From: a virus | Lineage: Duplodnaviria > Caudoviricetes | Strand: one strand, 5' to 3' | Virus record (IMG/VR): IMGVR_UViG_3300028048_003164 | Coordinates: 1-64,000 of that record | DNA length: 64,000 nt | Part shown: one piece after another, positions 1-64,000 of the stretch | Position numbering within the stretch: position 1 is the stretch's first letter | Layout of the letters: each line of letters opens with the position of its first letter | Translations under genes and position numbers: made by a program | The notes under the pieces: generated by a model | Told to the model about the DNA's origin: nothing | The model's input: the letters and a program-made list of their open reading frames with translations, nothing else | The model's database searches: none

Positions 1-1248
1 ATGCCTGTATTCAAATATGTCATACGACGGAATATAGATGAGCCACAGTCCGTCTATGTCACGGCGCGTTTCGGAAGGAACGATAAACTTATGTATGCAA
101 CGCCTTTGAAGGTGGAGCGTTTCTTTTGGGATTCCGAGAAACAGAGAGTAAAGCAAAGTATGTACTGTCCTTATAGGGACAGCGTCAACTATGCCCTTGA
201 TGGGATAGCCGAGGTGCTCAATGGGTATATCGTTGAGACGGCACATTCGGGGGGATTGGTCACCAAGGAGAGCATGAGGGAGGTGCTCGATATCCATTTC
301 GGAAAGGCGAGGCCAAAGGCCGGGACGTTCCATGACTTTTTCCAGGAATTTATCGAGGCTAACGAGTCACGCATCAACAGTCGGCGGGGCGGGCAGACAA
401 TAACGTATAGGACGAAAAGGAGATATATTTGCACGTTGGAATATATAAAGGAGTACGAGGACAAGGACAAGAGGATTCTCAATTTCGAGGATATTGACAC
501 AACCTTTTTTGATTCTTTCGTATCGTTCCTGCAATCCAAACGTCTCGCCACAAACACCATTGCCAACAAGGTATCCGATGTAAAGGCCGTCATGGGTGCT
601 GCATTTGAGAGGGGGCTCACTACCAATGCAAGGTGGAAGACATACAAGAAGGCGACGGAGCAGACCGATGCCGTGGCCCTCGACGAAGTGGAGCTCGAGC
701 GGATACGCAGGTGTAACCTATCGAGGCACCCGCGACTTGCGAGGATAAGAGACCTCTTCCTTATGGAGTGCTGGACAGGACTGCGTTTTTCCGATATCAT
801 GAGTCTTTGTGAGGAGAATATAAAGGAGGACGTCATCGTCATCCGCCAGCAGAAGACTAACAATTACGTCACCGTTCCCATCCATCCCGTTTTCAGGGAG
901 ATATGGGAGAGGTACGGCGGAGTTCCCATCCGTATAAGCAACCAGAAGTTCAACAGGCGCATAAAGGAGGTCTGCAAGGCGGCGCGTATAAATGCAAGAG
1001 TCATTATATCCGTCACCAGAGGCGGGAAAAGGGAAACGGCGAGATACCGCAAGTGGATGCTTGTCTCATCTCACACGGGCAGGCGGTCATTCGCGACAAA
1101 CCTTTACAAGTCCGGTTTCCCCTCCATAAGTATCATGAGCATCACGGGGCATAGGACGGAGTCTGCCTTCCTTAAATATATTAAGGTGGGCAGGGATGAA
1201 CACGCAAGGATGCTTGCGGAACACTGGAAAGCAAAAAAGAATGAATAA
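1..1248 (+). CDS. int: Tyrosine integrase
   Basis: Catalytic motifs GLRFSD, SHTGRR, TGH, LKYIK; 415 aa. Confidence 0.95.
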   Translation: MPVFKYVIRRNIDEPQSVYVTARFGRNDKLMYATPLKVERFFWDSEKQRVKQSMYCPYRDSVNYALDGIAEVLNGYIVETAHSGGLVTKESMREVLDIHFGKARPKAGTFHDFFQEFIEANESRINSRRGGQTITYRTKRRYICTLEYIKEYEDKDKRILNFEDIDTTFFDSFVSFLQSKRLATNTIANKVSDVKAVMGAAFERGLTTNARWKTYKKATEQTDAVALDEVELERIRRCNLSRHPRLARIRDLFLMECWTGLRFSDIMSLCEENIKEDVIVIRQQKTNNYVTVPIHPVFREIWERYGGVPIRISNQKFNRRIKEVCKAARINARVIISVTRGGKRETARYRKWMLVSSHTGRRSFATNLYKSGFPSISIMSITGHRTESAFLKYIKVGRDEHARMLAEHWKAKKNE

Positions 1249-1340
1249 AGTATTTGGTGACAAGATATATTTCATTAAAATATGCAAAATATCCGTCTTG
1301 TTATTTCATATATTCGATATTATTTGTACCTTTGTATCGG

Positions 1341-1610
1341 ATGGATAATGCTGTTCTTATACAAGGGGCTACGCTTTCCGACATTGAGCGTATGATTAAC
1401 AAGGCGGTCGAGAGCCGTCTTGCAGATTTTTATTCTTCATTGCAGAAGAAAGAGCCTGTGCTCATAAAGAGGAAGGATGCCGCCGCCTTCCTTGGCATAT
1501 CCCTGCCTACGCTTGATGCCTATGGACGATGCGGCATCCTCCACCCTCGCCACATAGGGGGTAGGGTATTCTTCAGCGAAGAGGAGCTGATGTCAGTAAA
1601 GCGCGGGTGA
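1341..1610 (+). CDS. Excisionase-like HTH protein
   Basis: RKDAAAFLGISLPTL...IGGRVFF pattern; ATG follows TACCTTTG at 1327-1334. Confidence 0.8.
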   Translation: MDNAVLIQGATLSDIERMINKAVESRLADFYSSLQKKEPVLIKRKDAAAFLGISLPTLDAYGRCGILHPRHIGGRVFFSEEELMSVKRG

Positions 1611-1874
1611 GCCTTTGACGAACATCTCCCCGTTCCCGAGCAGAAGCCATTCGCATGAAACTCCATAGTCCTGCGCCAAGAAGGCGAGGTGCTCCGTCCT
1701 TATGGAACATCTGTCACGGTTGTTCTTCGTCGTGTTCATGTTGCCGTAATTTATCCCGTGCCTTTTCGTAAACGTCTGCAACCCTCTTATCACGTTCCTT
1801 TCTTTTAGGATTTCCAGCGCATAGAAGAACCTGTCCGCTATTGCCAGTTCCACGTCTCCGATTGTCCTGCTCAT
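1593..1874 (-). CDS. XRE-like HTH regulator
   Basis: C-terminal YGVSCEWLLLGNGEMF typical of Bacteroidetes phage repressors. Confidence 0.75.
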   Translation of the reverse strand: MSRTIGDVELAIADRFFYALEILKERNVIRGLQTFTKRHGINYGNMNTTKNNRDRCSIRTEHLAFLAQDYGVSCEWLLLGNGEMFVKGSPALY

Positions 1875-2266
1875 AGTTTGTCTGTTAGCTTTTCAAGGAT
1901 GGCGAGCATCCTGTCTGTCTGTTCCGTAAGTTTCTTCGTAAGACTCGCAATCGTGCCTGACTGCTCGTTCACAATCTTCAGTATCAGCCTGTCATTCTTT
2001 ATGACGCCGTTGTTCTGAAATCCGTCATCATTAACGTTCCCATTGTTAATGATGTTGATTTCCTTCTCTTCCTCTATAAAGAAGGAAGACACCTCCTCTT
2101 CTCCGTATTTCTCAAAAAGAGTCATGCGCTGCGGATAGGTGAGCTCGATTCCACCTTCCTTCAGCTCTGCCCTCGATACGGTTGACTGTGTCAGGCCGAG
2201 CAAGTCTGCCATGTCCGATTGGAACAACCCGTGTGCCTGTCTAAAATCCTTCAGTCTGAACTTCAT
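1871..2266 (-). CDS. CI-like XRE HTH repressor
   Basis: LKDFRQAHGLFQSDMADLLGLTQSTVSRAE HTH; divergent from 2397. Confidence 0.8.
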   Translation of the reverse strand: MKFRLKDFRQAHGLFQSDMADLLGLTQSTVSRAELKEGGIELTYPQRMTLFEKYGEEEVSSFFIEEEKEINIINNGNVNDDGFQNNGVIKNDRLILKIVNEQSGTIASLTKKLTEQTDRMLAILEKLTDKL

Positions 2267-2396
2267 AAAGTATTTATTTACTAAATATATTTAAAATATG
2301 ATGTCAAATTTGCGTATTTTGCATATTCTTCATATCTTTGCATAAAAGTATTTATTCTTTAATACAAAGATAATAAAAAAGTAATAATAACAAAAC
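2267..2396. promoter_or_regulatory. Divergent lysis/lysogeny switch region
   Basis: AT-rich; TATCTTTG at 2333-2340 (+); quasi-palindrome at 2271-2287. Confidence 0.7.
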
Positions 2397-2624
2397 ATGG
2401 AAGCAAAAAAAAATGAGAAATTGACCCTAAATGGTTATTATGAGAGCCTTCCTATGAGGACTGCTCCGAGAAAAGAGTTCTTAAAGCGTGTCTCCGAGAG
2501 GTGTTCCGTATCTGAGCAGACTGCCCGTAACTGGTGCATATATGGAATGCGTCCGCAGAATTTTATGCATGTGAAGGCACTATCCGAGTTGACGGGCATA
2601 AAAATTGAGGATTTATGGAAGTGA
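2397..2624 (+). CDS. Cro-like regulator
   Basis: Small HTH-like protein (CSVSEQTARNW) opposite the repressor. Confidence 0.7.
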   Translation: MEAKKNEKLTLNGYYESLPMRTAPRKEFLKRVSERCSVSEQTARNWCIYGMRPQNFMHVKALSELTGIKIEDLWK

Positions 2625-3157
2625 TGGAGTTTTTCATAAGCGGTGACGAGGTATTCTATCTGTCGGAGAATGGTCTTCAGTCTCTTGTGGAAGGCTCACC
2701 CGTCGTGCCGTTGATGATAGAGCGGATAAGGGAACTATATCCACAGGCTTATAGGGCGATGTGCCAGTGCTACGAGAAATCGAAGGCTAACAGACCTTAT
2801 TTTCAGTTCCTCATCGTACGGAGGTTCTGCAAGTGCAACTTCGGCAACCTTGACCATACGAAACGGGACGTGACGAGCGGGGTCTTCAACATAGAGCGTG
2901 TCTCATGTCCCCTACAAGGGGAGTGCGCCTATGAGGGAATCATATGTATGCCGAAGATGGACTCACGCCTTAGCGATGCGGAGAAGAGGGTGATGAAACT
3001 CGTCTGTGACGGAAGGAGCAATACGGAGATAGCGGAGGCACTCTACCTTTCCCCGAATACGGTCAAGAGACACATATCCTCTGCATATATAAAGACGAAC
3101 TCACGGAACAGGGCGGATTTCGTCAAGTATGCGAAAGACCATAATCTTTTCTGCTAA
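2615..3157 (+). CDS. LuxR-type HTH regulator
   Basis: LSDAEKRVMKLV...SNTEIAEALYLSPNTVKRH. Confidence 0.85.
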   Translation: MEVMEFFISGDEVFYLSENGLQSLVEGSPVVPLMIERIRELYPQAYRAMCQCYEKSKANRPYFQFLIVRRFCKCNFGNLDHTKRDVTSGVFNIERVSCPLQGECAYEGIICMPKMDSRLSDAEKRVMKLVCDGRSNTEIAEALYLSPNTVKRHISSAYIKTNSRNRADFVKYAKDHNLFC

Positions 3158-3248
3158 ACTATGCAAATATATTTGGTAAATAAATAGAATATTCGTATCT
3201 TTGTATCGACAATAACTATTAGTTTTATCCTTTAAAAGTAAAGTTTTT

Positions 3249-4199
3249 ATGAGTAATTCATTATTCCGCAACCCGAGTGAGTTGCAAGTGAGCCACACTA
3301 TTAAGGCTCTTATCTACGGAGACCCCGGAACGGGAAAGAGCACGCTTGCCCTTTCTGCCCCCACACCGTTGCTCCTTGATTTCGATGGTGGAGTTCAGCG
3401 AGTCAACGGAGCTTTCCAGTGCCCCACATTGCAGGTGGAGAATTGGGAACAGGTGAACGAAGCCCTCAAGGAGATTGAAAGCGGCTCTGTTCCCTGCAAG
3501 ACCATCGTTATCGATACGGCAGGCAAGATGCTTGATTATATGAGTGCTGCCATAATCAAGGAGAACAGCCGATATGGGAAGGCAGACGGTTCTTTGACCT
3601 TGCAGGGCTACGGTGTCCGCAAGTCGATGTTTATCAATTTCCTCAAACGAGTGAGCATTATGGGAAAGCACGTTGTTTTTGTAGCCCACATGAAGGAGGA
3701 GAAGGATGGTGACACCCGTCTTATCCGTCCGGAAATCGGAGGTTCTTCCGCAGGTGATCTTATCAAGGAGTTAGACCTTGTTGGTTACATGAGTAAAATT
3801 GGCAAGGATAGGGTGGTGTATTGGAGCGGAGACGAGCGTTTCTATGCCAAGAACACCTGCAACCTTCCTCCAGCGCACAAGGTTCTGACCATTATAGATG
3901 AGAATGGTATGGTGACAGGTGAGAATAACTTCCTTTCCCTTGTCTTCGCACAGTATGAGCGTGACCTTCAGAACACTGCAAGCATCCGTCAGAAGTACGA
4001 TAAGCTGATTGATTCATTCGGCAAGGGTATCGCTGCCGTGAAGGATGCCGACACCGCCAACGAGGTGTTCGGAAAGATTGAGGCATATACCAATCACGTG
4101 TGGGACTCAAAGGTGCGCACGGAGAAACTTCTTGCCGCCAAGGCTGCGGAATTAAAGCTTAAGTTCGACGCTATCAATAATAAATACGAGGTGGCATGA
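3249..4199 (+). CDS. AAA ATPase, Sak4-like recombinase
   Basis: GDPGTGKS Walker A, LDFDGG, IVIDT; followed by nuclease and SSB. Confidence 0.85.
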   Translation: MSNSLFRNPSELQVSHTIKALIYGDPGTGKSTLALSAPTPLLLDFDGGVQRVNGAFQCPTLQVENWEQVNEALKEIESGSVPCKTIVIDTAGKMLDYMSAAIIKENSRYGKADGSLTLQGYGVRKSMFINFLKRVSIMGKHVVFVAHMKEEKDGDTRLIRPEIGGSSAGDLIKELDLVGYMSKIGKDRVVYWSGDERFYAKNTCNLPPAHKVLTIIDENGMVTGENNFLSLVFAQYERDLQNTASIRQKYDKLIDSFGKGIAAVKDADTANEVFGKIEAYTNHVWDSKVRTEKLLAAKAAELKLKFDAINNKYEVA

Positions 4200-5068
4200 G
4201 TGAGTACAGTTTCAAGTTCTCACCGAGCCTGCTCGATTCCTTTCAGTCGTACCTTGACTGCGAGGCCAACTACGAGAAGTTCTTCGGGCATTCCGAAGAA
4301 CCATCGTTGACCTATGCCGAGTATGAGGAGCAGAAGTTCAAGGAGCTTATTGACAAAATCAACCGAGTTCCCTTTGAGAGTGAGGCTGCGAGCCGTGGGT
4401 CTTGTCTGAACGAGATTGTGGACTGCATCATCATGAAGACCCAGAGCACCCGTGATGATATTACGGTCAAGACTCTCAGTTCCTTTGAGAAACTATGTGA
4501 GATGGGTGCGTGGGATAACGTGGAAAATAAGCCACTTGCTTATGAGCGGTGGTTTGAGACCATCAAGCAGCCGTGTATATGGGCTAAGAATGGTGACTTT
4601 GAGTTCTATTTCGACATCTCCTTCTGCAAGAACATTGCCGAATATTTCAAGGATTCCCTCTGTCAGATATACACCGAGGCACCCATTGATACCAGGTACG
4701 GAAAGGTTCTGCTTTACGGCTATCCAGACTATGTGCGTGGAAATATGGTGTACGACCTTAAGACTACGAGCAAGTACGAGTTCGGAAAATACTCAAAGTA
4801 TTGGCAGCAGCACCTCTATCCTTACACTCTCATACAGAGCGGAAAGATGACTGAGGTACAGGCGTTTGAGTTCACCGCCTTTGCGATGAAGGGCGGCACG
4901 AAACGTTCCCCCTTGCTTTGTGGTGATATGTACCCCGAGGTGTACGTGTATGACCATGAGCGTTCTACGGGAATCCTTAGACGGATTGCGGAGCAGTTCG
5001 CAGAGTTCCTAATCAATAACAGACACCTCATTACCGATAAAAAGATATTCGGTGGTGAGAAGAAATAA
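4196..5068 (+). CDS. PD-(D/E)XK nuclease-like protein
   Basis: GYPDY...YDLKTT...QQHLY motifs. Confidence 0.7.
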   Translation: MSEYSFKFSPSLLDSFQSYLDCEANYEKFFGHSEEPSLTYAEYEEQKFKELIDKINRVPFESEAASRGSCLNEIVDCIIMKTQSTRDDITVKTLSSFEKLCEMGAWDNVENKPLAYERWFETIKQPCIWAKNGDFEFYFDISFCKNIAEYFKDSLCQIYTEAPIDTRYGKVLLYGYPDYVRGNMVYDLKTTSKYEFGKYSKYWQQHLYPYTLIQSGKMTEVQAFEFTAFAMKGGTKRSPLLCGDMYPEVYVYDHERSTGILRRIAEQFAEFLINNRHLITDKKIFGGEKK

Positions 5069-5096
5069 AATTTTTGTAGACTATAAAAAAAAGAAT

Positions 5097-5606
5097 ATGC
5101 CGAATACAGTAACAGGCCGGATACTAAAGGTAGGACAGACGGTCAACGTATCAAAAAACGAGAAAGAGTTCCTTAAGAGGGAATTGGTGTTGGATTGCTC
5201 CCGCTACGATGAGTTTACGGGTGAGAAACGAGAGAACTACGTTTCGCTATCCTTTACGCAGAAACGCTGTGAGGAACTGAACGGATTGCAGCAGGGTGAG
5301 CTCGTAGAGGTTTCCTTTATGCTTAACGGAAGGAAATATGAAAAGGACGGGCAGACACGCTATATCACGGATATTGTGGGATATAAGGTCGAGCGTAAGG
5401 AGAGCAGACAGAATATTTCCGCACCGCAGGCAATGGCGCTGCCTCCGCAGGCACCGCAGCCACCGCAGCCTCAATATGCCCCTCAGTACCAAGCGCAGCC
5501 TCAATATGCCCCTCAGTACCAAGCGCAGCAGCCGTATGCGCAGCAGTTCCCACCGCAGGTGAACAGCCAAGGTCAGCCAACGGGCGGCAACGACCTGCCA
5601 TTCTAA
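5097..5606 (+). CDS. DUF3127 family SSB-like protein
   Basis: OB-fold-like N-terminus, Q/P-rich linker, DLPF tail. Confidence 0.85.
   Translation: MPNTVTGRILKVGQTVNVSKNEKEFLKRELVLDCSRYDEFTGEKRENYVSLSFTQKRCEELNGLQQGELVEVSFMLNGRKYEKDGQTRYITDIVGYKVERKESRQNISAPQAMALPPQAPQPPQPQYAPQYQAQPQYAPQYQAQQPYAQQFPPQVNSQGQPTGGNDLPF
5464..5529 (+). repeat. 30-bp tandem repeat, about 2.2 copies (QPQYAPQYQA)
   Basis: cgcagcctcaatatgcccctcagtaccaag duplicated in the SSB linker. Confidence 0.9.
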
Positions 5607-5648
5607 AAAAAAGACGGTCAGTCCCGTAAGGTCGGGGCTGACCATTTA
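5604..5648. terminator. Hairpin after SSB
   Basis: ggtcagtccc/ggggctgacc stem with a 5' A-run. Confidence 0.55.
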
Positions 5649-5662
5649 ATACCTTTCCGATT

Positions 5663-5896
5663 ATGAAAGAAAAAAAGAATAGTCAGAAGCACTACATACT
5701 TAACCACCTGCGGAAGTACGGGTCTATCAATCCGATGACAGCCTTGCGGGAGTATGGTGTTTTTAGATTGTCGGCTCGTATAAAAGATTTACGTGATGAC
5801 GGTTTTACCATAAAGACAAAACGGGTTGAAAGCCGCAGTTCTTTGACGGGAAATTTTACATCTTATGCACAATATTTTTTAGTGACAGAAGTATGA
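5663..5896 (+). CDS. Small winged-HTH protein
   Basis: ILNHL..GSINPMTALREYGVFRLSARIKDLR. Confidence 0.8.
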   Translation: MKEKKNSQKHYILNHLRKYGSINPMTALREYGVFRLSARIKDLRDDGFTIKTKRVESRSSLTGNFTSYAQYFLVTEV

Positions 5897-6753
5897 ATGA
5901 AGAAATTTGGAAGCCAATAAAAGGTTATGAAGGTTATTATGAAGTGTCAAATTTCGGTAATATTCGTAGTATTGATAGATTGGTGCCTTTTCTGCATTAT
6001 TCAGTGCATCGAAAAGGCAGGATGATGCGTTTGCATACACACAGAAAAGGCTACTTGGAGGTGCATCTATGCAAGAATGGAAAAGAAAGAATCTTTAAAG
6101 TTCATCGACTTGTTGCCCTTGCGTTTATTCCAAATCCTTTGAAATTGCCGCAAATAAACCACAAAGATGAGAACCCTGCAAACAACAGTGTGGATAACTT
6201 GGAGTGGTGTGATAATTCATATAACATAAATTATGGAGAACGAAACAAGAGACTCTCAGAAAAAGTTGGAAAAAAAATCTATCAATACAAATCAAACGGT
6301 ACATTAGTAGGAAGTTACAGTTCTATAAGGGCCGCTGCTTTAAAAACGGGCTTAAAATATTCATCTATTAGAAGTGCCGCATTAGGGATAGGTCACAGCA
6401 AATCTGCTGGAGGATATATATGGGTGCTTTCAACGGATTTTAACAATCTGGACTGCAAACTGGAAGAGTATAAAGTTAGCCGTTCAAAACAATATAAGCC
6501 TTTGCTTTGTAAAGATAGTTGTGGAAACGTAATTGGTTTTTATAAATCATTAAGTGAAGCTCACAGAGCCACTGGATTAGCAAAATCGACCATAATGCGC
6601 TATGTTCATAGTAAAGTAAAAAGCCCTTGTGGGTTTTGGGAACACGCAGACTTGCGAGAGGAAGGTTATAACATCGTGACGGAGCGCACGGAGAGTGTCA
6701 GCCCCCTGACGGGAAACCACGTCAGCTACGCCACATACAGACTCATTGAATAG
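5893..6753 (+). CDS. NUMOD4-HNH-NUMOD1 homing endonuclease
   Basis: EIWKPIKGYEGYYEVSNFG; VHRLVA...INHKDENPANNSVDNLEW. Confidence 0.92.
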   Translation: MNEEIWKPIKGYEGYYEVSNFGNIRSIDRLVPFLHYSVHRKGRMMRLHTHRKGYLEVHLCKNGKERIFKVHRLVALAFIPNPLKLPQINHKDENPANNSVDNLEWCDNSYNINYGERNKRLSEKVGKKIYQYKSNGTLVGSYSSIRAAALKTGLKYSSIRSAALGIGHSKSAGGYIWVLSTDFNNLDCKLEEYKVSRSKQYKPLLCKDSCGNVIGFYKSLSEAHRATGLAKSTIMRYVHSKVKSPCGFWEHADLREEGYNIVTERTESVSPLTGNHVSYATYRLIE

Positions 6754-6756
6754 CGT

Positions 6757-7194
6757 ATGATATTAGATTTGTCAAAAGACGGTGAGCGCAGCAAGTTCCG
6801 TTCTTACTGCGAGTATCTTCTAAAGCGGCAAGTGCCCGTGGAGGTAAAGGAACGCAAGCATCAGCGGTCACTGAGCCAGAACTCCTATCTTCATGTCGTT
6901 CTTTCTTATTTTGCCTCGGAGTTCGGCTACGACTTGGAAACGGTAAAGTACGACCTTTTCAAGCGGCAGGTAAATCATGATATCTTCGCAAGGGAAAGGG
7001 CGAACAGGAACGGGATTGTCGTTACCTATATGCGTTCAACCCGTGACCTTGACACAGGCGAAATGTCTACGGCTATAGACCGTTTCCGCAACTGGTCAGC
7101 CGCAGAGGCAGGATTGTATATTCCTTCACCAAATGAATTTGATGCGTTGTTAGAGGCAGAAAAACAAATAGCACTTTATGAGAAATATTTATAA
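6757..7194 (+). CDS. NinB-like protein
   Basis: RSLSQNSYLH and STRDLDTGEMS motifs. Confidence 0.65.
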   Translation: MILDLSKDGERSKFRSYCEYLLKRQVPVEVKERKHQRSLSQNSYLHVVLSYFASEFGYDLETVKYDLFKRQVNHDIFARERANRNGIVVTYMRSTRDLDTGEMSTAIDRFRNWSAAEAGLYIPSPNEFDALLEAEKQIALYEKYL

Positions 7195-7215
7195 TGAAGT
7201 AAAACGACTGATAGA

Positions 7216-7446
7216 ATGATTTATTTAAAACGATTTTTCACGGTAGTGCTTTTCATTCCGAGAGTCTTATTGGCTCTTTGTTCGCTGTTTTTGTTGTGGT
7301 TCTTTGATTTTCTCGCAATTCCCGTTTATTACATAATAACGGGACGGGATTACATCTCGGATTACAGCCCGCTCAGCGTAGAAATTGCCATGTGGCTGTG
7401 CGGATTCGGATTTGAATGGAAAAAAAGAAAACAATTTATAGAATGA
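7216..7446 (+). CDS. Small membrane protein
   Basis: Hydrophobic ORF in operon. Confidence 0.5.
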   Translation: MIYLKRFFTVVLFIPRVLLALCSLFLLWFFDFLAIPVYYIITGRDYISDYSPLSVEIAMWLCGFGFEWKKRKQFIE

Positions 7447-7581
7447 AAGGTTATTTTGAAGGCTACGACGATGGCATAAAGGACACCAAACGGAATATCC
7501 TTGAGACCATTGAGAAGCATCAGCTTGACGAGCCGAGAGATATGCTTGCGGCAATAATTATGTATTGTAAAAACTGAAAGA

Positions 7582-8118
7582 ATGAACATAACAGACCAAA
7601 TGATGCACACTAAGAAGGTGCTCTTCGCAGACCTTGACGGCACGCTTATAGAAACCGTGTCGGGTAACACATTCCCAAGCGGAATATGGGACATGCGTTT
7701 CAAGTTTGAAGTTCTTGATGCTATCAAGAACTACGGCTTTGAAATGCTTGTTATTATCAGTAATCAGGGAGGCATTGAAAGCGGATTTGTCAATGAAATG
7801 CATTTCTGTAAAGGAAAGATGAACTATATTCAGTTCTCACTTGAGGAATACCTTGGCATTCCCGTGGAGTACAACTATTGCAAGAGCAATGACAAGGATA
7901 ATATTTACCGCAAGCCGAGGGTAGGTATGCTTGTAAACGCTTGCTACAAGTATCTGCCCCGTCATGGAGTGATGGCGAGCAAGGAAGAGATGCTGATGAT
8001 TGGAGATGCGTCGGGGCCCATAGGTTGGTCGGATGCAGACCTTAAAACCGCCGAGAACTTCGGTATTGACTATATGGACGTTAATATATTCATTGAAAGT
8101 TATGGGAATCTTGAATAA
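7582..8118 (+). CDS. HAD-IIIA phosphatase (polynucleotide 3'-phosphatase-like)
   Basis: DLDGTL, SNQGGI, RKP..GM, MIGD motifs. Confidence 0.88.
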   Translation: MNITDQMMHTKKVLFADLDGTLIETVSGNTFPSGIWDMRFKFEVLDAIKNYGFEMLVIISNQGGIESGFVNEMHFCKGKMNYIQFSLEEYLGIPVEYNYCKSNDKDNIYRKPRVGMLVNACYKYLPRHGVMASKEEMLMIGDASGPIGWSDADLKTAENFGIDYMDVNIFIESYGNLE

Positions 8119-8364
8119 AATTAAACGGATATGGTATCGGTTGCGCAACGGAGATCCCGTTCGCAAATGCCCCGTATTTCGTGAAGAAGGATGCTCACAT
8201 GTAGACGGAATGCTTTGCAATTTTCCAGAATGCAATACATATCATGAGTATATGGGGCATGAATGGTGTTCGTGCGGAGTATGTACATTCTTTCAGGAAT
8301 GTTGCAGCAAGCAGTTCGGATTAGGATGTTATAAAGGAAAAAATATTTATAAAAACAAAAAATT

Positions 8365-9000
8365 ATGAATCAGAACTTAGAAAACTATTGTCCTCAGAAC
8401 CCGCAGTATGTTCTTGACGACATCGTACGTGAGGAGTTCCCCCTTGAGCTGGACTTCATCAATGCCGTTCATGGTGAGAAGTTAGAGACAAAGCGTGATG
8501 TGATGAAGTTTATCGGCCGAACGTTAACGGCTACGTTCCCGGAAACGGAGTATGTCACCCGTGTGATGGATGACAAAGAGAAAAGCGCTATCCGCGCCGA
8601 GTACTGCCAATTGGTGGAGAACATCCTGCCGGAGCGCAAGCGGCAACTCGAGGAAGCCTTGGAAGAGGCGAAGCGTATGAAGAAGGAGGCAGAGGAGCGT
8701 TATGCATCCGCATTGCAGGAGGTGGCAACGATGGCTGCTGAGGTGAAGCTCGGAACGGTGGAACAGAAGCTGAAAGGCTCGGACACCTTTACCATTGCCA
8801 TCGCAGGCTACTACCTCACCTACACATGGAATGAAGCGAGGAAGGTCTTTGTCCTTGCCAAGGGGTACGAAGTGCCAGACACAAGCGAGATATGGTCATC
8901 GGATGAGAACAACCGTGCGCAGATGCTTGATCTGTTCGGGGTGGAGTTTTCCGAACCGCAGCCGAAGGCACAGATAAAGGACTTTGATGGAGATTTCTGA
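8365..9000 (+). CDS. Hypothetical coiled-coil protein
   Basis: 211-aa ORF in operon. Confidence 0.7.
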   Translation: MNQNLENYCPQNPQYVLDDIVREEFPLELDFINAVHGEKLETKRDVMKFIGRTLTATFPETEYVTRVMDDKEKSAIRAEYCQLVENILPERKRQLEEALEEAKRMKKEAEERYASALQEVATMAAEVKLGTVEQKLKGSDTFTIAIAGYYLTYTWNEARKVFVLAKGYEVPDTSEIWSSDENNRAQMLDLFGVEFSEPQPKAQIKDFDGDF

Positions 9001-9002
9001 CC

Positions 9003-9236
9003 ATGAAAAGACGCAAACCTACCAAGGTCAGGAGACTGAATGACAATGAGGTGGCTCTTGTTGCCGAAATGCAGCAGAAGATTGATTTCTACGAGCGTTT
9101 CATAACCGAGGTGGCTATCATGTGTTTCACAGGCAAAGTACAATTTGTCCTTGAGGATAAGTATTCCTCTGATAACACAGGCATAATTTATAATTTTGTC
9201 AAGGATAGGATAAAACAAGAAGAAAATGCCCACTGA
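9003..9236 (+). CDS. Hypothetical protein
   Basis: Tightly packed ORF. Confidence 0.55.
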   Translation: MKRRKPTKVRRLNDNEVALVAEMQQKIDFYERFITEVAIMCFTGKVQFVLEDKYSSDNTGIIYNFVKDRIKQEENAH

Positions 9237-9429
9237 CCTCTTTTCCGAACAAGGCAAGCGTTGTCCCCATTGCGGGCGAATCCTCGAGCACTGGCAATTC
9301 AATGCTTCGAGGTTCACCCGCGACGGGCTGCAAAGCTATTGCAAGGATTGTCAGAAAGAGTACAAGAAGAAGCATCCAGAAAAAGAATGGAAGCAGAATA
9401 AAAAAGACGAATCGCTAAGTTTATGGTAA
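9226..9429 (+). CDS. Small Zn-finger protein
   Basis: CPHC...DGLQSYCKDC. Confidence 0.65.
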   Translation: MPTDLFSEQGKRCPHCGRILEHWQFNASRFTRDGLQSYCKDCQKEYKKKHPEKEWKQNKKDESLSLW

Positions 9430-9434
9430 ACCAT

Positions 9435-10172
9435 ATGGATACAAATATTATCTTTAACGAGGATTGCATGAATACGCTACAGCGTCTTGAAAGCAATTCC
9501 ATTGACCTTATTGTAACGTCGCCGCCGTACAACAAGAACGCATACGCAACAGACAAGGGCACAAGCGGGTTCTGGTCGGCCATGCGTGGGCGACAGATAG
9601 CCTACGACACCTATTCCGATAATATGCCGCAATAGGCTTATGAGGCATGGCAGAGAAACATTCTAAGTGAGTGCATCCGAGTCCTAAAGCCAACGGGCAG
9701 TATATTCTATAACCACAAGGATATTCTTGTGGACGGCGTTATTATCCCGCCCAAATGGGTGTACGACTTCAGTATTCATCAGCAGATAATATGGAATAGA
9801 GGAAGCAGCTGCGCCAATGACCCACATTATTTCCAGCCTATAACCGAATATATCTACTGGATTGTGAAAGACCCGAAGAACGTCTTCTTCGATAAGTCAC
9901 AGTCCGCCTTCAGACAAAACGTGTGGAACATCAACTTCGAGACGAATACGAAGCATCCCGCACCTTTTCCCAAGCTCCTTGTCGGCAATATCATTAAATG
10001 TTGCAGTAAGGAGGGTGATTTGGTCTATGACCCGTTTATGGGTAGCGGGACGACGGCCTTGATGGCCACAAAGCTGAAACGGAAATATATCGGTTCTGAA
10101 ATATCCGACAATTATTGCAAGATTGCCGAGCAGAGGATATGGGAAGAGACAAGGCAGCTGTCGCTATTTTAA
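9435..10172 (+). pseudogene. N4/N6 DNA methyltransferase (beta class) with one in-frame TAG at 9633-9635
   Basis: TSPPYN before the stop; the same frame continues AYEAWQRNILSECIRVLKPTGS...HPAPFP...DPFMGSGTT. Confidence 0.85.
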
Positions 10173-10241
10173 TTTTTTTTGCAAATAAAGTATTTGATAA
10201 CCAAACATATTTGAGATTTTTTTTGTACCTTTGTATCTTGT

Positions 10242-12506
10242 ATGAGCATAGTCCTAAGACCTTACCAGAAAGCAGCATCCGACGCAGCAGTAGCCTACTT
10301 CCAAGACAAGAAGAAGAAGGGCGGTGGACTTATTGTCGTTCCCACGGGTGGCGGCAAAAGCCATATAATAGCCGATATCGCACACCGCCTTGGCACACCA
10401 ATCCTCATTTTTTCCCCAAGTAAGGAAATCCTCTTGCAGAACTACGAGAAGATGGAGAAGGTAGCAAAAGGCGAAAGCAGCATGTATTCCGCATCGGTAA
10501 GGCAGAAGAAAATATCCTTGATAACCTTCGCCACCATCAAATCAGCCATCAATCACATAGAGGACTTTGACGTTTTCCGATACGTCTGCATCGACGAGTG
10601 TTTCCCATATAAGCAATTTATAAGCACCGAGCACGGTCAGATGAGAATAGGTCAACTCGCAAATATGTATAAAAGAGGAGAACAGCTCCCCAAAGTCATG
10701 TCTTACAATGAAAAAACAAAAATATGTGAGGCAAAAAGCATAGTGAGGGCATGGTGCTCTGGCGTAAAAGAAGTCTATTGTTATCACTTTAGCGGTAACG
10801 TTCGCATTCATTGCACCGAAAACCATCCTTTCTTAACACAAGACGGATGGAAGGCGATTGGTTTGCTTAAAGAGGGAGACTGTGTCTTATCAAACAAGAA
10901 GAAAGCTGGTTATGCAAGAATTCCGAACAAAGACCAAGTCGAACTTATTCTCGGATGCATAATCGGGGACGGCAGTGTGGAAAAGCGTGAAAGAGCGAAA
11001 AACACCCATAGATTCCGCTTTACGCAAGGAGAGAGTCAATTGGAATATCTGAAGTGGAAAGAACAAACGCTTGGCTGTGACGGAGCAATTTATGGCGGAA
11101 AAAGCGGTTTTTGCGACAAGAACGTCTATTTCTTCAGCTCTCACGTCTTGTTCTTCAAAGATGAGATGTGCTCAAAAAAATATGTCATAGAGCACCTTAC
11201 ACCCAAATCGCTGGCTGTGATATGGATGGATGACGGGCATCTTTCGGAAAGACAAAACGGTGGGACAATATGCGCCGTTGCGGAATCTAGCGAGCTGACA
11301 AACCTTTTCGCAGACAAGCTGAATGAAATGGGCATTGATTGCAGCGCACGCGAGGCACGGAGTTCATTGACGAAAAAAACGTACCACTATATCAGTCTCC
11401 GAAAAAAAGGAATCCAAAAAATGTGTGAAACCATCGCCCCTTTTGTTCATAAGAGTATGGAATACAAACTGACGGACGATACGAAGCATCTTGCAGGAAC
11501 TTATGTATGGGACACCGCTTATAGTCCTTATACAGCGTGCGTGTTGCAAAGAAAGGAAAGCGACGGTAAAAAAGAGGTATTTAACATGGAGGTGGAGGAC
11601 AACCACTCATACGTCATAACAACTGGGAAATACGACAAAGATTGTGGCAAATACCCACAAGGAATCATTGTCCATAACTGTCATGGCGTGAACAGTGACG
11701 GAGGCATGTACGAGAAATTTATCCATCATCGTGCTGACAGGAAGGTTGTCGGGCTCACAGCCACGCCATACCGCCTTTCAAGCAGACGCGGAGGATCGGA
11801 GTTGAAGTTTCTCACACGGACACGACCACATATCTTCAGCTACGTCCTCTATGTATGCCAGATAACGGAACTGCTCTCACGAGGATATCTCGCAGACCCC
11901 GAATATTTCGACCTTACCGACATGAACCTCGAAAATGTCCGCTCCAACAGCACGGGTTCCGACTACGATGACAAATCGCTCGTAGACGAATACAGACGCA
12001 GCGGATTCTATGAAAAATTGCTGAGCCTTACGCTGCGTGTCCTGCATCCGAAGAGCGGAGTGCCGCGAAAAGGCATCCTCGTCTTCACACGTTTCACCAC
12101 GGAGGCGGAATACCTCGTCAATAAGTTGCAGGAATGTGGTGAGTCGGCAGCTATCGTGACGGGAGAAACGCCTAACAAGGAAAGGGAACGGCTTATAAAG
12201 GATTTCAAGGACGGACGCATAAGCGTCATAGTGAACTGCATGGTGCTCGCAGTAGGATTCGACTACCCTGAACTCGACACCATCATCCTTGCAAGACCGA
12301 CAAAATCCCTCGCTCTCTATTACCAAATGCTCGGACGGTGCATAAGACCCTTCCCGAACAAGAAAGCATGGTGCATAGACATCGGCGGAACGTACAGACG
12401 ATTCGGACGGGTCGCCGACCTGAAAATAGGACTTGAAAAAGCCGACTCTAAACAATGGGCGGTGTTCTCTCGGGGACGAAAACTCACAAATACCATAATC
12501 GTATAG
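10242..12506 (+). CDS. SF2 DEAD/DEAH helicase with intein
   Basis: PTGGGKS, DE/CH split by intein, TATP, GFDYP, QMLGRCIR. Confidence 0.93.
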   Translation: MSIVLRPYQKAASDAAVAYFQDKKKKGGGLIVVPTGGGKSHIIADIAHRLGTPILIFSPSKEILLQNYEKMEKVAKGESSMYSASVRQKKISLITFATIKSAINHIEDFDVFRYVCIDECFPYKQFISTEHGQMRIGQLANMYKRGEQLPKVMSYNEKTKICEAKSIVRAWCSGVKEVYCYHFSGNVRIHCTENHPFLTQDGWKAIGLLKEGDCVLSNKKKAGYARIPNKDQVELILGCIIGDGSVEKRERAKNTHRFRFTQGESQLEYLKWKEQTLGCDGAIYGGKSGFCDKNVYFFSSHVLFFKDEMCSKKYVIEHLTPKSLAVIWMDDGHLSERQNGGTICAVAESSELTNLFADKLNEMGIDCSAREARSSLTKKTYHYISLRKKGIQKMCETIAPFVHKSMEYKLTDDTKHLAGTYVWDTAYSPYTACVLQRKESDGKKEVFNMEVEDNHSYVITTGKYDKDCGKYPQGIIVHNCHGVNSDGGMYEKFIHHRADRKVVGLTATPYRLSSRRGGSELKFLTRTRPHIFSYVLYVCQITELLSRGYLADPEYFDLTDMNLENVRSNSTGSDYDDKSLVDEYRRSGFYEKLLSLTLRVLHPKSGVPRKGILVFTRFTTEAEYLVNKLQECGESAAIVTGETPNKERERLIKDFKDGRISVIVNCMVLAVGFDYPELDTIILARPTKSLALYYQMLGRCIRPFPNKKAWCIDIGGTYRRFGRVADLKIGLEKADSKQWAVFSRGRKLTNTIIV
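10599..11678 (+). mobile_element. Intein (360 aa) with LAGLIDADG endonuclease in helicase Walker B
   Basis: Starts CFPY, TENHPF block B, LGCIIGDGS and IWMDDG, ends VHN followed by C. Confidence 0.93.
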
Positions 12507-12509
12507 AAC

Positions 12510-12791
12510 ATGGAAAAAGACATACAAGAAAGAATTATCTTCCTCCGCAATGAGGAAAGACAACTCAGACAAGAGGCGGATATGCTCAGGCAGACCTTAA
12601 AGGGGCTGGAACAAAAGAAGGGCAAGGAAGAAAGGCAAGGATATATGATGCAGGCGATAAAGGACTATCGTGATATTTTCGGCAAAAGCCTCGAGACGTT
12701 CTTCGTCAATACATTGATGGAGAATATAGAAAGGAAAGAAATGGAAATACAAGAAATAGACGTAAAAAACGGAGATACCATATATGACTAA
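12510..12791 (+). CDS. Hypothetical protein
   Basis: Coupled ORF. Confidence 0.6.
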   Translation: MEKDIQERIIFLRNEERQLRQEADMLRQTLKGLEQKKGKEERQGYMMQAIKDYRDIFGKSLETFFVNTLMENIERKEMEIQEIDVKNGDTIYD

Positions 12792-12905
12792 GTATTAGTG
12801 TTTTGCCATGCCGCCGTTAAACCGAATCAACGGAAAATGGAGGCATAAGCAACGGACTAAGAAAACTATTTTTTCATTTTGAGTTTTCTAAATGTAAATA
12901 AGACC

Positions 12906-13250
12906 ATGGAAGAAATTAAAAAACGTATTTATCTGTCTGGCCCGATTAGCGGCTATGACCTTTCTGAGCGCCGTTCCGCCTTCTCCGAGCGGCAGTTGTT
13001 GCTTGAGTCCGTCGGTTTTGAGGTGTTCAACCCTTTGTGCAACGGTCTCCCTTCCACGGCGACGACGAATGAGCATATGAGGGCAGACCTTGAGAACCTC
13101 CTTTCTTGCGATGCCATTTATTTCATGAGCCGTTGGACGCATTCGGCGGGCTGCCTTACGGAGCTTCATGTCGCCACGGCTATCGGTCTTGAGGTGTATT
13201 TTGAGGAGTGCTATGTTATTGATGACTTTAAACCAATGAGATTCAAGTAA
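12906..13250 (+). CDS. DUF4406 family protein
   Basis: IYLSGPISG...VFNP...CDAIY...WTHSAGCLTE. Confidence 0.85.
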   Translation: MEEIKKRIYLSGPISGYDLSERRSAFSERQLLLESVGFEVFNPLCNGLPSTATTNEHMRADLENLLSCDAIYFMSRWTHSAGCLTELHVATAIGLEVYFEECYVIDDFKPMRFK

Positions 13251-13254
13251 TTAT

Positions 13255-13728
13255 ATGGAAAAGATAAAGATTTTGTTAGAAGGTGGCAGGATGCCTTCGA
13301 AGGGCAGTGTGTATGCTGCTGCCTATGACCTGTACTGCCCGCATAACGTGACGGTCTTCTACGGTCGTCAGGTGATAGACCTTGGTTTCCGCATGGAGCT
13401 GCCAAGTGGCAAGGCAGCAATTATCCAGCCCCGCAGCGGTTTCGCCTCCAAGGGTGTGGAGGTGCTGCGTTCCTATGACGGAATGAAGGCCGAGAAGTAC
13501 CGTCTCGATGCGGACGTGGAGATAGGTCTCGTTGATGAGGATTATAGGGGTCGCGTCGGTGTCATCCTTAAGGTGAACGTCCGCAGCAGCGCCACCTTCG
13601 TCATACCCGAGGGCACCCGCATAGCGCAGATGCGCATCGTGGACGTTCCCGAGACGGAGCTCGAGCATGTGAGTACTCTTGATATGTCTAATGACAGGGG
13701 GGGTGGCTTCGGCCATACGGGCGTATGA
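13255..13728 (+). CDS. dut: dUTPase
   Basis: AAYDL, PRSG, GLVDEDYRG, RIAQ, RGGGFGHTG. Confidence 0.95.
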   Translation: MEKIKILLEGGRMPSKGSVYAAAYDLYCPHNVTVFYGRQVIDLGFRMELPSGKAAIIQPRSGFASKGVEVLRSYDGMKAEKYRLDADVEIGLVDEDYRGRVGVILKVNVRSSATFVIPEGTRIAQMRIVDVPETELEHVSTLDMSNDRGGGFGHTGV

Positions 13729-14303
13729 TGGACGTGAAGGATATTCCTGCGGACTTGATGTGCAAGATTCGCAGTCAGTTTGACAATGACCCGCAGATAC
13801 AGCGGCTGCGCGTGCAGCAGGGCGTGCTGCAGAGGAGCGGGAACTTCCGTGAGGCGCTTTCCGTTGGGCAGAATATCGAGCGGCTGTTCTCTGATGTCGT
13901 CTTCAGCTATATGAAAGAGGCAGAGTCGCAGGTGGAAAACATAAATATTGATAAGTTTGATATACCTTCGGAGGAGAAGGAAAGGATAATGACGCTTGGC
14001 GTGGTGTTATTTATGTGCTCCGACATCATAGAGACCTCGGTGATGGACATCGATGATATCATCCACAAGTATGACAAGGACACGCATTTTGAGATGTTCA
14101 ACGACATCCGTCAGGTTCTTGATATGGCGAAGGAAAAGTTGAAGTATTTTCAGGAAAACTCTGGCTACATGAAGGATTTCGCGTGGCCTGACACCTGCGA
14201 CGATATGTACAGGATGATATGCAACAAGGCGGCTTCGCTTGTTCGCAGGAAGAGGAATAACCCCTCTTGGGGACGTAACATGGAGAAATACAGAGAGCAA
14301 TGA
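13725..14303 (+). CDS. Hypothetical protein
   Basis: ATGA-coupled ORF. Confidence 0.65.
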   Translation: MMDVKDIPADLMCKIRSQFDNDPQIQRLRVQQGVLQRSGNFREALSVGQNIERLFSDVVFSYMKEAESQVENINIDKFDIPSEEKERIMTLGVVLFMCSDIIETSVMDIDDIIHKYDKDTHFEMFNDIRQVLDMAKEKLKYFQENSGYMKDFAWPDTCDDMYRMICNKAASLVRRKRNNPSWGRNMEKYREQ

Positions 14304-14725
14304 ATAAGTTTCCTCTTGTAAGGAAGAGCCGCGGCAATAAGTATCATGCGGAGAGCTGTGTCTACAAGGGCATACGCTTTGCCTCGGTGAAGGAGCGCGA
14401 CAGGTATATATTCCTTTGCGGCATGGAACGGAGCGGCGTCATCCATAACCTGCGCAGGCAGGTGAGTTACGAACTGTTCCCAGATGAGTACAGGGATGTT
14501 GTCGTTCATCTTAAGACGAAGGATAAGGTTGTGCGCCGCCGTTCCTATGTCGGCGTGTCATATACGGCGGATTTCGTCTATGAGAAGGATGGTATTGAGG
14601 TCGTTGAGGACGTGAAGGGCAGCAAGGCCGTCGTGACCCGTGATGCGGAGCTGCGTTTCAAGATGATGCACTACCTCAAGGGGATTGATGTCCGTTTGGT
14701 CTATAGTGCAACGGAAAATGTTTAA
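14300..14725 (+). CDS. DUF1064 family nuclease
   Basis: NKYHA...FASVKE..RY...YTADFVY...VEDVKG. Confidence 0.88.
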
Positions 14726-14738
14726 CCATAGAAAAGAC

Positions 14739-14954
14739 ATGGCTGGCAAGAAAGCAATAGAGAGCGTCGGCAGGGTTACGGAAACCCTCGGCAGCGACCG
14801 TTTTCGGGTAGAGCTCGATAACGGCGTAGAGATAATAGCCTATCCGAGCGGACGGGTGCGGCTTAACCATATCCGCATCCTTACAGGTGACAGGGTACGT
14901 GTCGAACTTTCCCCTTACGACATGACGAAGGGGCGTATATCAAGGAGGCTGTAG
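14739..14954 (+). CDS. infA: Translation initiation factor IF-1
   Basis: FRVELDNG...[31 protein letters not shown]; 71 aa. Confidence 0.93.
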
Positions 14955-14956
14955 GG

Positions 14957-15520
14957 ATGGCATACAGTACGTTAAAGAGGAAGACTCCATTGAAGAGGGG
15001 CGTCTTTAAGCGCTCCTACGGCTTTAAAACCGCTCCGACCGAGCAATCGTCCGAGCATGGAGGCAAAACGCCGTCAGGAGCGAAGGAAAGGGCAAAAAAG
15101 GCAAGGAAAAGCACCAAGAGCAGCCTTGAAACGCATCTTGACATAGTCTTTTCGGTCTACATAAGGCTTAGGGATGCCATGGACGGCGGCAGGACGAGGT
15201 GCATCTCATGCGGACGGGTGCTACCCTTTGAGATGATGCAGTGCGGGCATTACTTCGGGCGGTCGAACATGGCTACGAGGTGGGACGAGCATAACTGTTC
15301 CTCCGAGTGTTCCGTCTGCAACTGCTCCGATGCCAATCATCTCGAGGGCTACACGGCGCATTTGAAACAGAAAATAGGAGAGAAGGCTTATGACGACCTC
15401 TGCGCACGCGCTCACGGCGCAAGGAAATGGAGCGGTGACGAGCTGCGTGAAATGATAAGACATTATACCGCAGAGGCAAGAAGGCTGAGTAAGGAGAAAG
15501 GGATAAAGGTTAGGATATGA
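14957..15520 (+). CDS. ninG: NinG/Rap-like protein
   Basis: FSVYIRLRD...CISCG...QCGHY...C..CN. Confidence 0.85.
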   Translation: MAYSTLKRKTPLKRGVFKRSYGFKTAPTEQSSEHGGKTPSGAKERAKKARKSTKSSLETHLDIVFSVYIRLRDAMDGGRTRCISCGRVLPFEMMQCGHYFGRSNMATRWDEHNCSSECSVCNCSDANHLEGYTAHLKQKIGEKAYDDLCARAHGARKWSGDELREMIRHYTAEARRLSKEKGIKVRI

Positions 15521-16212
15521 GAAGGTTTCCGGGAAAAATTCTACGCGGCGGCAGGAACGGCAGCGAGGTCTTGCTCAGTGAGGAACAGGAGCGCTGGCTG
15601 AAGAGATGGTTTCCAGTGACGGAGAATGCCCGTCTGGCGAAAGCCATGGGTATCAGTATCTATGCCGTCCGCAGCCATGCAAGGCGGCTTGGCGTGTCTT
15701 CCAAGAGCGATGAAGGGATGAAGGCCATCAACATGCGCAGGGGCAGGGTTGCGGCGAGGACGAATGAAAGGAACGGCTGCTATGAGAGGAAACGGGGCCA
15801 TCCCGTGAGCGAGGCTACCCTTGATGGCGTGCGCAGGCGGTGGGAGAGATTCCATAAAGGAGAGGGCGAATCGGCGATGGCGAAGCTAAGGCGCACGGAC
15901 TTTGAGAGATACAAGGAGAACCTGCGCTTGAGGAGCGTACAAAGAAAGGAGATGATCCACATGGAGAAGCTGCGTGTCATATATGGACTGAATAGGAAGA
16001 CGAACCTGAAGGCTGTCGTCATGAAACCATTCACGAGAAGCCAGACGCAGCACAGGCACAGTGCCCTTAACAGGGGGTATCTCCTTGCGGAAGACTGCTC
16101 CGAGGGGACAAGGGACAGATATACCATCTTTTATGATGACGAAACTCAGCGCAGCAAGAGGTTCGAGGAAAACTGCATAAAGGACGGATTTACGATAAAG
16201 AAAGATGAATAG
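15517..16212 (+). CDS. Hypothetical protein with N-terminal HTH
   Basis: NARLAKAMGISIYAVRSHARRLG. Confidence 0.6.
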   Translation: MRRFPGKILRGGRNGSEVLLSEEQERWLKRWFPVTENARLAKAMGISIYAVRSHARRLGVSSKSDEGMKAINMRRGRVAARTNERNGCYERKRGHPVSEATLDGVRRRWERFHKGEGESAMAKLRRTDFERYKENLRLRSVQRKEMIHMEKLRVIYGLNRKTNLKAVVMKPFTRSQTQHRHSALNRGYLLAEDCSEGTRDRYTIFYDDETQRSKRFEENCIKDGFTIKKDE

Positions 16213-16286
16213 TATGGGAGGAAGAAAGGAAACGGTTCAGCATCCCCGTTTCTGAGGTTTAGTAATCAACAGAAAGAAATACAGAT

Positions 16287-16982
16287 ATGCAACGAATAGA
16301 CCACAAGGATGTTGACGGCAAAGAGCATAAATGGTGCGGGCGGTGCAAACGCTGGCTACCGTTGGACAACTTCAACAAAAACAGGGTCAAGTGGGACGGA
16401 CTGCAAGAACGGTGCAAGGAGTGTAAATCACGCCATCATCAGAAGAGAAAAGGACTTTATGCTGGATTAAGAGAAGGCAGAACCCTTTTTGGAAACGTGG
16501 AAGAACAATGGCGTGATTGCGCAGAACATGCCAACTATGAGGTCAGTTCTTTCGGAAGAATCAGAAACAAGACAACTCTTCTGATTAGGGAACAGGTTAA
16601 GTCTAAGAATGGTTATATGACCGTAATGTTTGTCTTGAACGGAAAAAGTACACTTTTTTACGTTCACAGGCTGGTTGCATCAGCTTTTATCGACAACCCC
16701 GAGAATTATGACACTGTCAACCATAAAGACCACAACCGACAGAATAATTGTGTGTGGAATTTAGAGTGGTGTTCCATGAAAGAAAATATACAACACGGAG
16801 TAGGTAAAGTAATATATGCTTACGACGCAGAACAAAAACTGATAGGTTGTTTTAAGTCGATGCGTGATGCTGAAATGCACTACTCAATCAGCCATAGCCG
16901 TATTACACAAGGAGGATATTTGGATAGTGGAAAATGTATAAAAGGAGTCTATTTTTACAGTAAAAAGAGATATGAGCAATAG
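16287..16982 (+). CDS. Zn-finger/NUMOD4-HNH endonuclease
   Basis: CGRC..CKEC; YEVSSFGRI; VHRLVA...VNHKDHNRQNN...NLEW. Confidence 0.9.
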   Translation: MQRIDHKDVDGKEHKWCGRCKRWLPLDNFNKNRVKWDGLQERCKECKSRHHQKRKGLYAGLREGRTLFGNVEEQWRDCAEHANYEVSSFGRIRNKTTLLIREQVKSKNGYMTVMFVLNGKSTLFYVHRLVASAFIDNPENYDTVNHKDHNRQNNCVWNLEWCSMKENIQHGVGKVIYAYDAEQKLIGCFKSMRDAEMHYSISHSRITQGGYLDSGKCIKGVYFYSKKRYEQ

Positions 16983-17418
16983 AGTAGATCATCCATCTTA
17001 TTATCAGCTGGAAAATGGTATAGAAATAATTGATATAATTCGCTACTACACATGTGATATAGCGAATGCCATGAAATATATATCGCGTGCAGGTCTTAAG
17101 GGCGAGCAGGGGCTTACCATTCGTGAAAAGGAAATCGAGGACTGCAACAATGCTATCTGGTACCTGCGTGATTACTTGAGGAATGGCATAAGGCTGTCGA
17201 GGAAGACGGTCGTTGCGCTGCCCGCCCATCCTTGCGGCTTTGACTGTGAGGACATCGCATCGTGCTACTGCGAGGAGATAGCGATGGCGTTCCGCCTTCT
17301 TTGGTACGTAGGGCTCGTCGTGAATGGCGTCCTCATAAGACCGAGATGTGAGATGACGATGGTGCTGAAGGCCATAAGAAATATTGAGCGGCATATAGAA
17401 ATAATATCCCAATGGTGA
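16972..17418 (+). CDS. DUF3310 family protein
   Basis: VDHPSYY...IEIID...NAMKYISRAGLK...AIWYL. Confidence 0.85.
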   Translation: MSNRVDHPSYYQLENGIEIIDIIRYYTCDIANAMKYISRAGLKGEQGLTIREKEIEDCNNAIWYLRDYLRNGIRLSRKTVVALPAHPCGFDCEDIASCYCEEIAMAFRLLWYVGLVVNGVLIRPRCEMTMVLKAIRNIERHIEIISQW

Positions 17419-17442
17419 ACTGAGGTCTTTCCCTTGGTTTTT

Positions 17443-17874
17443 TCAGTCTTCTCCGTCGTCCCCCTTGTAGATGGGGGTATTGTCCTTGATGCCCTGCTCG
17501 TTGCGGCGGTATGGGTTGTAGCCTTCCGCGCCTTCGTTGTAGAGGTTGTCGAAAGCACGCTCCTTCCTCTTGCGCTCACGTTCTGCGTCTTCATACCTCC
17601 TGCGTTCTTCCGTCGGGGTATTCCAGTCTGCGAGCATTGCCTTTAGGATGTCGTCGGCAGGTCTTATCATCGTGTTCCTTCCGTTGACCTCGCCGAGTGC
17701 TATAAGCCATTCGCCTCTTAAGTTCTTGAACAGGTTTGCTCTTGCGTTCCTTAGTCCGAGTTTCTCGACAGTCACGAATACGTCAAATCCGCAAACTCCA
17801 TATTTCTCTGTACGGATGCTTATAGGCATGCCTGCAGCGTTCGTGTAGGAATAGTGGTTTATTGTCTTCTCCAT
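17443..17874 (-). CDS. Hypothetical protein with own promoter
   Basis: YDNLYNEG-like tail (FDNLYNEGAEGYNPY); TACCTTTG on minus strand at 17899-17906. Confidence 0.7.
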   Translation of the reverse strand: MEKTINHYSYTNAAGMPISIRTEKYGVCGFDVFVTVEKLGLRNARANLFKNLRGEWLIALGEVNGRNTMIRPADDILKAMLADWNTPTEERRRYEDAERERKRKERAFDNLYNEGAEGYNPYRRNEQGIKDNTPIYKGDDGED

Positions 17875-18195
17875 ATTTTCTTTATCGATTATCCGATACA
17901 AAGGTACGAATATTTTTTCAAAAGACGCAAGCTTTTATCAAAATATAAGAATTTATATATTTTAGTATGCGTGGATATGCAATATATGACATTTAATTCA
18001 TTTTAGCACTTTGTGTCTTGCATATTTCGCATATTGGTTTTATCTTTGCACCCACGGGGAGAACGTGAAAGGGAATTCACTTTTCTCTTTTAACTTGTAT
18101 GGGATAGGTGGAGTTTGCAGCCCACCGACAAGGGTCTAACATACGCTCACCCTTCCCATACATTTATATTCTGAGCGTAATATTTTTTTGAGTGT

Positions 18196-19140
18196 ATGGA
18201 AAAAGAATCTTTTGTGTTTCACAAAGACTGGTATGATGCCGTCAAAGACCTTGACGACAACATACGTCTTGAAGTTTATGACTCCATTATGCATAGTGTT
18301 TATAATGGAAAAATGAAAGAAATATCACCGATGGCACAGATGGCATTAAGTTTTATCCTTCCGCATATCGAGCGTGACAGGGAGAAATACAATACTATCA
18401 AGCTGCGAAGAAGTGAGGCTGGGAGAAGACACCGTGGCAATCAGTATTCAAGGTTGGAACAAAATGGAACAAATGGAACAAATGGAACAAGTGTTCCAAA
18501 TTTGGAACAAATGGAACAAAATGGAACAAATGGAACAAATGGAACAAGTGTTCCAAATTTGGAACAAATGGAACAAAATGGAACAAATGGAACTGTTAGT
18601 GTAAGTGTAAGTGATAGTGTAAGTGTAAGTGATAGTGTAAGTGTAAGTGATAGTGTAAGTGTATCTAAAGGTACTAAAGTACCTATGTTAGATAAAAAAA
18701 ATAATATTATTATCCCCCCTACCCCCCAAGGGGAGGAAAAAGAAATTCTTCTTGCGAAGTTCGCTGAAATGGAGGAAAGACAGAAGGCTCTTGAGGAACA
18801 GAATGCCGAGTTGAAGGAAAAGTTAGAAAACGCCAAGAAGAAAAATAATGATATCGACCTTTCCATTGTTTCCGAGGAAATGAAGCCAGTTGTAGAGGAG
18901 TGGCTTGCATACAAGAGACAGAAACGGCAAGGTTATAAGCCAATGGGGTTCGTCAAGTTTTACAACAAGTTTATGAAAGATTGCGGCGGCGATGTGTCCG
19001 TTGCAAAGAAAATGGTAGAATTTTCCATAGCGAATAATTACGACGGCCTGTTCAAGCCAAAGGGAGGCTATCGGGAACTGCCTGGGCAAGTAATACGTGA
19101 AGAAAATTTGGATTTCAATAAAGGTTTTTTCGGATTATGA
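18196..19140 (+). CDS. Replication initiator (DUF6291-like N-terminus)
   Basis: KESFVFHKDW N-terminus, internal repeats, EWLAYK...SIANNY.GLF C-terminus; upstream of DnaC-like ATPase. Confidence 0.8.
   Translation: MEKESFVFHKDWYDAVKDLDDNIRLEVYDSIMHSVYNGKMKEISPMAQMALSFILPHIERDREKYNTIKLRRSEAGRRHRGNQYSRLEQNGTNGTNGTSVPNLEQMEQNGTNGTNGTSVPNLEQMEQNGTNGTVSVSVSDSVSVSDSVSVSDSVSVSKGTKVPMLDKKNNIIIPPTPQGEEKEILLAKFAEMEERQKALEEQNAELKEKLENAKKKNNDIDLSIVSEEMKPVVEEWLAYKRQKRQGYKPMGFVKFYNKFMKDCGGDVSVAKKMVEFSIANNYDGLFKPKGGYRELPGQVIREENLDFNKGFFGL
18454..18660 (+). repeat. Iteron-like repeats, probable replication origin
   Basis: About 13 GGAAC(AAAT) units in a 57-bp higher-order repeat, then (gtaagtgtaagtgatagt)x3. 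Confidence 0.8.
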
Positions 19141-19886
19141 TATTTGGAGAAAGAAAGACGATGCCACGTGTGGCGGTAGAAAACGCAAAGGTTTTGCTGC
19201 GTGACGGACTGACCCACTATTTGGGAGGAGTACCAAAATGGCAGGATGCCTATGACGAGGTGGCGGATTGGTTGAGTGACAACAAGGGGAAGGGACTCCT
19301 AACCTCCGGCGGCATGGGCTTGGGAAAGACGAGAATATGCCTTGATGTGATTCCCGACATTCTCCGCAGCATAGGTATAGAGCCTTTCTGCGTAAGCGCA
19401 TACGCTATGAGTTTCGGGGCGTACAAGGAAATGACCCGTTTCAGGGCTGTCGTAATAGACGATGTCGGAACAGAGGATATTGCCTCATTCTATGGCGAGC
19501 GCCACGATTTGTTCAAAGAGATTGTAGACCAAGCAGAGCGAAAGGGAATCATGCTCATCGTTACTACGAATTTGGACGGGAAGGCGCTCAACGAAAGGTA
19601 TGGCTCACGTACCGTTTCACGGCTCTTTGAACTGGTGAGACCTGTAAGATTTGAGGGACAGAGCCTGCGCGGGATGAAAATAGAACAGCCTTCTTATGCC
19701 TACGGGATACGTTTTGACACGTTGGAAGAGGCGGACAGATTCGCGGATGAGCAGGATGCCATACGTGATGGAATAGAAAACGGATCAATAAGTCTGTTTG
19801 ACGACTGGGCGCAGGATGCCTATGAGATGCATGAGGCACTTTCCCTCGTCGACGGCATGGCATACAAATACGGGAGAAAATCATGA
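19137..19886 (+). CDS. DnaC/IstB-like ATPase
   Basis: GGMGLGKT, VIDDVGTE, TTNL, YGSRTVSRL. Confidence 0.85.
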   Translation: MIFGERKTMPRVAVENAKVLLRDGLTHYLGGVPKWQDAYDEVADWLSDNKGKGLLTSGGMGLGKTRICLDVIPDILRSIGIEPFCVSAYAMSFGAYKEMTRFRAVVIDDVGTEDIASFYGERHDLFKEIVDQAERKGIMLIVTTNLDGKALNERYGSRTVSRLFELVRPVRFEGQSLRGMKIEQPSYAYGIRFDTLEEADRFADEQDAIRDGIENGSISLFDDWAQDAYEMHEALSLVDGMAYKYGRKS

Positions 19887-21970
19887 TAGACCAAGAGACC
19901 ATACGGAGGTGGTGGCAGGTGTTCAAGGAGGATGGTGACCACCTGACCGAGATACGCATCCTTGACGGGAAACGCAACTGGAGCGGATACTTTACGGACG
20001 TGGAGCGTATAATAAGCGCCATTTTGCCATTTGACAGCAGCCCGCACGCACAGATATACTTCACGCTCAACCGTATTAACGAGGCCTGCTACGGAAGGGC
20101 GCAGAAAGACAAGATGATTCTCGTGACGAGAGAGCCGACGACTGGTGACGTGGACATCGTGGAAAGGACGCACGTCCTGGTAGACCTCGACCCGAAGCGC
20201 CCGGCTGGGGTGAGCGCAAGCAACGAGGAGCTCGAGCACGCCCACCGCAAGGCGGTCGAGGTATTCCGCTTTCTCCTCGAACAGGGGTTCAACGAGCCGA
20301 TAATCTGCAGGAGCGGCAACGGATACCATGTGGTGATACCGTGCAGGATGGCGGTCAACGAGGAGACCACGGCAGTGGTGAAGAAGTTCCTTCAGGTGCT
20401 TGCACTCCTTTTCTCCGACAATCATGTGGATATTGATGAGAAGGTCTTCAATGCATCCCGCATCTGCAAGCTCTACGGCGTGACGGCAAGGAAGGGCGAG
20501 AACACTCCCGACCGTCCGTGGCGGCAGTCTGAGATAGTCCGTGTGCCAGATGAGATAAGGCTGACGGACATTGCGTATTTCAGGAAGGTCGCCGCCATGT
20601 ATCCCGAGGACGAGCCGAGGCAGGAGCGGCGGGGCGGAAACAATGCGGGACGCTTCGACCTCGAGGAGTTCCTCAACAGGCATGGCATAGGTTACCGGAC
20701 GGAGAGGGTGTCGGGAGGAACGAAATACATTCTCGACCACTGCCCTTTCAATGACCAGCACAAGCACAAGGATGCCTGCATCTTCCAACGGGACAACGGT
20801 GCGATAGGCTTTATCTGCCTGCACAACACCTGCTCGGGGAAGACGTGGCGTGACGTGCGGCTGCTCTTCGAGCCCGACGCATACGACTGGGAGGACAGAA
20901 CCCATGGGGAGTACCGCAGGCAGCCCCAAAGGCATGAGGAGACGGCGGAGCAGAGACCGCAGCCTATCGTGCAGACGGAGGAGAAGGGTAAGGTGTGGCT
21001 GAAGATGTCCGAGATACGCCGACAGCCGTTCTCCAAGGGAGACTTCATCGACTCGGGAATAACGGTGATTGACCGCCGAGGACTTGGCTTCAAGCGTGGC
21101 ATGGTGTCGGTATGGACGGGCAAGAGGGGTTGCGGGAAATCGAGCCTGCTGAACATGCTCATCCTCAACGCTGCGCAGAAAGGTTTCAAGAGTGCCCTGT
21201 GGACGGGTGAGCTGACGGGTGACATGGTGAAGCAGTGGCTCTACTTGCAGGCGGCGGGGAAACGGTATAACCACAGGTTTTCAGGAACGGACTATTTCGT
21301 AACGGATGATGCGGTGGCTGGGAAGATCGACAAGTGGATAGACCGTTATCTCTGGCTCTTCAACAACAGATACGGGGATAACTTCACGCAGATAGAGGAA
21401 CAGATACGCAATCTCGTCCGGGAGGAGAACATCGACACGGTACTCCTTGACAACCTCATGGTGCTCGACATCCGTATGCTCGAGGAAAACAAGTATGACA
21501 GGCAGGCTGTCCTGCTGCAGAGACTCGAAGACCTTGCGAAGGAACTGAACATCCATATCCACCTCGTCGCCCATCCGCACAAGTCCATCGGCTACATCCG
21601 CATCGACAACATCAGCGGTTCGGGAGATATAGGGAACAAGGCGGACAATATCTTCATCATGTCCCGTGTGAACAATGATTTCAGGACGAGCGCCCCCGAT
21701 TTCCTCGACAAGTTTGAATATGAGGACGTGATAGCAAGTGGTTGCACGAACGTCATAGAGATCGCCAAGTTCCGTGCCAAGGGAACGCTGATGGGCTCTC
21801 TCGTGAAGCTGTGGTTCGAGGAGGAGAGCAACAGGCTGAAGAACGACATGGCGGAGAGCATTATCTATAACTGGAACGAGGATGCCCTCTCCGTGGAAGG
21901 CACTCTCGGGTACGATGATGAGGACGGCATGCCGTTCGCATCCACGAGCTATGATGATGCGCCTTTCTAA
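19883..21970 (+). CDS. Primase-helicase (AEP-like, Zn-binding, DnaB/RecA-like)
   Basis: VDLD, SGNGYH, CPF..H...CLHNTC, GKRGCGKS, LVAHPHK, ISGSGD. Confidence 0.85.
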   Translation: MIDQETIRRWWQVFKEDGDHLTEIRILDGKRNWSGYFTDVERIISAILPFDSSPHAQIYFTLNRINEACYGRAQKDKMILVTREPTTGDVDIVERTHVLVDLDPKRPAGVSASNEELEHAHRKAVEVFRFLLEQGFNEPIICRSGNGYHVVIPCRMAVNEETTAVVKKFLQVLALLFSDNHVDIDEKVFNASRICKLYGVTARKGENTPDRPWRQSEIVRVPDEIRLTDIAYFRKVAAMYPEDEPRQERRGGNNAGRFDLEEFLNRHGIGYRTERVSGGTKYILDHCPFNDQHKHKDACIFQRDNGAIGFICLHNTCSGKTWRDVRLLFEPDAYDWEDRTHGEYRRQPQRHEETAEQRPQPIVQTEEKGKVWLKMSEIRRQPFSKGDFIDSGITVIDRRGLGFKRGMVSVWTGKRGCGKSSLLNMLILNAAQKGFKSALWTGELTGDMVKQWLYLQAAGKRYNHRFSGTDYFVTDDAVAGKIDKWIDRYLWLFNNRYGDNFTQIEEQIRNLVREENIDTVLLDNLMVLDIRMLEENKYDRQAVLLQRLEDLAKELNIHIHLVAHPHKSIGYIRIDNISGSGDIGNKADNIFIMSRVNNDFRTSAPDFLDKFEYEDVIASGCTNVIEIAKFRAKGTLMGSLVKLWFEEESNRLKNDMAESIIYNWNEDALSVEGTLGYDDEDGMPFASTSYDDAPF

Positions 21971-22123
21971 GGTTCTCAGATAATGAAAGATAAACTTTGC
22001 GTCTTTTCTGCTAAAGAATGATAAGATATTTTGAGTATAAATACTTTTTTCGTACCTTTGTATCGCAAGATTGCAAGAAAACCCTTAGAACCGCGCCTCC
22101 AGGTTCATAGAGGCAAAAGAAAT

Positions 22124-22402
22124 ATGAAGTGGTTTTTTTATATAGCCGAGAGCCGCCAGCCCGACTTGCTTACCACCACGCTTATCAAGCGTTTTGAAAG
22201 CTACGGTGGTGCAGAGGGCTACTGCAAGAAGGCAGTCGATAAGTGGCGCAAGGAGGGTCTATTGGCAAATCTGCTCTATGAAGTGGCCGAGGATGTAAAG
22301 GTGGTCGGTGCTCATGCATTAGACGAAAAATTTAAGTTAAAGCATGTATACCGTATCTTTGCGACTCCATGCTTTATAAGCGTCGGGGATAATGAAGAAT
22401 AG
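22124..22402 (+). CDS. Hypothetical protein
   Basis: Follows promoter element 22053-22060 and AACCCTTAGA leader. Confidence 0.6.
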   Translation: MKWFFYIAESRQPDLLTTTLIKRFESYGGAEGYCKKAVDKWRKEGLLANLLYEVAEDVKVVGAHALDEKFKLKHVYRIFATPCFISVGDNEE

Positions 22403-22512
22403 CGAAAATAAAGCCTTTCTGCTGCCCGAAAAGGCGGTGGTCGGGCAGATGTTCAACCTGGCGGCAGATAAGGCGACACGAGCCAAAGAAACCGCCAAAA
22501 ACCGAAAGCATT

Positions 22513-22809
22513 ATGGTTTTGGATAGTAATGATTACCTTGTGATGTCTGGTCACGTGGACGTGGGACGGCATTCCATGGAGTATGAGAAGGACGGGGAGA
22601 TACTCAGCCTCGAGTATGAGTTCGTGGAGGACGGTCATGTAGAGGATGACTACTTCTGCGGAGGATATATGGAAGGGACGGGAGCGTATGTCCGAGACTA
22701 TGCCAGTCTTACGATAATGGACTTCTGCGCCTTCGACGAAGAGGGCTGTGAGGTATCCGTGAATTTCAGCGAAGATGCGATGAGAAAATTCACAGAGCAA
22801 TTAATTTAG
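22513..22809 (+). CDS. Acidic hypothetical protein
   Basis: Strongly D/E-rich ORF. Confidence 0.55.
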   Translation: MVLDSNDYLVMSGHVDVGRHSMEYEKDGEILSLEYEFVEDGHVEDDYFCGGYMEGTGAYVRDYASLTIMDFCAFDEEGCEVSVNFSEDAMRKFTEQLI

Positions 22810-22884
22810 AAAATATTTGGTTACTAAATACAAATTTATTAATTTTGCAACGTGCGGATAGCACAAAATAAAAAAACGAAGGAT

Positions 22885-23433
22885 ATGAGTAAGTACACAA
22901 GCATGACTGATGAGCAGTATTTCGCTGCGATGGATGAGTTCTGTGAGAGGTTTCAGGCTCCTCAACCGGAGCCTGTCAGGTGCATGAACCTGATAATGCG
23001 GCGCGAGTTCGCCGAGGCTATCGTAAAGGGTGAGAAAAAGGTTGAGATACGTGCTTTTAGCGAGCACTACTTTGACCGCCTGACGGACAAGAAGGTAGAC
23101 AAGTGGATGACGGAGTTCCGTGAAAAGCACGGTGATGATGAAGAGGTGATGGAGGCTTTCGAGGAGTTTATGTGCGCCACCCGCCCCGTTGAGAAGATTC
23201 ATTTCCACAACTACAACAACTCGTGGTTCTTGGACGTGAGCGTGACGGAGAATGCGCTCATTGGCATCACCGACCAGAACGTGGCGGATATGCAGCAGCG
23301 CTTCGATTTCCATGAATTCGATGAGCTGGTGGCGAGTTTCCAGGCGAAGAATGACCCCAACCGACCGCTGTTCTATTACTTCGTCATCGGTGAGGTGCTT
23401 GATACCGACCTTAAGCCCGACGGGGGCAAATGA
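22885..23433 (+). CDS. ASCH/PUA-like domain protein
   Basis: [22 protein letters not shown] motif. Confidence 0.75.
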
Positions 23434-23572
23434 GCGAAAGGGCAACGGGGTGATTCAGCGCAGGAGTGATAGCCCCGCCCTTTAAAAAGGCGCAATGGTG
23501 TATATTTGCGGTAAAGTCGAGTAATCCCGTAAGCACGACCACCTCATTTGTGGTAAGAAAAGAGCGCAATCA

Positions 23573-23657
23573 GGAGAGTTGGCTGAGTGGTCGAAAGCAG
23601 CACATTGCTAACGTGTCAGTCAGAAATGGCTCGGAGGTTCGAATCCTTCACTCTCCG
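23573..23657 (+). tRNA. tRNA-Ser(GCT)
   Basis: GGAGAGT/ACTCTCC acceptor, TTGCTAA loop, long variable arm, GGTTCGAATCC. Confidence 0.9.
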
Positions 23658-23749
23658 CAAAAAGGCATAACGGAAGCCGCACGGATTAATCCGCCGTACT
23701 TCGCACACAGGGCAGCGGCACATGGGATAGCGGAGGATGCCTTTCATAT

Positions 23750-23821
23750 CGCGGAATGGAGCAGTAGTAGCTCGCCTGGCTCATAACCAGGAGGTCGATG
23801 GTGCGAACCCATCTTCCGCAA
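23750..23821 (+). tRNA. tRNA-Met(CAT), initiator-like
   Basis: C1:A72 mismatch, CTCATAA loop, atypical T-loop TGCGAAC. Confidence 0.85.
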
Positions 23822-23828
23822 CGAAAAT

Positions 23829-23902
23829 GGTTGTGTAGCTCAGAAGGTCAGAGCAATTGGCTGTTAACCAATAGGCCGCTGGTTCGAATCCAGCCACATC
23901 CG
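23829..23902 (+). tRNA. tRNA-Asn(GTT)
   Basis: ATTGG-CTGTTAA-CCAAT anticodon arm, GGTTCGAATCC. Confidence 0.9.
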
Positions 23903-23946
23903 CAGAAATTTAATATATGAGTTTTGAATGTTAATCTGTTACGATT

Positions 23947-24120
23947 ATGGCAGAGACAGTAAAAGGTACAAGACCGAATGGCGTGTATAGCGTGAATCAG
24001 AACACCGGACGCCTTCAGTACAGAGGCCAGTATGGTGGTGAGGGAGGACGTGCCATCCGCAATACCATCCGTACCGTGGGTGCTCGTCAGACTGCACGCG
24101 CTCGTCGTGCTGGTCTTTAG
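23947..24120 (+). CDS. 57-aa Arg/Gly-rich protein (absent from ORF track)
   Basis: Manual translation MAETVKGTRPNGVYSVNQNTGRLQYRGQYGGEGGRAIRNTIRTVGARQTARARRAGL; followed by hairpin and T-run. Confidence 0.7.
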   Translation: MAETVKGTRPNGVYSVNQNTGRLQYRGQYGGEGGRAIRNTIRTVGARQTARARRAGL

Positions 24121-24195
24121 TATGGATAGGGGAGGAAGATTTTTTTCCCCTTTTCCTTTTTTTATTCATGTATTAAATTAAAAAAAAACAGTTTT

Positions 24196-24600
24196 ATGTC
24201 AGAGGTTACAATAGCCCGCGAAAGTGGTGTTAATACTCTTAATGCGGTCAGTTTGTCTGCAAGGCGGCAGGCAAATCCGTTCCGCAGTATCACCACCCGC
24301 CCCATCAGTGCGGCCTACAGGGCTGAGTTGGAGGAGCAGGGTGTGAATATGCGTATCTATGAGTCTTTGCGCCGTGACGAGCGCGACAGGCGGATTGACG
24401 ATGCTTACGAGACGGAGGTGCGCAACCTTCGCAATGCGCTGCGTGAGAAATATCCGCTTGGTAACTATGCGAACACTGCCTTCACCACCGACCGTGACCT
24501 GCTTGCGCAGGCAAAGGCAGAGAGAGCAGCGTATAACAGGGAATTGAATCAAGGCGTGAGGCGGCTCAAGCGTCTCGCTGCTGCGGCAAAGAAAAAGTAA
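24196..24600 (+). CDS. ARE-leader protein 1
   Basis: N-terminus MSEVTIARESGVNTLN. Confidence 0.8.
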   Translation: MSEVTIARESGVNTLNAVSLSARRQANPFRSITTRPISAAYRAELEEQGVNMRIYESLRRDERDRRIDDAYETEVRNLRNALREKYPLGNYANTAFTTDRDLLAQAKAERAAYNRELNQGVRRLKRLAAAAKKK

Positions 24601-24631
24601 GTAACAACAAATAACAAAAAAGGATAAAAAA

Positions 24632-25207
24632 ATGGCAAGTGAAGTATTTTCGGCACGGGAAAGCGGAGTAAGCAGCCTTAACGGAGAGAAGGTCGGAGGA
24701 CGTACTGTTCCTCGGCTGTACTCAACGGAGAGGAACGAGAACTACCCACAATCATTGAAGTTAGGTATCTCTACACGCGAGTCGACAGCCGAGGTAGACA
24801 AGACCATTCTCGAGTCGACGATGGGTCAGCTTTCCGACGGAATATGGGAGAACTCCCGTCAGATGGAGAAGTACTGGAGCGGTGCAACGTTCTCGCAGGA
24901 CGAAAAGGGAAACGTCGAGCTCCGTTACAAGAGGGTTAGCTTCGAGCGGATTCCCAAATGGAGAAGGGGTCATATCGAATATGACACGAAGATAAAGTAT
25001 TCGGGTTATGATGGTATGTCGGAACGGAATGCTCGTGATTTTGTTGCAGACAAGATAAAGGCTGTGTTCAATACCGAGAAGAAGGATAGACCGTCAATCG
25101 GTAAGTGGAGCGAGGACAACCGAACCGTAATGGATTACTTGGGGCACGGTGCGAAGCCCGTGACCGTATCGGATGCATACAATTTGTACAAGAGATTGAA
25201 ATCGTAA
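24632..25207 (+). CDS. ARE-leader protein 2
   Basis: MASEVFSARESGVSSLN; body contains GQLSDGIWENS. Confidence 0.8.
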   Translation: MASEVFSARESGVSSLNGEKVGGRTVPRLYSTERNENYPQSLKLGISTRESTAEVDKTILESTMGQLSDGIWENSRQMEKYWSGATFSQDEKGNVELRYKRVSFERIPKWRRGHIEYDTKIKYSGYDGMSERNARDFVADKIKAVFNTEKKDRPSIGKWSEDNRTVMDYLGHGAKPVTVSDAYNLYKRLKS

Positions 25208-25232
25208 AAGAAAGGAAATGAAAGAGTAAAAG

Positions 25233-25745
25233 ATGAGTGAAGCGCAAGTCATACATAACTCTACAAAAAATGCCTCAAATGTTGTTCGTTCAGCAGCACG
25301 GAGGGTGTTTGGAACGGCAGAGCAGAAGATCCGTAAGGTCTTTAATGATTTGCGCCGCAAAGGGCACTCTTCCGTCCAACCGTTTTCTGTAGGACATGTA
25401 GAAAGGAGAATGCGAGAATTTGCTGCTGCAAACAGCATAGAGTTGGCAGAAGGAGATATGTATATGAGCGTGAAAGGAATAACTCATGCCAGAAGAGGTA
25501 CAAAAATAAGGAGTGGAAAGGCAGTGTCAGAGAAAGCAATTGCAAGGTTTCCCAAAAACCGAAATACGATGGATTTGTATTACGACGGTAAGGTGTTTGT
25601 TTACACAAATTACAAGAATAAATTTATCGTTCATCCGAATTATGAATTGAAAATGGAGGGTGGAAAGGTAAGAAAGGTAAACTTTGTAACAGCGAGCAAG
25701 GCTGGTCGTGATGAGTTCAATTTGCATAAGTATAGGAAAATATAA
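25233..25745 (+). CDS. Putative PBECR/BECR-fold RNase-like protein
   Basis: DMYMSVKGITHARR helix with His, then beta-rich C-terminus ending FVTA; family call by eye. Confidence 0.5.
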   Translation: MSEAQVIHNSTKNASNVVRSAARRVFGTAEQKIRKVFNDLRRKGHSSVQPFSVGHVERRMREFAAANSIELAEGDMYMSVKGITHARRGTKIRSGKAVSEKAIARFPKNRNTMDLYYDGKVFVYTNYKNKFIVHPNYELKMEGGKVRKVNFVTASKAGRDEFNLHKYRKI

Positions 25746-25840
25746 AAAGATGGAAACGAGCGACAGATTTGAACTGCTACACGTCCCTTTCGGGAGCCGC
25801 CTTTACCATACATCGCGGGTCTACTCGTTTACATCTTTTG
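25744..25840 (-). ncRNA. Candidate tRNA-like small RNA
   Basis: TATATTTG at 25846-25853 (-); 16-bp closing stem, GAAA tetraloop hairpin, T-arm-like GCAG-TTCAAAT-CTGT, U-run. Confidence 0.6.
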
Positions 25841-25917
25841 CAATGCAAATATAATAACAATAAACGAAAAAGACAAATAAAAGGCAATAAAATTTAGAAT
25901 ATTTAGCAAAAAAAAGT

Positions 25918-26634
25918 ATGTTAGACAAAGCAATAGCAATAACGGATGAGATAGCGAAGCGCACGGACGAGGTGATACTATTCCACTCGGCATCGGGCAA
26001 GGACAGCATCGCATTGCTCGACATCTGTGCCCCAAGGTTCAAGCGTGTGGTGTGCGTGTTTATGTACGTGGTAAAGAACATGGAGCACATCAACCGCTAC
26101 ATTAACTACGCCCGTAAGAAGTACCCCAACTGTGAGTTCGTGCAGATTCCGCACTTTGCCGTGTTCTCGTACATCAAGTACGGCTACATGGGGCATTGGA
26201 AAGACCAGAAGACGAAGTTGCAGACGATGGCTACACTTACGGACATGGTTCGCAAGAAGATGGGCATACAGTGGGCACTCTACGGATTCAAGCAGAGCGA
26301 TTCCCTCAACCGCCGGTGTATGCTTCGTACGTATGAAATGGAGGCTATCTGCGAGAAATCGAAGAAAGCCTATCCTCTCTCACACTATAAGAACAAGGAT
26401 ATACTGGAGTATATCGACCGTAGGGGGCTGATTCGTCCCGAGTGCTACGGAAAGGGACAGTCGAGTGGTCAGAATATCACCGATCTCGACTATCTGCTTT
26501 ATATCCGTGATAAATTCCCGCAGGACTTGCACAAGCTCTATGAAGAGTTCCCTGATTGTGAGCGTCTTTTGTTTGAGTATGATTACGAAGAGAAAAAGAA
26601 AAAGGAAGAATCGGAGAAGAATGAATCCGATTAG
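25918..26634 (+). CDS. PAPS-reductase-like PP-loop protein
   Basis: HSASGKDSIALL, GFKQSDSLNRR, YPLSHY. Confidence 0.85.
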   Translation: MLDKAIAITDEIAKRTDEVILFHSASGKDSIALLDICAPRFKRVVCVFMYVVKNMEHINRYINYARKKYPNCEFVQIPHFAVFSYIKYGYMGHWKDQKTKLQTMATLTDMVRKKMGIQWALYGFKQSDSLNRRCMLRTYEMEAICEKSKKAYPLSHYKNKDILEYIDRRGLIRPECYGKGQSSGQNITDLDYLLYIRDKFPQDLHKLYEEFPDCERLLFEYDYEEKKKKEESEKNESD

Positions 26635-26715
26635 TTCCTTTGCTATCTTTAGCATGTAAATTTTTGACTATCAACGAAATTTGATTATATTTGCAACAAA
26701 AAGAAAGGATAAGAT

Positions 26716-26991
26716 ATGGCAGCAGAAACAACTATAGCAAGAGAGAGCCGGGTAAATCCAGTCAATGGAATAAGCAGTAGAACAAGGGCGTACATGCCTA
26801 TTTTTGGTCAGGCACGTAATTGGGACGAGACGAGCAGGCTTGTTCAAGCCGTAGGAGATAGAGGACAGGCCCTAAAGCAGCGATTGCGTCGTACTTACCC
26901 TATAGATGGTGACAACGATGAGTACAATCGTAGAATTGCAAGAATAAACAGGGCTACAAATAGCATGAACCGTCGACTGCTTGGCTATTAA
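26716..26991 (+). CDS. ARE-leader protein 3 (Arg-rich)
   Basis: MAAETTIARESRVNPVN; TATATTTG at 26686-26693. Confidence 0.8.
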   Translation: MAAETTIARESRVNPVNGISSRTRAYMPIFGQARNWDETSRLVQAVGDRGQALKQRLRRTYPIDGDNDEYNRRIARINRATNSMNRRLLGY

Positions 26992-27019
26992 ATTGCAACG
27001 GAACATAAAAATATAAGTT

Positions 27020-27739
27020 ATGGCAAAGAAGAAGGTTAAGGCACTTGAAACGTCAGAGACGAGGGTGGTGAAGCGTTCAATCATTGCTTTCCACTCCAAA
27101 AACCCGAAGCGTCATACAGAGGATCGTATCAAGCAGCAGGCGAAGAACCTCAAGAAGGTAGGCTATCTCGGTGGCATCGTATGGAACGAGACCACGGGCA
27201 ATATCATAGACGGACACCGCCGTATCAAGGCAATGGACTTGTACTACGGCTATGACGGCACGCCCGAGACGGACTATGACGTGAAGGTGGAGGTCGTTCA
27301 CATGGACGAGGCGGCGGAAAAGCAGCAGCTTGCGTACATGGCGGCAGGCGACACCAAGGCAGACCTTGACCTTCTTGCAGAGTTTGCCAATGACATTGAC
27401 CTCGGGGAAATCGGTCTTGACCAAAGCGAGATAGACGACATACTGAACATCGCCAACGGCTCCAACGAGGAAACGGTGGATATTCTAGAAGACCTTGTCA
27501 CCCCGAAGAAGAAAGTTCCCGAAAAGGGCACTGCCGAGTACGAGGAGGCAAAGGCAAGGGTGAAGGCGGGAAAGGCTAAGACTAAGGAGATGGAGAAGGA
27601 CTACCGCAACGACGAGGCGGCACACGTCACTCTCTCGTTCTCCAACTATGATAACTTCGTGGCGTTCTGCGACCTCATGGGTGTTGCGCCCGATGTGAAG
27701 TTTGTTAAAGGAGAGGAACTATTACAAATGTTTGAGTAG
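27020..27739 (+). CDS. ParB/Srx-like protein
   Basis: NPK...GYLGGIVWNETTGNIIDGHRRI. Confidence 0.85.
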   Translation: MAKKKVKALETSETRVVKRSIIAFHSKNPKRHTEDRIKQQAKNLKKVGYLGGIVWNETTGNIIDGHRRIKAMDLYYGYDGTPETDYDVKVEVVHMDEAAEKQQLAYMAAGDTKADLDLLAEFANDIDLGEIGLDQSEIDDILNIANGSNEETVDILEDLVTPKKKVPEKGTAEYEEAKARVKAGKAKTKEMEKDYRNDEAAHVTLSFSNYDNFVAFCDLMGVAPDVKFVKGEELLQMFE

Positions 27740-27740
27740 T

Positions 27741-28043
27741 ATGGCAAGAGAAGTAATCGCAGCGAGGGAAGGTTCTGTGTCGGGGATAAATAACTCCTTG
27801 AAGAGCGGAAGGTCTTTGAGACGGCAGTATCAGGGTATTATAGCGGACGTGACGGACGGGTATTCTTACGAAGGTTATGACGTAAACAATAGAAAGACCG
27901 TAGTTCGTTCCACACCGAACAGTTCTACAGGTTTCTATAGGGTGGAGACTAAGGGCTATGGTGTAGCGGAATTTTTCGACCCCGACTCTACGGCGCAATT
28001 CTTACAAGGAATCGGGTATAAAAAATACAAAATGAAGGGTTAA
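27741..28043 (+). CDS. ARE-leader protein 4
   Basis: MAREVIAAREGSVSGIN (start re-called at 27741). Confidence 0.8.
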   Translation: MAREVIAAREGSVSGINNSLKSGRSLRRQYQGIIADVTDGYSYEGYDVNNRKTVVRSTPNSSTGFYRVETKGYGVAEFFDPDSTAQFLQGIGYKKYKMKG

Positions 28044-28056
28044 AAAAAGAAAGGAT

Positions 28057-28395
28057 ATGGCAGCAGAAATAACTATAGCACGTGAAAGTAGGGCGAATCC
28101 AATAAACGGTAGTGGACGGGCGCAAAGACGTATTCCAATACCGCGCGATGTGAACAGCGTCCCAAACAAGGAGTGGCGTTCAATTACACGGACGTTGGAG
28201 AAATCCAATGCTGACTCTCGTGATGCTGCACGTCACCTCGAGGAAGAGTCAATGACAGACCGCGAGCTCGGGAACTTTTATGCGGTGGCAAATCATTTCT
28301 CCACGAGGTACAGCATTAGCGCATCGGCACGGGAAAATAGCAGAAAGTGGGCAAACCTCGCTCTTAATGAAATGAGATATAGAAGAAGGAGGTAA
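28057..28395 (+). CDS. ARE-leader protein 5
   Basis: MAAEITIARESRANPIN. Confidence 0.8.
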   Translation: MAAEITIARESRANPINGSGRAQRRIPIPRDVNSVPNKEWRSITRTLEKSNADSRDAARHLEEESMTDRELGNFYAVANHFSTRYSISASARENSRKWANLALNEMRYRRRR

Positions 28396-28399
28396 CATT

Positions 28400-28606
28400 A
28401 TGGCAACAGAAGTAACATCGGCACGGGAGCGTAAAACGAATCCGTTAAATGCGCTAAAAAGGAGTGGTGCTAAACAATATTACGGAAATGGTGCTAAGTT
28501 GTATTACTATAGGCGTATTACTTCTCGTATAACCGAAGTTTACGATTCTAATGGGAAATACTTAGGTGATGTGAAGAATTTCGAAGAGCTTAAAGAAACG
28601 CTATAA
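28400..28606 (+). CDS. ARE-leader protein 6
   Basis: MATEVTSARERKTNPLN. Confidence 0.75.
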   Translation: MATEVTSARERKTNPLNALKRSGAKQYYGNGAKLYYYRRITSRITEVYDSNGKYLGDVKNFEELKETL

Positions 28607-28608
28607 GA

Positions 28609-29268
28609 ATGGCAACTGAAGTAGTGTCTGCACGTGAATTTTCCACAACACGTAACACGTCCAATGCGGTACGTGGTGAGGCAAGGACAGTAGGAGGGGT
28701 AACGGAGAACGGCTACTCCGCAGCCTTGAAGCGTTCCATCCTCTCCTACGAGCAAAAGCAGCGTCAGGAGTGGAACGAGGCGATGGCCTACTATGACAGC
28801 GAAGGCAATCAGTTGAACCGCCGACAAGGCAAGAAGCACGATGCAGTCTCAGTCTACGACAAGGACATTCCGAAGGACGCAAACGGCAACCGAAGGGACG
28901 ATATCATCTTCACGCACAATCACCCAGACGCCATCGGCAAGACGGGCTACGGAAGCATAGGAAACTCTTTCACTCCTGACGATATGATTATTGCCGTGAA
29001 GTACAACGCCAAGGAAATGCGGGCTGTCACACCGAGCTACACCTTCTCCTTCAAGCGTCCGAAGGGTGGATGGGGGGTGAAGCAGGCGGCTGTGCGACGG
29101 GCATTCAAGAATGCGCAAGAACAGGTCTTATCGGAAGGGCAGTACTACTATGAGAGAGCGCGGATGACCGACGTGGCAAACGAGAGATACATGGCTACCT
29201 TTTGGCATAAGGTGAACAAACTTGTTGCAAAGGAACTTGGTTGGAACTATTCAAAGAAGAAAGGGTAA
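28609..29268 (+). CDS. ARE-leader protein 7 with JAB/MPN-like domain
   Basis: MATEVVSAREFS; E...THNHP...SFTPDD metal-binding pattern. Confidence 0.75.
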   Translation: MATEVVSAREFSTTRNTSNAVRGEARTVGGVTENGYSAALKRSILSYEQKQRQEWNEAMAYYDSEGNQLNRRQGKKHDAVSVYDKDIPKDANGNRRDDIIFTHNHPDAIGKTGYGSIGNSFTPDDMIIAVKYNAKEMRAVTPSYTFSFKRPKGGWGVKQAAVRRAFKNAQEQVLSEGQYYYERARMTDVANERYMATFWHKVNKLVAKELGWNYSKKKG

Positions 29269-29272
29269 GAAT

Positions 29273-29575
29273 ATGGCAGGAGAAACAACAATAGCAAGAG
29301 AACGGGGTGTTAGCTCATTGATTGCACGAAATGCCGTGACAAATTCTACACAGCGTTTGCAAGGGTGGAACAATACATATGCACCGAAAAACAAAAAGGT
29401 AAAAGTGCTTGACTGGCTCCGAGATAATGATTTTCATATTGGGGAGACAGAAGAGGACTTGATAGGAGGTCAGACTTTTGGTGAATACAGATTTGATAGT
29501 GCTCATGATGCACTTGATACGTTTATTCGTGATGCGATTTACGATGGAGCAAATAGTTTAAAACGGAAAAGATAA
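29273..29575 (+). CDS. ARE-leader protein 8
   Basis: MAGETTIARERGVSSL (start re-called at 29273). Confidence 0.8.
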   Translation: MAGETTIARERGVSSLIARNAVTNSTQRLQGWNNTYAPKNKKVKVLDWLRDNDFHIGETEEDLIGGQTFGEYRFDSAHDALDTFIRDAIYDGANSLKRKR

Positions 29576-29579
29576 GAAT

Positions 29580-29801
29580 ATGGCAAAGGAAGTTTATATC
29601 AGTAGCAGAACAAGAAGTTTTGCGAATCGTGAGGAAGCAAGGCGTAATGGGTTAAGTACAATGGAGCAGGCTGTAAGGGCCCGTGCTTACTCGCTACAGC
29701 GGAGGTACGGAAATATATCGGGCAATCAGCCTTACGTCCCTGCCAATGAGCAGAGGAACAATACAAGGATAAGGCGAGCCGTAGACAGAATGCTCGGTTA
29801 A
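29580..29801 (+). CDS. Arg-rich protein with degenerate leader
   Basis: MAKEVYISSRT; C-terminus resembles that of 26716..26991. Confidence 0.65.
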   Translation: MAKEVYISSRTRSFANREEARRNGLSTMEQAVRARAYSLQRRYGNISGNQPYVPANEQRNNTRIRRAVDRMLG

Positions 29802-29821
29802 AAGAGAAAGGAGGTAACATT

Positions 29822-30424
29822 ATGGCAAGTGAAGTCTATAAATCACGTGAGAGTTCCGTCAATCCTATAAATGCAGAGGGTAGGGCGGTAAGACTGAAAT
29901 CCGACGGTCTGCCCGAAGGTACGCACTTTCACAAGATGCGTGTAGACGGTTCTTTCCAAGGTATGATAGACTTCGCTGACCGAAAGATTGTTCTTGTGAA
30001 CATTAACGGTGTGGATATTCCGTTCTATCTCTCTACGGGGCAAGGACGCAAATACAGTGTGGAAAGCGGCAAGTGGTATCCGTTCTTTGGCTTAGACCCC
30101 GACGGGTGGTTCAACAAAGGCTCGGAGGGTGATATCAACGACTACTACGGAAGTGTTAATCTGCGCAACGTAGCGCAGGCACTTGATAAGAAGTGGGGTG
30201 ATATTCGCAGCACGCCAAAAGGGAAGAAAGTGGCTTATCGTTTCAAGGATGATCCCGAGCAGTATGAGTCTATCCGTTCGCAAGTGAACAGAGACATGGA
30301 AAAGCCCGTATATCGAGTTGACCACAGGGGGCAGAAGCTCGATTATGCCGAGGCGAGAGCGAATCGGAACGATAAGAATTATTATGAAAGAATAAAAAGA
30401 ATAATTAAAAAGATAGGAGGCTAA
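29822..30424 (+). CDS. ARE-leader protein 9 (SRE variant)
   Basis: MASEVYKSRESSVNPIN; body PFYLSTG...GKWYPFFG...WFNK. Confidence 0.8.
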   Translation: MASEVYKSRESSVNPINAEGRAVRLKSDGLPEGTHFHKMRVDGSFQGMIDFADRKIVLVNINGVDIPFYLSTGQGRKYSVESGKWYPFFGLDPDGWFNKGSEGDINDYYGSVNLRNVAQALDKKWGDIRSTPKGKKVAYRFKDDPEQYESIRSQVNRDMEKPVYRVDHRGQKLDYAEARANRNDKNYYERIKRIIKKIGG

Positions 30425-30425
30425 C

Positions 30426-30863
30426 ATGGCAGCAGAAACTACAGTTGCACGGGAAGGTCGTGTTAATCCAGTGAATTCAGTAGGTGTGGCAAGTCGCACA
30501 AAAGAAAGGGCGGAAAGGGTTATAAGCGATTTTCGCTCGAAGTATCGGACATCGTTCGCTACCATGAGCGGCATTCCACAAGCGAAGTCGAACTTTGTCT
30601 ATAGTTTGACAGAGAAAAAGAGAAGGGAGCAATTCCCGTTCTTGGATAATACAGGCAACGAGGATAAAGAGAGAGCTTTCGACTATGTGGCAGGAGGTGC
30701 TGTCAAGGGCGGAGCGAAGGAAGTGGCAAAAGCCCTTAATGCCTCTGGATTAGGAGACAGATGGAAGGCTGTAAGGGAAGAGAAGGATTTGATGGAACTT
30801 CGCAGTACAGACCCGTGGGGAAACGAGCATAGAATGATTATAAAACCAAGAAAAAATAAGTGA
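30426..30863 (+). CDS. ARE-leader protein 10
   Basis: MAAETTVAREGRVNPVN. Confidence 0.8.
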   Translation: MAAETTVAREGRVNPVNSVGVASRTKERAERVISDFRSKYRTSFATMSGIPQAKSNFVYSLTEKKRREQFPFLDNTGNEDKERAFDYVAGGAVKGGAKEVAKALNASGLGDRWKAVREEKDLMELRSTDPWGNEHRMIIKPRKNK

Positions 30864-30864
30864 T

Positions 30865-31062
30865 ATGAGTTACGACAAGCAGATCAACACCCGTCTCGCC
30901 CCATTCGGGCTGACGGTGAAAGACCTCACGGCAGACGAGTTGAAACGGGCACGTGAGGAACAGAAAGAGCGGAATAAAGGGTTTCTGCTCACAGATGGTG
31001 TACTGACAAGTCGGGAAATTCTATCAAGGGCATTAAAGAAAGGGGTTAAACATGGCAGGTGA
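30865..31062 (+). CDS. Small hypothetical protein without leader
   Basis: Coupled ORF. Confidence 0.6.
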   Translation: MSYDKQINTRLAPFGLTVKDLTADELKRAREEQKERNKGFLLTDGVLTSREILSRALKKGVKHGR

Positions 31063-31369
31063 AGTGATGAAGGCAAGAGAAGCCCGTGTTATGGGACTTC
31101 GATCAAGGAATGCTATTGGCGGTAGAACAGATAGGGCGCACGGACGGGCGACTTGGCCTGCACTGAACGGAAGAGATAAAACGCAGAAGTTTGAAGGCGG
31201 GTATGATTCGTACCTCACCCATCTACAACGTTCTGGTGGCTTTTCTAACGTCATCAATACTGACTACGACAAAGCCCTTTTGCGCCACGAAAAGGAAGGT
31301 ACGCTCACACCAAAAGAGCGTGATGCATTGATTACTTTGAAGTATAGAAAGAAACATATGGGCTTTTGA
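31052..31369 (+). CDS. ARE-leader protein 11
   Basis: MAGEVMKAREARVMGL. Confidence 0.75.
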   Translation: MAGEVMKAREARVMGLRSRNAIGGRTDRAHGRATWPALNGRDKTQKFEGGYDSYLTHLQRSGGFSNVINTDYDKALLRHEKEGTLTPKERDALITLKYRKKHMGF

Positions 31370-31409
31370 GCTACAATACCACATGCGCCGAGAAAGGCGC
31401 ACACAACGC

Positions 31410-31445
31410 AAAGGAACGGCAAGTTAGCCGCTCCTTTTCTTTTTT
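31410..31445 (+). terminator. Intrinsic terminator closing the array
   Basis: aaaggaacggc/gccgctccttt stem plus T-run. Confidence 0.75.
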
Positions 31446-31540
31446 AGACGGATTGAACCGATACAAAAATACAAAAATATTTGGTAACTAAATACATTTT
31501 TCCTAATTTTGCAGCATAATAAAGGATAACATAAGAGTAT

Positions 31541-34500
31541 ATGGAGACAAAATTGCTGCCGATAGGACAGGTGTTCCCAAATATAGGGCAGGTGAAGGGG
31601 TTGCCTAAAAACCCACGTTTCATTCGTGACGAAAAATACAGGAAACTTGTACAGAGTATTAAAGACGACCCGGAGATGCTGGAACTTCGGGAACTCATCG
31701 TGTATGACACCGGCGATCCTTCCCTCGGATATGTGGTGGCTGGCGGTAACATGCGTTACCGTGCCATGAAGGAACTCGGTTTTAAGGAGGTGCCTTGCAA
31801 GGTCTTGCATACGGGGTTTCCGATAGACAAGCTGCGTCGTATCGTGCTGAAGGACAACTCCTCTTTCGGTGAGACGGACTTTCAGTTGCTCATTGACGAA
31901 TGGTCAATGGACGAGATAGAACTCGCGGCTATTGATATTCCCGAAATCGGAGATGCCGTGGAGGACAATACCGAGGAAGCCCCTACACCGCAGGAGGAAA
32001 GCACCGTAGAGGAGGATGATGACTTTGAGCAGGATGATGTGCTTGAAGATGACATTGTCAAAGAGGGCGACCTTTGGAAACTCGGAAGGCATATGCTGCT
32101 ATGTGGCGACTCTACGAAGCAGGAATGCGTAAGCAGGCTATTCCCCAATGGGGAGCAGGCAGACCTTTGGCTTACCGATCCGCCTTATAATGTAGCCTAC
32201 GGGTATGAGGAAAGTGGAAAGCAGCGCGCTGACGGTCTTGTTGTCCTTAACGACAAGATGAGCAACGATAATTTTGAGCTTTTCCTGACCGATGCCTTTA
32301 CCGAGGCAAAGGCGAACCTTAAGGCTGGCGGCACATACTACATTTTCCATTCCGACTCCTACTCTTTCTACTTTAGGAAGGCTCTTATCAATATCGGTGA
32401 CATGGACTTGCGGCAGAACCTTATCTGGAACAAGAACAGCCTTGTCCTTGGAAGGCAGGACTATCACTGGAAACATGAGCCATGTCAGCCAGCAGGTACG
32501 CTTGTACAGACGATAGAAGGTATCAAGCCAATAGAGACCCTAACAAATAGAGACAGGGTTATTTCTTATGATTCGCTTAGTGGTCAGGTCGTCGGATATA
32601 GAAACGGGGGTTATGCTATAGAAACGGCAAGCAGACACTACAATGGGCTGTTGTATTCCATTTCTGTAGGAGAACATACCACAAAAGCGACAGACAACCA
32701 TGATTTCAGCATACGTTTCAATGGCAATTGCAAGAAAGCGTATTGCACTTATCTTATGCGTCGTGGTGATTGGTGGCGCGTTGGGCATACAAGAGCTTAC
32801 GATGCACGTCAGTTTGGGTTAAAAAGCCGACTTTCACAAGAGAAGGCGGAGGAAGCTTGGCTTATTGAAATGTACGACAATAGGCTTGATGCCCAAGTAG
32901 GTGAGCAAATCTTGGCGGTTAAATATGGTATACCTTATACCCATTGGGAGGTTGAGAGATGGATGACTGTCACGGAAAATGTACGGAATGAAAAGCAGAT
33001 AGCGGATATTTATGATGCGTTGGACTTGGAATTGTTAAGAGAAAATGCGTATCGTTTACTGCATGACTTTGGACGTTCGGAGCGTTTCCCGCTAATAACC
33101 AAACTGACTGTTGGACAGCGTTTCAGCACAAGGGTGACGGCTAAAATCAACGCTTGTAACCTTATCCCTGAACTGATGCAGGTGCCTATACCTACTGGCA
33201 ACGGGAAGGATAACCCAAATTTTACTTGGGAGGTTATAGAAAAGGTTGATTATAAGCCATTTGAAGGCATGGTATATTCCCTTGCCGTGGAGAAACATCA
33301 TCATTATATCGCAGACGGAATAATTACGCACAATTGCTTGTACGGTTGGAAGGACGGGGCAGCACACAACTGGTACTCCGACCGTAAACAATCGACCGTG
33401 ATAGATTGGGACAGGCCGACGAAATCGGTACTTCACCCTTGTCTTGACCCAACAACGCTCGTTATGACTATAGCGGGGTACAAGCCTATAGGCGAGGTTC
33501 AGAAGGGAGAGAAGGTTCTTGCAGGAGACGGTCGTTTCCATGACGTAGAATTTGTTTCCCGACATCCATACAACGAGCCGATATATAATATAAGGGCTGA
33601 AGGCTCAAATATCTATGACCGCGCAACTCATAACCATCCCTACCTCATTGCTCGCCGCAAAAAAGACGGGACATTTGATGTCGGCTTTATAAATGCTGAC
33701 AAACTGAAAAATGGTGACTATCTCATGACACCGCAAGTGGCTCATGGCTCGGAATCGCCCGTTACCGAGCTTGATGCATGGTGCTATGGTTTATGGCTTG
33801 CACAGGGAAGCATTCAGAAAGCAGGACATGGAGAAAACGAGTACCCTGTATTCTCTATCGATTCAAGAAAGAACGAATTAGAGGAAAAACTTTTCCTATG
33901 GGGTGGAGAAAAAGCCAAGACATATCCAAATGGTAGTGGAAATGGCATAAAAGTTATGGTCTTTGACAACGACAAGGCAAAGGATTGTGTAAAACTTTGC
34001 GGAAAGCATGCGGAGCACAAGACTGTATCCGAAGAGGTGTTCACTTGGAGTGAGGGATTACGTCGAGCTTTCTTTGAAGGGTATATGGCAGGTGACGGAT
34101 GTGTTATAAGCACCCGAGGATATCGCCATTCAAAAAGTGTCTCCATCGCCCTTGCATCACAAATCCGCTACATTGCGGAATCGTTAGGCTACCGCACGTC
34201 TTTCTATAAACGAGATCCGAAGGAAGGGGCTGGTATTGGTGATAGAAAATTCAAAACGATGCGCATATGCTATAGTACCGATTACAGGAAAGCAGAGGGA
34301 AATAAAATATTAGAGCCTTTTGAATATGAAGGTGTGAAGTATATACTGCGTCGTGTTGTCGATATAAAGACAGAGCCTTACGATGCTGATGTTGTGAACC
34401 TCTCCGTTGAGGGTAACCATACATTCCAAACGGTGAATGGTTGTACCCACAACACGATGAAACCCGTCGGCCTTTTCGGTTATCTTATGAAGAACTCTTC

Positions 34501-34747
34501 CAAGAAGGGCGATGTCGTCTATGACGGGTTCGGCGGAAGCGGAACGACGCTTATTGCCGCCGAGCAGCTTGGACGCAGCGCACGCGTTTGTGAGCTTTCA
34601 CCCCATTACGTGAAGGTTATAATTTTCCGCTACATTAAGCTGCGCGGCAATTATGCCGATGTATTCAGAATCAATCCAGACGGCACGCAGACGAATATCA
34701 TGGAAATCTTTACGAAAGAGGAACTTGACAATTTGTGTAATACATAA
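31541..34747 (+). CDS. ParB-N plus N4/N6 DNA methyltransferase with two inteins
   Basis: KNPR...GGNMRY; GDLWKLGRHMLLCGDST; TDPPYN; HP/TMKP; DGFGGSGTT. Confidence 0.92.
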   Translation: METKLLPIGQVFPNIGQVKGLPKNPRFIRDEKYRKLVQSIKDDPEMLELRELIVYDTGDPSLGYVVAGGNMRYRAMKELGFKEVPCKVLHTGFPIDKLRRIVLKDNSSFGETDFQLLIDEWSMDEIELAAIDIPEIGDAVEDNTEEAPTPQEESTVEEDDDFEQDDVLEDDIVKEGDLWKLGRHMLLCGDSTKQECVSRLFPNGEQADLWLTDPPYNVAYGYEESGKQRADGLVVLNDKMSNDNFELFLTDAFTEAKANLKAGGTYYIFHSDSYSFYFRKALINIGDMDLRQNLIWNKNSLVLGRQDYHWKHEPCQPAGTLVQTIEGIKPIETLTNRDRVISYDSLSGQVVGYRNGGYAIETASRHYNGLLYSISVGEHTTKATDNHDFSIRFNGNCKKAYCTYLMRRGDWWRVGHTRAYDARQFGLKSRLSQEKAEEAWLIEMYDNRLDAQVGEQILAVKYGIPYTHWEVERWMTVTENVRNEKQIADIYDALDLELLRENAYRLLHDFGRSERFPLITKLTVGQRFSTRVTAKINACNLIPELMQVPIPTGNGKDNPNFTWEVIEKVDYKPFEGMVYSLAVEKHHHYIADGIITHNCLYGWKDGAAHNWYSDRKQSTVIDWDRPTKSVLHPCLDPTTLVMTIAGYKPIGEVQKGEKVLAGDGRFHDVEFVSRHPYNEPIYNIRAEGSNIYDRATHNHPYLIARRKKDGTFDVGFINADKLKNGDYLMTPQVAHGSESPVTELDAWCYGLWLAQGSIQKAGHGENEYPVFSIDSRKNELEEKLFLWGGEKAKTYPNGSGNGIKVMVFDNDKAKDCVKLCGKHAEHKTVSEEVFTWSEGLRRAFFEGYMAGDGCVISTRGYRHSKSVSIALASQIRYIAESLGYRTSFYKRDPKEGAGIGDRKFKTMRICYSTDYRKAEGNKILEPFEYEGVKYILRRVVDIKTEPYDADVVNLSVEGNHTFQTVNGCTHNTMKPVGLFGYLMKNSSKKGDVVYDGFGGSGTTLIAAEQLGRSARVCELSPHYVKVIIFRYIKLRGNYADVFRINPDGTQTNIMEIFTKEELDNLCNT
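32483..33334 (+). mobile_element. Intein 1 (284 aa), non-LAGLIDADG core
   Basis: HEP/CQPAGT ... TDNH ... ITHN/CLYGWK. Confidence 0.9.
33440..34453 (+). mobile_element. Intein 2 (338 aa), LAGLIDADG type
   Basis: LHP/CLDPTT ... THNHP ... YGLWLAQGS, FEGYMAGDG ... THN/TMKP. Confidence 0.9.
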
Positions 34748-34778
34748 ATAAGAGATAAAAAACGGAATTTTTTAATAT

Positions 34779-35276
34779 ATGAGTATGGACGAAGAGTTAA
34801 AACTAAACAAGAAAGGCGACCGGAGAGGAATGACCGAAGGTTCCAAGAAGGGGCAGGAGCATATCAAGCCCCGCTGGAAGCCCGGTGAGTCCGGAAACCC
34901 GAAAGGCAGGCCGAAAAGCCGTGTGAAGGAGCTGATGGAAGGTCTTCTGACAGTAAAGCAGGTCAAGGAGAATACGATGCTTGATGACAGTGAGATTCAA
35001 GCTATCGAGCTGATGGTTCTTTCCCTTGATACGACCGCCTTACAGGCAATTGCAAAGAGTGAGAAGACACCAGTCTATATGCGTACCCTTGCGATGGCTG
35101 CAATGTGGGATATGAAGAATGGGAAAACGGGAACGATGAACCTTCTTCGTGACCGTCAGTTCGGTGCGGTTAAGAAGCAGGTGGACGTTACCACCAACGG
35201 AGAGAGCATGGCTCCGCAGTCAATGACCCCTGACGAGGCGAAAGAATGGCTGAAACGAATCGAAGAAAGCTGCTGA
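34779..35276 (+). CDS. Terminase small subunit-like (DUF5681 motif)
   Basis: WKPGESGNPKGRPK and VDVTTNGE; upstream of large terminase. Confidence 0.75.
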   Translation: MSMDEELKLNKKGDRRGMTEGSKKGQEHIKPRWKPGESGNPKGRPKSRVKELMEGLLTVKQVKENTMLDDSEIQAIELMVLSLDTTALQAIAKSEKTPVYMRTLAMAAMWDMKNGKTGTMNLLRDRQFGAVKKQVDVTTNGESMAPQSMTPDEAKEWLKRIEESC

Positions 35277-35277
35277 T

Positions 35278-35619
35278 ATGGGTAAAGAAAGATATATCCG
35301 TATTGGAGCTATCCCAAAAGATGAGAAATCGAAAGTATGGCGAGGCGGTGTTCAAGTCGGAGAGGAAATAGGTGTGTCATGCTATGATGCTCTGTTTTCG
35401 CACGGCAAATGGAATATTGTCATACCGTCACCAATTAACGAATCGAAGGTGTCAACTCTTTACGGGCTGTTGTCGCAGCTTGGATTGCTTTACAAGGTGG
35501 ATGACCCACAAAGAGCATACCTCGTTGAGGGAGACTATGTAGGAAATGGAGCGGACGGTGAGCCGCTTCTGAGAAACGTAAGGATTGTAGAGGATATAAC
35601 AGATGATTTGGCTGTATGA
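35278..35619 (+). CDS. Hypothetical protein
   Basis: YIRIG..P...EIGVSCY...GADGEPLL. Confidence 0.65.
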   Translation: MGKERYIRIGAIPKDEKSKVWRGGVQVGEEIGVSCYDALFSHGKWNIVIPSPINESKVSTLYGLLSQLGLLYKVDDPQRAYLVEGDYVGNGADGEPLLRNVRIVEDITDDLAV

Positions 35620-35996
35620 AAAAACTAAAGTTTGCCGTTCCACTCTATGACATCAATATTACCCTTGTTCAAGTAGAGTCGCCAGATGATGCGGACGATG
35701 TAAAAGCCTGCTGTGAGGAAATAGAACTGCTCCCAGAAGATGCGGAGGCGACATTGGAGTTCGTAAAGCAGGACAAGTGCGATGGCGGCGATACGTGGCG
35801 GAATTTTGATAAAGGGCAAATGTTAGTAATCTTTTATCGGATGACGAACGGAAGAATAAAGAGGAATCGTTACGGGCACGAGAAACGGCACGTGGAGGAC
35901 AGGATACTCCAATGGTGCGGAGTGAACGACATAGAGTCTGCTGCGTATCTCGCAGGATTCCTTTCCGAGCAGTTCGATGATTTCTATTTCAAATGA
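35616..35996 (+). CDS. HExxH zincin-like protein
   Basis: HEKRH...ESAAYL. Confidence 0.55.
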   Translation: MKKLKFAVPLYDINITLVQVESPDDADDVKACCEEIELLPEDAEATLEFVKQDKCDGGDTWRNFDKGQMLVIFYRMTNGRIKRNRYGHEKRHVEDRILQWCGVNDIESAAYLAGFLSEQFDDFYFK

Positions 35997-36388
35997 AAAA
36001 GGGGAAAATATACGAGTTTGACCCTATTCTCTATCCTCGTCTGTTGTGGATAGTCAAAGGTTCGGGGGATTTCGTCAGGGAACACTTTCGCAAGAAGGGA
36101 GGTGACGAACTGACGGAAGACGACGTGGATATGCGCTATGTCGATTCGTGGGTATGCAAGTGCGAGCGGAAATCCGACAACAGGCTCGGTATCGTTTTCT
36201 TTTTTGACACAGGGTTAGAGGCTAAACAGCTTGTTCACGAATGCTATCACGCCCTTACGGCATTTGTCAGCGAGATTAACGCCGACCTCCCAGACTATGA
36301 CAGTGACGGGATGGAGGAGTTTGCGGCATACTTGATAGAGTGGATTTTCGATTGCTGTTGGAAGGTAAAGCAAGGTAAGGTGAAATGA
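35993..36388 (+). CDS. HExxH zincin-like protein
   Basis: HECYH...EEFAAYL. Confidence 0.6.
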   Translation: MKKGKIYEFDPILYPRLLWIVKGSGDFVREHFRKKGGDELTEDDVDMRYVDSWVCKCERKSDNRLGIVFFFDTGLEAKQLVHECYHALTAFVSEINADLPDYDSDGMEEFAAYLIEWIFDCCWKVKQGKVK

Positions 36389-38766
36389 CAGACACGGACA
36401 TTTTGAGGGCTTGGACGCTGAAGAGTTCCCTTAACTTCACAAGGTACTTCTTCAAGCAGAACAACGACATGAAGTTCATCATAGGCAGGCACCACAAGCT
36501 TATCTGTGATGCCCTTGATGATGTCCTTAACGGAAAATGCAACAAACTTATTATTAATTTGTCGCCGAGATATGGAAAAACGGAACTTGCAGTAAAGAAC
36601 TTCATTGCTATGGGGTTAGCCGTCAATCCTTCTGCCAAATTCATCCACCTCTCTTATTCTGCCAACCTTGCACAAGACAACTCTATTGCCGTAAAAAATA
36701 TAGTTCAAAACGAAGAATATCAACGGCTCTATCCTACCCGTATCACCTACGGAAAGAATATGAAATCTCAGTGGGAAACCGACCAAGGAGGTGGCTTGTA
36801 CGCCACATCTACGCTCGGTCAGATTACTGGTTTCGGTGCAGGTCTTGTCGAAAGGGAAGGTGAACCGTATCGTTTTGGTGGCGCAATCATTATCGATGAC
36901 CCTATCAAGCCGGAGGATGCCCTTTCCGATGTTGTCCGTGAGCGTGTGAACCGACGTTTTGAAACAACAATCAGAAACCGCGTCAATTCCCGTAACACAC
37001 CCATTATCATTATCATGCAGCGTTTGCATGAGCATGACCTCTGCGGCTATTTGCAGGAAATAGAACCCGACGAGTGGCGGGTGATATCACTGCCAGTTAT
37101 ACAGATAAACGAGAACGGAGAGCGTGAAGCACTGTGGCCATACAAGCATACGTTGGAGGAACTTGATAAAATAAATGCAGCGAACTCCTTTGTTTTTGAG
37201 ACGCAATATCAGCAGAACCCAACGCCGATGGAAGGTCTGATGTACGAACACCCGTTCAAGACATATTCAAAACTTCCGCCCGTAAAGCTTGGAACGATGT
37301 GTAACTGCACGGACTCTGCGGACACAGGTGCCGACTATCTCTGCTCAATCACCTATCTATCAATGAAGGATGGTTACTATGTTACAGATGTAATATTCAC
37401 GAAGAAAAGCATGGAACATACCGAGCCGTGGATGGCGCAGATGCTGGCTAAATGGGATGTTCGATACTGCGTCATTGAATCCAACAATGGTGGCAGGGCA
37501 TTTGCCAGGAACGTGGAGAGACTATCCCGTGAGTATGGCAATGGAAAGACTACGTTCATAACATTCACGCAAACGAAAAACAAACAGGTTCGCATCTTCA
37601 CAAGAAGCCAAGAAGTGAACAATCTGCTTATCTTCCCCGAGGATTGGGAGCGCAGGTGGCCAGAGTTTGCCCATATGATGAAATCGTACAGAAGAGAAGG
37701 ACATAATGCGCATGATGATGCTTGTTTTACGGCAGGAACTCCCGTGGCAACTATATGGGGAAATAAGCCTATTGAAAAGTTAAAGGTAGGCGATTATGTT
37801 TTAACCCCATTCGGAGTAAAGAGAGTCCTTGCATGTGGAAAGACGGGACATAAGCCTACGGTTTCGCGTTTTGGTTTGCAAGTGACTGAAAACCATAGAT
37901 TTTTTAGCTTAAATAGCTTTAAGCCAGTGATGGAATGTGAAGAAAATTCGTTATCTTTGCTTGGAATAAAAGAGCAATTGTTATGGAGATTCAGGAAACT
38001 ATTACTTTCAACGGAGTCGAATACCGTCTTGTGGGGTCGGGAAGGTATTATCTCAGCCAGTCAAAGACTAACGAGGGACGAAAAGGCGCAAAAAGCCTTC
38101 ATGTCGCAATTTGGGAGTTTTATAACCAACAAGAAGTTCCTAAAGGCTATTGCATTCATCATAAAGACCATAATACTTTTAATAACGACATCAGTAACTT
38201 GGAGTGTTTACCGATTAAGCAACACTTGTCGGAGCATAGCAAGAAGAATTGGCAATACGCTGAATATCGGAAAAAAATGGCAGATACCCAACAGAAACGT
38301 TGTGAGGCCGCATCAGAGTGGCACAGAAGCAAAGAAGGAAGGGAATGGCATAGAAAACACGCACATTGCGAGCGAAAACTGCGAGTCAGCATTTGTAGGT
38401 TCTGCGGAAAAGGTTTCCTGTCAAACAAAATCGACGCATGGTTTTGCAGCGAAAAATGCGGTGAGAACTACCGAAGAAACTATGAACTCAAATATACGGC
38501 TGTCTGTCAAGAGTGCGGCAAGGTATTTCAGTACGGAAAAGGATCAGCTGGACAACCAGATAGAAAGTTCTGTAGCCGTTCTTGTCACATCGCGAACAAC
38601 AACAGAAAACGCAAGAGACGTGTATAATATCACGGTAGAGGATGTCGGTTGTTATTATGCCAATGGAATTCTTGTGTCGAATTGTGATTGTGCTACTATG
38701 GTCATTGAAAGGGGAAGCCTTATCAGCGGCGCAAGCGATGAACAGATACTTTCGGATTTCTTATAG
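36385..38766 (+). CDS. terL: Terminase large subunit with intein
   Basis: PRYGKT, IIIDDPIK, MQRLH..DL, YQQNP, ESNNGG, HDDA/CD. Confidence 0.93.
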   Translation: MTDTDILRAWTLKSSLNFTRYFFKQNNDMKFIIGRHHKLICDALDDVLNGKCNKLIINLSPRYGKTELAVKNFIAMGLAVNPSAKFIHLSYSANLAQDNSIAVKNIVQNEEYQRLYPTRITYGKNMKSQWETDQGGGLYATSTLGQITGFGAGLVEREGEPYRFGGAIIIDDPIKPEDALSDVVRERVNRRFETTIRNRVNSRNTPIIIIMQRLHEHDLCGYLQEIEPDEWRVISLPVIQINENGEREALWPYKHTLEELDKINAANSFVFETQYQQNPTPMEGLMYEHPFKTYSKLPPVKLGTMCNCTDSADTGADYLCSITYLSMKDGYYVTDVIFTKKSMEHTEPWMAQMLAKWDVRYCVIESNNGGRAFARNVERLSREYGNGKTTFITFTQTKNKQVRIFTRSQEVNNLLIFPEDWERRWPEFAHMMKSYRREGHNAHDDACFTAGTPVATIWGNKPIEKLKVGDYVLTPFGVKRVLACGKTGHKPTVSRFGLQVTENHRFFSLNSFKPVMECEENSLSLLGIKEQLLWRFRKLLLSTESNTVLWGREGIISASQRLTRDEKAQKAFMSQFGSFITNKKFLKAIAFIIKTIILLITTSVTWSVYRLSNTCRSIARRIGNTLNIGKKWQIPNRNVVRPHQSGTEAKKEGNGIENTHIASENCESAFVGSAEKVSCQTKSTHGFAAKNAVRTTEETMNSNIRLSVKSAARYFSTEKDQLDNQIESSVAVLVTSRTTTENARDVYNITVEDVGCYYANGILVSNCDCATMVIERGSLISGASDEQILSDFL
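37952..37959 (+). promoter_or_regulatory. -7 promoter element inside intein coding sequence
   Basis: ttcgtTATCTTTGc ending 24 nt before the ATG at 37983. Confidence 0.65.
37983..38627 (+). CDS. HNH endonuclease nested out of frame inside the terL intein
   Basis: LHVAIWE...IHHKDHNTFNNDISNLECL plus two C..C/FCS..C Zn fingers. Confidence 0.88.
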   Translation: MEIQETITFNGVEYRLVGSGRYYLSQSKTNEGRKGAKSLHVAIWEFYNQQEVPKGYCIHHKDHNTFNNDISNLECLPIKQHLSEHSKKNWQYAEYRKKMADTQQKRCEAASEWHRSKEGREWHRKHAHCERKLRVSICRFCGKGFLSNKIDAWFCSEKCGENYRRNYELKYTAVCQECGKVFQYGKGSAGQPDRKFCSRSCHIANNNRKRKRRV

Positions 38767-38854
38767 GAATGACGAGGAATGATAAGATACTTTAGCATAT
38801 TTTTCTGCCGTTTTTTCGTACTTTATTCGTATCTTTGTCGAAAAAAGAGAAAAT

Positions 38855-39646
38855 ATGGGATTTCATAGAGTATCAGCAACGAGAAACATGCGCACACCTC
38901 ATGCGCACCTCGATAGGAAGGATAATGGGGATATATATGCCGTTTACAAGTTGGGCTTCACCAAGAATGCATCACGCTTTGAGTATTGTTTCATAGGAGG
39001 GGAGTCAGGAACGTTGACTTTTGACGGGAATGTAATAGAGGCGCATCCGAAGTTCAAGAATATCGATGCATTTGAGGGATGGTGCAGAAAGTATTTAGCA
39101 GAACATGATTTATAAGATATGAGAGTATTTTTTCAAGACCCAGACACGGAATATGTGATTTTCCATACGGAGGACAGTCCCGTAATACCGAACGTTGGAG
39201 AGGAAGTTCGGTTGGAAATGAATTGGTATAAAGTCGTGGAACGCACGTTCTATTACAAGCATCTAACCAATATGGATGATAATAGCTGCACTGTCTGGGT
39301 TAAACCTTTATAATAATAAGCAATGGCTACAGATGAATTAAAACAAGAATTGACTTCCCTAAACAAAAATGACCTTCTTTATTTGATAGAGGGTCTTATG
39401 GAAGATGGTGTGATAGACATCACGGATATTACACTATGTCACACAAGGGCACTTGAAAGCAAACTTGCTGCAAAGGACAAGGTTATCTTTGAGGCAGATA
39501 AGTGTATCTTTGAAAGCGTATTTACCGATTCTATAGGCAAACCTGCTGATAATGCAGCCCTGATGCGTAAGTTGGAATGGATGGAAAAGACGGGAATGCA
39601 TAATATGGACGGAATAATGGAATATCTAAAATCAACAAACAAATAA
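38855..39646 (+). CDS. Three small hypothetical ORFs (38855-39115, 39119-39313, 39323-39646)
   Basis: Packed operon after TATCTTTG at 38830-38837. Confidence 0.6.
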
Positions 39647-40140
39647 TGGAAGCGATAGCAAGTTTTACGATTGACCACACAAAGTTAAAGCCTGGGATTT
39701 ACGTTTCCCGTGATGACAAGGACTTTACGACCTTTGACCTGCGCTTCACAGAACCGAACAAAGAGCCTGCCATTGAGCCAGCCGCCATGCACAGCATTGA
39801 GCACCTAATGGCTACGTGGTTCCGTAACAGCGAGGTGAAGGATGACGTGGTTTATGTAGGCCCGATGGGATGTTTGACGGGAATGTATATCATTATGCGT
39901 AAAGGGTATGACGTTTATAAGATGGCCATTCTGACTTTGAGGTGTCTGCGGTGGATAAGTGAACAGACGGAAGTACCTGCCACAACGCCAGAGACGTGCG
40001 GCAATTACCTTCTTCACGATTTGGAATCGTGCAAGTGGGAGTGTAGTAGGTATTTCGTCCGCCTTCTTAATGATTTCCATTGCGAGTACACCAAGTTGCA
40101 CGTCACGCTTGATGATGGAAAGGAGTTTGCAGATGCTTAA
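39646..40140 (+). CDS. luxS: S-ribosylhomocysteine lyase LuxS
   Basis: SFTIDH, FDLRF..PN, HSIEH, GPMGCLTG, CGNY..HDL. Confidence 0.93.
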   Translation: MEAIASFTIDHTKLKPGIYVSRDDKDFTTFDLRFTEPNKEPAIEPAAMHSIEHLMATWFRNSEVKDDVVYVGPMGCLTGMYIIMRKGYDVYKMAILTLRCLRWISEQTEVPATTPETCGNYLLHDLESCKWECSRYFVRLLNDFHCEYTKLHVTLDDGKEFADA

Positions 40141-40151
40141 AATAAAAGGCA

Positions 40152-40901
40152 ATGAAGATTCAATACGCATCAGACCTACATTTGGAGTTCCGTGCCAACC
40201 GAGAGTGGCTGCGTGAGAATCCGTTGGAAGTGGCAGGAGACATCCTTCTGCTTGCTGGAGATGTTATGCACATAGAGGATTGTGCTTGGTTCTGGGACTG
40301 GGCAGGAAAGAATTACAAACATGTGCTTGCCGTGCCAGGAAACCATGAGTTCTATGGTAGTAACCTTGCAGACTATGCTGAAAGTTTCGTTAAGCCAATA
40401 TACTCTAACGTTGCATACTATCAGAATAAAGTTGTTCGGATAGAAGATACGGATTTCATATTCTCCACGCTATGGTCTGACATTGCACCAGAACATGAAC
40501 TTTCTGTAAAATGTGGCTTGAATGATTTCCGAATGATAGAGTTTGGAGATTATAGACTGACTCCGCATGTGTATAGGCACGAGCATGAGTTCTGCGTTAG
40601 AATGATAAAGGAAATGGTCGAGGCATCTACCGCCAAGCATATCGTTGTTGTCACCCACCACTCACCGTCTCTGCTGACGATAGCAACGGAACACCATACA
40701 AGCCCGCTACGTTCAGCCTTTGCCACAGACCTACACTATCTAATGGAGGACGGAAGGATTGACTATTGGGTCTACGGACACTCGCATACGAACATCAACT
40801 GCAAGGTGTTCAATACGGAGGTGATATGCAATCAGCTCGGTTATGTGGAACACAATGGGCAGATGGCAGGTTTTAGGTTAGATAAATATTTCGAGATATA
40901 A
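40152..40901 (+). CDS. Calcineurin-like metallophosphoesterase
   Basis: SDLH, AGD, GNHE, THH, GHSH. Confidence 0.92.
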   Translation: MKIQYASDLHLEFRANREWLRENPLEVAGDILLLAGDVMHIEDCAWFWDWAGKNYKHVLAVPGNHEFYGSNLADYAESFVKPIYSNVAYYQNKVVRIEDTDFIFSTLWSDIAPEHELSVKCGLNDFRMIEFGDYRLTPHVYRHEHEFCVRMIKEMVEASTAKHIVVVTHHSPSLLTIATEHHTSPLRSAFATDLHYLMEDGRIDYWVYGHSHTNINCKVFNTEVICNQLGYVEHNGQMAGFRLDKYFEI

Positions 40902-40905
40902 AAAT

Positions 40906-41770
40906 ATGAATAAAATCGAGGAGATACGTTTGCGAAGTTGTGTGTGTGAGCAGGTGACGGAATGGGCAGGATATTTCAATGTGAGCGAAGATCAGATATG
41001 GGATGCTCTCCGTGACTTTGCGGAATACATGGTTGCCCTGCGTGTTTCTGAAATTGCGAATACAGATAAGGTGAGCGTGGGTGATAGTTTGTGGCACGAT
41101 GGCAGCGAGAAACCGCAGACGGGAAGGATAATGTTTGAAAGCACAGACGGAGGCTTGCGCTTTGCGGACTACGACCGTGAGATAGATAGATTTGACAGCG
41201 ACGATGAGTGCTATTATTCCGGCAAGTGGGAACATTGCCACATCAAGCGTTGGATATACGAAAAAGATATATTAAGCTTATGAAGATTTACATAGTTTAC
41301 GACACAGACCAGGATGCAGGGACGACCGTCTACCATATTGCATCGTCAAGAGAGAAGGCGGAAGAATGGAAAAAACGTCATGCTGAGCGTTTCTATAGGT
41401 ATGGCAATTTATATATGTTTCCCGACATAGAAGAGGTGGAGGTTGACCAAGAGGAGGAGCTTTGTATATGAAACAGATTGAGAAAGTCCCGTTTAACAGT
41501 GACGTGGTAAACGATAATGACCACGTGTTTTTCCCGTTATATGAGCATGAGGTGTTTGCACTTGCAAGTTTTCCGATCTTTGACAACGAGCCATTGCAAG
41601 ACACTATAAAAGAGGCAGTAAGGACGTTAAACAACGCATATATCTTCCCCACAGTTGTATTCATTCCACTTCTTCGGTATTCGGAAAACATATCTTCTGC
41701 ATGTAATGATTGCGATTTGCAAATGCTTGTGATGACACCCGATGGTTTAAAGGATAGAGTAAAAATTTAA
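40906..41770 (+). CDS. Three small hypothetical ORFs
   Basis: 40906-41283, about 41280-41471, 41462-41770, coupled. Confidence 0.55.
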
Positions 41771-41783
41771 GAAGCAAATTATT

Positions 41784-42251
41784 ATGAGCCTACAGCAAGA
41801 AATACAATCGATTTTGAAGTCCTCGTTATCCTACGAGGAAAAGGGCAAGAAATTAGCCAAGTTGGTAACCAGGCAAGAGCTAAACGCCCTGCTCCCCAAA
41901 CCGCAGGAGGTCGTGGCATTGAAAGAGCCGTTGAAGCCGAAGACGAAGGGGATGAAGACTCTGCATCTCTCCATCCACAAGGTGTACTTCGATGCCATCA
42001 TTACCGGGGCAAAGCCCATCGAGTACAGGGATTGGACTAATCCGTATTATCAGAACAAGTGCTCCTATGAGGAGGACGGCAAGCGGTATCTCACGCCGTT
42101 CGATGCCATCGTCATCCATGTAGGTCGCGGCAAGGGTGCCTTGACGGCGACCGTTGCCCTGAAGGACATCACCTGCGACGGCACATATCTTATGTTCTGG
42201 GTCGGCAAGGTGTTGTGGAGCAACTCTCCGCTTTGGAGGGGTGATAAATAG
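41784..42251 (+). CDS. ASCH domain protein
   Basis: TLHLSIHKVYFDAIITGAKPIEYR. Confidence 0.8.
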   Translation: MSLQQEIQSILKSSLSYEEKGKKLAKLVTRQELNALLPKPQEVVALKEPLKPKTKGMKTLHLSIHKVYFDAIITGAKPIEYRDWTNPYYQNKCSYEEDGKRYLTPFDAIVIHVGRGKGALTATVALKDITCDGTYLMFWVGKVLWSNSPLWRGDK

Positions 42252-42324
42252 GCGTTTTTTTTGCGGTTTGTTTTGCCCGTGTCGCTTTGATAGGGACTGG
42301 GTGGATAAGGTGTACGGATAAAGA

Positions 42325-42360
42325 AAAAACGAGGTGTTAAAAGCCCCGTTTTTTGTTTTT
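42325..42360. terminator. Bidirectional terminator-like hairpin
   Basis: aaaaaacgagg...ccccgtttttt between convergent genes. Confidence 0.55.
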
Positions 42361-42461
42361 AGAAAAGGGACGGTATACGTTTCTCAACGTCCCGTCCCGA
42401 ACCCTTAGAAAAACGTGGTGAGTATGACTACCACGTGGGGTGCCTAAAGGACACCCTTTTC

Positions 42462-43013
42462 TCAACCTGCGTACGTCCACCTATTCTGGATGAAGGCGGT
42501 GTATGGCAGGTGGTATAGGTTGCTGTAGTAACAGCCATTGTATTCAATGAACCGTCCGAAGGTCTTAATCTGCCCGTTCTGCATGAAGGCGAACTTGGAC
42601 GAGTCTATGATGTTATGAGCGATGGTCTGCAGCTCTTTCGAGTAGAGACCGTACGTGCGGATAGCCGGGGCGAGGTATTTCTTGAAAGCCGTCTCGCTGT
42701 CCGTCTTGCCCTTGTAGGGTGTGATGGCGAGGATGCCGTTGTGCATGAACCACGTATTTGATTTCTCGTCATAGAACGGGTGGCAATTGGCAAGGGACAC
42801 CTTGCCGTGGGTAGCCCACCGGAAATGGATGATGCAGTTCTCGTTCTTCGGGACTTTCTTTAGCCTTGCGTAGAAATCCTCAAAATCGAGGCTCTTGTAG
42901 TGGTCACTTTCGCTGACGAATCCGCATCCGTCGTGGTTACGCTGAAACGCTGCCCTCAGCTCTTTCTTGGTGGGGAGGGCATGACCCGCTGGGGAAATTA
43001 TTATTACACACAT
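42462..43013 (-). CDS. Class II glutamine amidotransferase-like protein
   Basis: Cys2, N.DGCG, HFRWATHG, NCHPF, HNG, TDSE. Confidence 0.9.
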   Translation of the reverse strand: MCVIIISPAGHALPTKKELRAAFQRNHDGCGFVSESDHYKSLDFEDFYARLKKVPKNENCIIHFRWATHGKVSLANCHPFYDEKSNTWFMHNGILAITPYKGKTDSETAFKKYLAPAIRTYGLYSKELQTIAHNIIDSSKFAFMQNGQIKTFGRFIEYNGCYYSNLYHLPYTAFIQNRWTYAG

Positions 43014-43154
43014 AACGTTTATCCTTTCTATTTTATTTTAATTTAATCGTTAAACAAATCTAAATACATATCCTTTGTAGGATTTAATTTTGCCGTTTTT
43101 AGCCCCACCGTTGCGCTCTTTGCGCTCGGGTGTGGTAGTAGTGCTTCTCCGGGG

Positions 43155-44057
43155 TTATCGTGCGGCACGAGCCTCGAATTCGGCTCTGCGGCTGCAGAAG
43201 TAGGCCTTCTCGGTATCGCTCAAGAAGGGGATGTCCTCGATGCGGTTGATGTCGGCGTTAAGGCGGGTAGTCTTGCTGAACTCTACGAGCTTGCCCAAGA
43301 ACTTAACCCAGTGGCTTATCTTGGTGTAGTTCGCCGTGCCTTGGTGCTGCCTGAACTCGATAGTCTTGTGGGCGGCGTAAGCCTCGGCGTTCACCCTGTG
43401 GTAGCGTGAGCCAAGTGCCCTGCGCATCTGCTCTCTTGTGGTGGCGTGAAGAACACCGTATTCATGGTTTCGGAGGCTGTTGCACCATCTTGCGTATTCG
43501 CCTCTTCTGCTCGGGGCAAGAAAGCTCTCGATGGCGGTCTCCATCCTCATGTAGTTGACGAAGACGTTGCAGTACTCAATGTCTGTAAGGCTTGCAGCCC
43601 CGATGTGGACGTGGAGTCCGCATGAGGAGTTGGTCGTAGCGCCAATCTCCCGAAGGCTCTTGCAGCAAGCCTTAAGGCTCTCGAAGCCGTGGTCGTTGCC
43701 GTTCAAGGCGGGGGTGACGCACTCGGCGGGGTTGTGCCCGCTGATACTCGAGTCGGTGGTCAGCTTGAATTGGGGGATGTCCCTGTGGTTGTAGTATACC
43801 TGATCCATCACCTCGAGTCCGTTGCGGCGTGCTGCTGCGAAGAACTCGGTGTATCGGCATCCTACGCATTCAATTTCTACCCCGAAGGTGTAGGAGAATG
43901 GTAGTGGGCGTGGGGCAGGCATGTAACTCCTCACAAGGCACATTGCCTCGAAAGGAGTAACACCTAACTTTACGATGGCCTCCTGCTTCTTGGGGCGGCT
44001 CATCCGGCTGTTCAAAACTTCTTTAACCTGCTCACTTAAGGTCTTCTGTGTTCTCAT
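43155..44057 (-). CDS. Putative amidoligase (COOH-NH2 ligase)
   Basis: FGVEIE, DSSI, ECVTP, SCGLHVH, TIEFRQH. Confidence 0.9.
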   Translation of the reverse strand: MRTQKTLSEQVKEVLNSRMSRPKKQEAIVKLGVTPFEAMCLVRSYMPAPRPLPFSYTFGVEIECVGCRYTEFFAAARRNGLEVMDQVYYNHRDIPQFKLTTDSSISGHNPAECVTPALNGNDHGFESLKACCKSLREIGATTNSSCGLHVHIGAASLTDIEYCNVFVNYMRMETAIESFLAPSRRGEYARWCNSLRNHEYGVLHATTREQMRRALGSRYHRVNAEAYAAHKTIEFRQHQGTANYTKISHWVKFLGKLVEFSKTTRLNADINRIEDIPFLSDTEKAYFCSRRAEFEARAAR

Positions 44058-44249
44058 ACTCTTGCTGCGCCGTGTTATGGCCTTGCGCTCTTGGCCTCTA
44101 AGGGTTCGATGCAAAGGTAATCACAAACGGTTGAAAAACAATCGTTTACGGCAAAACTTTAGATTCGTTTAGCATAAAATGCGAGAGTTTTAGATGGTGT
44201 TAGCATTTAAGCTTTGGCGGTTATCTTTCGTTAGCTTTTTACCACCACA

Positions 44250-44525
44250 TTACCTATTATCATGTAAAGTGAAGCGGATGCTCTTTTTATCGAGAAGCTT
44301 ATCATCCTCAAATTCGCCCATATTGGCATAGATCTCCACCGTTCCATCCTTCGTGAAGCGTCCGTGCGAGTCCTTCCATACTGTCACCTCAAGGATATGC
44401 TTGTTCTCGGCAGTGATGAACCACTCAGCATAGTTTTCGTCATCGTAATTGCGGTCAGGCTTGTCGGTGTCAAGGGAGAGGAAATACTCCCTCCCCTTGG
44501 ATTTGAAAGTCGCTGTCAGTATCAT
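44250..44525 (-). CDS. Hypothetical protein
   Basis: Coupled to DUF932 gene. Confidence 0.6.
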   Translation of the reverse strand: MILTATFKSKGREYFLSLDTDKPDRNYDDENYAEWFITAENKHILEVTVWKDSHGRFTKDGTVEIYANMGEFEDDKLLDKKSIRFTLHDNR

Positions 44526-45622
44526 ACGCTACCCTCCACTGCCATACAAGCATCAAGCACCTTCTTAGAGGTGTAACCGTGCAAAATCGAGTCAAATTTC
44601 ACCTCATCGTTTCGCCAAGTTGCGTTGTTTTGATAATACGATGTGATGCCGTTCACCACCCACAATCCAGTTCCTCGCTCGCCATATTCCTGTCCTATAC
44701 CGTTCTCCACCGCCATCTTCATAGCTTCGAAGGTGTTCTTGGACTGGGTGGGGATATCCTCGTGTTCCATCGTGCCGAACTTACGGTACGTTTCCATCGA
44801 TTTCTCGGAAAGCACTACCTCTGCCAGGATACGGTCGAGGTCTTGCTCCGCAATCTTAATGTTGCGCAGGTGGTCGAACCGCTGCTCAAGGGATTTCTTG
44901 TAAACCTTCATGAGGTTGAGTGCTTTGAATGCAAACTCCGTGTTCTCCTTGGAGGTGAGGTCAAGCCTCTGCATGATGTTCGACGAGTGACGGAGGGAAA
45001 GACAGCCGTGATTATGGTTGAGAGCCAAGTTGAGTGTATTCTGGCAGCACACTCTCACGGGGGCACACATGCACTTCACCGCCCCCGTTCCGTCGTGGCT
45101 TGTTGTGAAGACCATGTACATTTCCACCCTATCGTCTCCCTTGTTGTCGAGGATGATGTCTTCGGGGAACTTCGCCGTTATGAACACTCGCTCGCCTTTG
45201 CCGAGAACCCCTGCGCATTCAATGACGGGTACGTGGTCACCCACCTGCCCTGTACAGAGGGTGTCAATAAACGTGAAGGCATCGAGATTCTGCACGATGC
45301 CGTAGCCATCACCGACCACCCCTAAAGGCTTCATCGTGTCCATTCGGACTGTCACTTTCTTGTTTGGAACGATGGCATCAAGCACCTCGTCCTGAAAATA
45401 CATCATGCTATAGTTGTCGTCTGAAAGATGGTCTGATAAGTCAGGGGTCAGTGCCACCAAAGGGAACATCTTTACTTCATAGTCTGCGTGGGAAGCCTCC
45501 AGTGCCTCCTTGACGGTCATTGGACGGTCAAAAACCTGTCCCAATTCGTGCCATGCACGCTCCTTGCGCCCGTTTTCGGCAAAGGACGCTACGCCGTTGT
45601 TGATTTCAATGTTGTGACTCAT
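44522..45622 (-). CDS. DUF932/DUF945 family protein
   Basis: AWHELG, Y.IVQN, SHDGTG, VRVCCQNTL, LRH. Confidence 0.88.
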   Translation of the reverse strand: MSHNIEINNGVASFAENGRKERAWHELGQVFDRPMTVKEALEASHADYEVKMFPLVALTPDLSDHLSDDNYSMMYFQDEVLDAIVPNKKVTVRMDTMKPLGVVGDGYGIVQNLDAFTFIDTLCTGQVGDHVPVIECAGVLGKGERVFITAKFPEDIILDNKGDDRVEMYMVFTTSHDGTGAVKCMCAPVRVCCQNTLNLALNHNHGCLSLRHSSNIMQRLDLTSKENTEFAFKALNLMKVYKKSLEQRFDHLRNIKIAEQDLDRILAEVVLSEKSMETYRKFGTMEHEDIPTQSKNTFEAMKMAVENGIGQEYGERGTGLWVVNGITSYYQNNATWRNDEVKFDSILHGYTSKKVLDACMAVEGSV

Positions 45623-45706
45623 TTTTTTGTATTAAGTTTATTAGCATATTGTTTATTTTTCGATGTATGAAAATAACAGTTTTTTTATTCACATGGGGAT
45701 TTGGAG

Positions 45707-46024
45707 TTACTTTATTTCCATCAATATCTTTGAATAATGTTGTGTGCCATAATTATTGCATATTACTTCATATTTGTTCTTGTTAATCTGAAAGAAATTA
45801 AAAGCCTTGGTTACGACTTCTTCAAGGGAATCACCGCTAAATATTTCGGGATAGGTCACCTCTGCTGCACATAGTCCGAATTCGTCATTAAGGATGTATT
45901 CTATAAAGAAAACACCGTCAGTGTTGTTCATCGTAAATTCGTAAGTGCCTTGATAGCGTCCCTCCTTTTTCATTACGGCGATGGGAAGTGAATTCAACAT
46001 CTGCCAAAAATCCTTGTGTGCCAT
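45707..46024 (-). CDS. Hypothetical protein
   Basis: ORF with A-rich leader. Confidence 0.55.
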   Translation of the reverse strand: MAHKDFWQMLNSLPIAVMKKEGRYQGTYEFTMNNTDGVFFIEYILNDEFGLCAAEVTYPEIFSGDSLEEVVTKAFNFFQINKNKYEVICNNYGTQHYSKILMEIK

Positions 46025-46205
46025 AATTGTTTATTTTATAATTGTTAAGCTTTGCCCATAGAATCAATATCCAACTCTTGCGGGTTAAAACCCACATCGA
46101 AAGAATATCCATTGCGTTTAAGATATAATGCTACCTCTTCCATTATTCTTTCCTTAATACCCTTTTGGGGGTTGTCAATCCTTATGTGTAATGTAAACTT
46201 CATTT

Positions 46206-46730
46206 TTATTGCTTTTCGTCGTGAATGTTGCCTATAACTTCAATGCCGAGTTTCGACTCGTCTATAATGTTGCCGTCAGCGTCACCCCATCCATCCTCCT
46301 CGGAAACGTCAAGGTCTTTGCGTAGTTCTTCCAAATTTTCAAGACCGCAAAATGCCAAGGGAGAATAATCGTCGCAAGTGAACATACCGCATTCATAGGA
46401 AACGACTCCATTAATTTCCTTTAGGATAGACTCGTATATCCGGTTAAACGGGTCGCAGTCAGGATTGATGCAGCGGGGAAATATGCAGTAATACCTCACA
46501 ATGTCACCTTCGTATATCTTCTTGCCGTTCTTATCGAACAAACCTGTGAACTGCCCGATGGTGTCAGGTTCTACCCATGTTGGCCTATCTGTTTCTTGAC
46601 AGATATGATGTCCGTCCTCAACCATGTCAGTTTCGCTTACTATATGGTAGTTCCCTTCGATTTTCAACAAACTACCGAAAACCCACTCACCATTATGTGA
46701 GTGTTTGCCACGGAACTCTATTTCTCGCAT
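46206..46730 (-). CDS. YopX family protein
   Basis: REIEFRGK, GQFTGLFDKNGKKIYEGDIV, EVIGNIHD. Confidence 0.92.
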   Translation of the reverse strand: MREIEFRGKHSHNGEWVFGSLLKIEGNYHIVSETDMVEDGHHICQETDRPTWVEPDTIGQFTGLFDKNGKKIYEGDIVRYYCIFPRCINPDCDPFNRIYESILKEINGVVSYECGMFTCDDYSPLAFCGLENLEELRKDLDVSEEDGWGDADGNIIDESKLGIEVIGNIHDEKQ

Positions 46731-46909
46731 ACTCCTACTTCCTTAAATCGTTGACAATTCTTCTGTTCAATGTGCGAAGTGCTTCTAATACCTTTCTGCT
46801 CTCACTTTCGTATTCTGAGCCCTCAAGTCGCATGTTTGCGAAGGAAAGTTCTCGCCCTGCCTTTAGGATTTCTTGCTGGGCATACTTAATCTGTTCTCTT
46901 GGAATCATG

Positions 46910-48947
46910 TCAATCTTCTATTTTAATTCTTACATACCAACCATACGAGTTAAAATCCACCTCGCAGGTCTTGCCTTTCTCACGTACTAATGCGGCCACC
47001 TCTTGTGCAAGGTTGTGTGTGCCGCAACTAATGAACTCCCACGTGTCGTTGCCTTCGGCACGATAACTTTTGAAAGTCCATCCGTTTTTAGTTTTTACCT
47101 GTATCATACTTTTTATTCTACAATGTAATGGGGATTACTTTCGGGCAAAAAGCCAGATTTGATAACTTGTTTGCCTAAGTCGTATATAAGCTTGTCTATT
47201 CGTACCATATCCAGTTCGTCGAGGCATTCTTTCCAAAGCCAACACTCGGTTTCCGTCAGAGCAAACTTGGTGTTCTTGATTATCCATTTTATATAGTATG
47301 GATGTTTCACTACAAGCCAGTATATATACTTGTCCTTATATTTGCCAAATGGCATTTTTCTGCCAAAAAGCAAATCATCGGAACATATTGTCCCGTCGTC
47401 AATTTTCTTTTGCAATAAATCCTTATCTGACATAATCTGTTCCCTCGGGATCATAGCTGCTATCCCAATGAAAGCCTTACGGCCAAGTCTGATAGGTTAT
47501 TAACTTGGAAATGCTCCTTGAGCTCGTTCACTACGGAAACGTTCTGCATTCTGAGGAGCTGCTCAATGGTCGATGGGTTGCCGCCTCGGTATAGCTCCAT
47601 CGAGTTTCTTGCACGTTCTGTCATAATTATATATTTTTTAAACGTTGTGGAATAACCTTCTTGTAGTTGCACTCATCGCAGCAGACACCGTCACGTAAGG
47701 GTGCAGCGTTGTGCGGGTGTCCCTCGACGCGCTTGCCGCAGATGCAGCAGTAGTACACCTCGTGGATTTCGTAGCTCTCCACGTCGGGATTGTCAAGACC
47801 GAAGAACCCTCTCAGGAATCTCTCGGCATCCTCTCCAACTTCTCCGACATAGGAAGGATGGAGCACTGATCCATCCTTCTCCCTTACCGTCATTTCAAAG
47901 TGTCTTTGCATCTTCCTTCGTCGTTATAAAGGTCATCAGTTCTGCCTCCGTATGAAAGCATTTGTTCTCGTCATAGCCGTTGGCGTTGTAGGATTCACTG
48001 TCATAGAGTCGTACGTTTACCGTGTCACCTACCGTGAAGGCATTTATACGATTTACCTCAAACTCCCTTACCTTGAGAGAAGTGGTGTCAATGGTGAAGA
48101 CCTTGTCACCGATGTTGAATTTTGTCTTGATTAACATGATAGAATTATTTTATGGTTAAACTTTATTATTCTCGTAAGCTATAATAGTTCATAAAGTCGC
48201 TTGTTAACGTCGAAGAATCCAGGTTCGAAATCGTTCTCGAACTTTCCGTCCTTTCGGAATATCATCATGTGCTTCGATCTGCGCTTGCTATTGTGTGAAT
48301 AGATGATGACGTTATCTGTAAACTCCTTAAACGCCTCGTCGGATTCTTCTGCCTTACGCTTGGCAAGAACCTGCAAGGCTCTCACCTCCGACTCGGTAAT
48401 GTATACAAATCTGCCGTACACCTCCGCTGCCACCTTTTGATGGTAGCGCATCTTGGCAAGAATGCCCGAGCGCACCTCATGCCGTATCTCGCTGAACTTA
48501 TCGTAGTTGATGCGCCGTTCAAATGCTTTCTCTTCGAGCTGCTGTTTGTATGCTGTCGTTGCTCTCATAGCGGGTAATATAAAAATACGTAAATTGCGCA
48601 AATAAACGCCGCTGTGGCGCATATAATATTGAGGATGGCTGAATGGTTGTCTGCCCACCTTGCAAGCCGACGTGCGGCTTTTAATTCGGCTTTGTAAAGC
48701 TTGTTCATAATCTTAATCATAGGTTGTTTTTTCTTTTACACTCTTCGTAGAAAGCCGCAAGGCACTGCTTGTCGGTCTTGTAGTAGCTGCGGTGAATATC
48801 GTCACCGAGGTCGTCCCAGGCAAGTGAGTTATGGCTTTGGCATGAATACTCTCTGCCCCGAAAGCTTATGGTCACCTTATAGCAGCCCTGCTGCATCCTG
48901 CGGATGGTAACCTTTTCTCTAAGTTCTTTCTCCGTCATTTCTTTCAT
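46910..48947 (-). CDS. Cluster of about 7 small hypothetical ORFs
   Basis: Co-oriented ORFs; 47113-47454 has MPFGKYK; 47627-47911 has a CCIC..CCDEC finger. Confidence 0.55.
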
Positions 48948-48985
48948 TGGTGGTGGCAGGGTGGTTAGCCCTGCCGTGACCTTGT

Positions 48986-49321
48986 TTATCGTGCAATGCT
49001 CAGAAGGTTAGCCTTCTTGAAGCACCTGAACTCACCCTTCTCGGTGTCGAAGTAAACCTGCACCGTGGGGTTCTGGCGGCGGCTGCTCTCGCCCGATGTG
49101 GGAGGCAGCATGTCGGCTCTCAGCGTGCCGTAAGCTTCTCGTGTGCTACCATCAACCTTCTGGAAGTAGAACCTTACTATACGCTGTGTCATTGCGCAGC
49201 GCAGCTTGTAGTTGCGCCATGCCATCTGCAGAGCCTCGCTCATGCTCATACCGTTCTGCTTAACGAAAATCCAAGCCTGCGTCATAATCTCGCTCATTTG
49301 CTGCTTGAAAGTGGTATTCAT
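48986..49321 (-). CDS. WYL-like/SH3 beta-barrel (DUF2693-like) protein
   Basis: FYFQKVDGSTREAYGTL...YFDTEKGEFRCFK. Confidence 0.85.
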   Translation of the reverse strand: MNTTFKQQMSEIMTQAWIFVKQNGMSMSEALQMAWRNYKLRCAMTQRIVRFYFQKVDGSTREAYGTLRADMLPPTSGESSRRQNPTVQVYFDTEKGEFRCFKKANLLSIAR

Positions 49322-49477
49322 ACTCTTGCCCATCCTATAACCCTGGGGTGGCCGGTTCTAAGGGTTCTGGCTTATTGCCGATACAAAAGTACGAAAAACG
49401 TATTTAATAACCAAGTATATTATCAATCTTTAGCATAAAACGGCGACAATTATCTTTTCTTATCAAGATTGTTCTTT

Positions 49478-52400
49478 CTAATCCATACTAAGCGTCAAAG
49501 CAAGCTTAATGGGCTCATCATCCCACCTCAAGGTGGGCAAGGTGAACCCTTCCGCTTCCATATATATCACGGTCTCGGTGGCAAAGCCGAGGTGGTTGCC
49601 TGTCCATATGCCGAAGTTCCCGTTTCTTACAGGTTTGGAGGTGAAGATTCTCCCTTGCCCTGTCTTACTCACGGCATACCAAAGACTTAATACCTTTTCC
49701 ATATTCTTTTATTTGAAATGAAAATCTATAGTTCCAACTTTCGTTTCTATGCACAGATAATCATCATGACTCATTGCCTTCGCAAGTTCCTCGTGGAACG
49801 CAGCGAACTGCTTTATCTGTTGTTTCCACGGAGTCCCGTTTATTTCAATCCGAGGAACTCCGTCCATTCCTACTATTCTCGCCATTCTATTTCTTCTTTT
49901 ATTCCGCAGATACTTAATGCATTCTGTAGTTCGTGCAAGTAGTCCAACGCTATCTTAGCGTTAGTGTACACATTCCTTATGCCGACAAGGCATCTGTGTG
50001 TGGAGTTTGGAAGATTGCTTATATCCGGCACGATGGTCACGACGAAGTCCTTGCATTTGTTCCATAACAGTTGCCTTGCTATAAATGGTTCAAAACCGAT
50101 CTTTTCAAGAACATCTACCGTTAAGGGTATGCCTTCGCATTCCGATATTTTGAAATCGTCCACCTCTTTGACACCGTCATTATTATACGCTAACGCCAAG
50201 TGTCTATCATTAATTTCCACGACAGTGCATATCCTGTCTTCCTTCCAAACCGTTCCTTCGTTGTTCCAACCATGGTCGTGACAAAGGACGTAGTTACCGG
50301 CCATTAATTCTTTATTTGTTAACTCTACCATATTCTTCATCCGTTAATACCAACCAATTGTTATCTTTCAACTCGCAAAGCCAGCGACCCGATGGTACAT
50401 AGTACACATCTTCACCGTCGATGTCATGCACACCGTATGCAAGTTCATACACTGGCTCATTCTCTATCTTCCTCACCCCGACAACGCAGGGCAAGTTAAA
50501 TATCCCCATCGTGATCCTCTGTGGAATCTGATATGTCCTTATAAACTTCTTCATTTTTGTTCTCCTTTGCAAAGTAAGCTACAATGCCGATGATGGCAAG
50601 TGCCTCCACCATCATGCCTATTAATATTCCTATAATTAGTGTCCCTATCATACCTTTATCCTTTCGATTACTGGCTTTTCATCCACCTTCACCCAAATGG
50701 TGTAGGTGTAAGTTTCACTTTCTGTTTTCATTTCTGAAGTGTCGAATTTGGTCATTTTATCTTGACGTTAATTCATTTACATATTGTTTCACTCTCTCAT
50801 CCATCTTGATTCCGTGGGCTTCAAAATTACGCAGTATGTACAATGACGCATCAGCACGCTCGTCGTATATCCCTAATCTGAGAGAGGATTCAATCAAAGA
50901 ACAAAACATCACTAATGAGAGGTAATTATGTATTTCGGCAGGCACGGCACTATCGTAACCGCCATTAGTGCAACATATAGGACATGTAACGATGTTTCCG
51001 CAACACTTTTCATGTTCCGTTATGGCAGGTGCGATAGCAACATATATTGGAAATCCATATAAACCTTTGCTAACCCAAAACGAATGAGGAGGTGCTGGTA
51101 ATATTTCACATTCCCTTTCGATTTTATTTATTACTATTCTCATTTCTCTACTAATATTTTCACACTATCCAAACTTTGACTCAGTTGGTAGTTAACCATG
51201 CAGGTGTGGTGGTACATAGCCCTGCTTTGAGCCATTACGACAAACATCGTTACGAACACCGCAACAAGCACGAGAGCGAAGAACCAGTGATGCTTGATTC
51301 CATGAAGTGTATCATGGAGCAATCTGTTTAAGGTTACTCCCCATGAGCGCAGAAAAATCACCATCCCTTTCAACATGGTTATTAATGCTAATTTGTAGTG
51401 AGTTTTATTCATAATATAGTGTTATTAAAATAAGTTATGCCAAACACCTTTGTTATATATCAAGGATTGCCATTTATTACAAATTGACTGCCTAAATGCA
51501 CCTCTTACAACACCACAATTACTAACGATTTTCATATCCCAATCATCTGGAATTGCATGTTGTAGTTTCATTTCATCCAATAACTCATCGTAGTGTTTAT
51601 CAACGAAAGAATCTATATCTTTCATAGCTTGTACACACCTTTCTTTAAGTTCATCTAATTCTTTCATAATCTACGTTCTTAAAAAATTGTTCAACCTTTA
51701 TTTTTGTTCCATCCCACCAACCTCTAAGTTCAGCGATGGCACATTCTTTATCTTTGTAAGGGTCGGTTTCATAATATTCTTCGCCTATAGATATGCTGCA
51801 TTTCCACAGTCCATGCCATTGGAATATATCAGCATCCACTTTTGATGGGAACGATGTTATTTTTCTTTTGTCCATAATCCTAATTCTAATTGATTCTTAT
51901 CTTTTTTCATTATTTTCTTCCGCTTCGGCCAATGCTCTTGTCTGTATGGGCAGTCAAGCCTTTGTGTTGCATCATAGGTGCGTAGGCTCACTGGCTCGTT
52001 ACCATACCCTAACCATTGCTCGCCTATTTCGTCCCATATCTTGCAGCGTGATTTTGTGTACTCCGAAATGTGAGATACGTTGTTCACTTTCAGCCTTGCC
52101 GACTTCACGCATCTGTCGCAGTTCCTGTCTATCCACATCGCAGCCTCACTGCCGCTTGAAAAGCATGGTATTGATGTTTTCATTTTTCTACCTCCTTTCC
52201 ATATTTGCTTTTAAAGCGATAACACGCAGGTAAATATTCACTCACTATCGGTGCTTGCCCTTCCTTTCCCGGGTGGACGCACCTCGCATTTGCCAATATA
52301 TCGTATGTCATGTAATAACACTCCTTACAGATGTGGTCTTTATTGTTCTTCATCCTCAAACTTTAAATTAGAGTTATCAATTATCTCCGTTGCTATCGCT

Positions 52401-55400
52401 TCGAGGTACGCATCTGCCACCTCTGCTGCATTTTCCTTAGTTGCTTGTTTCAAACGTGGAAACCATTCAGCCTTGATCTCGTCTTCTGCTTTAAAGACCG
52501 CACTGGCAATATCCTTCCAACGTTCGATAAGTTCTTTCCTATTACTCATTTCTCGTTATATTTATTAATGGTTCACTACCCACCCTCATAGGGGTGTCGC
52601 TATCTACTGTTATGTGTGATTTCTCTCCTTCTGGCTTATCGAGCCAGAGCTGATGTCTTAGGCATTGATGTATATCCCATAGGATGTCAGCCGTGTCGTC
52701 GTAGTGAATGCCGTACAGTGCATTGCTTTCGAGTCCCCAGAAACGTTTTTTTATTTCCTTACTCATTCGTTCCGCATCGTGACGCATGGCATACCATCCA
52801 CCGTTCCATTCCTTATCCATGCCGTGACCGCCTACCGCCTCCTTGCAGCGTTTCTCCCACGCCTCTTCCATAAGCTCCTGATACGTCCAATCCTGCCCTT
52901 GTATCAGTCGTGCCATGCGGTCGCAGGTATAGGAAAGCAGCTTTACTTGCCGTTCCGTAAGTTGTACAGTGTATGTTTTCATCCTTCCAAAGGTTCAAAT
53001 AGTTTCAATAGATCCGTTAATATATCAGTCTTACCGTTATAATAGACAGACGAAACATCATAACCAAGCATTATAAAAGAAAAAGTGCCATATTCATCAG
53101 CTTTTTTGTCATAATGTTTTCTTAGTCTCTCCAGAGTCTTCTTAGGTATGATAATAGAGTCACCCTTAATCATGTATTCATCTTTTCTAAGTGTCATTCT
53201 TCACATCCTCCTTTGATTACTGCAGCATAATCTATCACACAAGAGCTACCTCCAACCGCCTTTATATTTCTTGGTTCATCCCCAACAAATAGCTTATATA
53301 AGGCTATAGCGTCTTCTATAGTGGGTGCTACATATAGCTTACCATCTATGTCCCATACTTTTGTTATTGTCCATCCATTCATTCTTCACCTCCTTTATCA
53401 TTTTCTTCATACGTTCTTGACAATACTTGCAGTTACCTTTATGGGTAATATTGGTATAATTGATAGGGGAGCCGGATATAATATATTCACAGCTATCAAG
53501 AGTTTTCGTTGTATATAATGAACCATTTTCATATTTGCACCCCACCATCATAATGGCAGTGAGTGCTAATAATATCAGTTTCTTCATTGCTTTTTGCTTC
53601 GTCTATTACTGTATCTAGGATTGTCTTTAATATATTTTCTAACCCTCACAGGACGATTTGCTTTAAAATAACCACAGGCTTCCTCGTTCTCTTCAACTTG
53701 CAGTATTTCATCATCCACTCTAAAAGGATTAATGCCATCCAAACACTCCTTGTTCATACCAATACTTGCGCAATCCCCTATAGAATGTGGTTTGCCCTCC
53801 TTAACATAGCGCATAAAATAGCCACATTCTCCACATGTCTTATGATTATTCTTCATATCTCATCTTCTTTAAATGGCAGTGGTGCATCTAACCAAATCTT
53901 TACATCAGGGATAGACCATCCTACCTCGCCATTCCTTTCGAGGTAATATCTATTGCCATCAAATTGTTTCCAATCACCCATTGGCATTGTATGAGCAATG
54001 GCTACCTTTGGATATTGTCTTTCTGTTTTGGTAAAGACTACAACCTCTCTGTCTATCTCTGGTAAAAAATCGCCATCAGCGGGGTGCCATAGGTGTGCAT
54101 CAGCCCATAGAGCGCCTTGTACAAAGGCTATAAATTCCCTATTACGTGATTTACCTTTGATTAAATGAGCCACCTGTTCTATCTGTTCTCTTCTTGTCAT
54201 AACTTCCTAATTTGTACAATTACTGCTTGACCTGCATTATAGTCGCCATAAAGTAAATTCTCTCCAAGCCATCTTTGATTTTTGCCATCAACGTTTATGG
54301 TATCGTAAAGAGTTTCTCCTTGCCCAGCCAGCCATTCTGCACCTGCTTTAAAAGCACGTTCCACATAGTCTATATCTGTTTTATCTTCCCACCCATCATC
54401 GCTATATTCAAGATAATTAGCAGGGTTATCGGTGTACTTATCTACTGCTTCATTAACATCAGATAGGAGTGATGGAATACTGTTAAATGCTACTTCAATA
54501 GCATTGTTAAAGTCTTCTTCCGAATAGCCATTGCCTCTACAGGCAAGAATTCTTTTTGCTTCTTCTCTTGTCATAATCATTTCCTCCATACACATACAGG
54601 GCAGTCCTTACTATCCTTAGTGCAATAGTAGCACTCATTGACAGTGTTTGCCCTTATGTCTTCTAAGTTTCTATTAAGTTTCATCCTCCATTGCTTTACG
54701 GAACTTTCTAACTTTACTTTTATACCACTTGATTTCCTCTGGTGTCATTGATGGGTATGATAGTTCATCTTCCCACCACTTGCAAGCCTTGTCAATCAAC
54801 TTTTCCCTTGTATTTTCACTGCCTGCAAAATAAGCATGGTCTTCTGCGTTTTTGATTATTTCATCAACTTCTTTTACTTCAAGGGTGTCGAGAAAATCTC
54901 TTACTTTCCCTAATATTTCATACTCAAATGTAGCATAGGCTCTATCGCTACCTGTCAAGGGAATAGTAAGGATACCTTTCTTAATCTTATCACGCCAATC
55001 CTCCAGCTCCGCCACTACAGCGGCTTTGTCTATCAGTTTCATAATTACTCTTGTTTAGGTTCATCAATATACGTCCAATAAAGAACATCTTCCCAGTTTA
55101 TTCTACCTTCCCATCCTGTGTTTGAGTAATAGCAGCATATATCATATAGCCATATACCGTCTTCCATATTTTTGTTTCTGCAAGCGGTAAGAACTTCTTT
55201 GCCACTTTCAGGAAACTTTATTTTTGTACTAATCCATTCCATATTCATTCCTCCATATACTTTTTGAAATCTTCGTATTTGTATTTTACCTCACTATAAT
55301 AAGGTCTAATTTCCTTACTAATCCATTCAAGTGCCTTCTCAATAAAAGCATCAGTGCGAGTGTATTCAACACTTTCGTTGTTTGCTGGTCTATGTAACCA

Positions 55401-55694
55401 AGGACGCAAAAACTCTCTACCACCTATATCGGGGTGGATATAAATCTTCTCTGGTGCGTTTGCTTTCATAACTTATTCTCCTTTCATATATTCTCTAAAA
55501 TCTTCAACATCATCATCGTTAAAAAACAAAATGTTGTACTGGAGCCACTCAATAGCCTTCTCAATAAAGGTATCAGTGCAGGTGTACTCAATGTTAGTAA
55601 AACCCTCAGATGGTAGTGCATCCCAGCCATCACGCAATTCACCTAATAAATTTTTTGTTAAATAAATATTCTCTGGTGCTTCATTTGCTTTCAT
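49478..55694 (-). CDS. AT-rich run of about 18 small hypothetical ORFs
   Basis: Overlapping start/stop codons on one strand; 53339-53587 has a lipobox-like MVGC; 55245-55694 are tandem paralogues. Confidence 0.6.
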
Positions 55695-57133
55695 AACTTA
55701 TATATTTTTGACATTTGTTCGTAAAGCTCATTTAATTTTGACGCTGGATAGCCGTTTGTATGGTAATGATTGATAGCGTCGTGCAAGCATTCTATCTGTT
55801 CTTCACTTGGCTTCCAAGTGTATCTGTCTTTGAGGGATTTGAGCCAATCAACATCTTTAAGTAGTATATCATTGTCTGCGACATTAAGATTTTCAAGGCA
55901 AGCCACAATTCGATTTATCTTGACTTCATCCTCTTCACTCCAAGACGATTTCATCTCAGATAGAGTATCAGCTCTACCCTTCTCATACTCTGTTCTGAGT
56001 AACTCTTTCATTTCTTCGTCAGTAGGTTTATCATATAGTGCTTCCTTTGCTTCAGCTGATACCATTCTTTGAGAGATTTTCTTTAACTCATGCGTTTCTT
56101 CTGACCACTCATATCCAGCTTCTTTCATCTTTAAAAAGAGAGTATCACGCTGCTCTTTGGTTGCTGGATGATATATACAATTAGCAGTATCTCCCCATCC
56201 ACTGCTTTTAGTAAATCCTACACCACCAATTCCACAATATCCAAATATGGTTAATGGATTTGATACATCTGTTTTTATATTAGACGGTTTTGTTTCTTTA
56301 AATATGAATGGACTTTCTCCCATATAATTTTTATTGATAAGTGTATCACTATCCTTTGCATCTTGGATAGTCCAAAGATGTGCGATTTTATCTACAGTTC
56401 CATATTCTAATGATGTACTTAAACCATTTTGGTCAATCAATTCGTAGCCACATCCATTATAGTTGACCTTATAGCATTTGTTTTGCCATACTATCCAATC
56501 ACCGACCTTGAATTTTGGTTCAATGTTGTCAACAGGTTTCTGCTCATCCATTGTAGCCATAGGAACTTCTTCACCGTTCATAATCTTGATACTCTCCCTT
56601 ACGATTTTCGCATCAGTATGATAGCCTTCGTTATCGAGTGCCACTGCAAGTTTTTCAGTGTATGCCTTCGCTCTGTCAGACACTTCTATCATTTCAAGAA
56701 GTCTTGGAAGAGCCTTGAAGGTAAACTCTTTTTCAGATGTTTCCTTCCCTTGCTTTTCAAGCCAAGACTTTCTTTCCAATTCTACTCCCTTATCATACCA
56801 AGCATGGCACATGTTGATAATAGCTTCCTCAGAATATTTATCCAAAGCTGATGTCAGAGCACCACAATCTGTTCTATTCCAAACATATTCAAAGTCTGTT
56901 GATTCATATTCTTTTTGCTTTTCAAGCCAATTAATCATGTTATTCTGATTTTGCTTGTCAAGAACTTCTGATGATTGTCTGACAAGTTTAATTATTGCTT
57001 TCCTTATCTTCTCATCCTCTGATTCACAGAGTTCAGGGATAATGGTATCAAGTGCTGTTCTTACTGAAAACAGTGCAGACTTATCGTGAAAGTCTTTTAA
57101 TATTTTCATTGCTTCTTTCTTTTCCATAATCAC
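55691..57133 (-). CDS. Modular hypothetical protein
   Basis: Short modules ESEDEKIRK, PKFKVGDW, HLWTIQDAK, WSEEDE, WKPSEEQ. Confidence 0.7.
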   Translation of the reverse strand: MIMEKKEAMKILKDFHDKSALFSVRTALDTIIPELCESEDEKIRKAIIKLVRQSSEVLDKQNQNNMINWLEKQKEYESTDFEYVWNRTDCGALTSALDKYSEEAIINMCHAWYDKGVELERKSWLEKQGKETSEKEFTFKALPRLLEMIEVSDRAKAYTEKLAVALDNEGYHTDAKIVRESIKIMNGEEVPMATMDEQKPVDNIEPKFKVGDWIVWQNKCYKVNYNGCGYELIDQNGLSTSLEYGTVDKIAHLWTIQDAKDSDTLINKNYMGESPFIFKETKPSNIKTDVSNPLTIFGYCGIGGVGFTKSSGWGDTANCIYHPATKEQRDTLFLKMKEAGYEWSEETHELKKISQRMVSAEAKEALYDKPTDEEMKELLRTEYEKGRADTLSEMKSSWSEEDEVKINRIVACLENLNVADNDILLKDVDWLKSLKDRYTWKPSEEQIECLHDAINHYHTNGYPASKLNELYEQMSKIYKL

Positions 57134-57495
57134 AAAAGTTTATCTTTATGTAACTCAATAATCATATTATAACATGCATCAATAGGATTATCAAACCAGT
57201 CTCCTACATATCCATCACCTATATATGCTTTTACCCTATAGTCATAAGTATCATCGGACCAAATCTCCTTTTCTATGTCTATACGAGGTAAAACATCAAT
57301 TAATGCAGAAAGACTCCAAGCAGGATAAAACTTAACATTACCGCTACCATCCTTAACTAAATCCCAATCATCTATAGGAAGTAATCTTATTGTATCATCA
57401 ACAAATACATTCCATCCCATATCAGCGGTATCAATATCAATCCCAAGCTCTATGAGTTTCTTGGATTGCTCTATGCCTGTACAAATCTTATTCAT
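57130..57495 (-). CDS. Hypothetical protein
   Basis: CT.IEQSKKL.ELG..TADM...PAWSLSAL. Confidence 0.65.
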   Translation of the reverse strand: MNKICTGIEQSKKLIELGIDIDTADMGWNVFVDDTIRLLPIDDWDLVKDGSGNVKFYPAWSLSALIDVLPRIDIEKEIWSDDTYDYRVKAYIGDGYVGDWFDNPIDACYNMIIELHKDKLL

Positions 57496-57722
57496 AAATC
57501 TTCAAAATTCAAACTTATACCAAGATACATTGGAAAGAGAATACCTCCAAGTATTAAACAACCACTAAATACACCAAATATATTTTTCCCTTTAGATTTT
57601 GCTATACGATAAACTGCTCCAAAGCAAAATAATGCTGCAAAAATCCAATAAAATATTAGTAAATATATCATAATTATTTCTTTTTATTATTTCTTTTTGA
57701 GTCTTCTGAACTTTATCAGTAG

Positions 57723-57821
57723 TAGGTGGATTAGGAGTCGAACCCTTGTTTCAATAATCGCGATATTACCTGTTCTGAAAATTCAGTTAAGCCGCCACCG
57801 TGGCGAGCTGCCGATCCACCC
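57723..57821 (-). ncRNA. tRNA-like element (degenerate)
   Basis: GGGTGGAT/ATCCACCT acceptor-like stem, CGCCA-CGG-TGGCG arm, GGTTCGACTCC. Confidence 0.5.
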
Positions 57822-58149
57822 GTAATGCCCACCGCCGTGGGCTGTGATTTAAAATGCGTTTTTTAGACATATAGTTTCACAACTATGTTTTTCATTCAAG
57901 CGATACAAAGGTACGAATAAAGTATTTATTTTCAAAGTAATATATGCTAAAAATGCTTAATAGCGGCAACAAAATACGCATATATTGCATATCTTTTGAA
58001 TTAAAATATTACTTTTGCAATGTGTTCAAGGGCACTACATTGACACTAAAAATGAATTTTTACTTTAATATATAAAGTAGAGGAAACCGAGAAAGAAGTA
58101 GTGCTCTTTCGAGGTTTCCTATTTTTATTAAATATCAAAAAGTAAGCAA

Positions 58150-60443
58150 ATGAAAACGAAGATCAAGGTGACAAGGGAAGTGGATTTGCGATACCTCAAA
58201 GTTGATGCAGGAGTACGTTATTGGGAAGATTCTGACATAGACGGAACACCAGACTTGGATATGTGCGAATGCAAAGGCAATGCCGTTCCACGTATGCCGT
58301 TTGCCGTCAAGGTGAAAGACAAGCCTGAGTCAAATATCTACTCTGACCACTGGCGTTGGCAACCGACTATCGACGTAGAGAGGGGTTGTATTGTTGACTG
58401 GCCGAAGGGAACGACGGCACGAGTTCACTACAAGGTCTTCGACGATGGCGTTTACAATCTCCTTGATCCGTTGGAGAACATCATTGTCTCGGTCGAGAGT
58501 TTCGTTCCCGACTGCATCGGTGAGTATGGTGATTACATCGTCATGAACATCGATGAAGACGGAAACATCGAGGGCTTCAACTTTACCGCTGACGACGTGG
58601 ATGAAATCATCAAAAGCGACTTCGATTACGAGGAGGACTGACAATGAGTTTGTATCATCATCATTTCAAGAAGAGCGATAGTTGGATGTGGATTAACTGG
58701 GTACGTCATGACGGATTTGGAAAACTCCCACATCTTTCTGTCCGTAAGGTAAAACACGACCTTTACTTTTACTTTGACTTCACTTGGTGGAAATTGAATT
58801 GTTACAGGGTAAAGGGTCTTAACAAACCAAAATATAAACCAGAACTTCCGCGAATGGAAGAATATGCAGATTTGAATAATTATCTAAAAGCCGTAAGTAA
58901 GTACTACGAACTATGTGAAGCTGCGGGGTATGTCGAAGCCCTTAATGCCCAACTAATGAAGAAGGAGGACTGACGTATGTTTGACTTGGAGAAACTAAAG
59001 GACAATAACGCTATCTTTTGGATATTCCGTTTCCCGGAGTATCGCAAGGTGGCGGCAGAGTGTGGATGGGCAATAGCCATTCACGGTTCTGCCGTCCACG
59101 ACCTTGACCTAATGGCAATGCCATGGGTGGAGAATCATACAACCGCCGACGAGCTTGCGCAGCGGCTGAATGAGTGTGAGCGGCCTGAGTACCGACGACC
59201 TTATGAGAAATCGAAACCGGGCGATAAACCGAACGGAAGGATTGTTTATACCATCTTTGCAGGTGGAACATATATAGACATGAATGTAATCAATAAGGAT
59301 TGACCAGTGGGATTGATACGAATTTGGCCTGTGATGAACTTGCAAGGAAGAAAATGATGAGGATATAGAAATAAAAAAGAGAAAAATGAAACCTTACGAG
59401 AACAACAATATGGGTATTCCTATAAAGAAATGCTGCGCCTCTTGTGAGCATAAGCGCTTCGACAATAAAAATAGGATATGCCTTTTGGGAGAGGGAATGG
59501 TTCCTCCGTCATATGTATGCAAGAGATGGAGGATGAGTTCAAACCTTTTGAATGTAGGCAAGGGAGATGGAAGGATAAAGAAACGTGAGTATCTTATGTA
59601 TGCCCTAAACAGGCTGATGGAGGAAGACGTGAGTGCGGAAGATGCGGCGACGGCAAAGCGAATGTATAGGAAGGCTACGTTGGGTGAGATAAGAAGTGAA
59701 TTCATGGATAGACAAGAAACAATATTCGATACCATAGAATGAAACTGGAATATTTCGATAAGATAGATGACGTGTCACCGCTTTCCGTTTTCTTTAATAA
59801 GACGATGGATAAGCTTGCAGCATTGAGGAAACTTTGTGCCCCCGTATCTTTCCTGCGTAATGAAGAAATAGCAGATTTTCAGGATAAGGCCTTCTGTAAT
59901 CTATGCAGATATGAGTATTGGATGCATCAGGTAGTAGGAAGGCTTTACCGATGGAAGATAGACACTGAGGAGTACTTCTCCGAGGACTTTGACAGTTCGG
60001 TCTTGCAAAGAATAAAGGACTCAGTATTAGGGGAAGGAGACATAGTGGCCGAGACGTTGCCGTATGACATATGGTCTCTCTGTAAGGATATCCTTTCGCA
60101 GGCACGAATCGGAGTGTTAGACAGCTTGAGGGTAGTCTACGGATGTGATGTGAAGACGTATAGGATGTCGGAGGAAGGCACTCCTATTCCCATGACAAGG
60201 GAGGATATAGAACTGATAGACGTTGAGCGGCAGGTAGAGGCGGAGGATGATACGAAACGTCTTATGGCAATTGCAGGCGGGATCACTGCCGTCGTGCAGA
60301 CAATTCATTCTCTCGGGGACAAGGACTTCAAGGAGGAAGATATAATGATAATGATACATAGAATGGCGGAATCTTTGCTAATGATGGATTTTAAGAGGGC
60401 GGAGACCGTGTTAAAGGATTGGAGGGAAACTCATGCGGTATAG
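58150..60443 (+). CDS. Five hypothetical ORFs (58150-58641, 58644-58973, 58977-59303, 59386-59742, 59739-60443)
   Basis: Co-oriented operon; 58977 has HGS..HDLDL resembling a minimal nucleotidyltransferase. Confidence 0.6.
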
Positions 60444-60590
60444 GGTAGGTGCATTTGAAGGAGGCGTCTTTAAGAGATGGGCTGGCTATCCTTACAATGA
60501 AAGGAAGGATGCCGAGGAATACTGCGCAGGATGCACGCAGACTTGCTCAGGGCTGACGGGATTGCAGTATAAAGTTCTTGAGGTGGATGA

Positions 60591-61004
60591 ATGAGAAAAA
60601 TATATACGACGGAAAATATACGATTGGATGGAGTGGAGGTTCTCGGCATTGAAAGCCTTGCACCTGCGGCAAGAAAATGGGTCACCGAGACACGCAGAAC
60701 CTTGCTCCGCAGGGTGACGCTGCCTGAGAAGGTGACTGCGAGGATGCTTGCTCAGTTCGATGATAAGCCCGTACGACAGGCATATTTCAAGATAAGGGGA
60801 AGGTCTTATTTCCTTGATTTCTTCTTCCCGGAGAGAATGATTGCCGTGGAAATCGACGGTTCCGTACATAGGCTCAAGAAGGATCACGACAGACGGCGGG
60901 ATGCGGATTTCCGCAGCATAGGGGTAAGGACGATACGGATAAAGAACAGTGACGTGATGTGCGGGAAACTTTACGAGAAACTTTTTAAAGGCATTTACAG
61001 ATAA
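60591..61004 (+). CDS. DUF559/Vsr-like endonuclease
   Basis: YFLDF...VEIDGSVH...D..RD...G..TIRI.N. Confidence 0.85.
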   Translation: MRKIYTTENIRLDGVEVLGIESLAPAARKWVTETRRTLLRRVTLPEKVTARMLAQFDDKPVRQAYFKIRGRSYFLDFFFPERMIAVEIDGSVHRLKKDHDRRRDADFRSIGVRTIRIKNSDVMCGKLYEKLFKGIYR

Positions 61005-61032
61005 TTATTAACAAATATATAATTTAGAGAAT

Positions 61033-63802
61033 ATGAACTACAATGATTTTAAACGCGCCCGGAAATTCGGGAAAGATGAGGGGAATAAGGCTCTTATCGG
61101 AAAGATAGGGGAGTGTGAGGATATGCTCGGTGTCCTTGACTGGCTGAAGAATAATGAGAATAAGGATGAGGAGGGGAAACCGAGGTATAAGGCCACCGTT
61201 ACCGTTAATATTCATGGTCGCGGTGAGGATGATTCCAACGAGAAGGGAGTGCGTTCCCTCTCCTATGACACCAACTTTGATTTCGTAGAGAAGAAAGTAC
61301 GGGGTGAGTATGACCGCTTAGTGAAGGAGTTTGAGGAAAGGACGAAAGACTGAATACCATGGATATTATTATCAGCATACTTGACAAGCATTTGAAGACG
61401 GCTGCGGCTACGTTGCTTCTGTTGTCGGAAGAGACAGCGGTTGAAAAAATGCAAGAGGCCGTGGAAAAATTAAAGGGCGAAATGGTAAGATTAAGGACAG
61501 AGGATTTAGGGGAAGGCGCAGAAAAACTGAGTATAGCCCTCGCAATGCAAGTCCTTGAACATTATATTAATAAGGGGGAAAAGGCATAGTATCTTCAAAC
61601 TACCATAAGAAAGTTTGCAACTGCCTGCTATTCAGGCAAATTGTTAAAAGAAGCCATAGTTAGATAACAAAACAAAATATATTTTGTTATAAAACATATT
61701 ATTTGTACTTTTGTATCGTATGCAAACCCAAATGGGTAGAGTATGATAATAAAGGTGCAGATGGCTATCGTTAGCCATCTTTTCAAAGAATACTTAACCA
61801 TAAAAAGAATATGAAAGAAATGGAAGAGATGCAAGTATGTAAATGCTGTGGCAAGGAGCTACCCCTAAGTATGTATCGCAGTTCCCGGCTCGGGAGGTTT
61901 AAAACATGTAAGGAGTGTACGAGGAAACATCAGATCAATGCAAAGCTTGACAAGAAGATTGCAAAGCTGAAGGAGAAGGATGCCACCGATGCCCGTTTCC
62001 TGCGTTTAAAGGATTTTACCCCACGTGAACTTATGGCCGAGTTGAAACGTCGTGGCTTCAAGTTTACGATGGAGTACGTTGAGACACATGTGATAAATTC
62101 AAAGGACATTGAGATATGAGCAAGAAGGAAATGTTAGAATCGGTGATTGCTGATTATAAGGCTCACCGTGATAAGGTAAGGGAGATACATATTCTCTACA
62201 GAAACGGCACGAAGGCAGGCATCGGCAACAATGAGGTTATCCGGAAGGTCATGGACACCCTAATTGAAGAGGCTGAGAGCCAGCTTCTTGAGCTTAAGTA
62301 TGGTAAATGGTATGGTAAATGCCCCAACTTTGTGCCCAAGCCCGATGTAAAGCAAGGCAAGAATGGGTGGAGGAAGTTTCCCGATGAGAAGCCGGCGGCG
62401 GCAGGTGAGTATCTTGTACGTGGTATCGGTGGCCTTGATAACAAGTTACACCATTGGGTGTGCTTGTGGGTAGGTGATTTCGATGACAAAACCATCGCAC
62501 ATCGTTTCTTCTACGGAGGCAACGAGTTCCGTGAGTGTGAGGTATTTGAGTGGGTCGATGTAAACGAATTATAATAACAACCTTTAAAAAGAGAGGTATG
62601 AGCTTATACAATATTTTAAACGGGGTAAATCCCGCTACGTTTTTGATTCTGCCGATGCTTGGCAGACACCCTGATGAATATCCGAGGTTCCGTGATTGCT
62701 TTGTTGGCGAGGACAGACAGATTATTGTCCTTACAAGGGTCGGTGGCGGTAACCGCAACTGTGGATTTGGTGAGGAAACACTTTATAAAGACCCGAACTT
62801 TGTAAAGACTTACGATGATGAGTTTGACGACACATACGGTTACTATGTGTTCAGTGTCCCAGAGGAATGGAAAGACGACTTTGATAAAATTATCAAAGGA
62901 GAGAAACCGTCTGCGGGGTATCTTGACCAAATGTGCAAGGTGTACCCGAAGCTTGAAGAGAAGTTCCGTGAACAGTTTACGTTATGACAAAAAAGGAGAT
63001 TAGGGAGAAACTTTGCGCCTTATGCTTGTATGCACCCTACGGAGTGAAGGTAAAGCACGACTTGCAGGAGTTCCCTTGTGAGTTGCAATCCGTTGACCTA
63101 TATCGCAGTTCGGTAGAATGTGTTCCCATCGGTGAGAAAGCCTTCCTTGGCACGCAGCATTTCCACGTGGAGTTCGTGAAGCCTGTGCTGCGGACAATGG
63201 AGAGCATAACCGAGGAAGAAAAGGAAGAGCTTTCATTTATTGCCTCTGATAGTGATTTCAAGTGGTGGCAGTATTGGAAGGGTGGTTTTGACGGTCATTT
63301 TGGTGAGGGTGACGGACGAGTGGAACTTGATGACATGGCAAGAGTTATCAAGTGGCTGTGTGAAAAAAAGTTTGATTTTATGAACCTCATCCAACGTGGG
63401 ATGGCAGTAAACGAACAAGATATATTTTGAATTATGACAGAAAAAGACAAAGAATTGTTAGAGCAAGCCTACGAGACCACCTACAGGAGCACGTTCCGCA
63501 GGCTTATCATGGAGGCCGACACCGAGGAGTGCCGCGAAGCAATCCATCAGATTATGTGTGATAGAGAAATGGAAATGGAGGACTGATACATGGCAAAGGC
63601 AAAGGATTTGTTGAAATCGCTGTACGTGTTCCGAAAAGGTAATGCGTATCAGCCGATTGTAAAGCAGATAACCCAAGGGGAGATAAACCCGAGGGCAACG
63701 TATATTCAGACCTTCGATAGAATGGTTTTCAACCTTGTCGTTCCCGATGTGGTGTTCATCACGACGGCAGACGAAACATGTTATCTTTATAAAGTTGACT
63801 AA
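61033..63802 (+). CDS. Run of small hypothetical ORFs
   Basis: 61033, 61359, 61811 (C..C finger), 62116, 62598 (RFRD...TRVGGGNR), 62984, 63590. Confidence 0.6.
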
Positions 63803-64000
63803 TATGGAATTACAAGTAGGCGAGTATTTTATTCCCGATGATTGCACGGCAAAGTTTGTCGGTAGGACATTGGTAGTGTACAAGCGAAAGAGCAAAAAGC
63901 TTGCTCCGAACGAATACCGATGCAAGGACTGCAAGCATAGGGTCAAAGGGCGAACCTTCATACGACAGTACTATGATTCAATGGTATGCGAACTGAAACC

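Follow-up and report, generated by a model that had tools for sequence, protein, structure and literature searches.

A shared N-terminal leader on unrelated small proteins of a gut Bacteroidales phage: a candidate tag for virion cargo

The described systems closest to the gene array reported here deliver proteins with phage DNA. In phage T4, a leader directs internal proteins to be packaged into the scaffolding core, and the injected proteins block defence enzymes (PMC12373910, PMC3012670); in the head the packaged DNA encloses them, and the surface of Ip1 includes an asymmetric basic face (PMC3012670). MuF, a head protein bound to the portal, is a hypothesised capsid-targeting domain (PMC5576092, PMC11699363), and models of MuF toxin-immunity pairs made with AlphaFold 3 place the small protein on the active site (PMC11699363). 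In phages and conjugative elements, polyvalent proteins combine sets of effector-like domains, including ParB-like and JAB (RadC-type) domains, that are thought to be delivered with DNA (Iyer et al. 2017, PMC5512222); the passages of that article found by a term search describe no N-terminal leader.

The window is a stretch of 64,000 nucleotides, positions 1 to 64,000 of IMG/VR record IMGVR_UViG_3300028048_003164, from a large phage of gut Bacteroidales (about 120 kb) that is temperate as judged by an integrase gene at 1-1248. The record is estimated to be 75% complete, and genome-wide searches cover 119.6 kb. No cultured relative was found in the phage collection, the best match of the capsid protein to a named phage has 32% identity, and a literature search found no published account of the leader. 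On the + strand between 24196 and 31369, 12 genes share an N-terminus, M-A-x-E-[VT]-x-x-[AS]-R-E, of which 11 copies are canonical and one is degenerate. All 12 N-termini quoted in the first-pass annotation are present at their start positions, and within the 119.6 kb this N-terminus is confined to the array. A six-frame scan of the 119,607 bp with M-x(1-3)-E-x(2-4)-[AS]-R-[ET] gave 12 matches, all on the + strand from 24196 to 31052, whereas 100 mononucleotide shuffles averaged 1 match and never exceeded 6; a degenerate 30-nt DNA pattern of the leader gave 10 forward and 0 reverse matches, and a reversed control pattern gave 0. The gene for the large terminase (phrog_30251, E 7e-127) is 5 kb 3′ of the array, in agreement with the location upstream of packaging genes noted earlier. 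The head module consists of an SPP1-type portal, a scaffold-like protein of 283 aa and a lambda-E-type capsid protein.

A putative terminator-like hairpin (24128-24151, a 10-pair stem and a T run) lies directly 5′ of the first leader gene, and like all features described below it is on the + strand. Leader gene 1 (24196-24600, 134 aa, MSEVTIARESGVNTLN) has one residue fewer ahead of the Glu and no Cys, with orthologues in loci L001 (99% identity) and L023 (82%). Leader gene 2 (24632-25207, 191 aa, MASEVFSARESGVSSLN), for which an atlas search gave no usable match, is a cassette missing from a relative; a contig of run X7 skips it by joining 24611 to 25205, and it is replaced in L001. The next gene (25233-25745, 170 aa, MSEAQVIHNSTKNASNVVRS) has neither the ARE motif nor Cys, matched nothing in Pfam and PHROG searches, and is possibly a decayed leader gene. 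It is followed by a PAPS-reductase-like gene inside the array (25918-26634, Pfam PAPS_reduct E 1.3e-10) with seven Cys and no leader, which is kept beside ParB and terminase genes in 16 smaller phage loci that have no arrays. A promoter-like motif of the Bacteroidetes type (26663-26693; TTTG-N-TAnnTTTG, 14 matches in the window versus 1.8 expected) precedes the second block of leader genes. Leader gene 3 (26716-26991, 91 aa, MAAETTIARESRVNPVN) carries the full consensus. A ParB-like gene without a leader (27020-27739, phrog_9353 E 1.7e-48; phrog_620 is ParB-like) is also inside the array. Among the leader genes that follow are leader gene 4 (27741-28043, 100 aa, MAREVIAAREGSVSGIN), leader gene 5 (28057-28395, 112 aa, MAAEITIARESRANPIN; orthologues in L001, L023 and L097), leader gene 6 (28400-28606, 68 aa, MATEVTSARERKTNPLN; missing from L001), leader gene 8 (29273-29575, 100 aa, MAGETTIARERGVSSLI), the degenerate-leader gene (29580-29801, 73 aa, MAKEVYISSRTRSF; this form of the leader is kept in L001 and L023) and leader gene 10 (30426-30863, 145 aa, MAAETTVAREGRVNPVN). 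Leader gene 8 encodes the sole acidic leader protein (pI 6.7) and is missing from L001 and from a contig of run X4. Leader gene 7 (28609-29268, 219 aa) has a body like a JAB/JAMM metallopeptidase, leader gene 9 (29822-30424, 200 aa, MASEVYKSRESSVNPIN) has a body domain at about residues 48-130 that occurs also in giant phage proteins, and leader gene 11 (31052-31369, 105 aa, MAGEVMKAREARVMGLR), placed by motif scan and comparison with L001, has a mosaic body. Ahead of it is a gene for a leaderless protein of 65 aa (30865-31062).

The leader is conserved at the peptide level, as the first-pass annotation had argued from synonymous variation of the ARE codons: in 29 leader genes of three phages, the invariant Arg is encoded by AGA (8), AGG (7), CGT (6), CGG (6) and CGC (2). 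The Ala codon preceding it is GCA in 21 of 27 cases versus 35% across gene calls, and this over-use indicates some constraint or bias on the leader at the nucleotide level. The bodies are unrelated, since no pair in the window matched by BLASTP at E <= 0.01 from residue 19 to the end; none of 10 leader proteins matched Pfam, and clustering by BLASTP divides 53 leader proteins into 27 groups. The earlier description of the proteins as mostly basic and 68-219 aa long also holds, with a pI of at least 9 in 11 of 12, compared with 41 of 138 other orfs of 60-230 aa. Cysteine is absent from all 12 proteins in the window (0 of 1538 residues) and from 31 leader proteins of three phages (0 of 3960 residues), whereas it makes up 0.72% of the structural block and 1.9-2.4% of non-structural blocks; proteins with other types of leader are likewise poor in Cys, with 6 among 8675 residues in one case and 1 among 2060 in the other.

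The JAB-like assignment of leader gene 7 was borne out. Residues E57, H103-x-H105 and S122-x-x-D125 are invariant, and in a structure search (VIA) with the model of the protein (pLDDT 84.9; residues 1-25 form the disordered leader and linker) the best 16 rows were all JAB/MPN entries (best match Z 7.1, rmsd 3.9, 116 aligned; Z 7.1, 6.7 and 6.4 for PfJAMM1, Cap3 and RadC). Rpn8 and KIAA0157, which are catalytically inactive partners, are also among these 16 rows. The same domain travels on different vehicles. Of 42 orthologues (58-94% identity), 39 retain ARE, while the 15 residues that follow it drift. Among more distant homologues, 12 of 21 begin with another leader, M[GA][RK]x[SAN]G (MGRNSGGV-type); one or two adjacent genes have this start too in 26 of 49 viral loci, many of them near-identical phages from one sample, and in 5 of 23 genome loci. 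A Phage_Mu_F protein ends in the JAB domain in L059, L064 and L082 (L080, which resembles L064, may be a further case); in L064 and L082 its gene is preceded by a Portal_Mu portal gene, and in L084 the domain lies within a portal-MuF-JAB fusion.

The 65-aa protein belongs to a family of 46 orfs with 23 distinct sequences among the loci examined, located directly 3′ of the JAB gene in the loci where gene order was inspected; in L059 and L082 the MuF-JAB gene is followed by a family member. Complex prediction places it as a plug in the JAB active site (ipSAE 0.89 versus 0.00 for the best control). It may therefore be tentatively annotated as an immunity- or inhibitor-like partner of the JAB protein, a predicted complex that resembles MuF toxin-immunity pairs in having a small protein over the active site.

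Other bodies also recur in virion-linked proteins. A 744-aa post-portal protein with a Gln_amidase toxin domain has, at residues 600-740, a match to the body of L001:8253, and post-portal proteins of related loci carry ART, Gln_amidase and LPD3 domains. Eighteen proteins of 352-1875 aa, among them one with an N-terminal Portal_Mu domain, contain the body domain of leader gene 9 (29822), as does gp038 of Cellulophaga phage phi4:1, which its record annotates from experimental MS/MS proteomics; the match to gp038 is a fold match over about 110 columns, weak by tblastn (E 6e-3; 5e-3 for the related phi17:2). Three body families thus have leaderless homologues within unrelated larger proteins, which implies that the leader was grafted onto bodies of separate origin.

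The leader is probably, though by no means certainly, a capsid-loading tag of the T4 internal protein kind, on proteins that would then be injected with the DNA. The array resembles Ip1-3 (and Alt) with their capsid targeting sequence, and the T-even ip loci, in that a short N-terminal leader is the sole common part of small, diverse, non-essential proteins, in that the genes are clustered and variable among close relatives, and in basic character, seen there as the basic face of Ip1. The T4 targeting sequence has its Glu at about residue 10, the same position as in the ARE leader. The systems differ in that the leader here is about 17 residues with A/S-R-E and V-N-P-x-N, unlike the T4 motif; the portal, capsid protein and separate scaffold-like protein are of other types; the phage is temperate; and about 12 genes are interleaved with PAPS-reductase-like and ParB-like genes. 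Nor was a gp21-type protease (Peptidase_S77) found. Searches of the 119.6 kb for Peptidase_S77, S78, S49 and ClpP gave no match at E <= 10, and the head module looks protease-less, though with the record at an estimated 75% of completeness a protease may lie in the remainder. The first-pass annotation had proposed a portable address tag for virion cargo that a T4- or phiKZ-type prohead protease removes after the Glu; the cleavage is unsupported, leaving T4-style loading and clipping without its enzyme, while indirect lines favour the tag, namely bodies fused to MuF or portal or inside an MS/MS-annotated virion protein, a lineage-specific leader on a shared body, Cys-free basic proteins, a predicted inhibitor that is leaderless, and exchange of cassettes at the leader (below).

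In the MuF polymorphic toxins (examples are Apk2 and Bxa, the latter from a prophage of Bacteroides stercoris), as here, a constant N-terminal trafficking part is joined to a variable C-terminal effector, which in the MuF proteins of L059, L064, L082 and L084 corresponds to the JAB-like body of this array. Small immunity genes lie downstream of MuF toxin genes in temperate phages, for which the leaderless 65-aa gene is the predicted counterpart, but there is one candidate immunity gene for 12 leader genes. In contrast to MuF toxins, where it is a domain of at least about 110 residues in a single fusion, the constant part here is a peptide of 17 residues carried by many separate genes, which adjoin the terminase and lie some 50 kb away from the portal. 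No MuF homologue was found in the 119.6-kb genome, and the ARE tag could take its place. Polyvalent proteins are resembled in the LPD3 domain that related loci have in their post-portal protein and in the 29822 domain within proteins of up to 1875 aa, but they are single giant polypeptides, whereas here each domain is a small tagged gene.

Alternatively, the leader might be an intracellular short linear motif, a degron or docking peptide that times or localises the proteins without packaging. Like such motifs it is a disordered N-terminal extension (in two models, leader and linker have pLDDT < 50, over residues 1-25 in one and 1-16 in the other), a motif scan found nothing leader-like in the scaffold, capsid or portal proteins, and the failure to find any match to a prohead protease family fits as well. 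In the L023 copy of leader gene 11, moreover, an in-frame stop replaces the leader Glu and a Met occurs four codons later, so the body may work, or decay, without the tag. We regard this reading as unlikely; it would leave unexplained the fusion of homologous bodies to MuF, portal and virion proteins elsewhere, the leaderless state of the predicted inhibitor, and the total avoidance of Cys when other intracellular phage proteins contain 1.9-2.4%.

The cargo set is polymorphic, with bodies swapped, inserted and deleted and the leader often the 5′ junction. Going rightwards, homology of the window to L001 ends at 24644, 26767 (the last leader codon of gene 3, whose body is replaced), 28428 (inside the leader of gene 6), 29278, 30466 (inside the leader of gene 10, which is replaced) and 31063, each inside a leader-coding stretch or no more than 14 nt from one, and restarts 2-27 nt 5′ of the following start codon. 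Contigs of four runs have cassettes lost, replaced or reordered, and several of the joints coincide with gene boundaries or fall inside or close to leaders (26767, 29267, 31063, and 26741 to 30426), and the leader of 28400 is identical to that of the L001 JAB gene, as leader-to-leader recombination would predict. Conserved 5′ ends might thus serve mainly as a recombination handle that aids body swapping, as in T4-type modular shuffling, the peptide itself having little function. This is quite unlikely: the five Arg codons belong to two families and neighbouring codons differ, making leaders within one genome too dissimilar for efficient homologous exchange, and neither the retention of the peptide in JAB orthologues down to 58% identity nor the Cys-free, basic bias of unrelated leader types would be accounted for. 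A recombination handle is in any case compatible with a functional tag.

It is very unlikely that the leader is a propeptide that holds the proteins inactive until the JAB/JAMM-like protein of the array or a host enzyme removes it, with activation rather than packaging as its purpose. Each of the three leader types has a JAB-like peptidase gene within it or next to it, the catalytic motif of this peptidase is preserved in all 30 aligned homologues, and the conserved Glu at position 10 resembles a cleavage site. JAMM substrates end in small residues, as the MGRNSGG-type leader often does. On the other side, JAMM enzymes are known for cleavage after the Gly-Gly of ubiquitin-like tails, not after A-R-E. 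The JAB domain is also fused to MuF in phages where no leader-sharing genes were seen, and in the third leader array (MATRKKS; L060) the JAB homologue lacks that array's leader. Descent from one old paralogous family, with the N-terminus as its slowest-evolving remnant, would fit the tandem order, the common basic character with frequent basic C-terminal tails and an additional R-Y-x-x-N-I motif that inspection by eye shows in many MATRKKS bodies of L060, but is highly improbable given the number of BLASTP clusters and the leaderless homologues of three body families (MuF-JAB, portal-linked giants and the post-portal toxin protein).

If the leader is a capsid-loading tag, about 10 residues (M-A-x-E-[VT]-x-x-A-R-E), extended by x-x-V-N-P-x-N and a disordered basic linker, would form a lineage-specific, portable N-terminal trafficking signal on small, basic, cysteine-free proteins. 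We infer that the tag would bind a head component, so that tagged proteins join the assembling head and exit with the DNA upon the next infection. At least one cargo would be a JAB/JAMM-like enzyme which, by prediction, its leaderless partner of 65 aa would block inside the producing cell. The varied vehicles of the JAB body, the recurrence of bodies, the absence of Cys, the predicted JAB plug and the breakpoints in or close to leaders are new here. The ARE tag may thus play in a Bacteroidales phage the role that the capsid targeting sequence plays on T4 internal proteins, and may be the counterpart of the covalent fusion of homologous effector domains to MuF or portal in other Bacteroidales phages.

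The viral record is a single contig of 119,607 bp, classed as a provirus with an estimated completeness of 75%. The window, which is the first 64 kb of the contig, opens with a tyrosine integrase gene (1-1248) and carries three tRNA genes (23573-23903), a gene for a ParB-methyltransferase with intein-type inserts (31541-34747) and a large terminase gene (36385-38766; phrog_30251, E 7e-127); past its end the head module encodes a portal of SPP1 type (SPP1 Gp6-like; 80298-81737, minus strand), a scaffold-like protein of 283 aa (85701-86552), a major capsid protein of lambda-E type (87008-88318; Phage_cap_E, phrog_29) and a 128-aa protein. Sixteen genes in one orientation occupy 24196-31369. The products of eleven begin with the canonical ARE leader, M-A-x-E-[VT]-x-x-[AS]-R-E, in most cases with x-x-V-N-P-[ILV]-N after it; one (29580; genes are named here by their start coordinates) has a degenerate leader, and four encode proteins without the motif (one of 170 aa, one PAPS-reductase-like, one ParB-like and one of 65 aa). 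The leader proteins are 68-219 aa long, with a single body (residue 19 to the end) each. The 170-aa protein (25233-25745), which lacks the ARE motif and is also free of cysteine, starts MSEAQVIHNSTKNASNVVRS, resembling the leader-linker of the JAB protein discussed below (..TRNTSNAVRG), and by this resemblance its gene may be a former leader gene.

Several other features of the genome were recorded. The ParB-methyltransferase gene joins a ParB-like N-terminus to an N6/N4 DNA methylase that is split by intein-type inserts (matches to Intein_splicing, LAGLIDADG_3 and Hint_2); the copy in L001, a close relative that also carries ARE leaders, is only 730 aa long, so that at least one insert is missing from it. 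In the window, the promoter motif TTTG-N17-23-TAnnTTTG of Bacteroidetes type was counted 14 times where 1.8 would be expected, at sites including 22816-22847, 26663-26693 and 31480-31511, and the copies at 22816 and 31480 have a longer box in common, TTTGGTwACTAAATACA. Two ORFs that look TnpB-like (transposon-type) by eye, both starting M(I/M)TYKYKLYRT, are found at 78513-79652 of the genome (minus strand, beyond the window, 379 aa), two genes after the portal gene, and at 5661-6869 (402 aa) of L023, a second ARE-bearing locus, inside its leader array.

The first-pass annotation described one leader on otherwise unrelated small proteins, and this description holds. A six-frame scan of the whole genome with a regular expression for the leader gave 12 matches, all on the same strand and within the array (100 shuffles: mean 1, at most 6), and the other predicted proteins of the genome lack a leader-like motif, the sole extra match being ELKRAREE within the 65-aa protein. 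No pair of bodies in the window matched by BLASTP at E <= 0.01. Pooling the leader proteins of the window with those of L001, L023 and seven stretches of metagenome contigs gave 53 proteins in 27 clusters, from sources that are not all independent because one locus, L099, looks like the same phage as L023. Searched with a strict leader pattern of 51 nt, viral contigs yielded the close relative alone and metagenome contigs seven stretches; in those collections the tag as spelled here is thus limited to one phage group.

Conservation of the leader at the peptide level, also claimed from sequence at the outset, was borne out by codon usage: in 29 leader genes of three phages the invariant arginine is written with five codons from both codon families and the glutamate with both of its codons, indicating that selection acts on the peptide. 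Over-use of the alanine codon GCA (21 of 27) means that the nucleotide sequence may also have some effect. As a degenerate 30-nt DNA pattern, the leader matched 10 times on the forward strand and never on the reverse strand or in a reversed control, and it matched 9 and 8 times in two related records; in the record G002, seven of the eight matches are within the array and the eighth lies between the genes for the ParB-methyltransferase and the ParB-like protein, directly 5′ of the terminase genes. An RNA-level operator was rejected, the arginine codons being too variable. A RiPP leader was rejected on the grounds that bodies of 68-219 aa with folded domains follow it, and a signal peptide or lipoprotein signal on the grounds that the leaders have no visible hydrophobic stretch.

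The leader proteins are of unusual composition. Eleven of the 12 have a pI of at least 9, versus 41 of 138 other ORFs of similar size, and cysteine is absent from all 1538 residues of those in the window and from all 3960 residues of 31 such proteins in three phages. By comparison, the structural genes as a block contain 0.72% cysteine, and the blocks of replication, terminase and minus-strand genes 1.9-2.4%; with rough gene calls, some of them spurious ORFs, these background figures are approximate. Of ten array proteins searched against Pfam, none matched; PHROGs gave two weak matches for array proteins and none for those at 28400, 29273, 29580 and 30865, and an atlas search with the 191-aa leader protein (24632) yielded nothing usable.

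Array content is polymorphic, and junctions often fall at the leader. L001 has 11 leader genes, several with different bodies, and lacks two of the window's genes, while its ParB-like protein is 94% identical. Followed rightwards, homology between the window and L001 ends at 24644, 26767, 28428, 29278, 30466 and 31063, each in or no more than 14 nt from a leader-coding stretch, and restarts 2-27 nt 5′ of the following start codon. The same kinds of change appear in contigs of four runs, from four studies: 24632-25207 and 29273-29575 are missing in some, the body is exchanged after 26767, a further exchange follows 31063, and the gene order differs. In L023, the orthologue of 31052 (8604-8920) reads MAKEATIAR and then has TAA in place of the glutamate codon, with a methionine four codons on that reopens the frame; judged from its sequence, it may be a leader in decay or a form that naturally lacks one.

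One leader protein is the JAB protein (28609-29268, 219 aa), which had been called JAB-like at first sight and does contain the Glu...H-x-H...S-x-x-D motif: among 30 sequences E57, H103, H105 and D125 are invariant and S122 is at least 90% conserved, with a spacing from H-x-H to S-x-x-D that is longer than the canonical JAMM spacing. Pfam returned no match for this protein. Its predicted structure (pLDDT 84.9, residues 1-25 disordered) has JAB/MPN proteins as its sixteen best VIA-align matches, with modest Z scores of 7.1-5.0 that include PfJAMM1 (Z 7.1, rmsd 3.9, 116 residues aligned), Cap3 (6.7), RadC (6.4) and a bacterial Ubl-deubiquitinase (5.7), and the best Foldseek match, to RadC, is weak (E 0.03).

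The JAB domain travels on several vehicles. Orthologues with 58-94% identity keep ARE in 39 of 42 cases. Phages of about 50 kb, which have kin in Bacteroidales assemblies (Prevotella, Bacteroides, Paraprevotella), supply the homologues of about 40% identity, and these start with MGRNSGGV, MAKTSGGVR or similar; one or two unrelated neighbouring genes have the same start at 26 of 49 viral loci, many of which are near-identical phages from one sample, and at 5 of 23 genome loci. Such starts (MGRNSGGV, MAKTSGGVR or MAKVNGGTR) on the JAB-like gene and its neighbours can be seen at L025:10013-11415, L030:9491-11337, L077:6341-7773 and about 30 further loci. Proteins of this type have 6 cysteines in 8675 residues versus 1.45% in other ORFs of the same loci, and no fused form of the second MGRNS-type protein was found among the fetched loci. 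In a third setting, a viral contig of 165,288 bp (L060:215-15264), 16 small basic genes all start MATRKKSxxDIxxQxxRI, a leader unrelated to ARE; many members have an R-Y-x-x-N-I motif further on, and the 16 proteins have one cysteine in 2060 residues. ParB-like, PAPS-reductase-like and JAB-like genes are embedded in that array, which is directly 5′ of terminase and portal genes as in the window, and the JAB homologue sits among the MATRKKS genes without sharing their leader. Finally, the JAB domain forms the C-terminus of Phage_Mu_F proteins at L059, L064 and L082, with the preceding gene scoring as a Mu-type portal in L064 and L082, and the end of a 901-aa portal-MuF-JAB fusion in a Bacteroides acidifaciens assembly (L084). 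MuF proteins are portal-bound head proteins that two papers regard as capsid-targeting carriers of polymorphic toxins (PMC5576092, PMC11699363).

The leaderless 65-aa protein (30865-31062) belongs to a family of 46 ORFs (23 distinct sequences) in the fetched loci. Wherever gene order was read, its gene is just 3′ of the JAB gene whatever the vehicle, including the MuF fusions of L059 and L082; in the window it is 1.6 kb 3′ of the JAB gene. A predicted complex of the two proteins reached an ipSAE of 0.89 (runs 0.85, 0.89 and 0.90; best of three controls 0.00), with at least 93% of contacts agreeing between runs and a partner pLDDT of at least 85. In calibration, the mark set for the complex tool was reached by 58 of 80 solved complexes and 2 of 110 mismatched pairs, counts that hold only roughly here because the analysts' own alignments were supplied for the prediction. 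The confident contacts link E57, H103, H105 and S122-D125 of the JAB protein to partner residues 40-46, including the invariant D44. The prediction supports binding of the 65-aa protein to the JAB protein and, if the model is taken as it stands, the partner would plug the JAB active site. Active-site plugging is likewise reported for immunity proteins of MuF toxins (PMC11699363). That the effector is tagged and its predicted blocker is not agrees with what a loading tag predicts.

Other bodies also recur in portal-linked and virion proteins. In L001, a leader protein of 165 aa has a body that aligns with residues 600-740 of a 744-aa L077 protein, which is encoded directly after the portal and also has a glutamine-deamidase (Gln_amidase) toxin domain. 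The central domain of the 200-aa 29822 protein occurs in 18 proteins of 352-1875 aa, one of which has an N-terminal Mu-type portal domain. Among solved folds the 29822 model had no clear counterpart (the best, a PH-like one, at VIA Z 4.4); its matches in a viral structure library, at E 1e-4 to 2.5e-12, are giant phage proteins, some of them 'structural proteins' from Cellulophaga phages. The 1957-aa gp038 of phage phi4:1 holds the matching place, in agreement with the PHROG match of 29822 at profile positions 1706-1769 of 1957, and according to a note in its sequence record this protein's 'annotation [is] based on experimental MS/MS proteomics analysis'. At the sequence level the match to phi4:1 is weak (E 6e-3); weak matches came from the 96-aa core only, and tblastn of full-length 29822 against phage records gave nothing. 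For the presence of leader proteins in virions, gp038 is the only indirect link, one made through a homologous domain and no proof for the 29822 protein. In the 50-kb phages, proteins encoded directly after the portal gene or a little downstream of it (L025:15269-17737, L030:15473-17017, L077:11508-13742) have ART/ADPrib_exo_Tox, LPD3 or Gln_amidase domains, a pattern like that described for the Bxa-type MuF polymorphic toxins of Bacteroidales prophages.

On balance, the ARE peptide is probably a capsid-loading tag. The original proposal, an address tag that loads swappable effectors into the virion, is in keeping with the tag itself, its portability, the fused homologues of its cargo, the composition of the proteins and the placement of the junctions, all of which are observed. 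The part that gained no support is clipping by a prohead protease after the glutamate: none of Peptidase_S77 (PF03420), S78 (PF04586), S49 (PF01343) and ClpP (PF00574) matched at E <= 10 across the 119.6 kb of this genome, leaving tag removal unsupported in a record that is about 75% complete, so that a quarter of the genome may be missing. The MuF domain (PF04233) likewise had no match at E <= 10, tblastn of the genome with three post-portal proteins from related loci gave a best E of 0.4, and in two ARE-type relatives no MuF or protease gene comes after the portal gene. In Cellulophaga phage Nekkels_1, whose head module is similar, no protease is annotated between portal and capsid protein.

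If the ARE peptide is a loading tag, the tagged proteins would be produced late in infection from genes beside the packaging genes, and the flexible N-terminal peptide would dock on a component of the assembling head, which by analogy with T4 may be the scaffold or by analogy with MuF the portal. The basic bodies would then remain with the incoming DNA and exit through the tail at the next infection, to take on anti-defence or host-modifying roles. Freedom from cysteine would preclude cross-linking in oxic surroundings and make unfolding easier, a rationale familiar from secreted and translocated proteins.

The array appears to work like both of the closest known systems, T4 CTS/internal protein loci and MuF polymorphic toxins. 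As in T4, a short N-terminal leader is common to otherwise unrelated small proteins of a polymorphic cluster; T4 differs in having a gp21-type protease (Peptidase_S77), the family unmatched here, and a gp23-family capsid with a proteolysed scaffolding core, in contrast to the Phage_cap_E/phrog_29 capsid and SPP1 Gp6-like portal of this phage. As with MuF polymorphic toxins, an effector domain is shared across trafficking contexts, but the N-terminal MuF (PF04233-like) domain was not found in this genome. Because none of gp21-type protease, T4-type head and MuF domain was found, the array is placed in neither class. Polyvalent proteins (Iyer et al. 2017) differ in carrying two to fifteen effector domains per polypeptide, whereas each array gene encodes one body. 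A literature search returned no description of the ARE leader or of leader arrays in Bacteroidales phages.

Proteins injected by a phage act before any phage gene is expressed and are thus a first line against host defence, but they are hard to recognize outside T4-like and giant phages. A tag that can be read from sequence would allow candidate injected effectors and inhibitors to be listed for the abundant Bacteroidales phages of gut and rumen, with at least 27 body families in the fetched material, one of them a JAB/JAMM protein whose nearest solved folds include Cap3 and Bil-type deubiquitinase-like defence enzymes. Tag-borne and MuF-borne versions of one effector connect T4 internal proteins with MuF polymorphic toxins, fields so far separate, and particles of such phages could also be loaded with proteins of choice by means of the tag. 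A wider and more tentative possibility is that in Bacteroidales phages whose heads lack a protease, cargo is loaded through short N-terminal 'zip codes' particular to each lineage (ARE..VNPxN here, MGRNSGGV/MAKTSGGVR in the phages of about 50 kb, MATRKKSxxDIxxQxxRI in the 165-kb phage), that fusion to MuF or the portal and such a code can stand in for each other in carrying the same effector domains, and that cysteine is avoided because the proteins have to endure outside the cell and be threaded through the tail. In that case one could read directly from the sequence of an uncultured phage which effectors it injects, and leaderless small partners would mark the cargo that is toxic to its producer.

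Follow-up and report, generated by a model that had tools for sequence, protein, structure and literature searches.

The window analysed here is a stretch of 64,000 nucleotides from a virus of the Caudoviricetes (positions 1 to 64,000 of IMG/VR record IMGVR_UViG_3300028048_003164). It belongs to a gut provirus (run shares below 0.2 were left out of the habitat reading), and the host is probably a member of the Bacteroidales. On its plus strand, an open reading frame (ORF) of 793 amino acids (36385..38766 in the ORF list) encodes the precursor of the large terminase subunit, TerL, in which an intein separates two exteins. Inside the intein, on the same strand and in another reading frame, lies a complete gene for an HNH endonuclease.

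The terminase gene and its intein

The host gene is a large terminase by PHROGs (phrog_30251, E 7e-127), and its residues 310-446 match the Terminase_6C and T7 RNaseH-like families, both under the curated cut-offs. The N-extein (36385..37722, plus strand, 446 aa) shares 92-81% identity with terL proteins that are 473-476 aa long and have no intein, and the C-extein (38683..38766, plus strand, stop codon included, 27 aa) begins with Cys+1 and can be aligned to the C-terminal tails of such intein-less proteins. Between them, the intein runs from Cys1 to its terminal Asn (37723..38682, plus strand, 320 aa). The splice boundaries read ...NAHDDA before CFTAGT... at the start and ...ANGILVSN before CDCATM... 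at the end. The insertion site is within the conserved HDD-x-x-D stretch of the TerL nuclease motif (HDDA on one side, C on the other), and at the same site intein-less alleles read HDDGPDCATM or HDDAEDxxT uninterrupted, in agreement with the original prediction that the catalytic motif is split. The spliced product predicted with it, 473 aa, is matched by the roughly 475 aa of 79 of the 80 nearest terL relatives, which are intein-less.

The segment 37723-38682 is a class 1 intein, with Cys1, a T-x-x-H motif, a terminal Asn followed by Cys, and a Hint fold; boundaries, conserved residues, and fold all agree with the 320-aa intein and splicing blocks first proposed. The N-lobe of the Hint domain (intein residues 1-90, 37723..37992, plus strand) is modelled at pLDDT 87-97 and contains block A (CFTAGT) and block B, the latter with T-E-N-H at residues 55-58 (37885-37896, plus strand), of which H58 never varies and T55 is present in at least 90% of sequences. 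The C-lobe (38602..38682, plus strand) carries blocks F and G, ends in ...VYNITVEDVGCYYANGILVSN, and has a pLDDT of 76-96 from residue 291 on. In an alignment of 37 sequences, C1, H58, and N320 are invariant, and the C-lobe columns V300, Y301, A313, L317, and V318 are nearly so. The terminal LVSN has Ser as the penultimate residue, not the usual His. In 50/50 relatives with callable boundaries, Cys1 follows HDDx, DNH, or xDH, and the terminal Asn is followed by Cys or Ser as residue +1. Pfam matches this segment to Hint_2, PT-HINT, and Intein_splicing, each under its curated cut-off, and the best PDB matches of the intein model by Foldseek are almost all Hint domains (inteins, BIL, and hedgehog; E 2e-3, prob 1.00). 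The pLDDT of the model falls below 50 at residues 98-128, 194-257, and 272-291. Since the host gene is essential and the blocks are conserved, the intein is expected to splice.

Two other layouts were considered. A fractured gene with a split intein is ruled out by the single open frame at 36385-38766 and by the host frame of relatives, which is free of stops in 52/52. A group I or group II intron around the HNH ORF is a poor fit because a spliced RNA would not require an open host frame, and Rfam finds no intron family in 37500-38900 at E up to 1. A weak preQ1-II match (38778-38857; E 0.21, under the gathering threshold) is regarded as a chance hit.

The nested HNH gene and its start

The HNH gene spans 37983..38627 on the plus strand and encodes 214 aa. 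Its start lies 1598 nt from that of terL (37983 minus 36385), which is 2 mod 3 and places it in the +2 frame. A complete +2 ORF within the intein, with both frames open for 645 nt, had been predicted and is confirmed. The off-frame-like text seen earlier in the middle of the intein is explained as well, since AIAFIIKTIILLITTSVTWSVY is the shifted reading of the HNH catalytic motif GYCIHHKDHNTFNNDISNLECLP.

The product belongs to Pfam HNH_3 (PF13392; E 1.8e-11, 43.9 bits against a cut-off of 24.8) and also matches phrog_15471 (E 3.6e-25). In its catalytic core, GYCIHHKD..NN..NLE....H at residues 55-85 (38145..38237, plus strand), all 42 aligned sequences have H59, H60, N68, N72, and H81. Toward the C-terminus (38394..38585, plus strand) are two Cys4 zinc-ribbon-like motifs, C138/C141/C155/C159 and C175/C178/C197/C201, with conserved Cys columns; these correspond to the two zinc fingers of the original prediction, and the region has weak fold matches to YacG and FCS zinc fingers. 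The AF2 model of the protein has a mean pLDDT of 93.5. No Foldseek match of this model reaches E 0.001, and the closest solved structure is I-HmuI (1u3e; Foldseek E 0.33; VIA-align Z only 6.2, rmsd 6.3 over 116 residues), which is also the sole PDB sequence match (profile E 0.0035). I-HmuI is a homing endonuclease of the HNH type encoded in a group I intron of phage SPO1, and so in an RNA intron where the present gene sits in an intein; at 12-13% identity the match is weak, and it leaves the zinc ribbons outside.

The gene ends within a splicing block. Its TAA stop (38625-38627, plus strand) straddles two codons of VYNITVE in block F, TAT for Tyr and AAT for Asn, an overlap that had been noted from the start, and in 24 of 50 relatives the stop sits 19 aa ahead of the intein end. 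At the other end, the HNH frame of the window is closed by a stop at 37938-37940, just upstream of the ATG; an in-frame stop lies 27-45 nt upstream of the HNH start in 4 of 5 sequences checked and 270 nt upstream in phage TJE1. The A-rich leader ATAAAAGAGCAATTGTT (37966..37982, plus strand) has AAAGAG where relatives carry AAGGAG or GGAGG. GGAG or GAGG is found at −17..−5 of the HNH start in 20 of 52 relatives, compared to 5.8% at control triplets, and the window's own gene, with AAAGAG only, is without such a Shine-Dalgarno (SD) sequence.

Upstream of this leader, TATCTTTG (37952-37959, plus strand) lies 23 nt 5' of the ATG at 37983 and is a candidate −7 promoter box of the Bacteroidota type. 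The box and the leader are both present as first described; the promoter function assigned to the box is plausible in view of its recurrence and its retention in a relative, but the box doubles as codons, and neither a −33 element nor a transcript start is seen upstream of the HNH start. As to recurrence, the pattern TAnnTTTG occurs 66 times against 44.7 expected, and TATCTTTG itself has 10 copies on the plus strand, 5 of which lie 17-56 nt ahead of an ORF of at least 60 aa. One copy is 17 nt before the ATG of the next gene. As to retention, the closest nested relative (L159) has the box at the corresponding position, which may reflect coding because it also encodes L-S-L of the intein. A sigma-70 promoter scan gives 11 sites against 7.4 expected, with a model that is inapplicable to a Bacteroidota-type host. 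Contigs from an RNA library (X20) stem from a relative that is 87-97% alike and may be DNA carry-over, so they cannot show transcription or its start, and stretches outside their cover carry no meaning.

Selection on the two frames and spread among relatives

Read in the terL frame, the overlap (37983..38627, plus strand; intein residues about 87-302) is an open linker with 0 stops that is not conserved as a protein. The same frame has 0 stops in 52/52 distinct nested HNH ORFs, compared to 7-11 stops in 7/7 free-standing homologues, which bears out the stop-codon avoidance that the original prediction had singled out as a check. Synonymous codon shuffling of the HNH ORF yields a mean of 2.9 terL-frame stops (P(0) = 0.011), and the third frame of the window's HNH ORF has 18.

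The HNH frame behaves differently. Differences at HNH codon positions 1/2/3 number 26/8/78 in pairs of at least 97% nucleotide identity, 46/30/117 at 90-97%, and 20/11/61 at 80-90%, the pair counts not being independent of one another. This means that 61-70% of the substitutions in close pairs fall on third positions of the HNH frame. Compared to L159 the counts are 48/38/93, and contigs of a near relative have 16 of 20 listed differences at position 3. Amino acid identity over the overlap is higher in the HNH frame than in the terL frame in 1313 of 1315 pairs (68.5% versus 46% for L159), in an alignment that was built in the HNH frame and so favours it in distant pairs. The third-position bias and the higher amino acid identity together indicate purifying selection on the HNH frame; its absence, joined with a lack of expression, was among the outcomes named in advance as refuting the original prediction. 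Selection maintains the HNH protein and the Hint lobes and, in the terL frame of the overlap, forbids only stops.

The arrangement is not confined to this provirus. The HNH gene is nested in the +2 frame in 73 of the best 80 relatives on viral contigs, in 31 of 53 relatives examined on contigs of prokaryote genomes, and in four GenBank phages (phiCDHM19, TJE1, Highwayman, and LS06-2018-MD07). Pooled, the 133 relatives comprise 104 nested and 29 free-standing loci from many bacterial and some archaeal lineages, and among those examined neither +1 nesting nor an in-frame HNH was found (0 of each). A search for longer proteins that carry the HNH domain in frame, in itself weak evidence, also found none. 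The four intact GenBank phages with a nested HNH gene are annotated with terL alone; gene callers pick up nothing but the long terL ORF and so miss the nested nuclease. The viral contigs gave nothing with a single HNH protein as the query and yielded the relatives with an alignment; the metagenome contigs gave one distant locus (L086), left out of the analysis; and the off-frame region of terL recovered only 8 proteins in a word-based search, which is no estimate of prevalence.

Among close terL alleles, the presence of the element is patchy. Of the 80 nearest terL relatives, 79 have neither an intein nor an HNH homologue within 4 kb, and 1 has them; a relative at 90% extein identity is without intein and HNH, and one at 83% has both. 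This would be the distribution typical of a homing endonuclease. HNH identity and extein identity are correlated (r = 0.81), so a large part of the spread could have been by vertical descent or between terL genes that resemble each other, and only 12 of 1035 pairs combine an HNH identity of at least 45% with an extein identity below 25%. The comparison of the two identities gives no clear separation of horizontal from vertical spread.

Explanations and known systems

The likely explanation, held with good though not full confidence, is that the terL gene of this provirus houses a composite mobile element made of an intein and a separately translated homing endonuclease. The terL gene would be translated as a 793-aa precursor, in which the Hint lobes (residues 1-90 and about 294-320) would pair across a linker of ~200 aa, the linker being the frame-shifted reading of the HNH gene. 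Self-excision of the intein would then give a 473-aa TerL with its nuclease motif intact. In the +2 frame, translation from the ATG at 37983 would yield the 214-aa I-HmuI-like endonuclease with its two zinc ribbons, presumably by internal initiation on the terL message, from an internal promoter, or both. The nuclease would cut or nick intein-less terL alleles of related phages, and repair would copy the intein and the HNH gene into them (homing). The central idea of the original prediction, that an intein still able to splice harbours an independent HNH gene in another reading frame, agrees with all of the comparative tests run.

The HNH protein gp74 of HK97 reportedly has a role in packaging (Kala et al. 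2014). The nested gene could by analogy be a non-selfish packaging helper, like the HNH genes beside the terminases of cos phages, kept within terL to work with TerL. Zinc-ribbon HNH nickases beside terminase genes are described in the available text of PMC3592412, and free-standing homologues of the present gene directly adjoin terL or terS in 4/4 phages inspected (CL2, PAE1, BP10, and Shemara). Against this role, the 79 terL relatives without an HNH homologue within 4 kb imply that this terL lineage does not need one and does not conserve it within that range as a gp74-like partner of the terminase, and the provirus record holds only the one HNH copy. The family also differs, being the I-HmuI-like HNH_3 with no PF01844-type match listed at E up to 0.1. 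A helper role is improbable on this evidence.

A relic is less probable still. The HNH ORF would in that case be unexpressed and decaying, only the terL frame would count, and the element would in effect be a mini-intein whose lobes are joined by junk. Some members of the family have indeed decayed: at two loci (L066 and L097) the HNH frame is interrupted and the host frame is open, and the old record of phiCD119 has both frames broken. The window's ORF, on the other hand, is intact with its catalytic residues conserved, 71 of the 73 nested viral loci keep at least 180 aa open (of the other two, one is broken and one runs off the end of its contig), and the signs of purifying selection given above speak against decay.

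Ribosomal frameshifting, once or twice, could make the HNH domain part of the intein precursor and so an endonuclease domain of the usual in-frame kind. In its favour, neither frame is interrupted, and there is an A7 run at 38271-38277, but no X XXY YYZ slippery site was read by eye in 37941-37983, the HNH frame is closed at 37938-37940, relatives have a start codon preceded by an SD at the equivalent position, and a return to block F would take two precise shifts, which leaves this explanation very improbable. An artefact of assembly or sequencing, in which two compensating indels disguise an ordinary in-frame HNH intein, was the refuting scenario named with the original prediction and can practically be dismissed despite the frame breaks in the old phiCD119 record, since contigs of three other studies (X2 in one piece over 37400-38900, X4 and X5 in pieces over 37400-38765 and 37400-38635) are free of indels within 37723-38682, the +2 frame recurs at 104 of the 133 other loci as well as in four GenBank phages, and the HNH frame has a stop of its own upstream and at its end.

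Within the composite-element explanation, the out-of-frame layout, instead of being a rare accident or a transient stage, could be an old and stable strategy of a single large, terL-specific lineage of inteins and HNH genes in viruses of many bacterial and some archaeal groups, an idea that we rate almost evenly balanced, with a slight tilt against it. The reason may be geometric. An elongated I-HmuI-like nuclease may be unfit as a domain inserted into the Hint loop and would for this reason be kept as a separate, overprinted gene, the shifted reading of which serves as a flexible linker. On this view, the start signal of the HNH gene would be written into the LKEL motif of the intein and its stop into block F. 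If such a lineage exists, it would be a living example of bipartite inteins arising from a splicing domain that an endonuclease invades later, and the overlap would be among the longest conserved dual-coding stretches in phages. The family (104 nested and 29 free-standing loci) is a large natural data set on the joining of homing endonucleases and inteins. It provides a clean case of overlapping frames under unlike selection, one kept as a protein and the other only stop-free, and an intein that would tolerate an arbitrary linker of 200 aa. The HNH protein itself may nick or cut DNA site-specifically, with a conserved terminase motif as its target.

Out-of-frame endonucleases have been described before in phage inteins, those of actinophages, in a 2025 preprint (10.1101/2025.01.02.630785). 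The premise of the original prediction that intein endonucleases are normally in frame is incomplete in the light of the available text of that preprint. The terL element is an intein with an out-of-frame endonuclease in the sense used there: in both, the splicing blocks flank an endonuclease ORF that shares the strand of the host gene and is read in frame 3 relative to the intein, the host frame stays open, and the in-frame reading yields no recognisable fold. According to the same text, the host proteins of the non-canonical inteins include the terminase large subunit, and invasion of an intein by a free-standing endonuclease is likewise proposed as the origin. The nuclease described there is endonuclease VII-like (IPR004211), whereas the present one is HNH_3 and I-HmuI-like with two zinc ribbons. 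The preprint text also treats the architecture as rare and covers PhagesDB only, in contrast to a gut provirus and 104 of 133 relatives from many lineages here. A tblastn search of 50,697 phage records with the HNH protein matched 28, none of them a phage named in the available text of the preprint, and the only actinophage among them was Tetrasphaera phage TJE1 (two records). A literature search, run on texts other than the supplements of that preprint, did not find the HNH_3 terL intein family in print, and among the matches listed, papers on phiCD119, phiCDHM19, or TJE1 do not use the word "intein." The element is a new and apparently widespread member of a known arrangement, with a different nuclease family.

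Other systems share parts of this layout. The ShiLan domain, as described in the available text of PMC11855218, is an insertion into the DNA methylase of a phage. It too hides an HNH gene in another frame, leaves the host ORF open, and has a stop at the end of the insertion. It differs in having no splicing domains and is thought to be retained in the protein, whereas conserved Hint lobes flank the insertion in terL. Fractured genes, as far as described in the accessible text of Dassa et al. 2009 (PMC2677866), have an intein split in two, with an endonuclease gene standing on its own in the gap. They share with the terL element a single locus holding splicing parts and a separately encoded endonuclease, which supports the view that endonucleases have invaded inteins, but they have two host ORFs that splice in trans, while here one ORF spans the endonuclease gene. 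The terminase-adjacent nickases of PMC3592412, within its available text, likewise combine HNH and zinc ribbons at terminase genes; in contrast to these and gp74-type proteins, the present HNH belongs to another Pfam family (HNH_3), sits inside an intein, and is missing from all but one of the 80 nearest terL relatives. Two methyltransferase inteins were also checked for nested and antisense ORFs, and only three antisense ORFs (110-157 aa) overlap the region.

Anatomy of the terL locus

The large terminase gene (terL) of the window is one open reading frame (ORF) of 793 aa on the + strand (36385-38766), assigned by PHROGs, whose match to the large terminase family phrog_30251 (E 7e-127) runs in a single stretch over residues 40-776. 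Residues 447-766 (37723-38682) make up the intein, which starts with CFTAGT after ...NAHDDA and ends with ...ANGILVSN before CDCATM; they match Hint_2, PT-HINT, and Intein_splicing, every one under the curated cut-off. On the same strand, at an offset of 2 mod 3 from terL, lies an ORF of 214 aa (37983-38627) that matches Pfam HNH_3 above the cut-off (E 1.8e-11) and PHROG HNH families as well. Its TAA stop codon (38625-38627) spans the Tyr and Asn codons of intein block F. The original prediction, an out-of-frame HNH gene inside a terL intein, is confirmed as an observation, and ORF listing and sequence inspection found all of its coordinates correct.

Structure models distinguish the two products. 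The intein model (37-sequence alignment) reaches a pLDDT of 87-97 at residues 1-90 and 76-96 from residue 291, with values below 50 at residues 98-128, 194-257, and 272-291. Its best PDB matches are nearly all inteins or other Hint domains (E 2e-3, probability 1.00). The text resembling an off-frame reading, described for the middle of the intein, is the HNH catalytic motif read in a shifted frame, modeled as one long helix at residues 139-193 (pLDDT 62-86 per 10-residue block). The HNH model (42-sequence alignment) has a mean pLDDT of 93.5 and matches I-HmuI best (Z 6.2 over 116 residues), which is also the sole PDB sequence match of the HNH family profile (E 0.0035).

Conservation of the nested arrangement

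A tblastn search of the HNH protein against 50,697 phage records matched 28 records. The match falls within annotated terL in Clostridium phage phiCDHM19, Tetrasphaera phage TJE1, Acinetobacter phage Highwayman, and Rhodobacteraceae phage LS06-2018-MD07, always with the HNH at +2 and terL open end to end. The record of Clostridium phage phi CD119 (L002, 778-2595), annotated with terL as two genes and a hypothetical protein, is interrupted by stops or frameshifts in the terL frame and the HNH frame alike, because of either errors in sequencing or decay of the element. A scan of IMG/VR that used five aligned HNH proteins as the query found 547 relatives. Among the best 80 of these, 73 have the entire match enclosed by a long ORF, with the HNH at +2, the HNH is free-standing in 7, and none is nested at +1. 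The HNH frame is open for at least 180 aa in 71 of the 73 nested loci, the exceptions being one broken frame (L066) and one cut by the contig end (L057). Of 66 loci in contigs of prokaryote genomes, 53 were examined, the 13 others (L140, L142-L153) being set aside for their short matches; the HNH is nested at +2 in 31 of the 53 and free-standing in 22, and no locus carries it at +1 or in frame. Records with nested loci are labeled Nostoc, Bacteroides, Prevotellaceae, Sodaliphilus, Ignavibacteriaceae, Chloroflexia, Acidobacteria, Patescibacteria, Planctomycetes, Pseudomonadota, and several archaeal MAGs. No in-frame carriage of this HNH was found in proteins of 376-2000 aa, which is weak evidence.

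The boundaries are equally regular. In all 50 distinct relatives with callable boundaries, Cys1 follows an HDDx, DNH, or xDH motif, and the terminal Asn of the intein precedes Cys or Ser. The distance from Cys1 to the HNH start is 83-100 aa in 49 relatives (L063, where the pattern call of the N-boundary is probably wrong, was left out), and the HNH stops 7-30 aa short of the intein end, at 19 aa in 24 of the 50. In two relatives (L066:2194-2265 and L097:2983-3024), the HNH frame is broken in a region where the host frame remains open, likely representing endonuclease decay within a still-spliced intein. Four others (L006, L027, L034, and L037) have HNH-holding open frames of 1112-1195 codons stop to stop, well above other terL precursors, and these may include further inteins, fusions, or upstream read-through.

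The kind of arrangement is already known, because a 2025 preprint (10.1101/2025.01.02.630785) describes out-of-frame homing endonucleases (HENs) in inteins. This survey of about 800 actinobacteriophage inteins, with terL among the host genes, reports an endonuclease VII-like HEN in frame 3 and antisense LAGLIDADG and VSR-like HENs, states that the layout was previously unreported, and proposes that free-standing HENs invade inteins. Another 2025 paper, by the same group, describes an out-of-frame HNH within a methylase insertion without splicing domains (PMC11855218), and Dassa et al. 2009 (PMC2677866) describe split inteins whose halves flank a free-standing HEN. The element of the window differs from those of the preprint in its nuclease (HNH_3 with zinc ribbons rather than endonuclease VII-like), in host range, and in how large and uniform its clade is, although some of the preprint's elements may belong to the same HNH_3 family. 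The window element therefore adds an apparently widespread member to a class of arrangement described in 2025. Among the matches listed for literature on phiCD119, phiCDHM19, TJE1, and Clostridium difficile phage, the word "intein" is absent.

Possible homing or packaging roles and constraint on two frames

The distribution of the composite was followed in the 80 viral contigs whose terL N-extein most resembles that of the window (61-90% identity). In 79 of them, terL is at most 520 aa and intein-less, and no homologue of the HNH lies within 4 kb; the composite is present in L159 alone (83% extein identity) and missing from the closer L158 (90%). The closest terL relatives in the protein collection (92-81%) are 473-476 aa long, in agreement with the 473-aa spliced product that had been predicted. 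Intein-less proteins read HDDGPDCATM or HDDAEDxxT across the insertion site, so the +1 Cys comes with the intein. Such patchiness is what homing or frequent loss would predict, and it speaks against the less likely alternative that the HNH is an essential packaging partner of the terminase. Free-standing homologues adjoin a terminase gene in each of the four phages inspected (CL2, PAE1, BP10, and Shemara; L154, L155, L156, and L157, respectively); three lie in the terL-portal gap and the fourth immediately precedes terS, which ties the HNH family as a whole to the terminase locus. HNH proteins acting as terminase partners are described in PMC3592412. This tie could reflect terL-targeting homing genes, which is our reading, or, less likely, terminase partners.

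HNH and extein identity are correlated (r = 0.81), and 12 of 1035 pairs combine HNH identity of at least 45% with extein identity below 25%, suggesting possible transfer between very different terL families. An Rfam search of the region found no intron. Two close terL relatives at 95% and 82% identity (P0002, 609 aa, and P0020, 612 aa) have a different mini-intein at the P-loop (junctions SPRYGK|C...SHN|T) and an intein-free HDD site, so this terL lineage has been invaded at two or more sites. Two other proteins, P0122 (930 aa) and P0123 (1174 aa, with a LAGLIDADG_3 match), may hold two inteins each.

Host-frame stops are absent from all 52 distinct nested ORFs (at least 400 nt), compared to a mean of 23 in their third frame (18 in the window's HNH ORF) and 7-11 in the equivalent frame of 7 free-standing homologues. 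A host-frame stop would be forced wherever Met precedes a residue encoded solely by codons with A in first position, and such pairs involve 0 of 103 Met in nested genes versus 2 of 14 in free ones. Synonymous-codon shuffling of the HNH ORF (2000 trials) gave a mean of 2.9 terL-frame stops, with zero stops in 1.1% of trials.

Differences between close pairs are concentrated at HNH codon position 3, which is intein-frame position 2. Counts at positions 1/2/3 are 26/8/78, 46/30/117, and 20/11/61 for pairs at >=97%, 90-97%, and 80-90% nt identity, respectively, and 48/38/93 for the window against L159, its closest nested relative; in contigs of a near relative, 16 of 20 listed differences are at position 3. 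HNH-frame aa identity exceeds that of the other frame in 1313 of 1315 pairs, although pair counts are non-independent and the alignment was built in the HNH frame, the close pairs being the reliable subset. Between the window and L159, the same DNA gives 68.5% aa identity in the HNH frame versus 46% in the intein frame, with 62% in the Hint N-lobe and 18/19 past the HNH stop. At the level of comparative genomics, an intein with a separate out-of-frame HNH is supported; splicing, separate expression, the promoter, and the nuclease target are predictions.

Two compensating indels as the cause of the offset are rejected because 37723-38682 is free of indels in contigs from three other studies. 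One of these (X2) covers the stretch as one piece, and X4 and X5 cover it in pieces reaching 38765 and 38635, respectively; the only indels seen affect the spacer downstream of terL and, in a diverged X4 contig, the C-extein.

Start signals, host, and neighboring genes

A start codon is present at the homologous HNH position in relatives. GGAG or GAGG lies at −17 to −5 of the HNH start in 20 of 52 relatives, compared to 5.8% for other ATG/GTG/TTG triplets of the same host ORFs (binomial P ~4e-12, uncorrected for relatedness), and this Shine-Dalgarno (SD) sequence is encoded within intein residues L-K-E-L. The upstream stop in the HNH frame is 27-45 nt away in four of five sequences checked and 270 nt in TJE1. 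The window has AAAGAG and an A-rich leader at the SD position. Bacteroidota make little use of SD pairing, and this leader fits a Bacteroidota host, which we infer from an 81%-identical terL named as coming from a Bacteroidaceae MAG, from the animal-gut metagenome runs that hold the stretch (the named ones bovine or sheep), and from an excess of TAnnTTTG in the window (66 versus 44.7 expected).

The candidate promoter box of the HNH gene, TATCTTTG (37952-37959), is retained at the same place in L159. The exact 8-mer has 10 + strand copies in the window (2333, 3196, 18041, 22354, 37952, 38830, 39484, 39505, 45725, and 51749), 5 of them 17-56 nt ahead of an ORF of at least 60 aa, one of these five being 17 nt upstream of the next gene (38855), and it may be the phage's preferred promoter box. 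As an HNH promoter, it stays a candidate only, since the same letters encode intein residues L-S-L.

In the spacer after terL, a preQ1-II riboswitch match (38778-38857; 24.5 bits against a gathering threshold of 47, E 0.21) is probably due to chance. Farther downstream, the provirus encodes a LuxS (39646-40140; PF02664, E 6e-45), followed by a calcineurin-like phosphoesterase (40152-40901; PF00149, E 5e-15).
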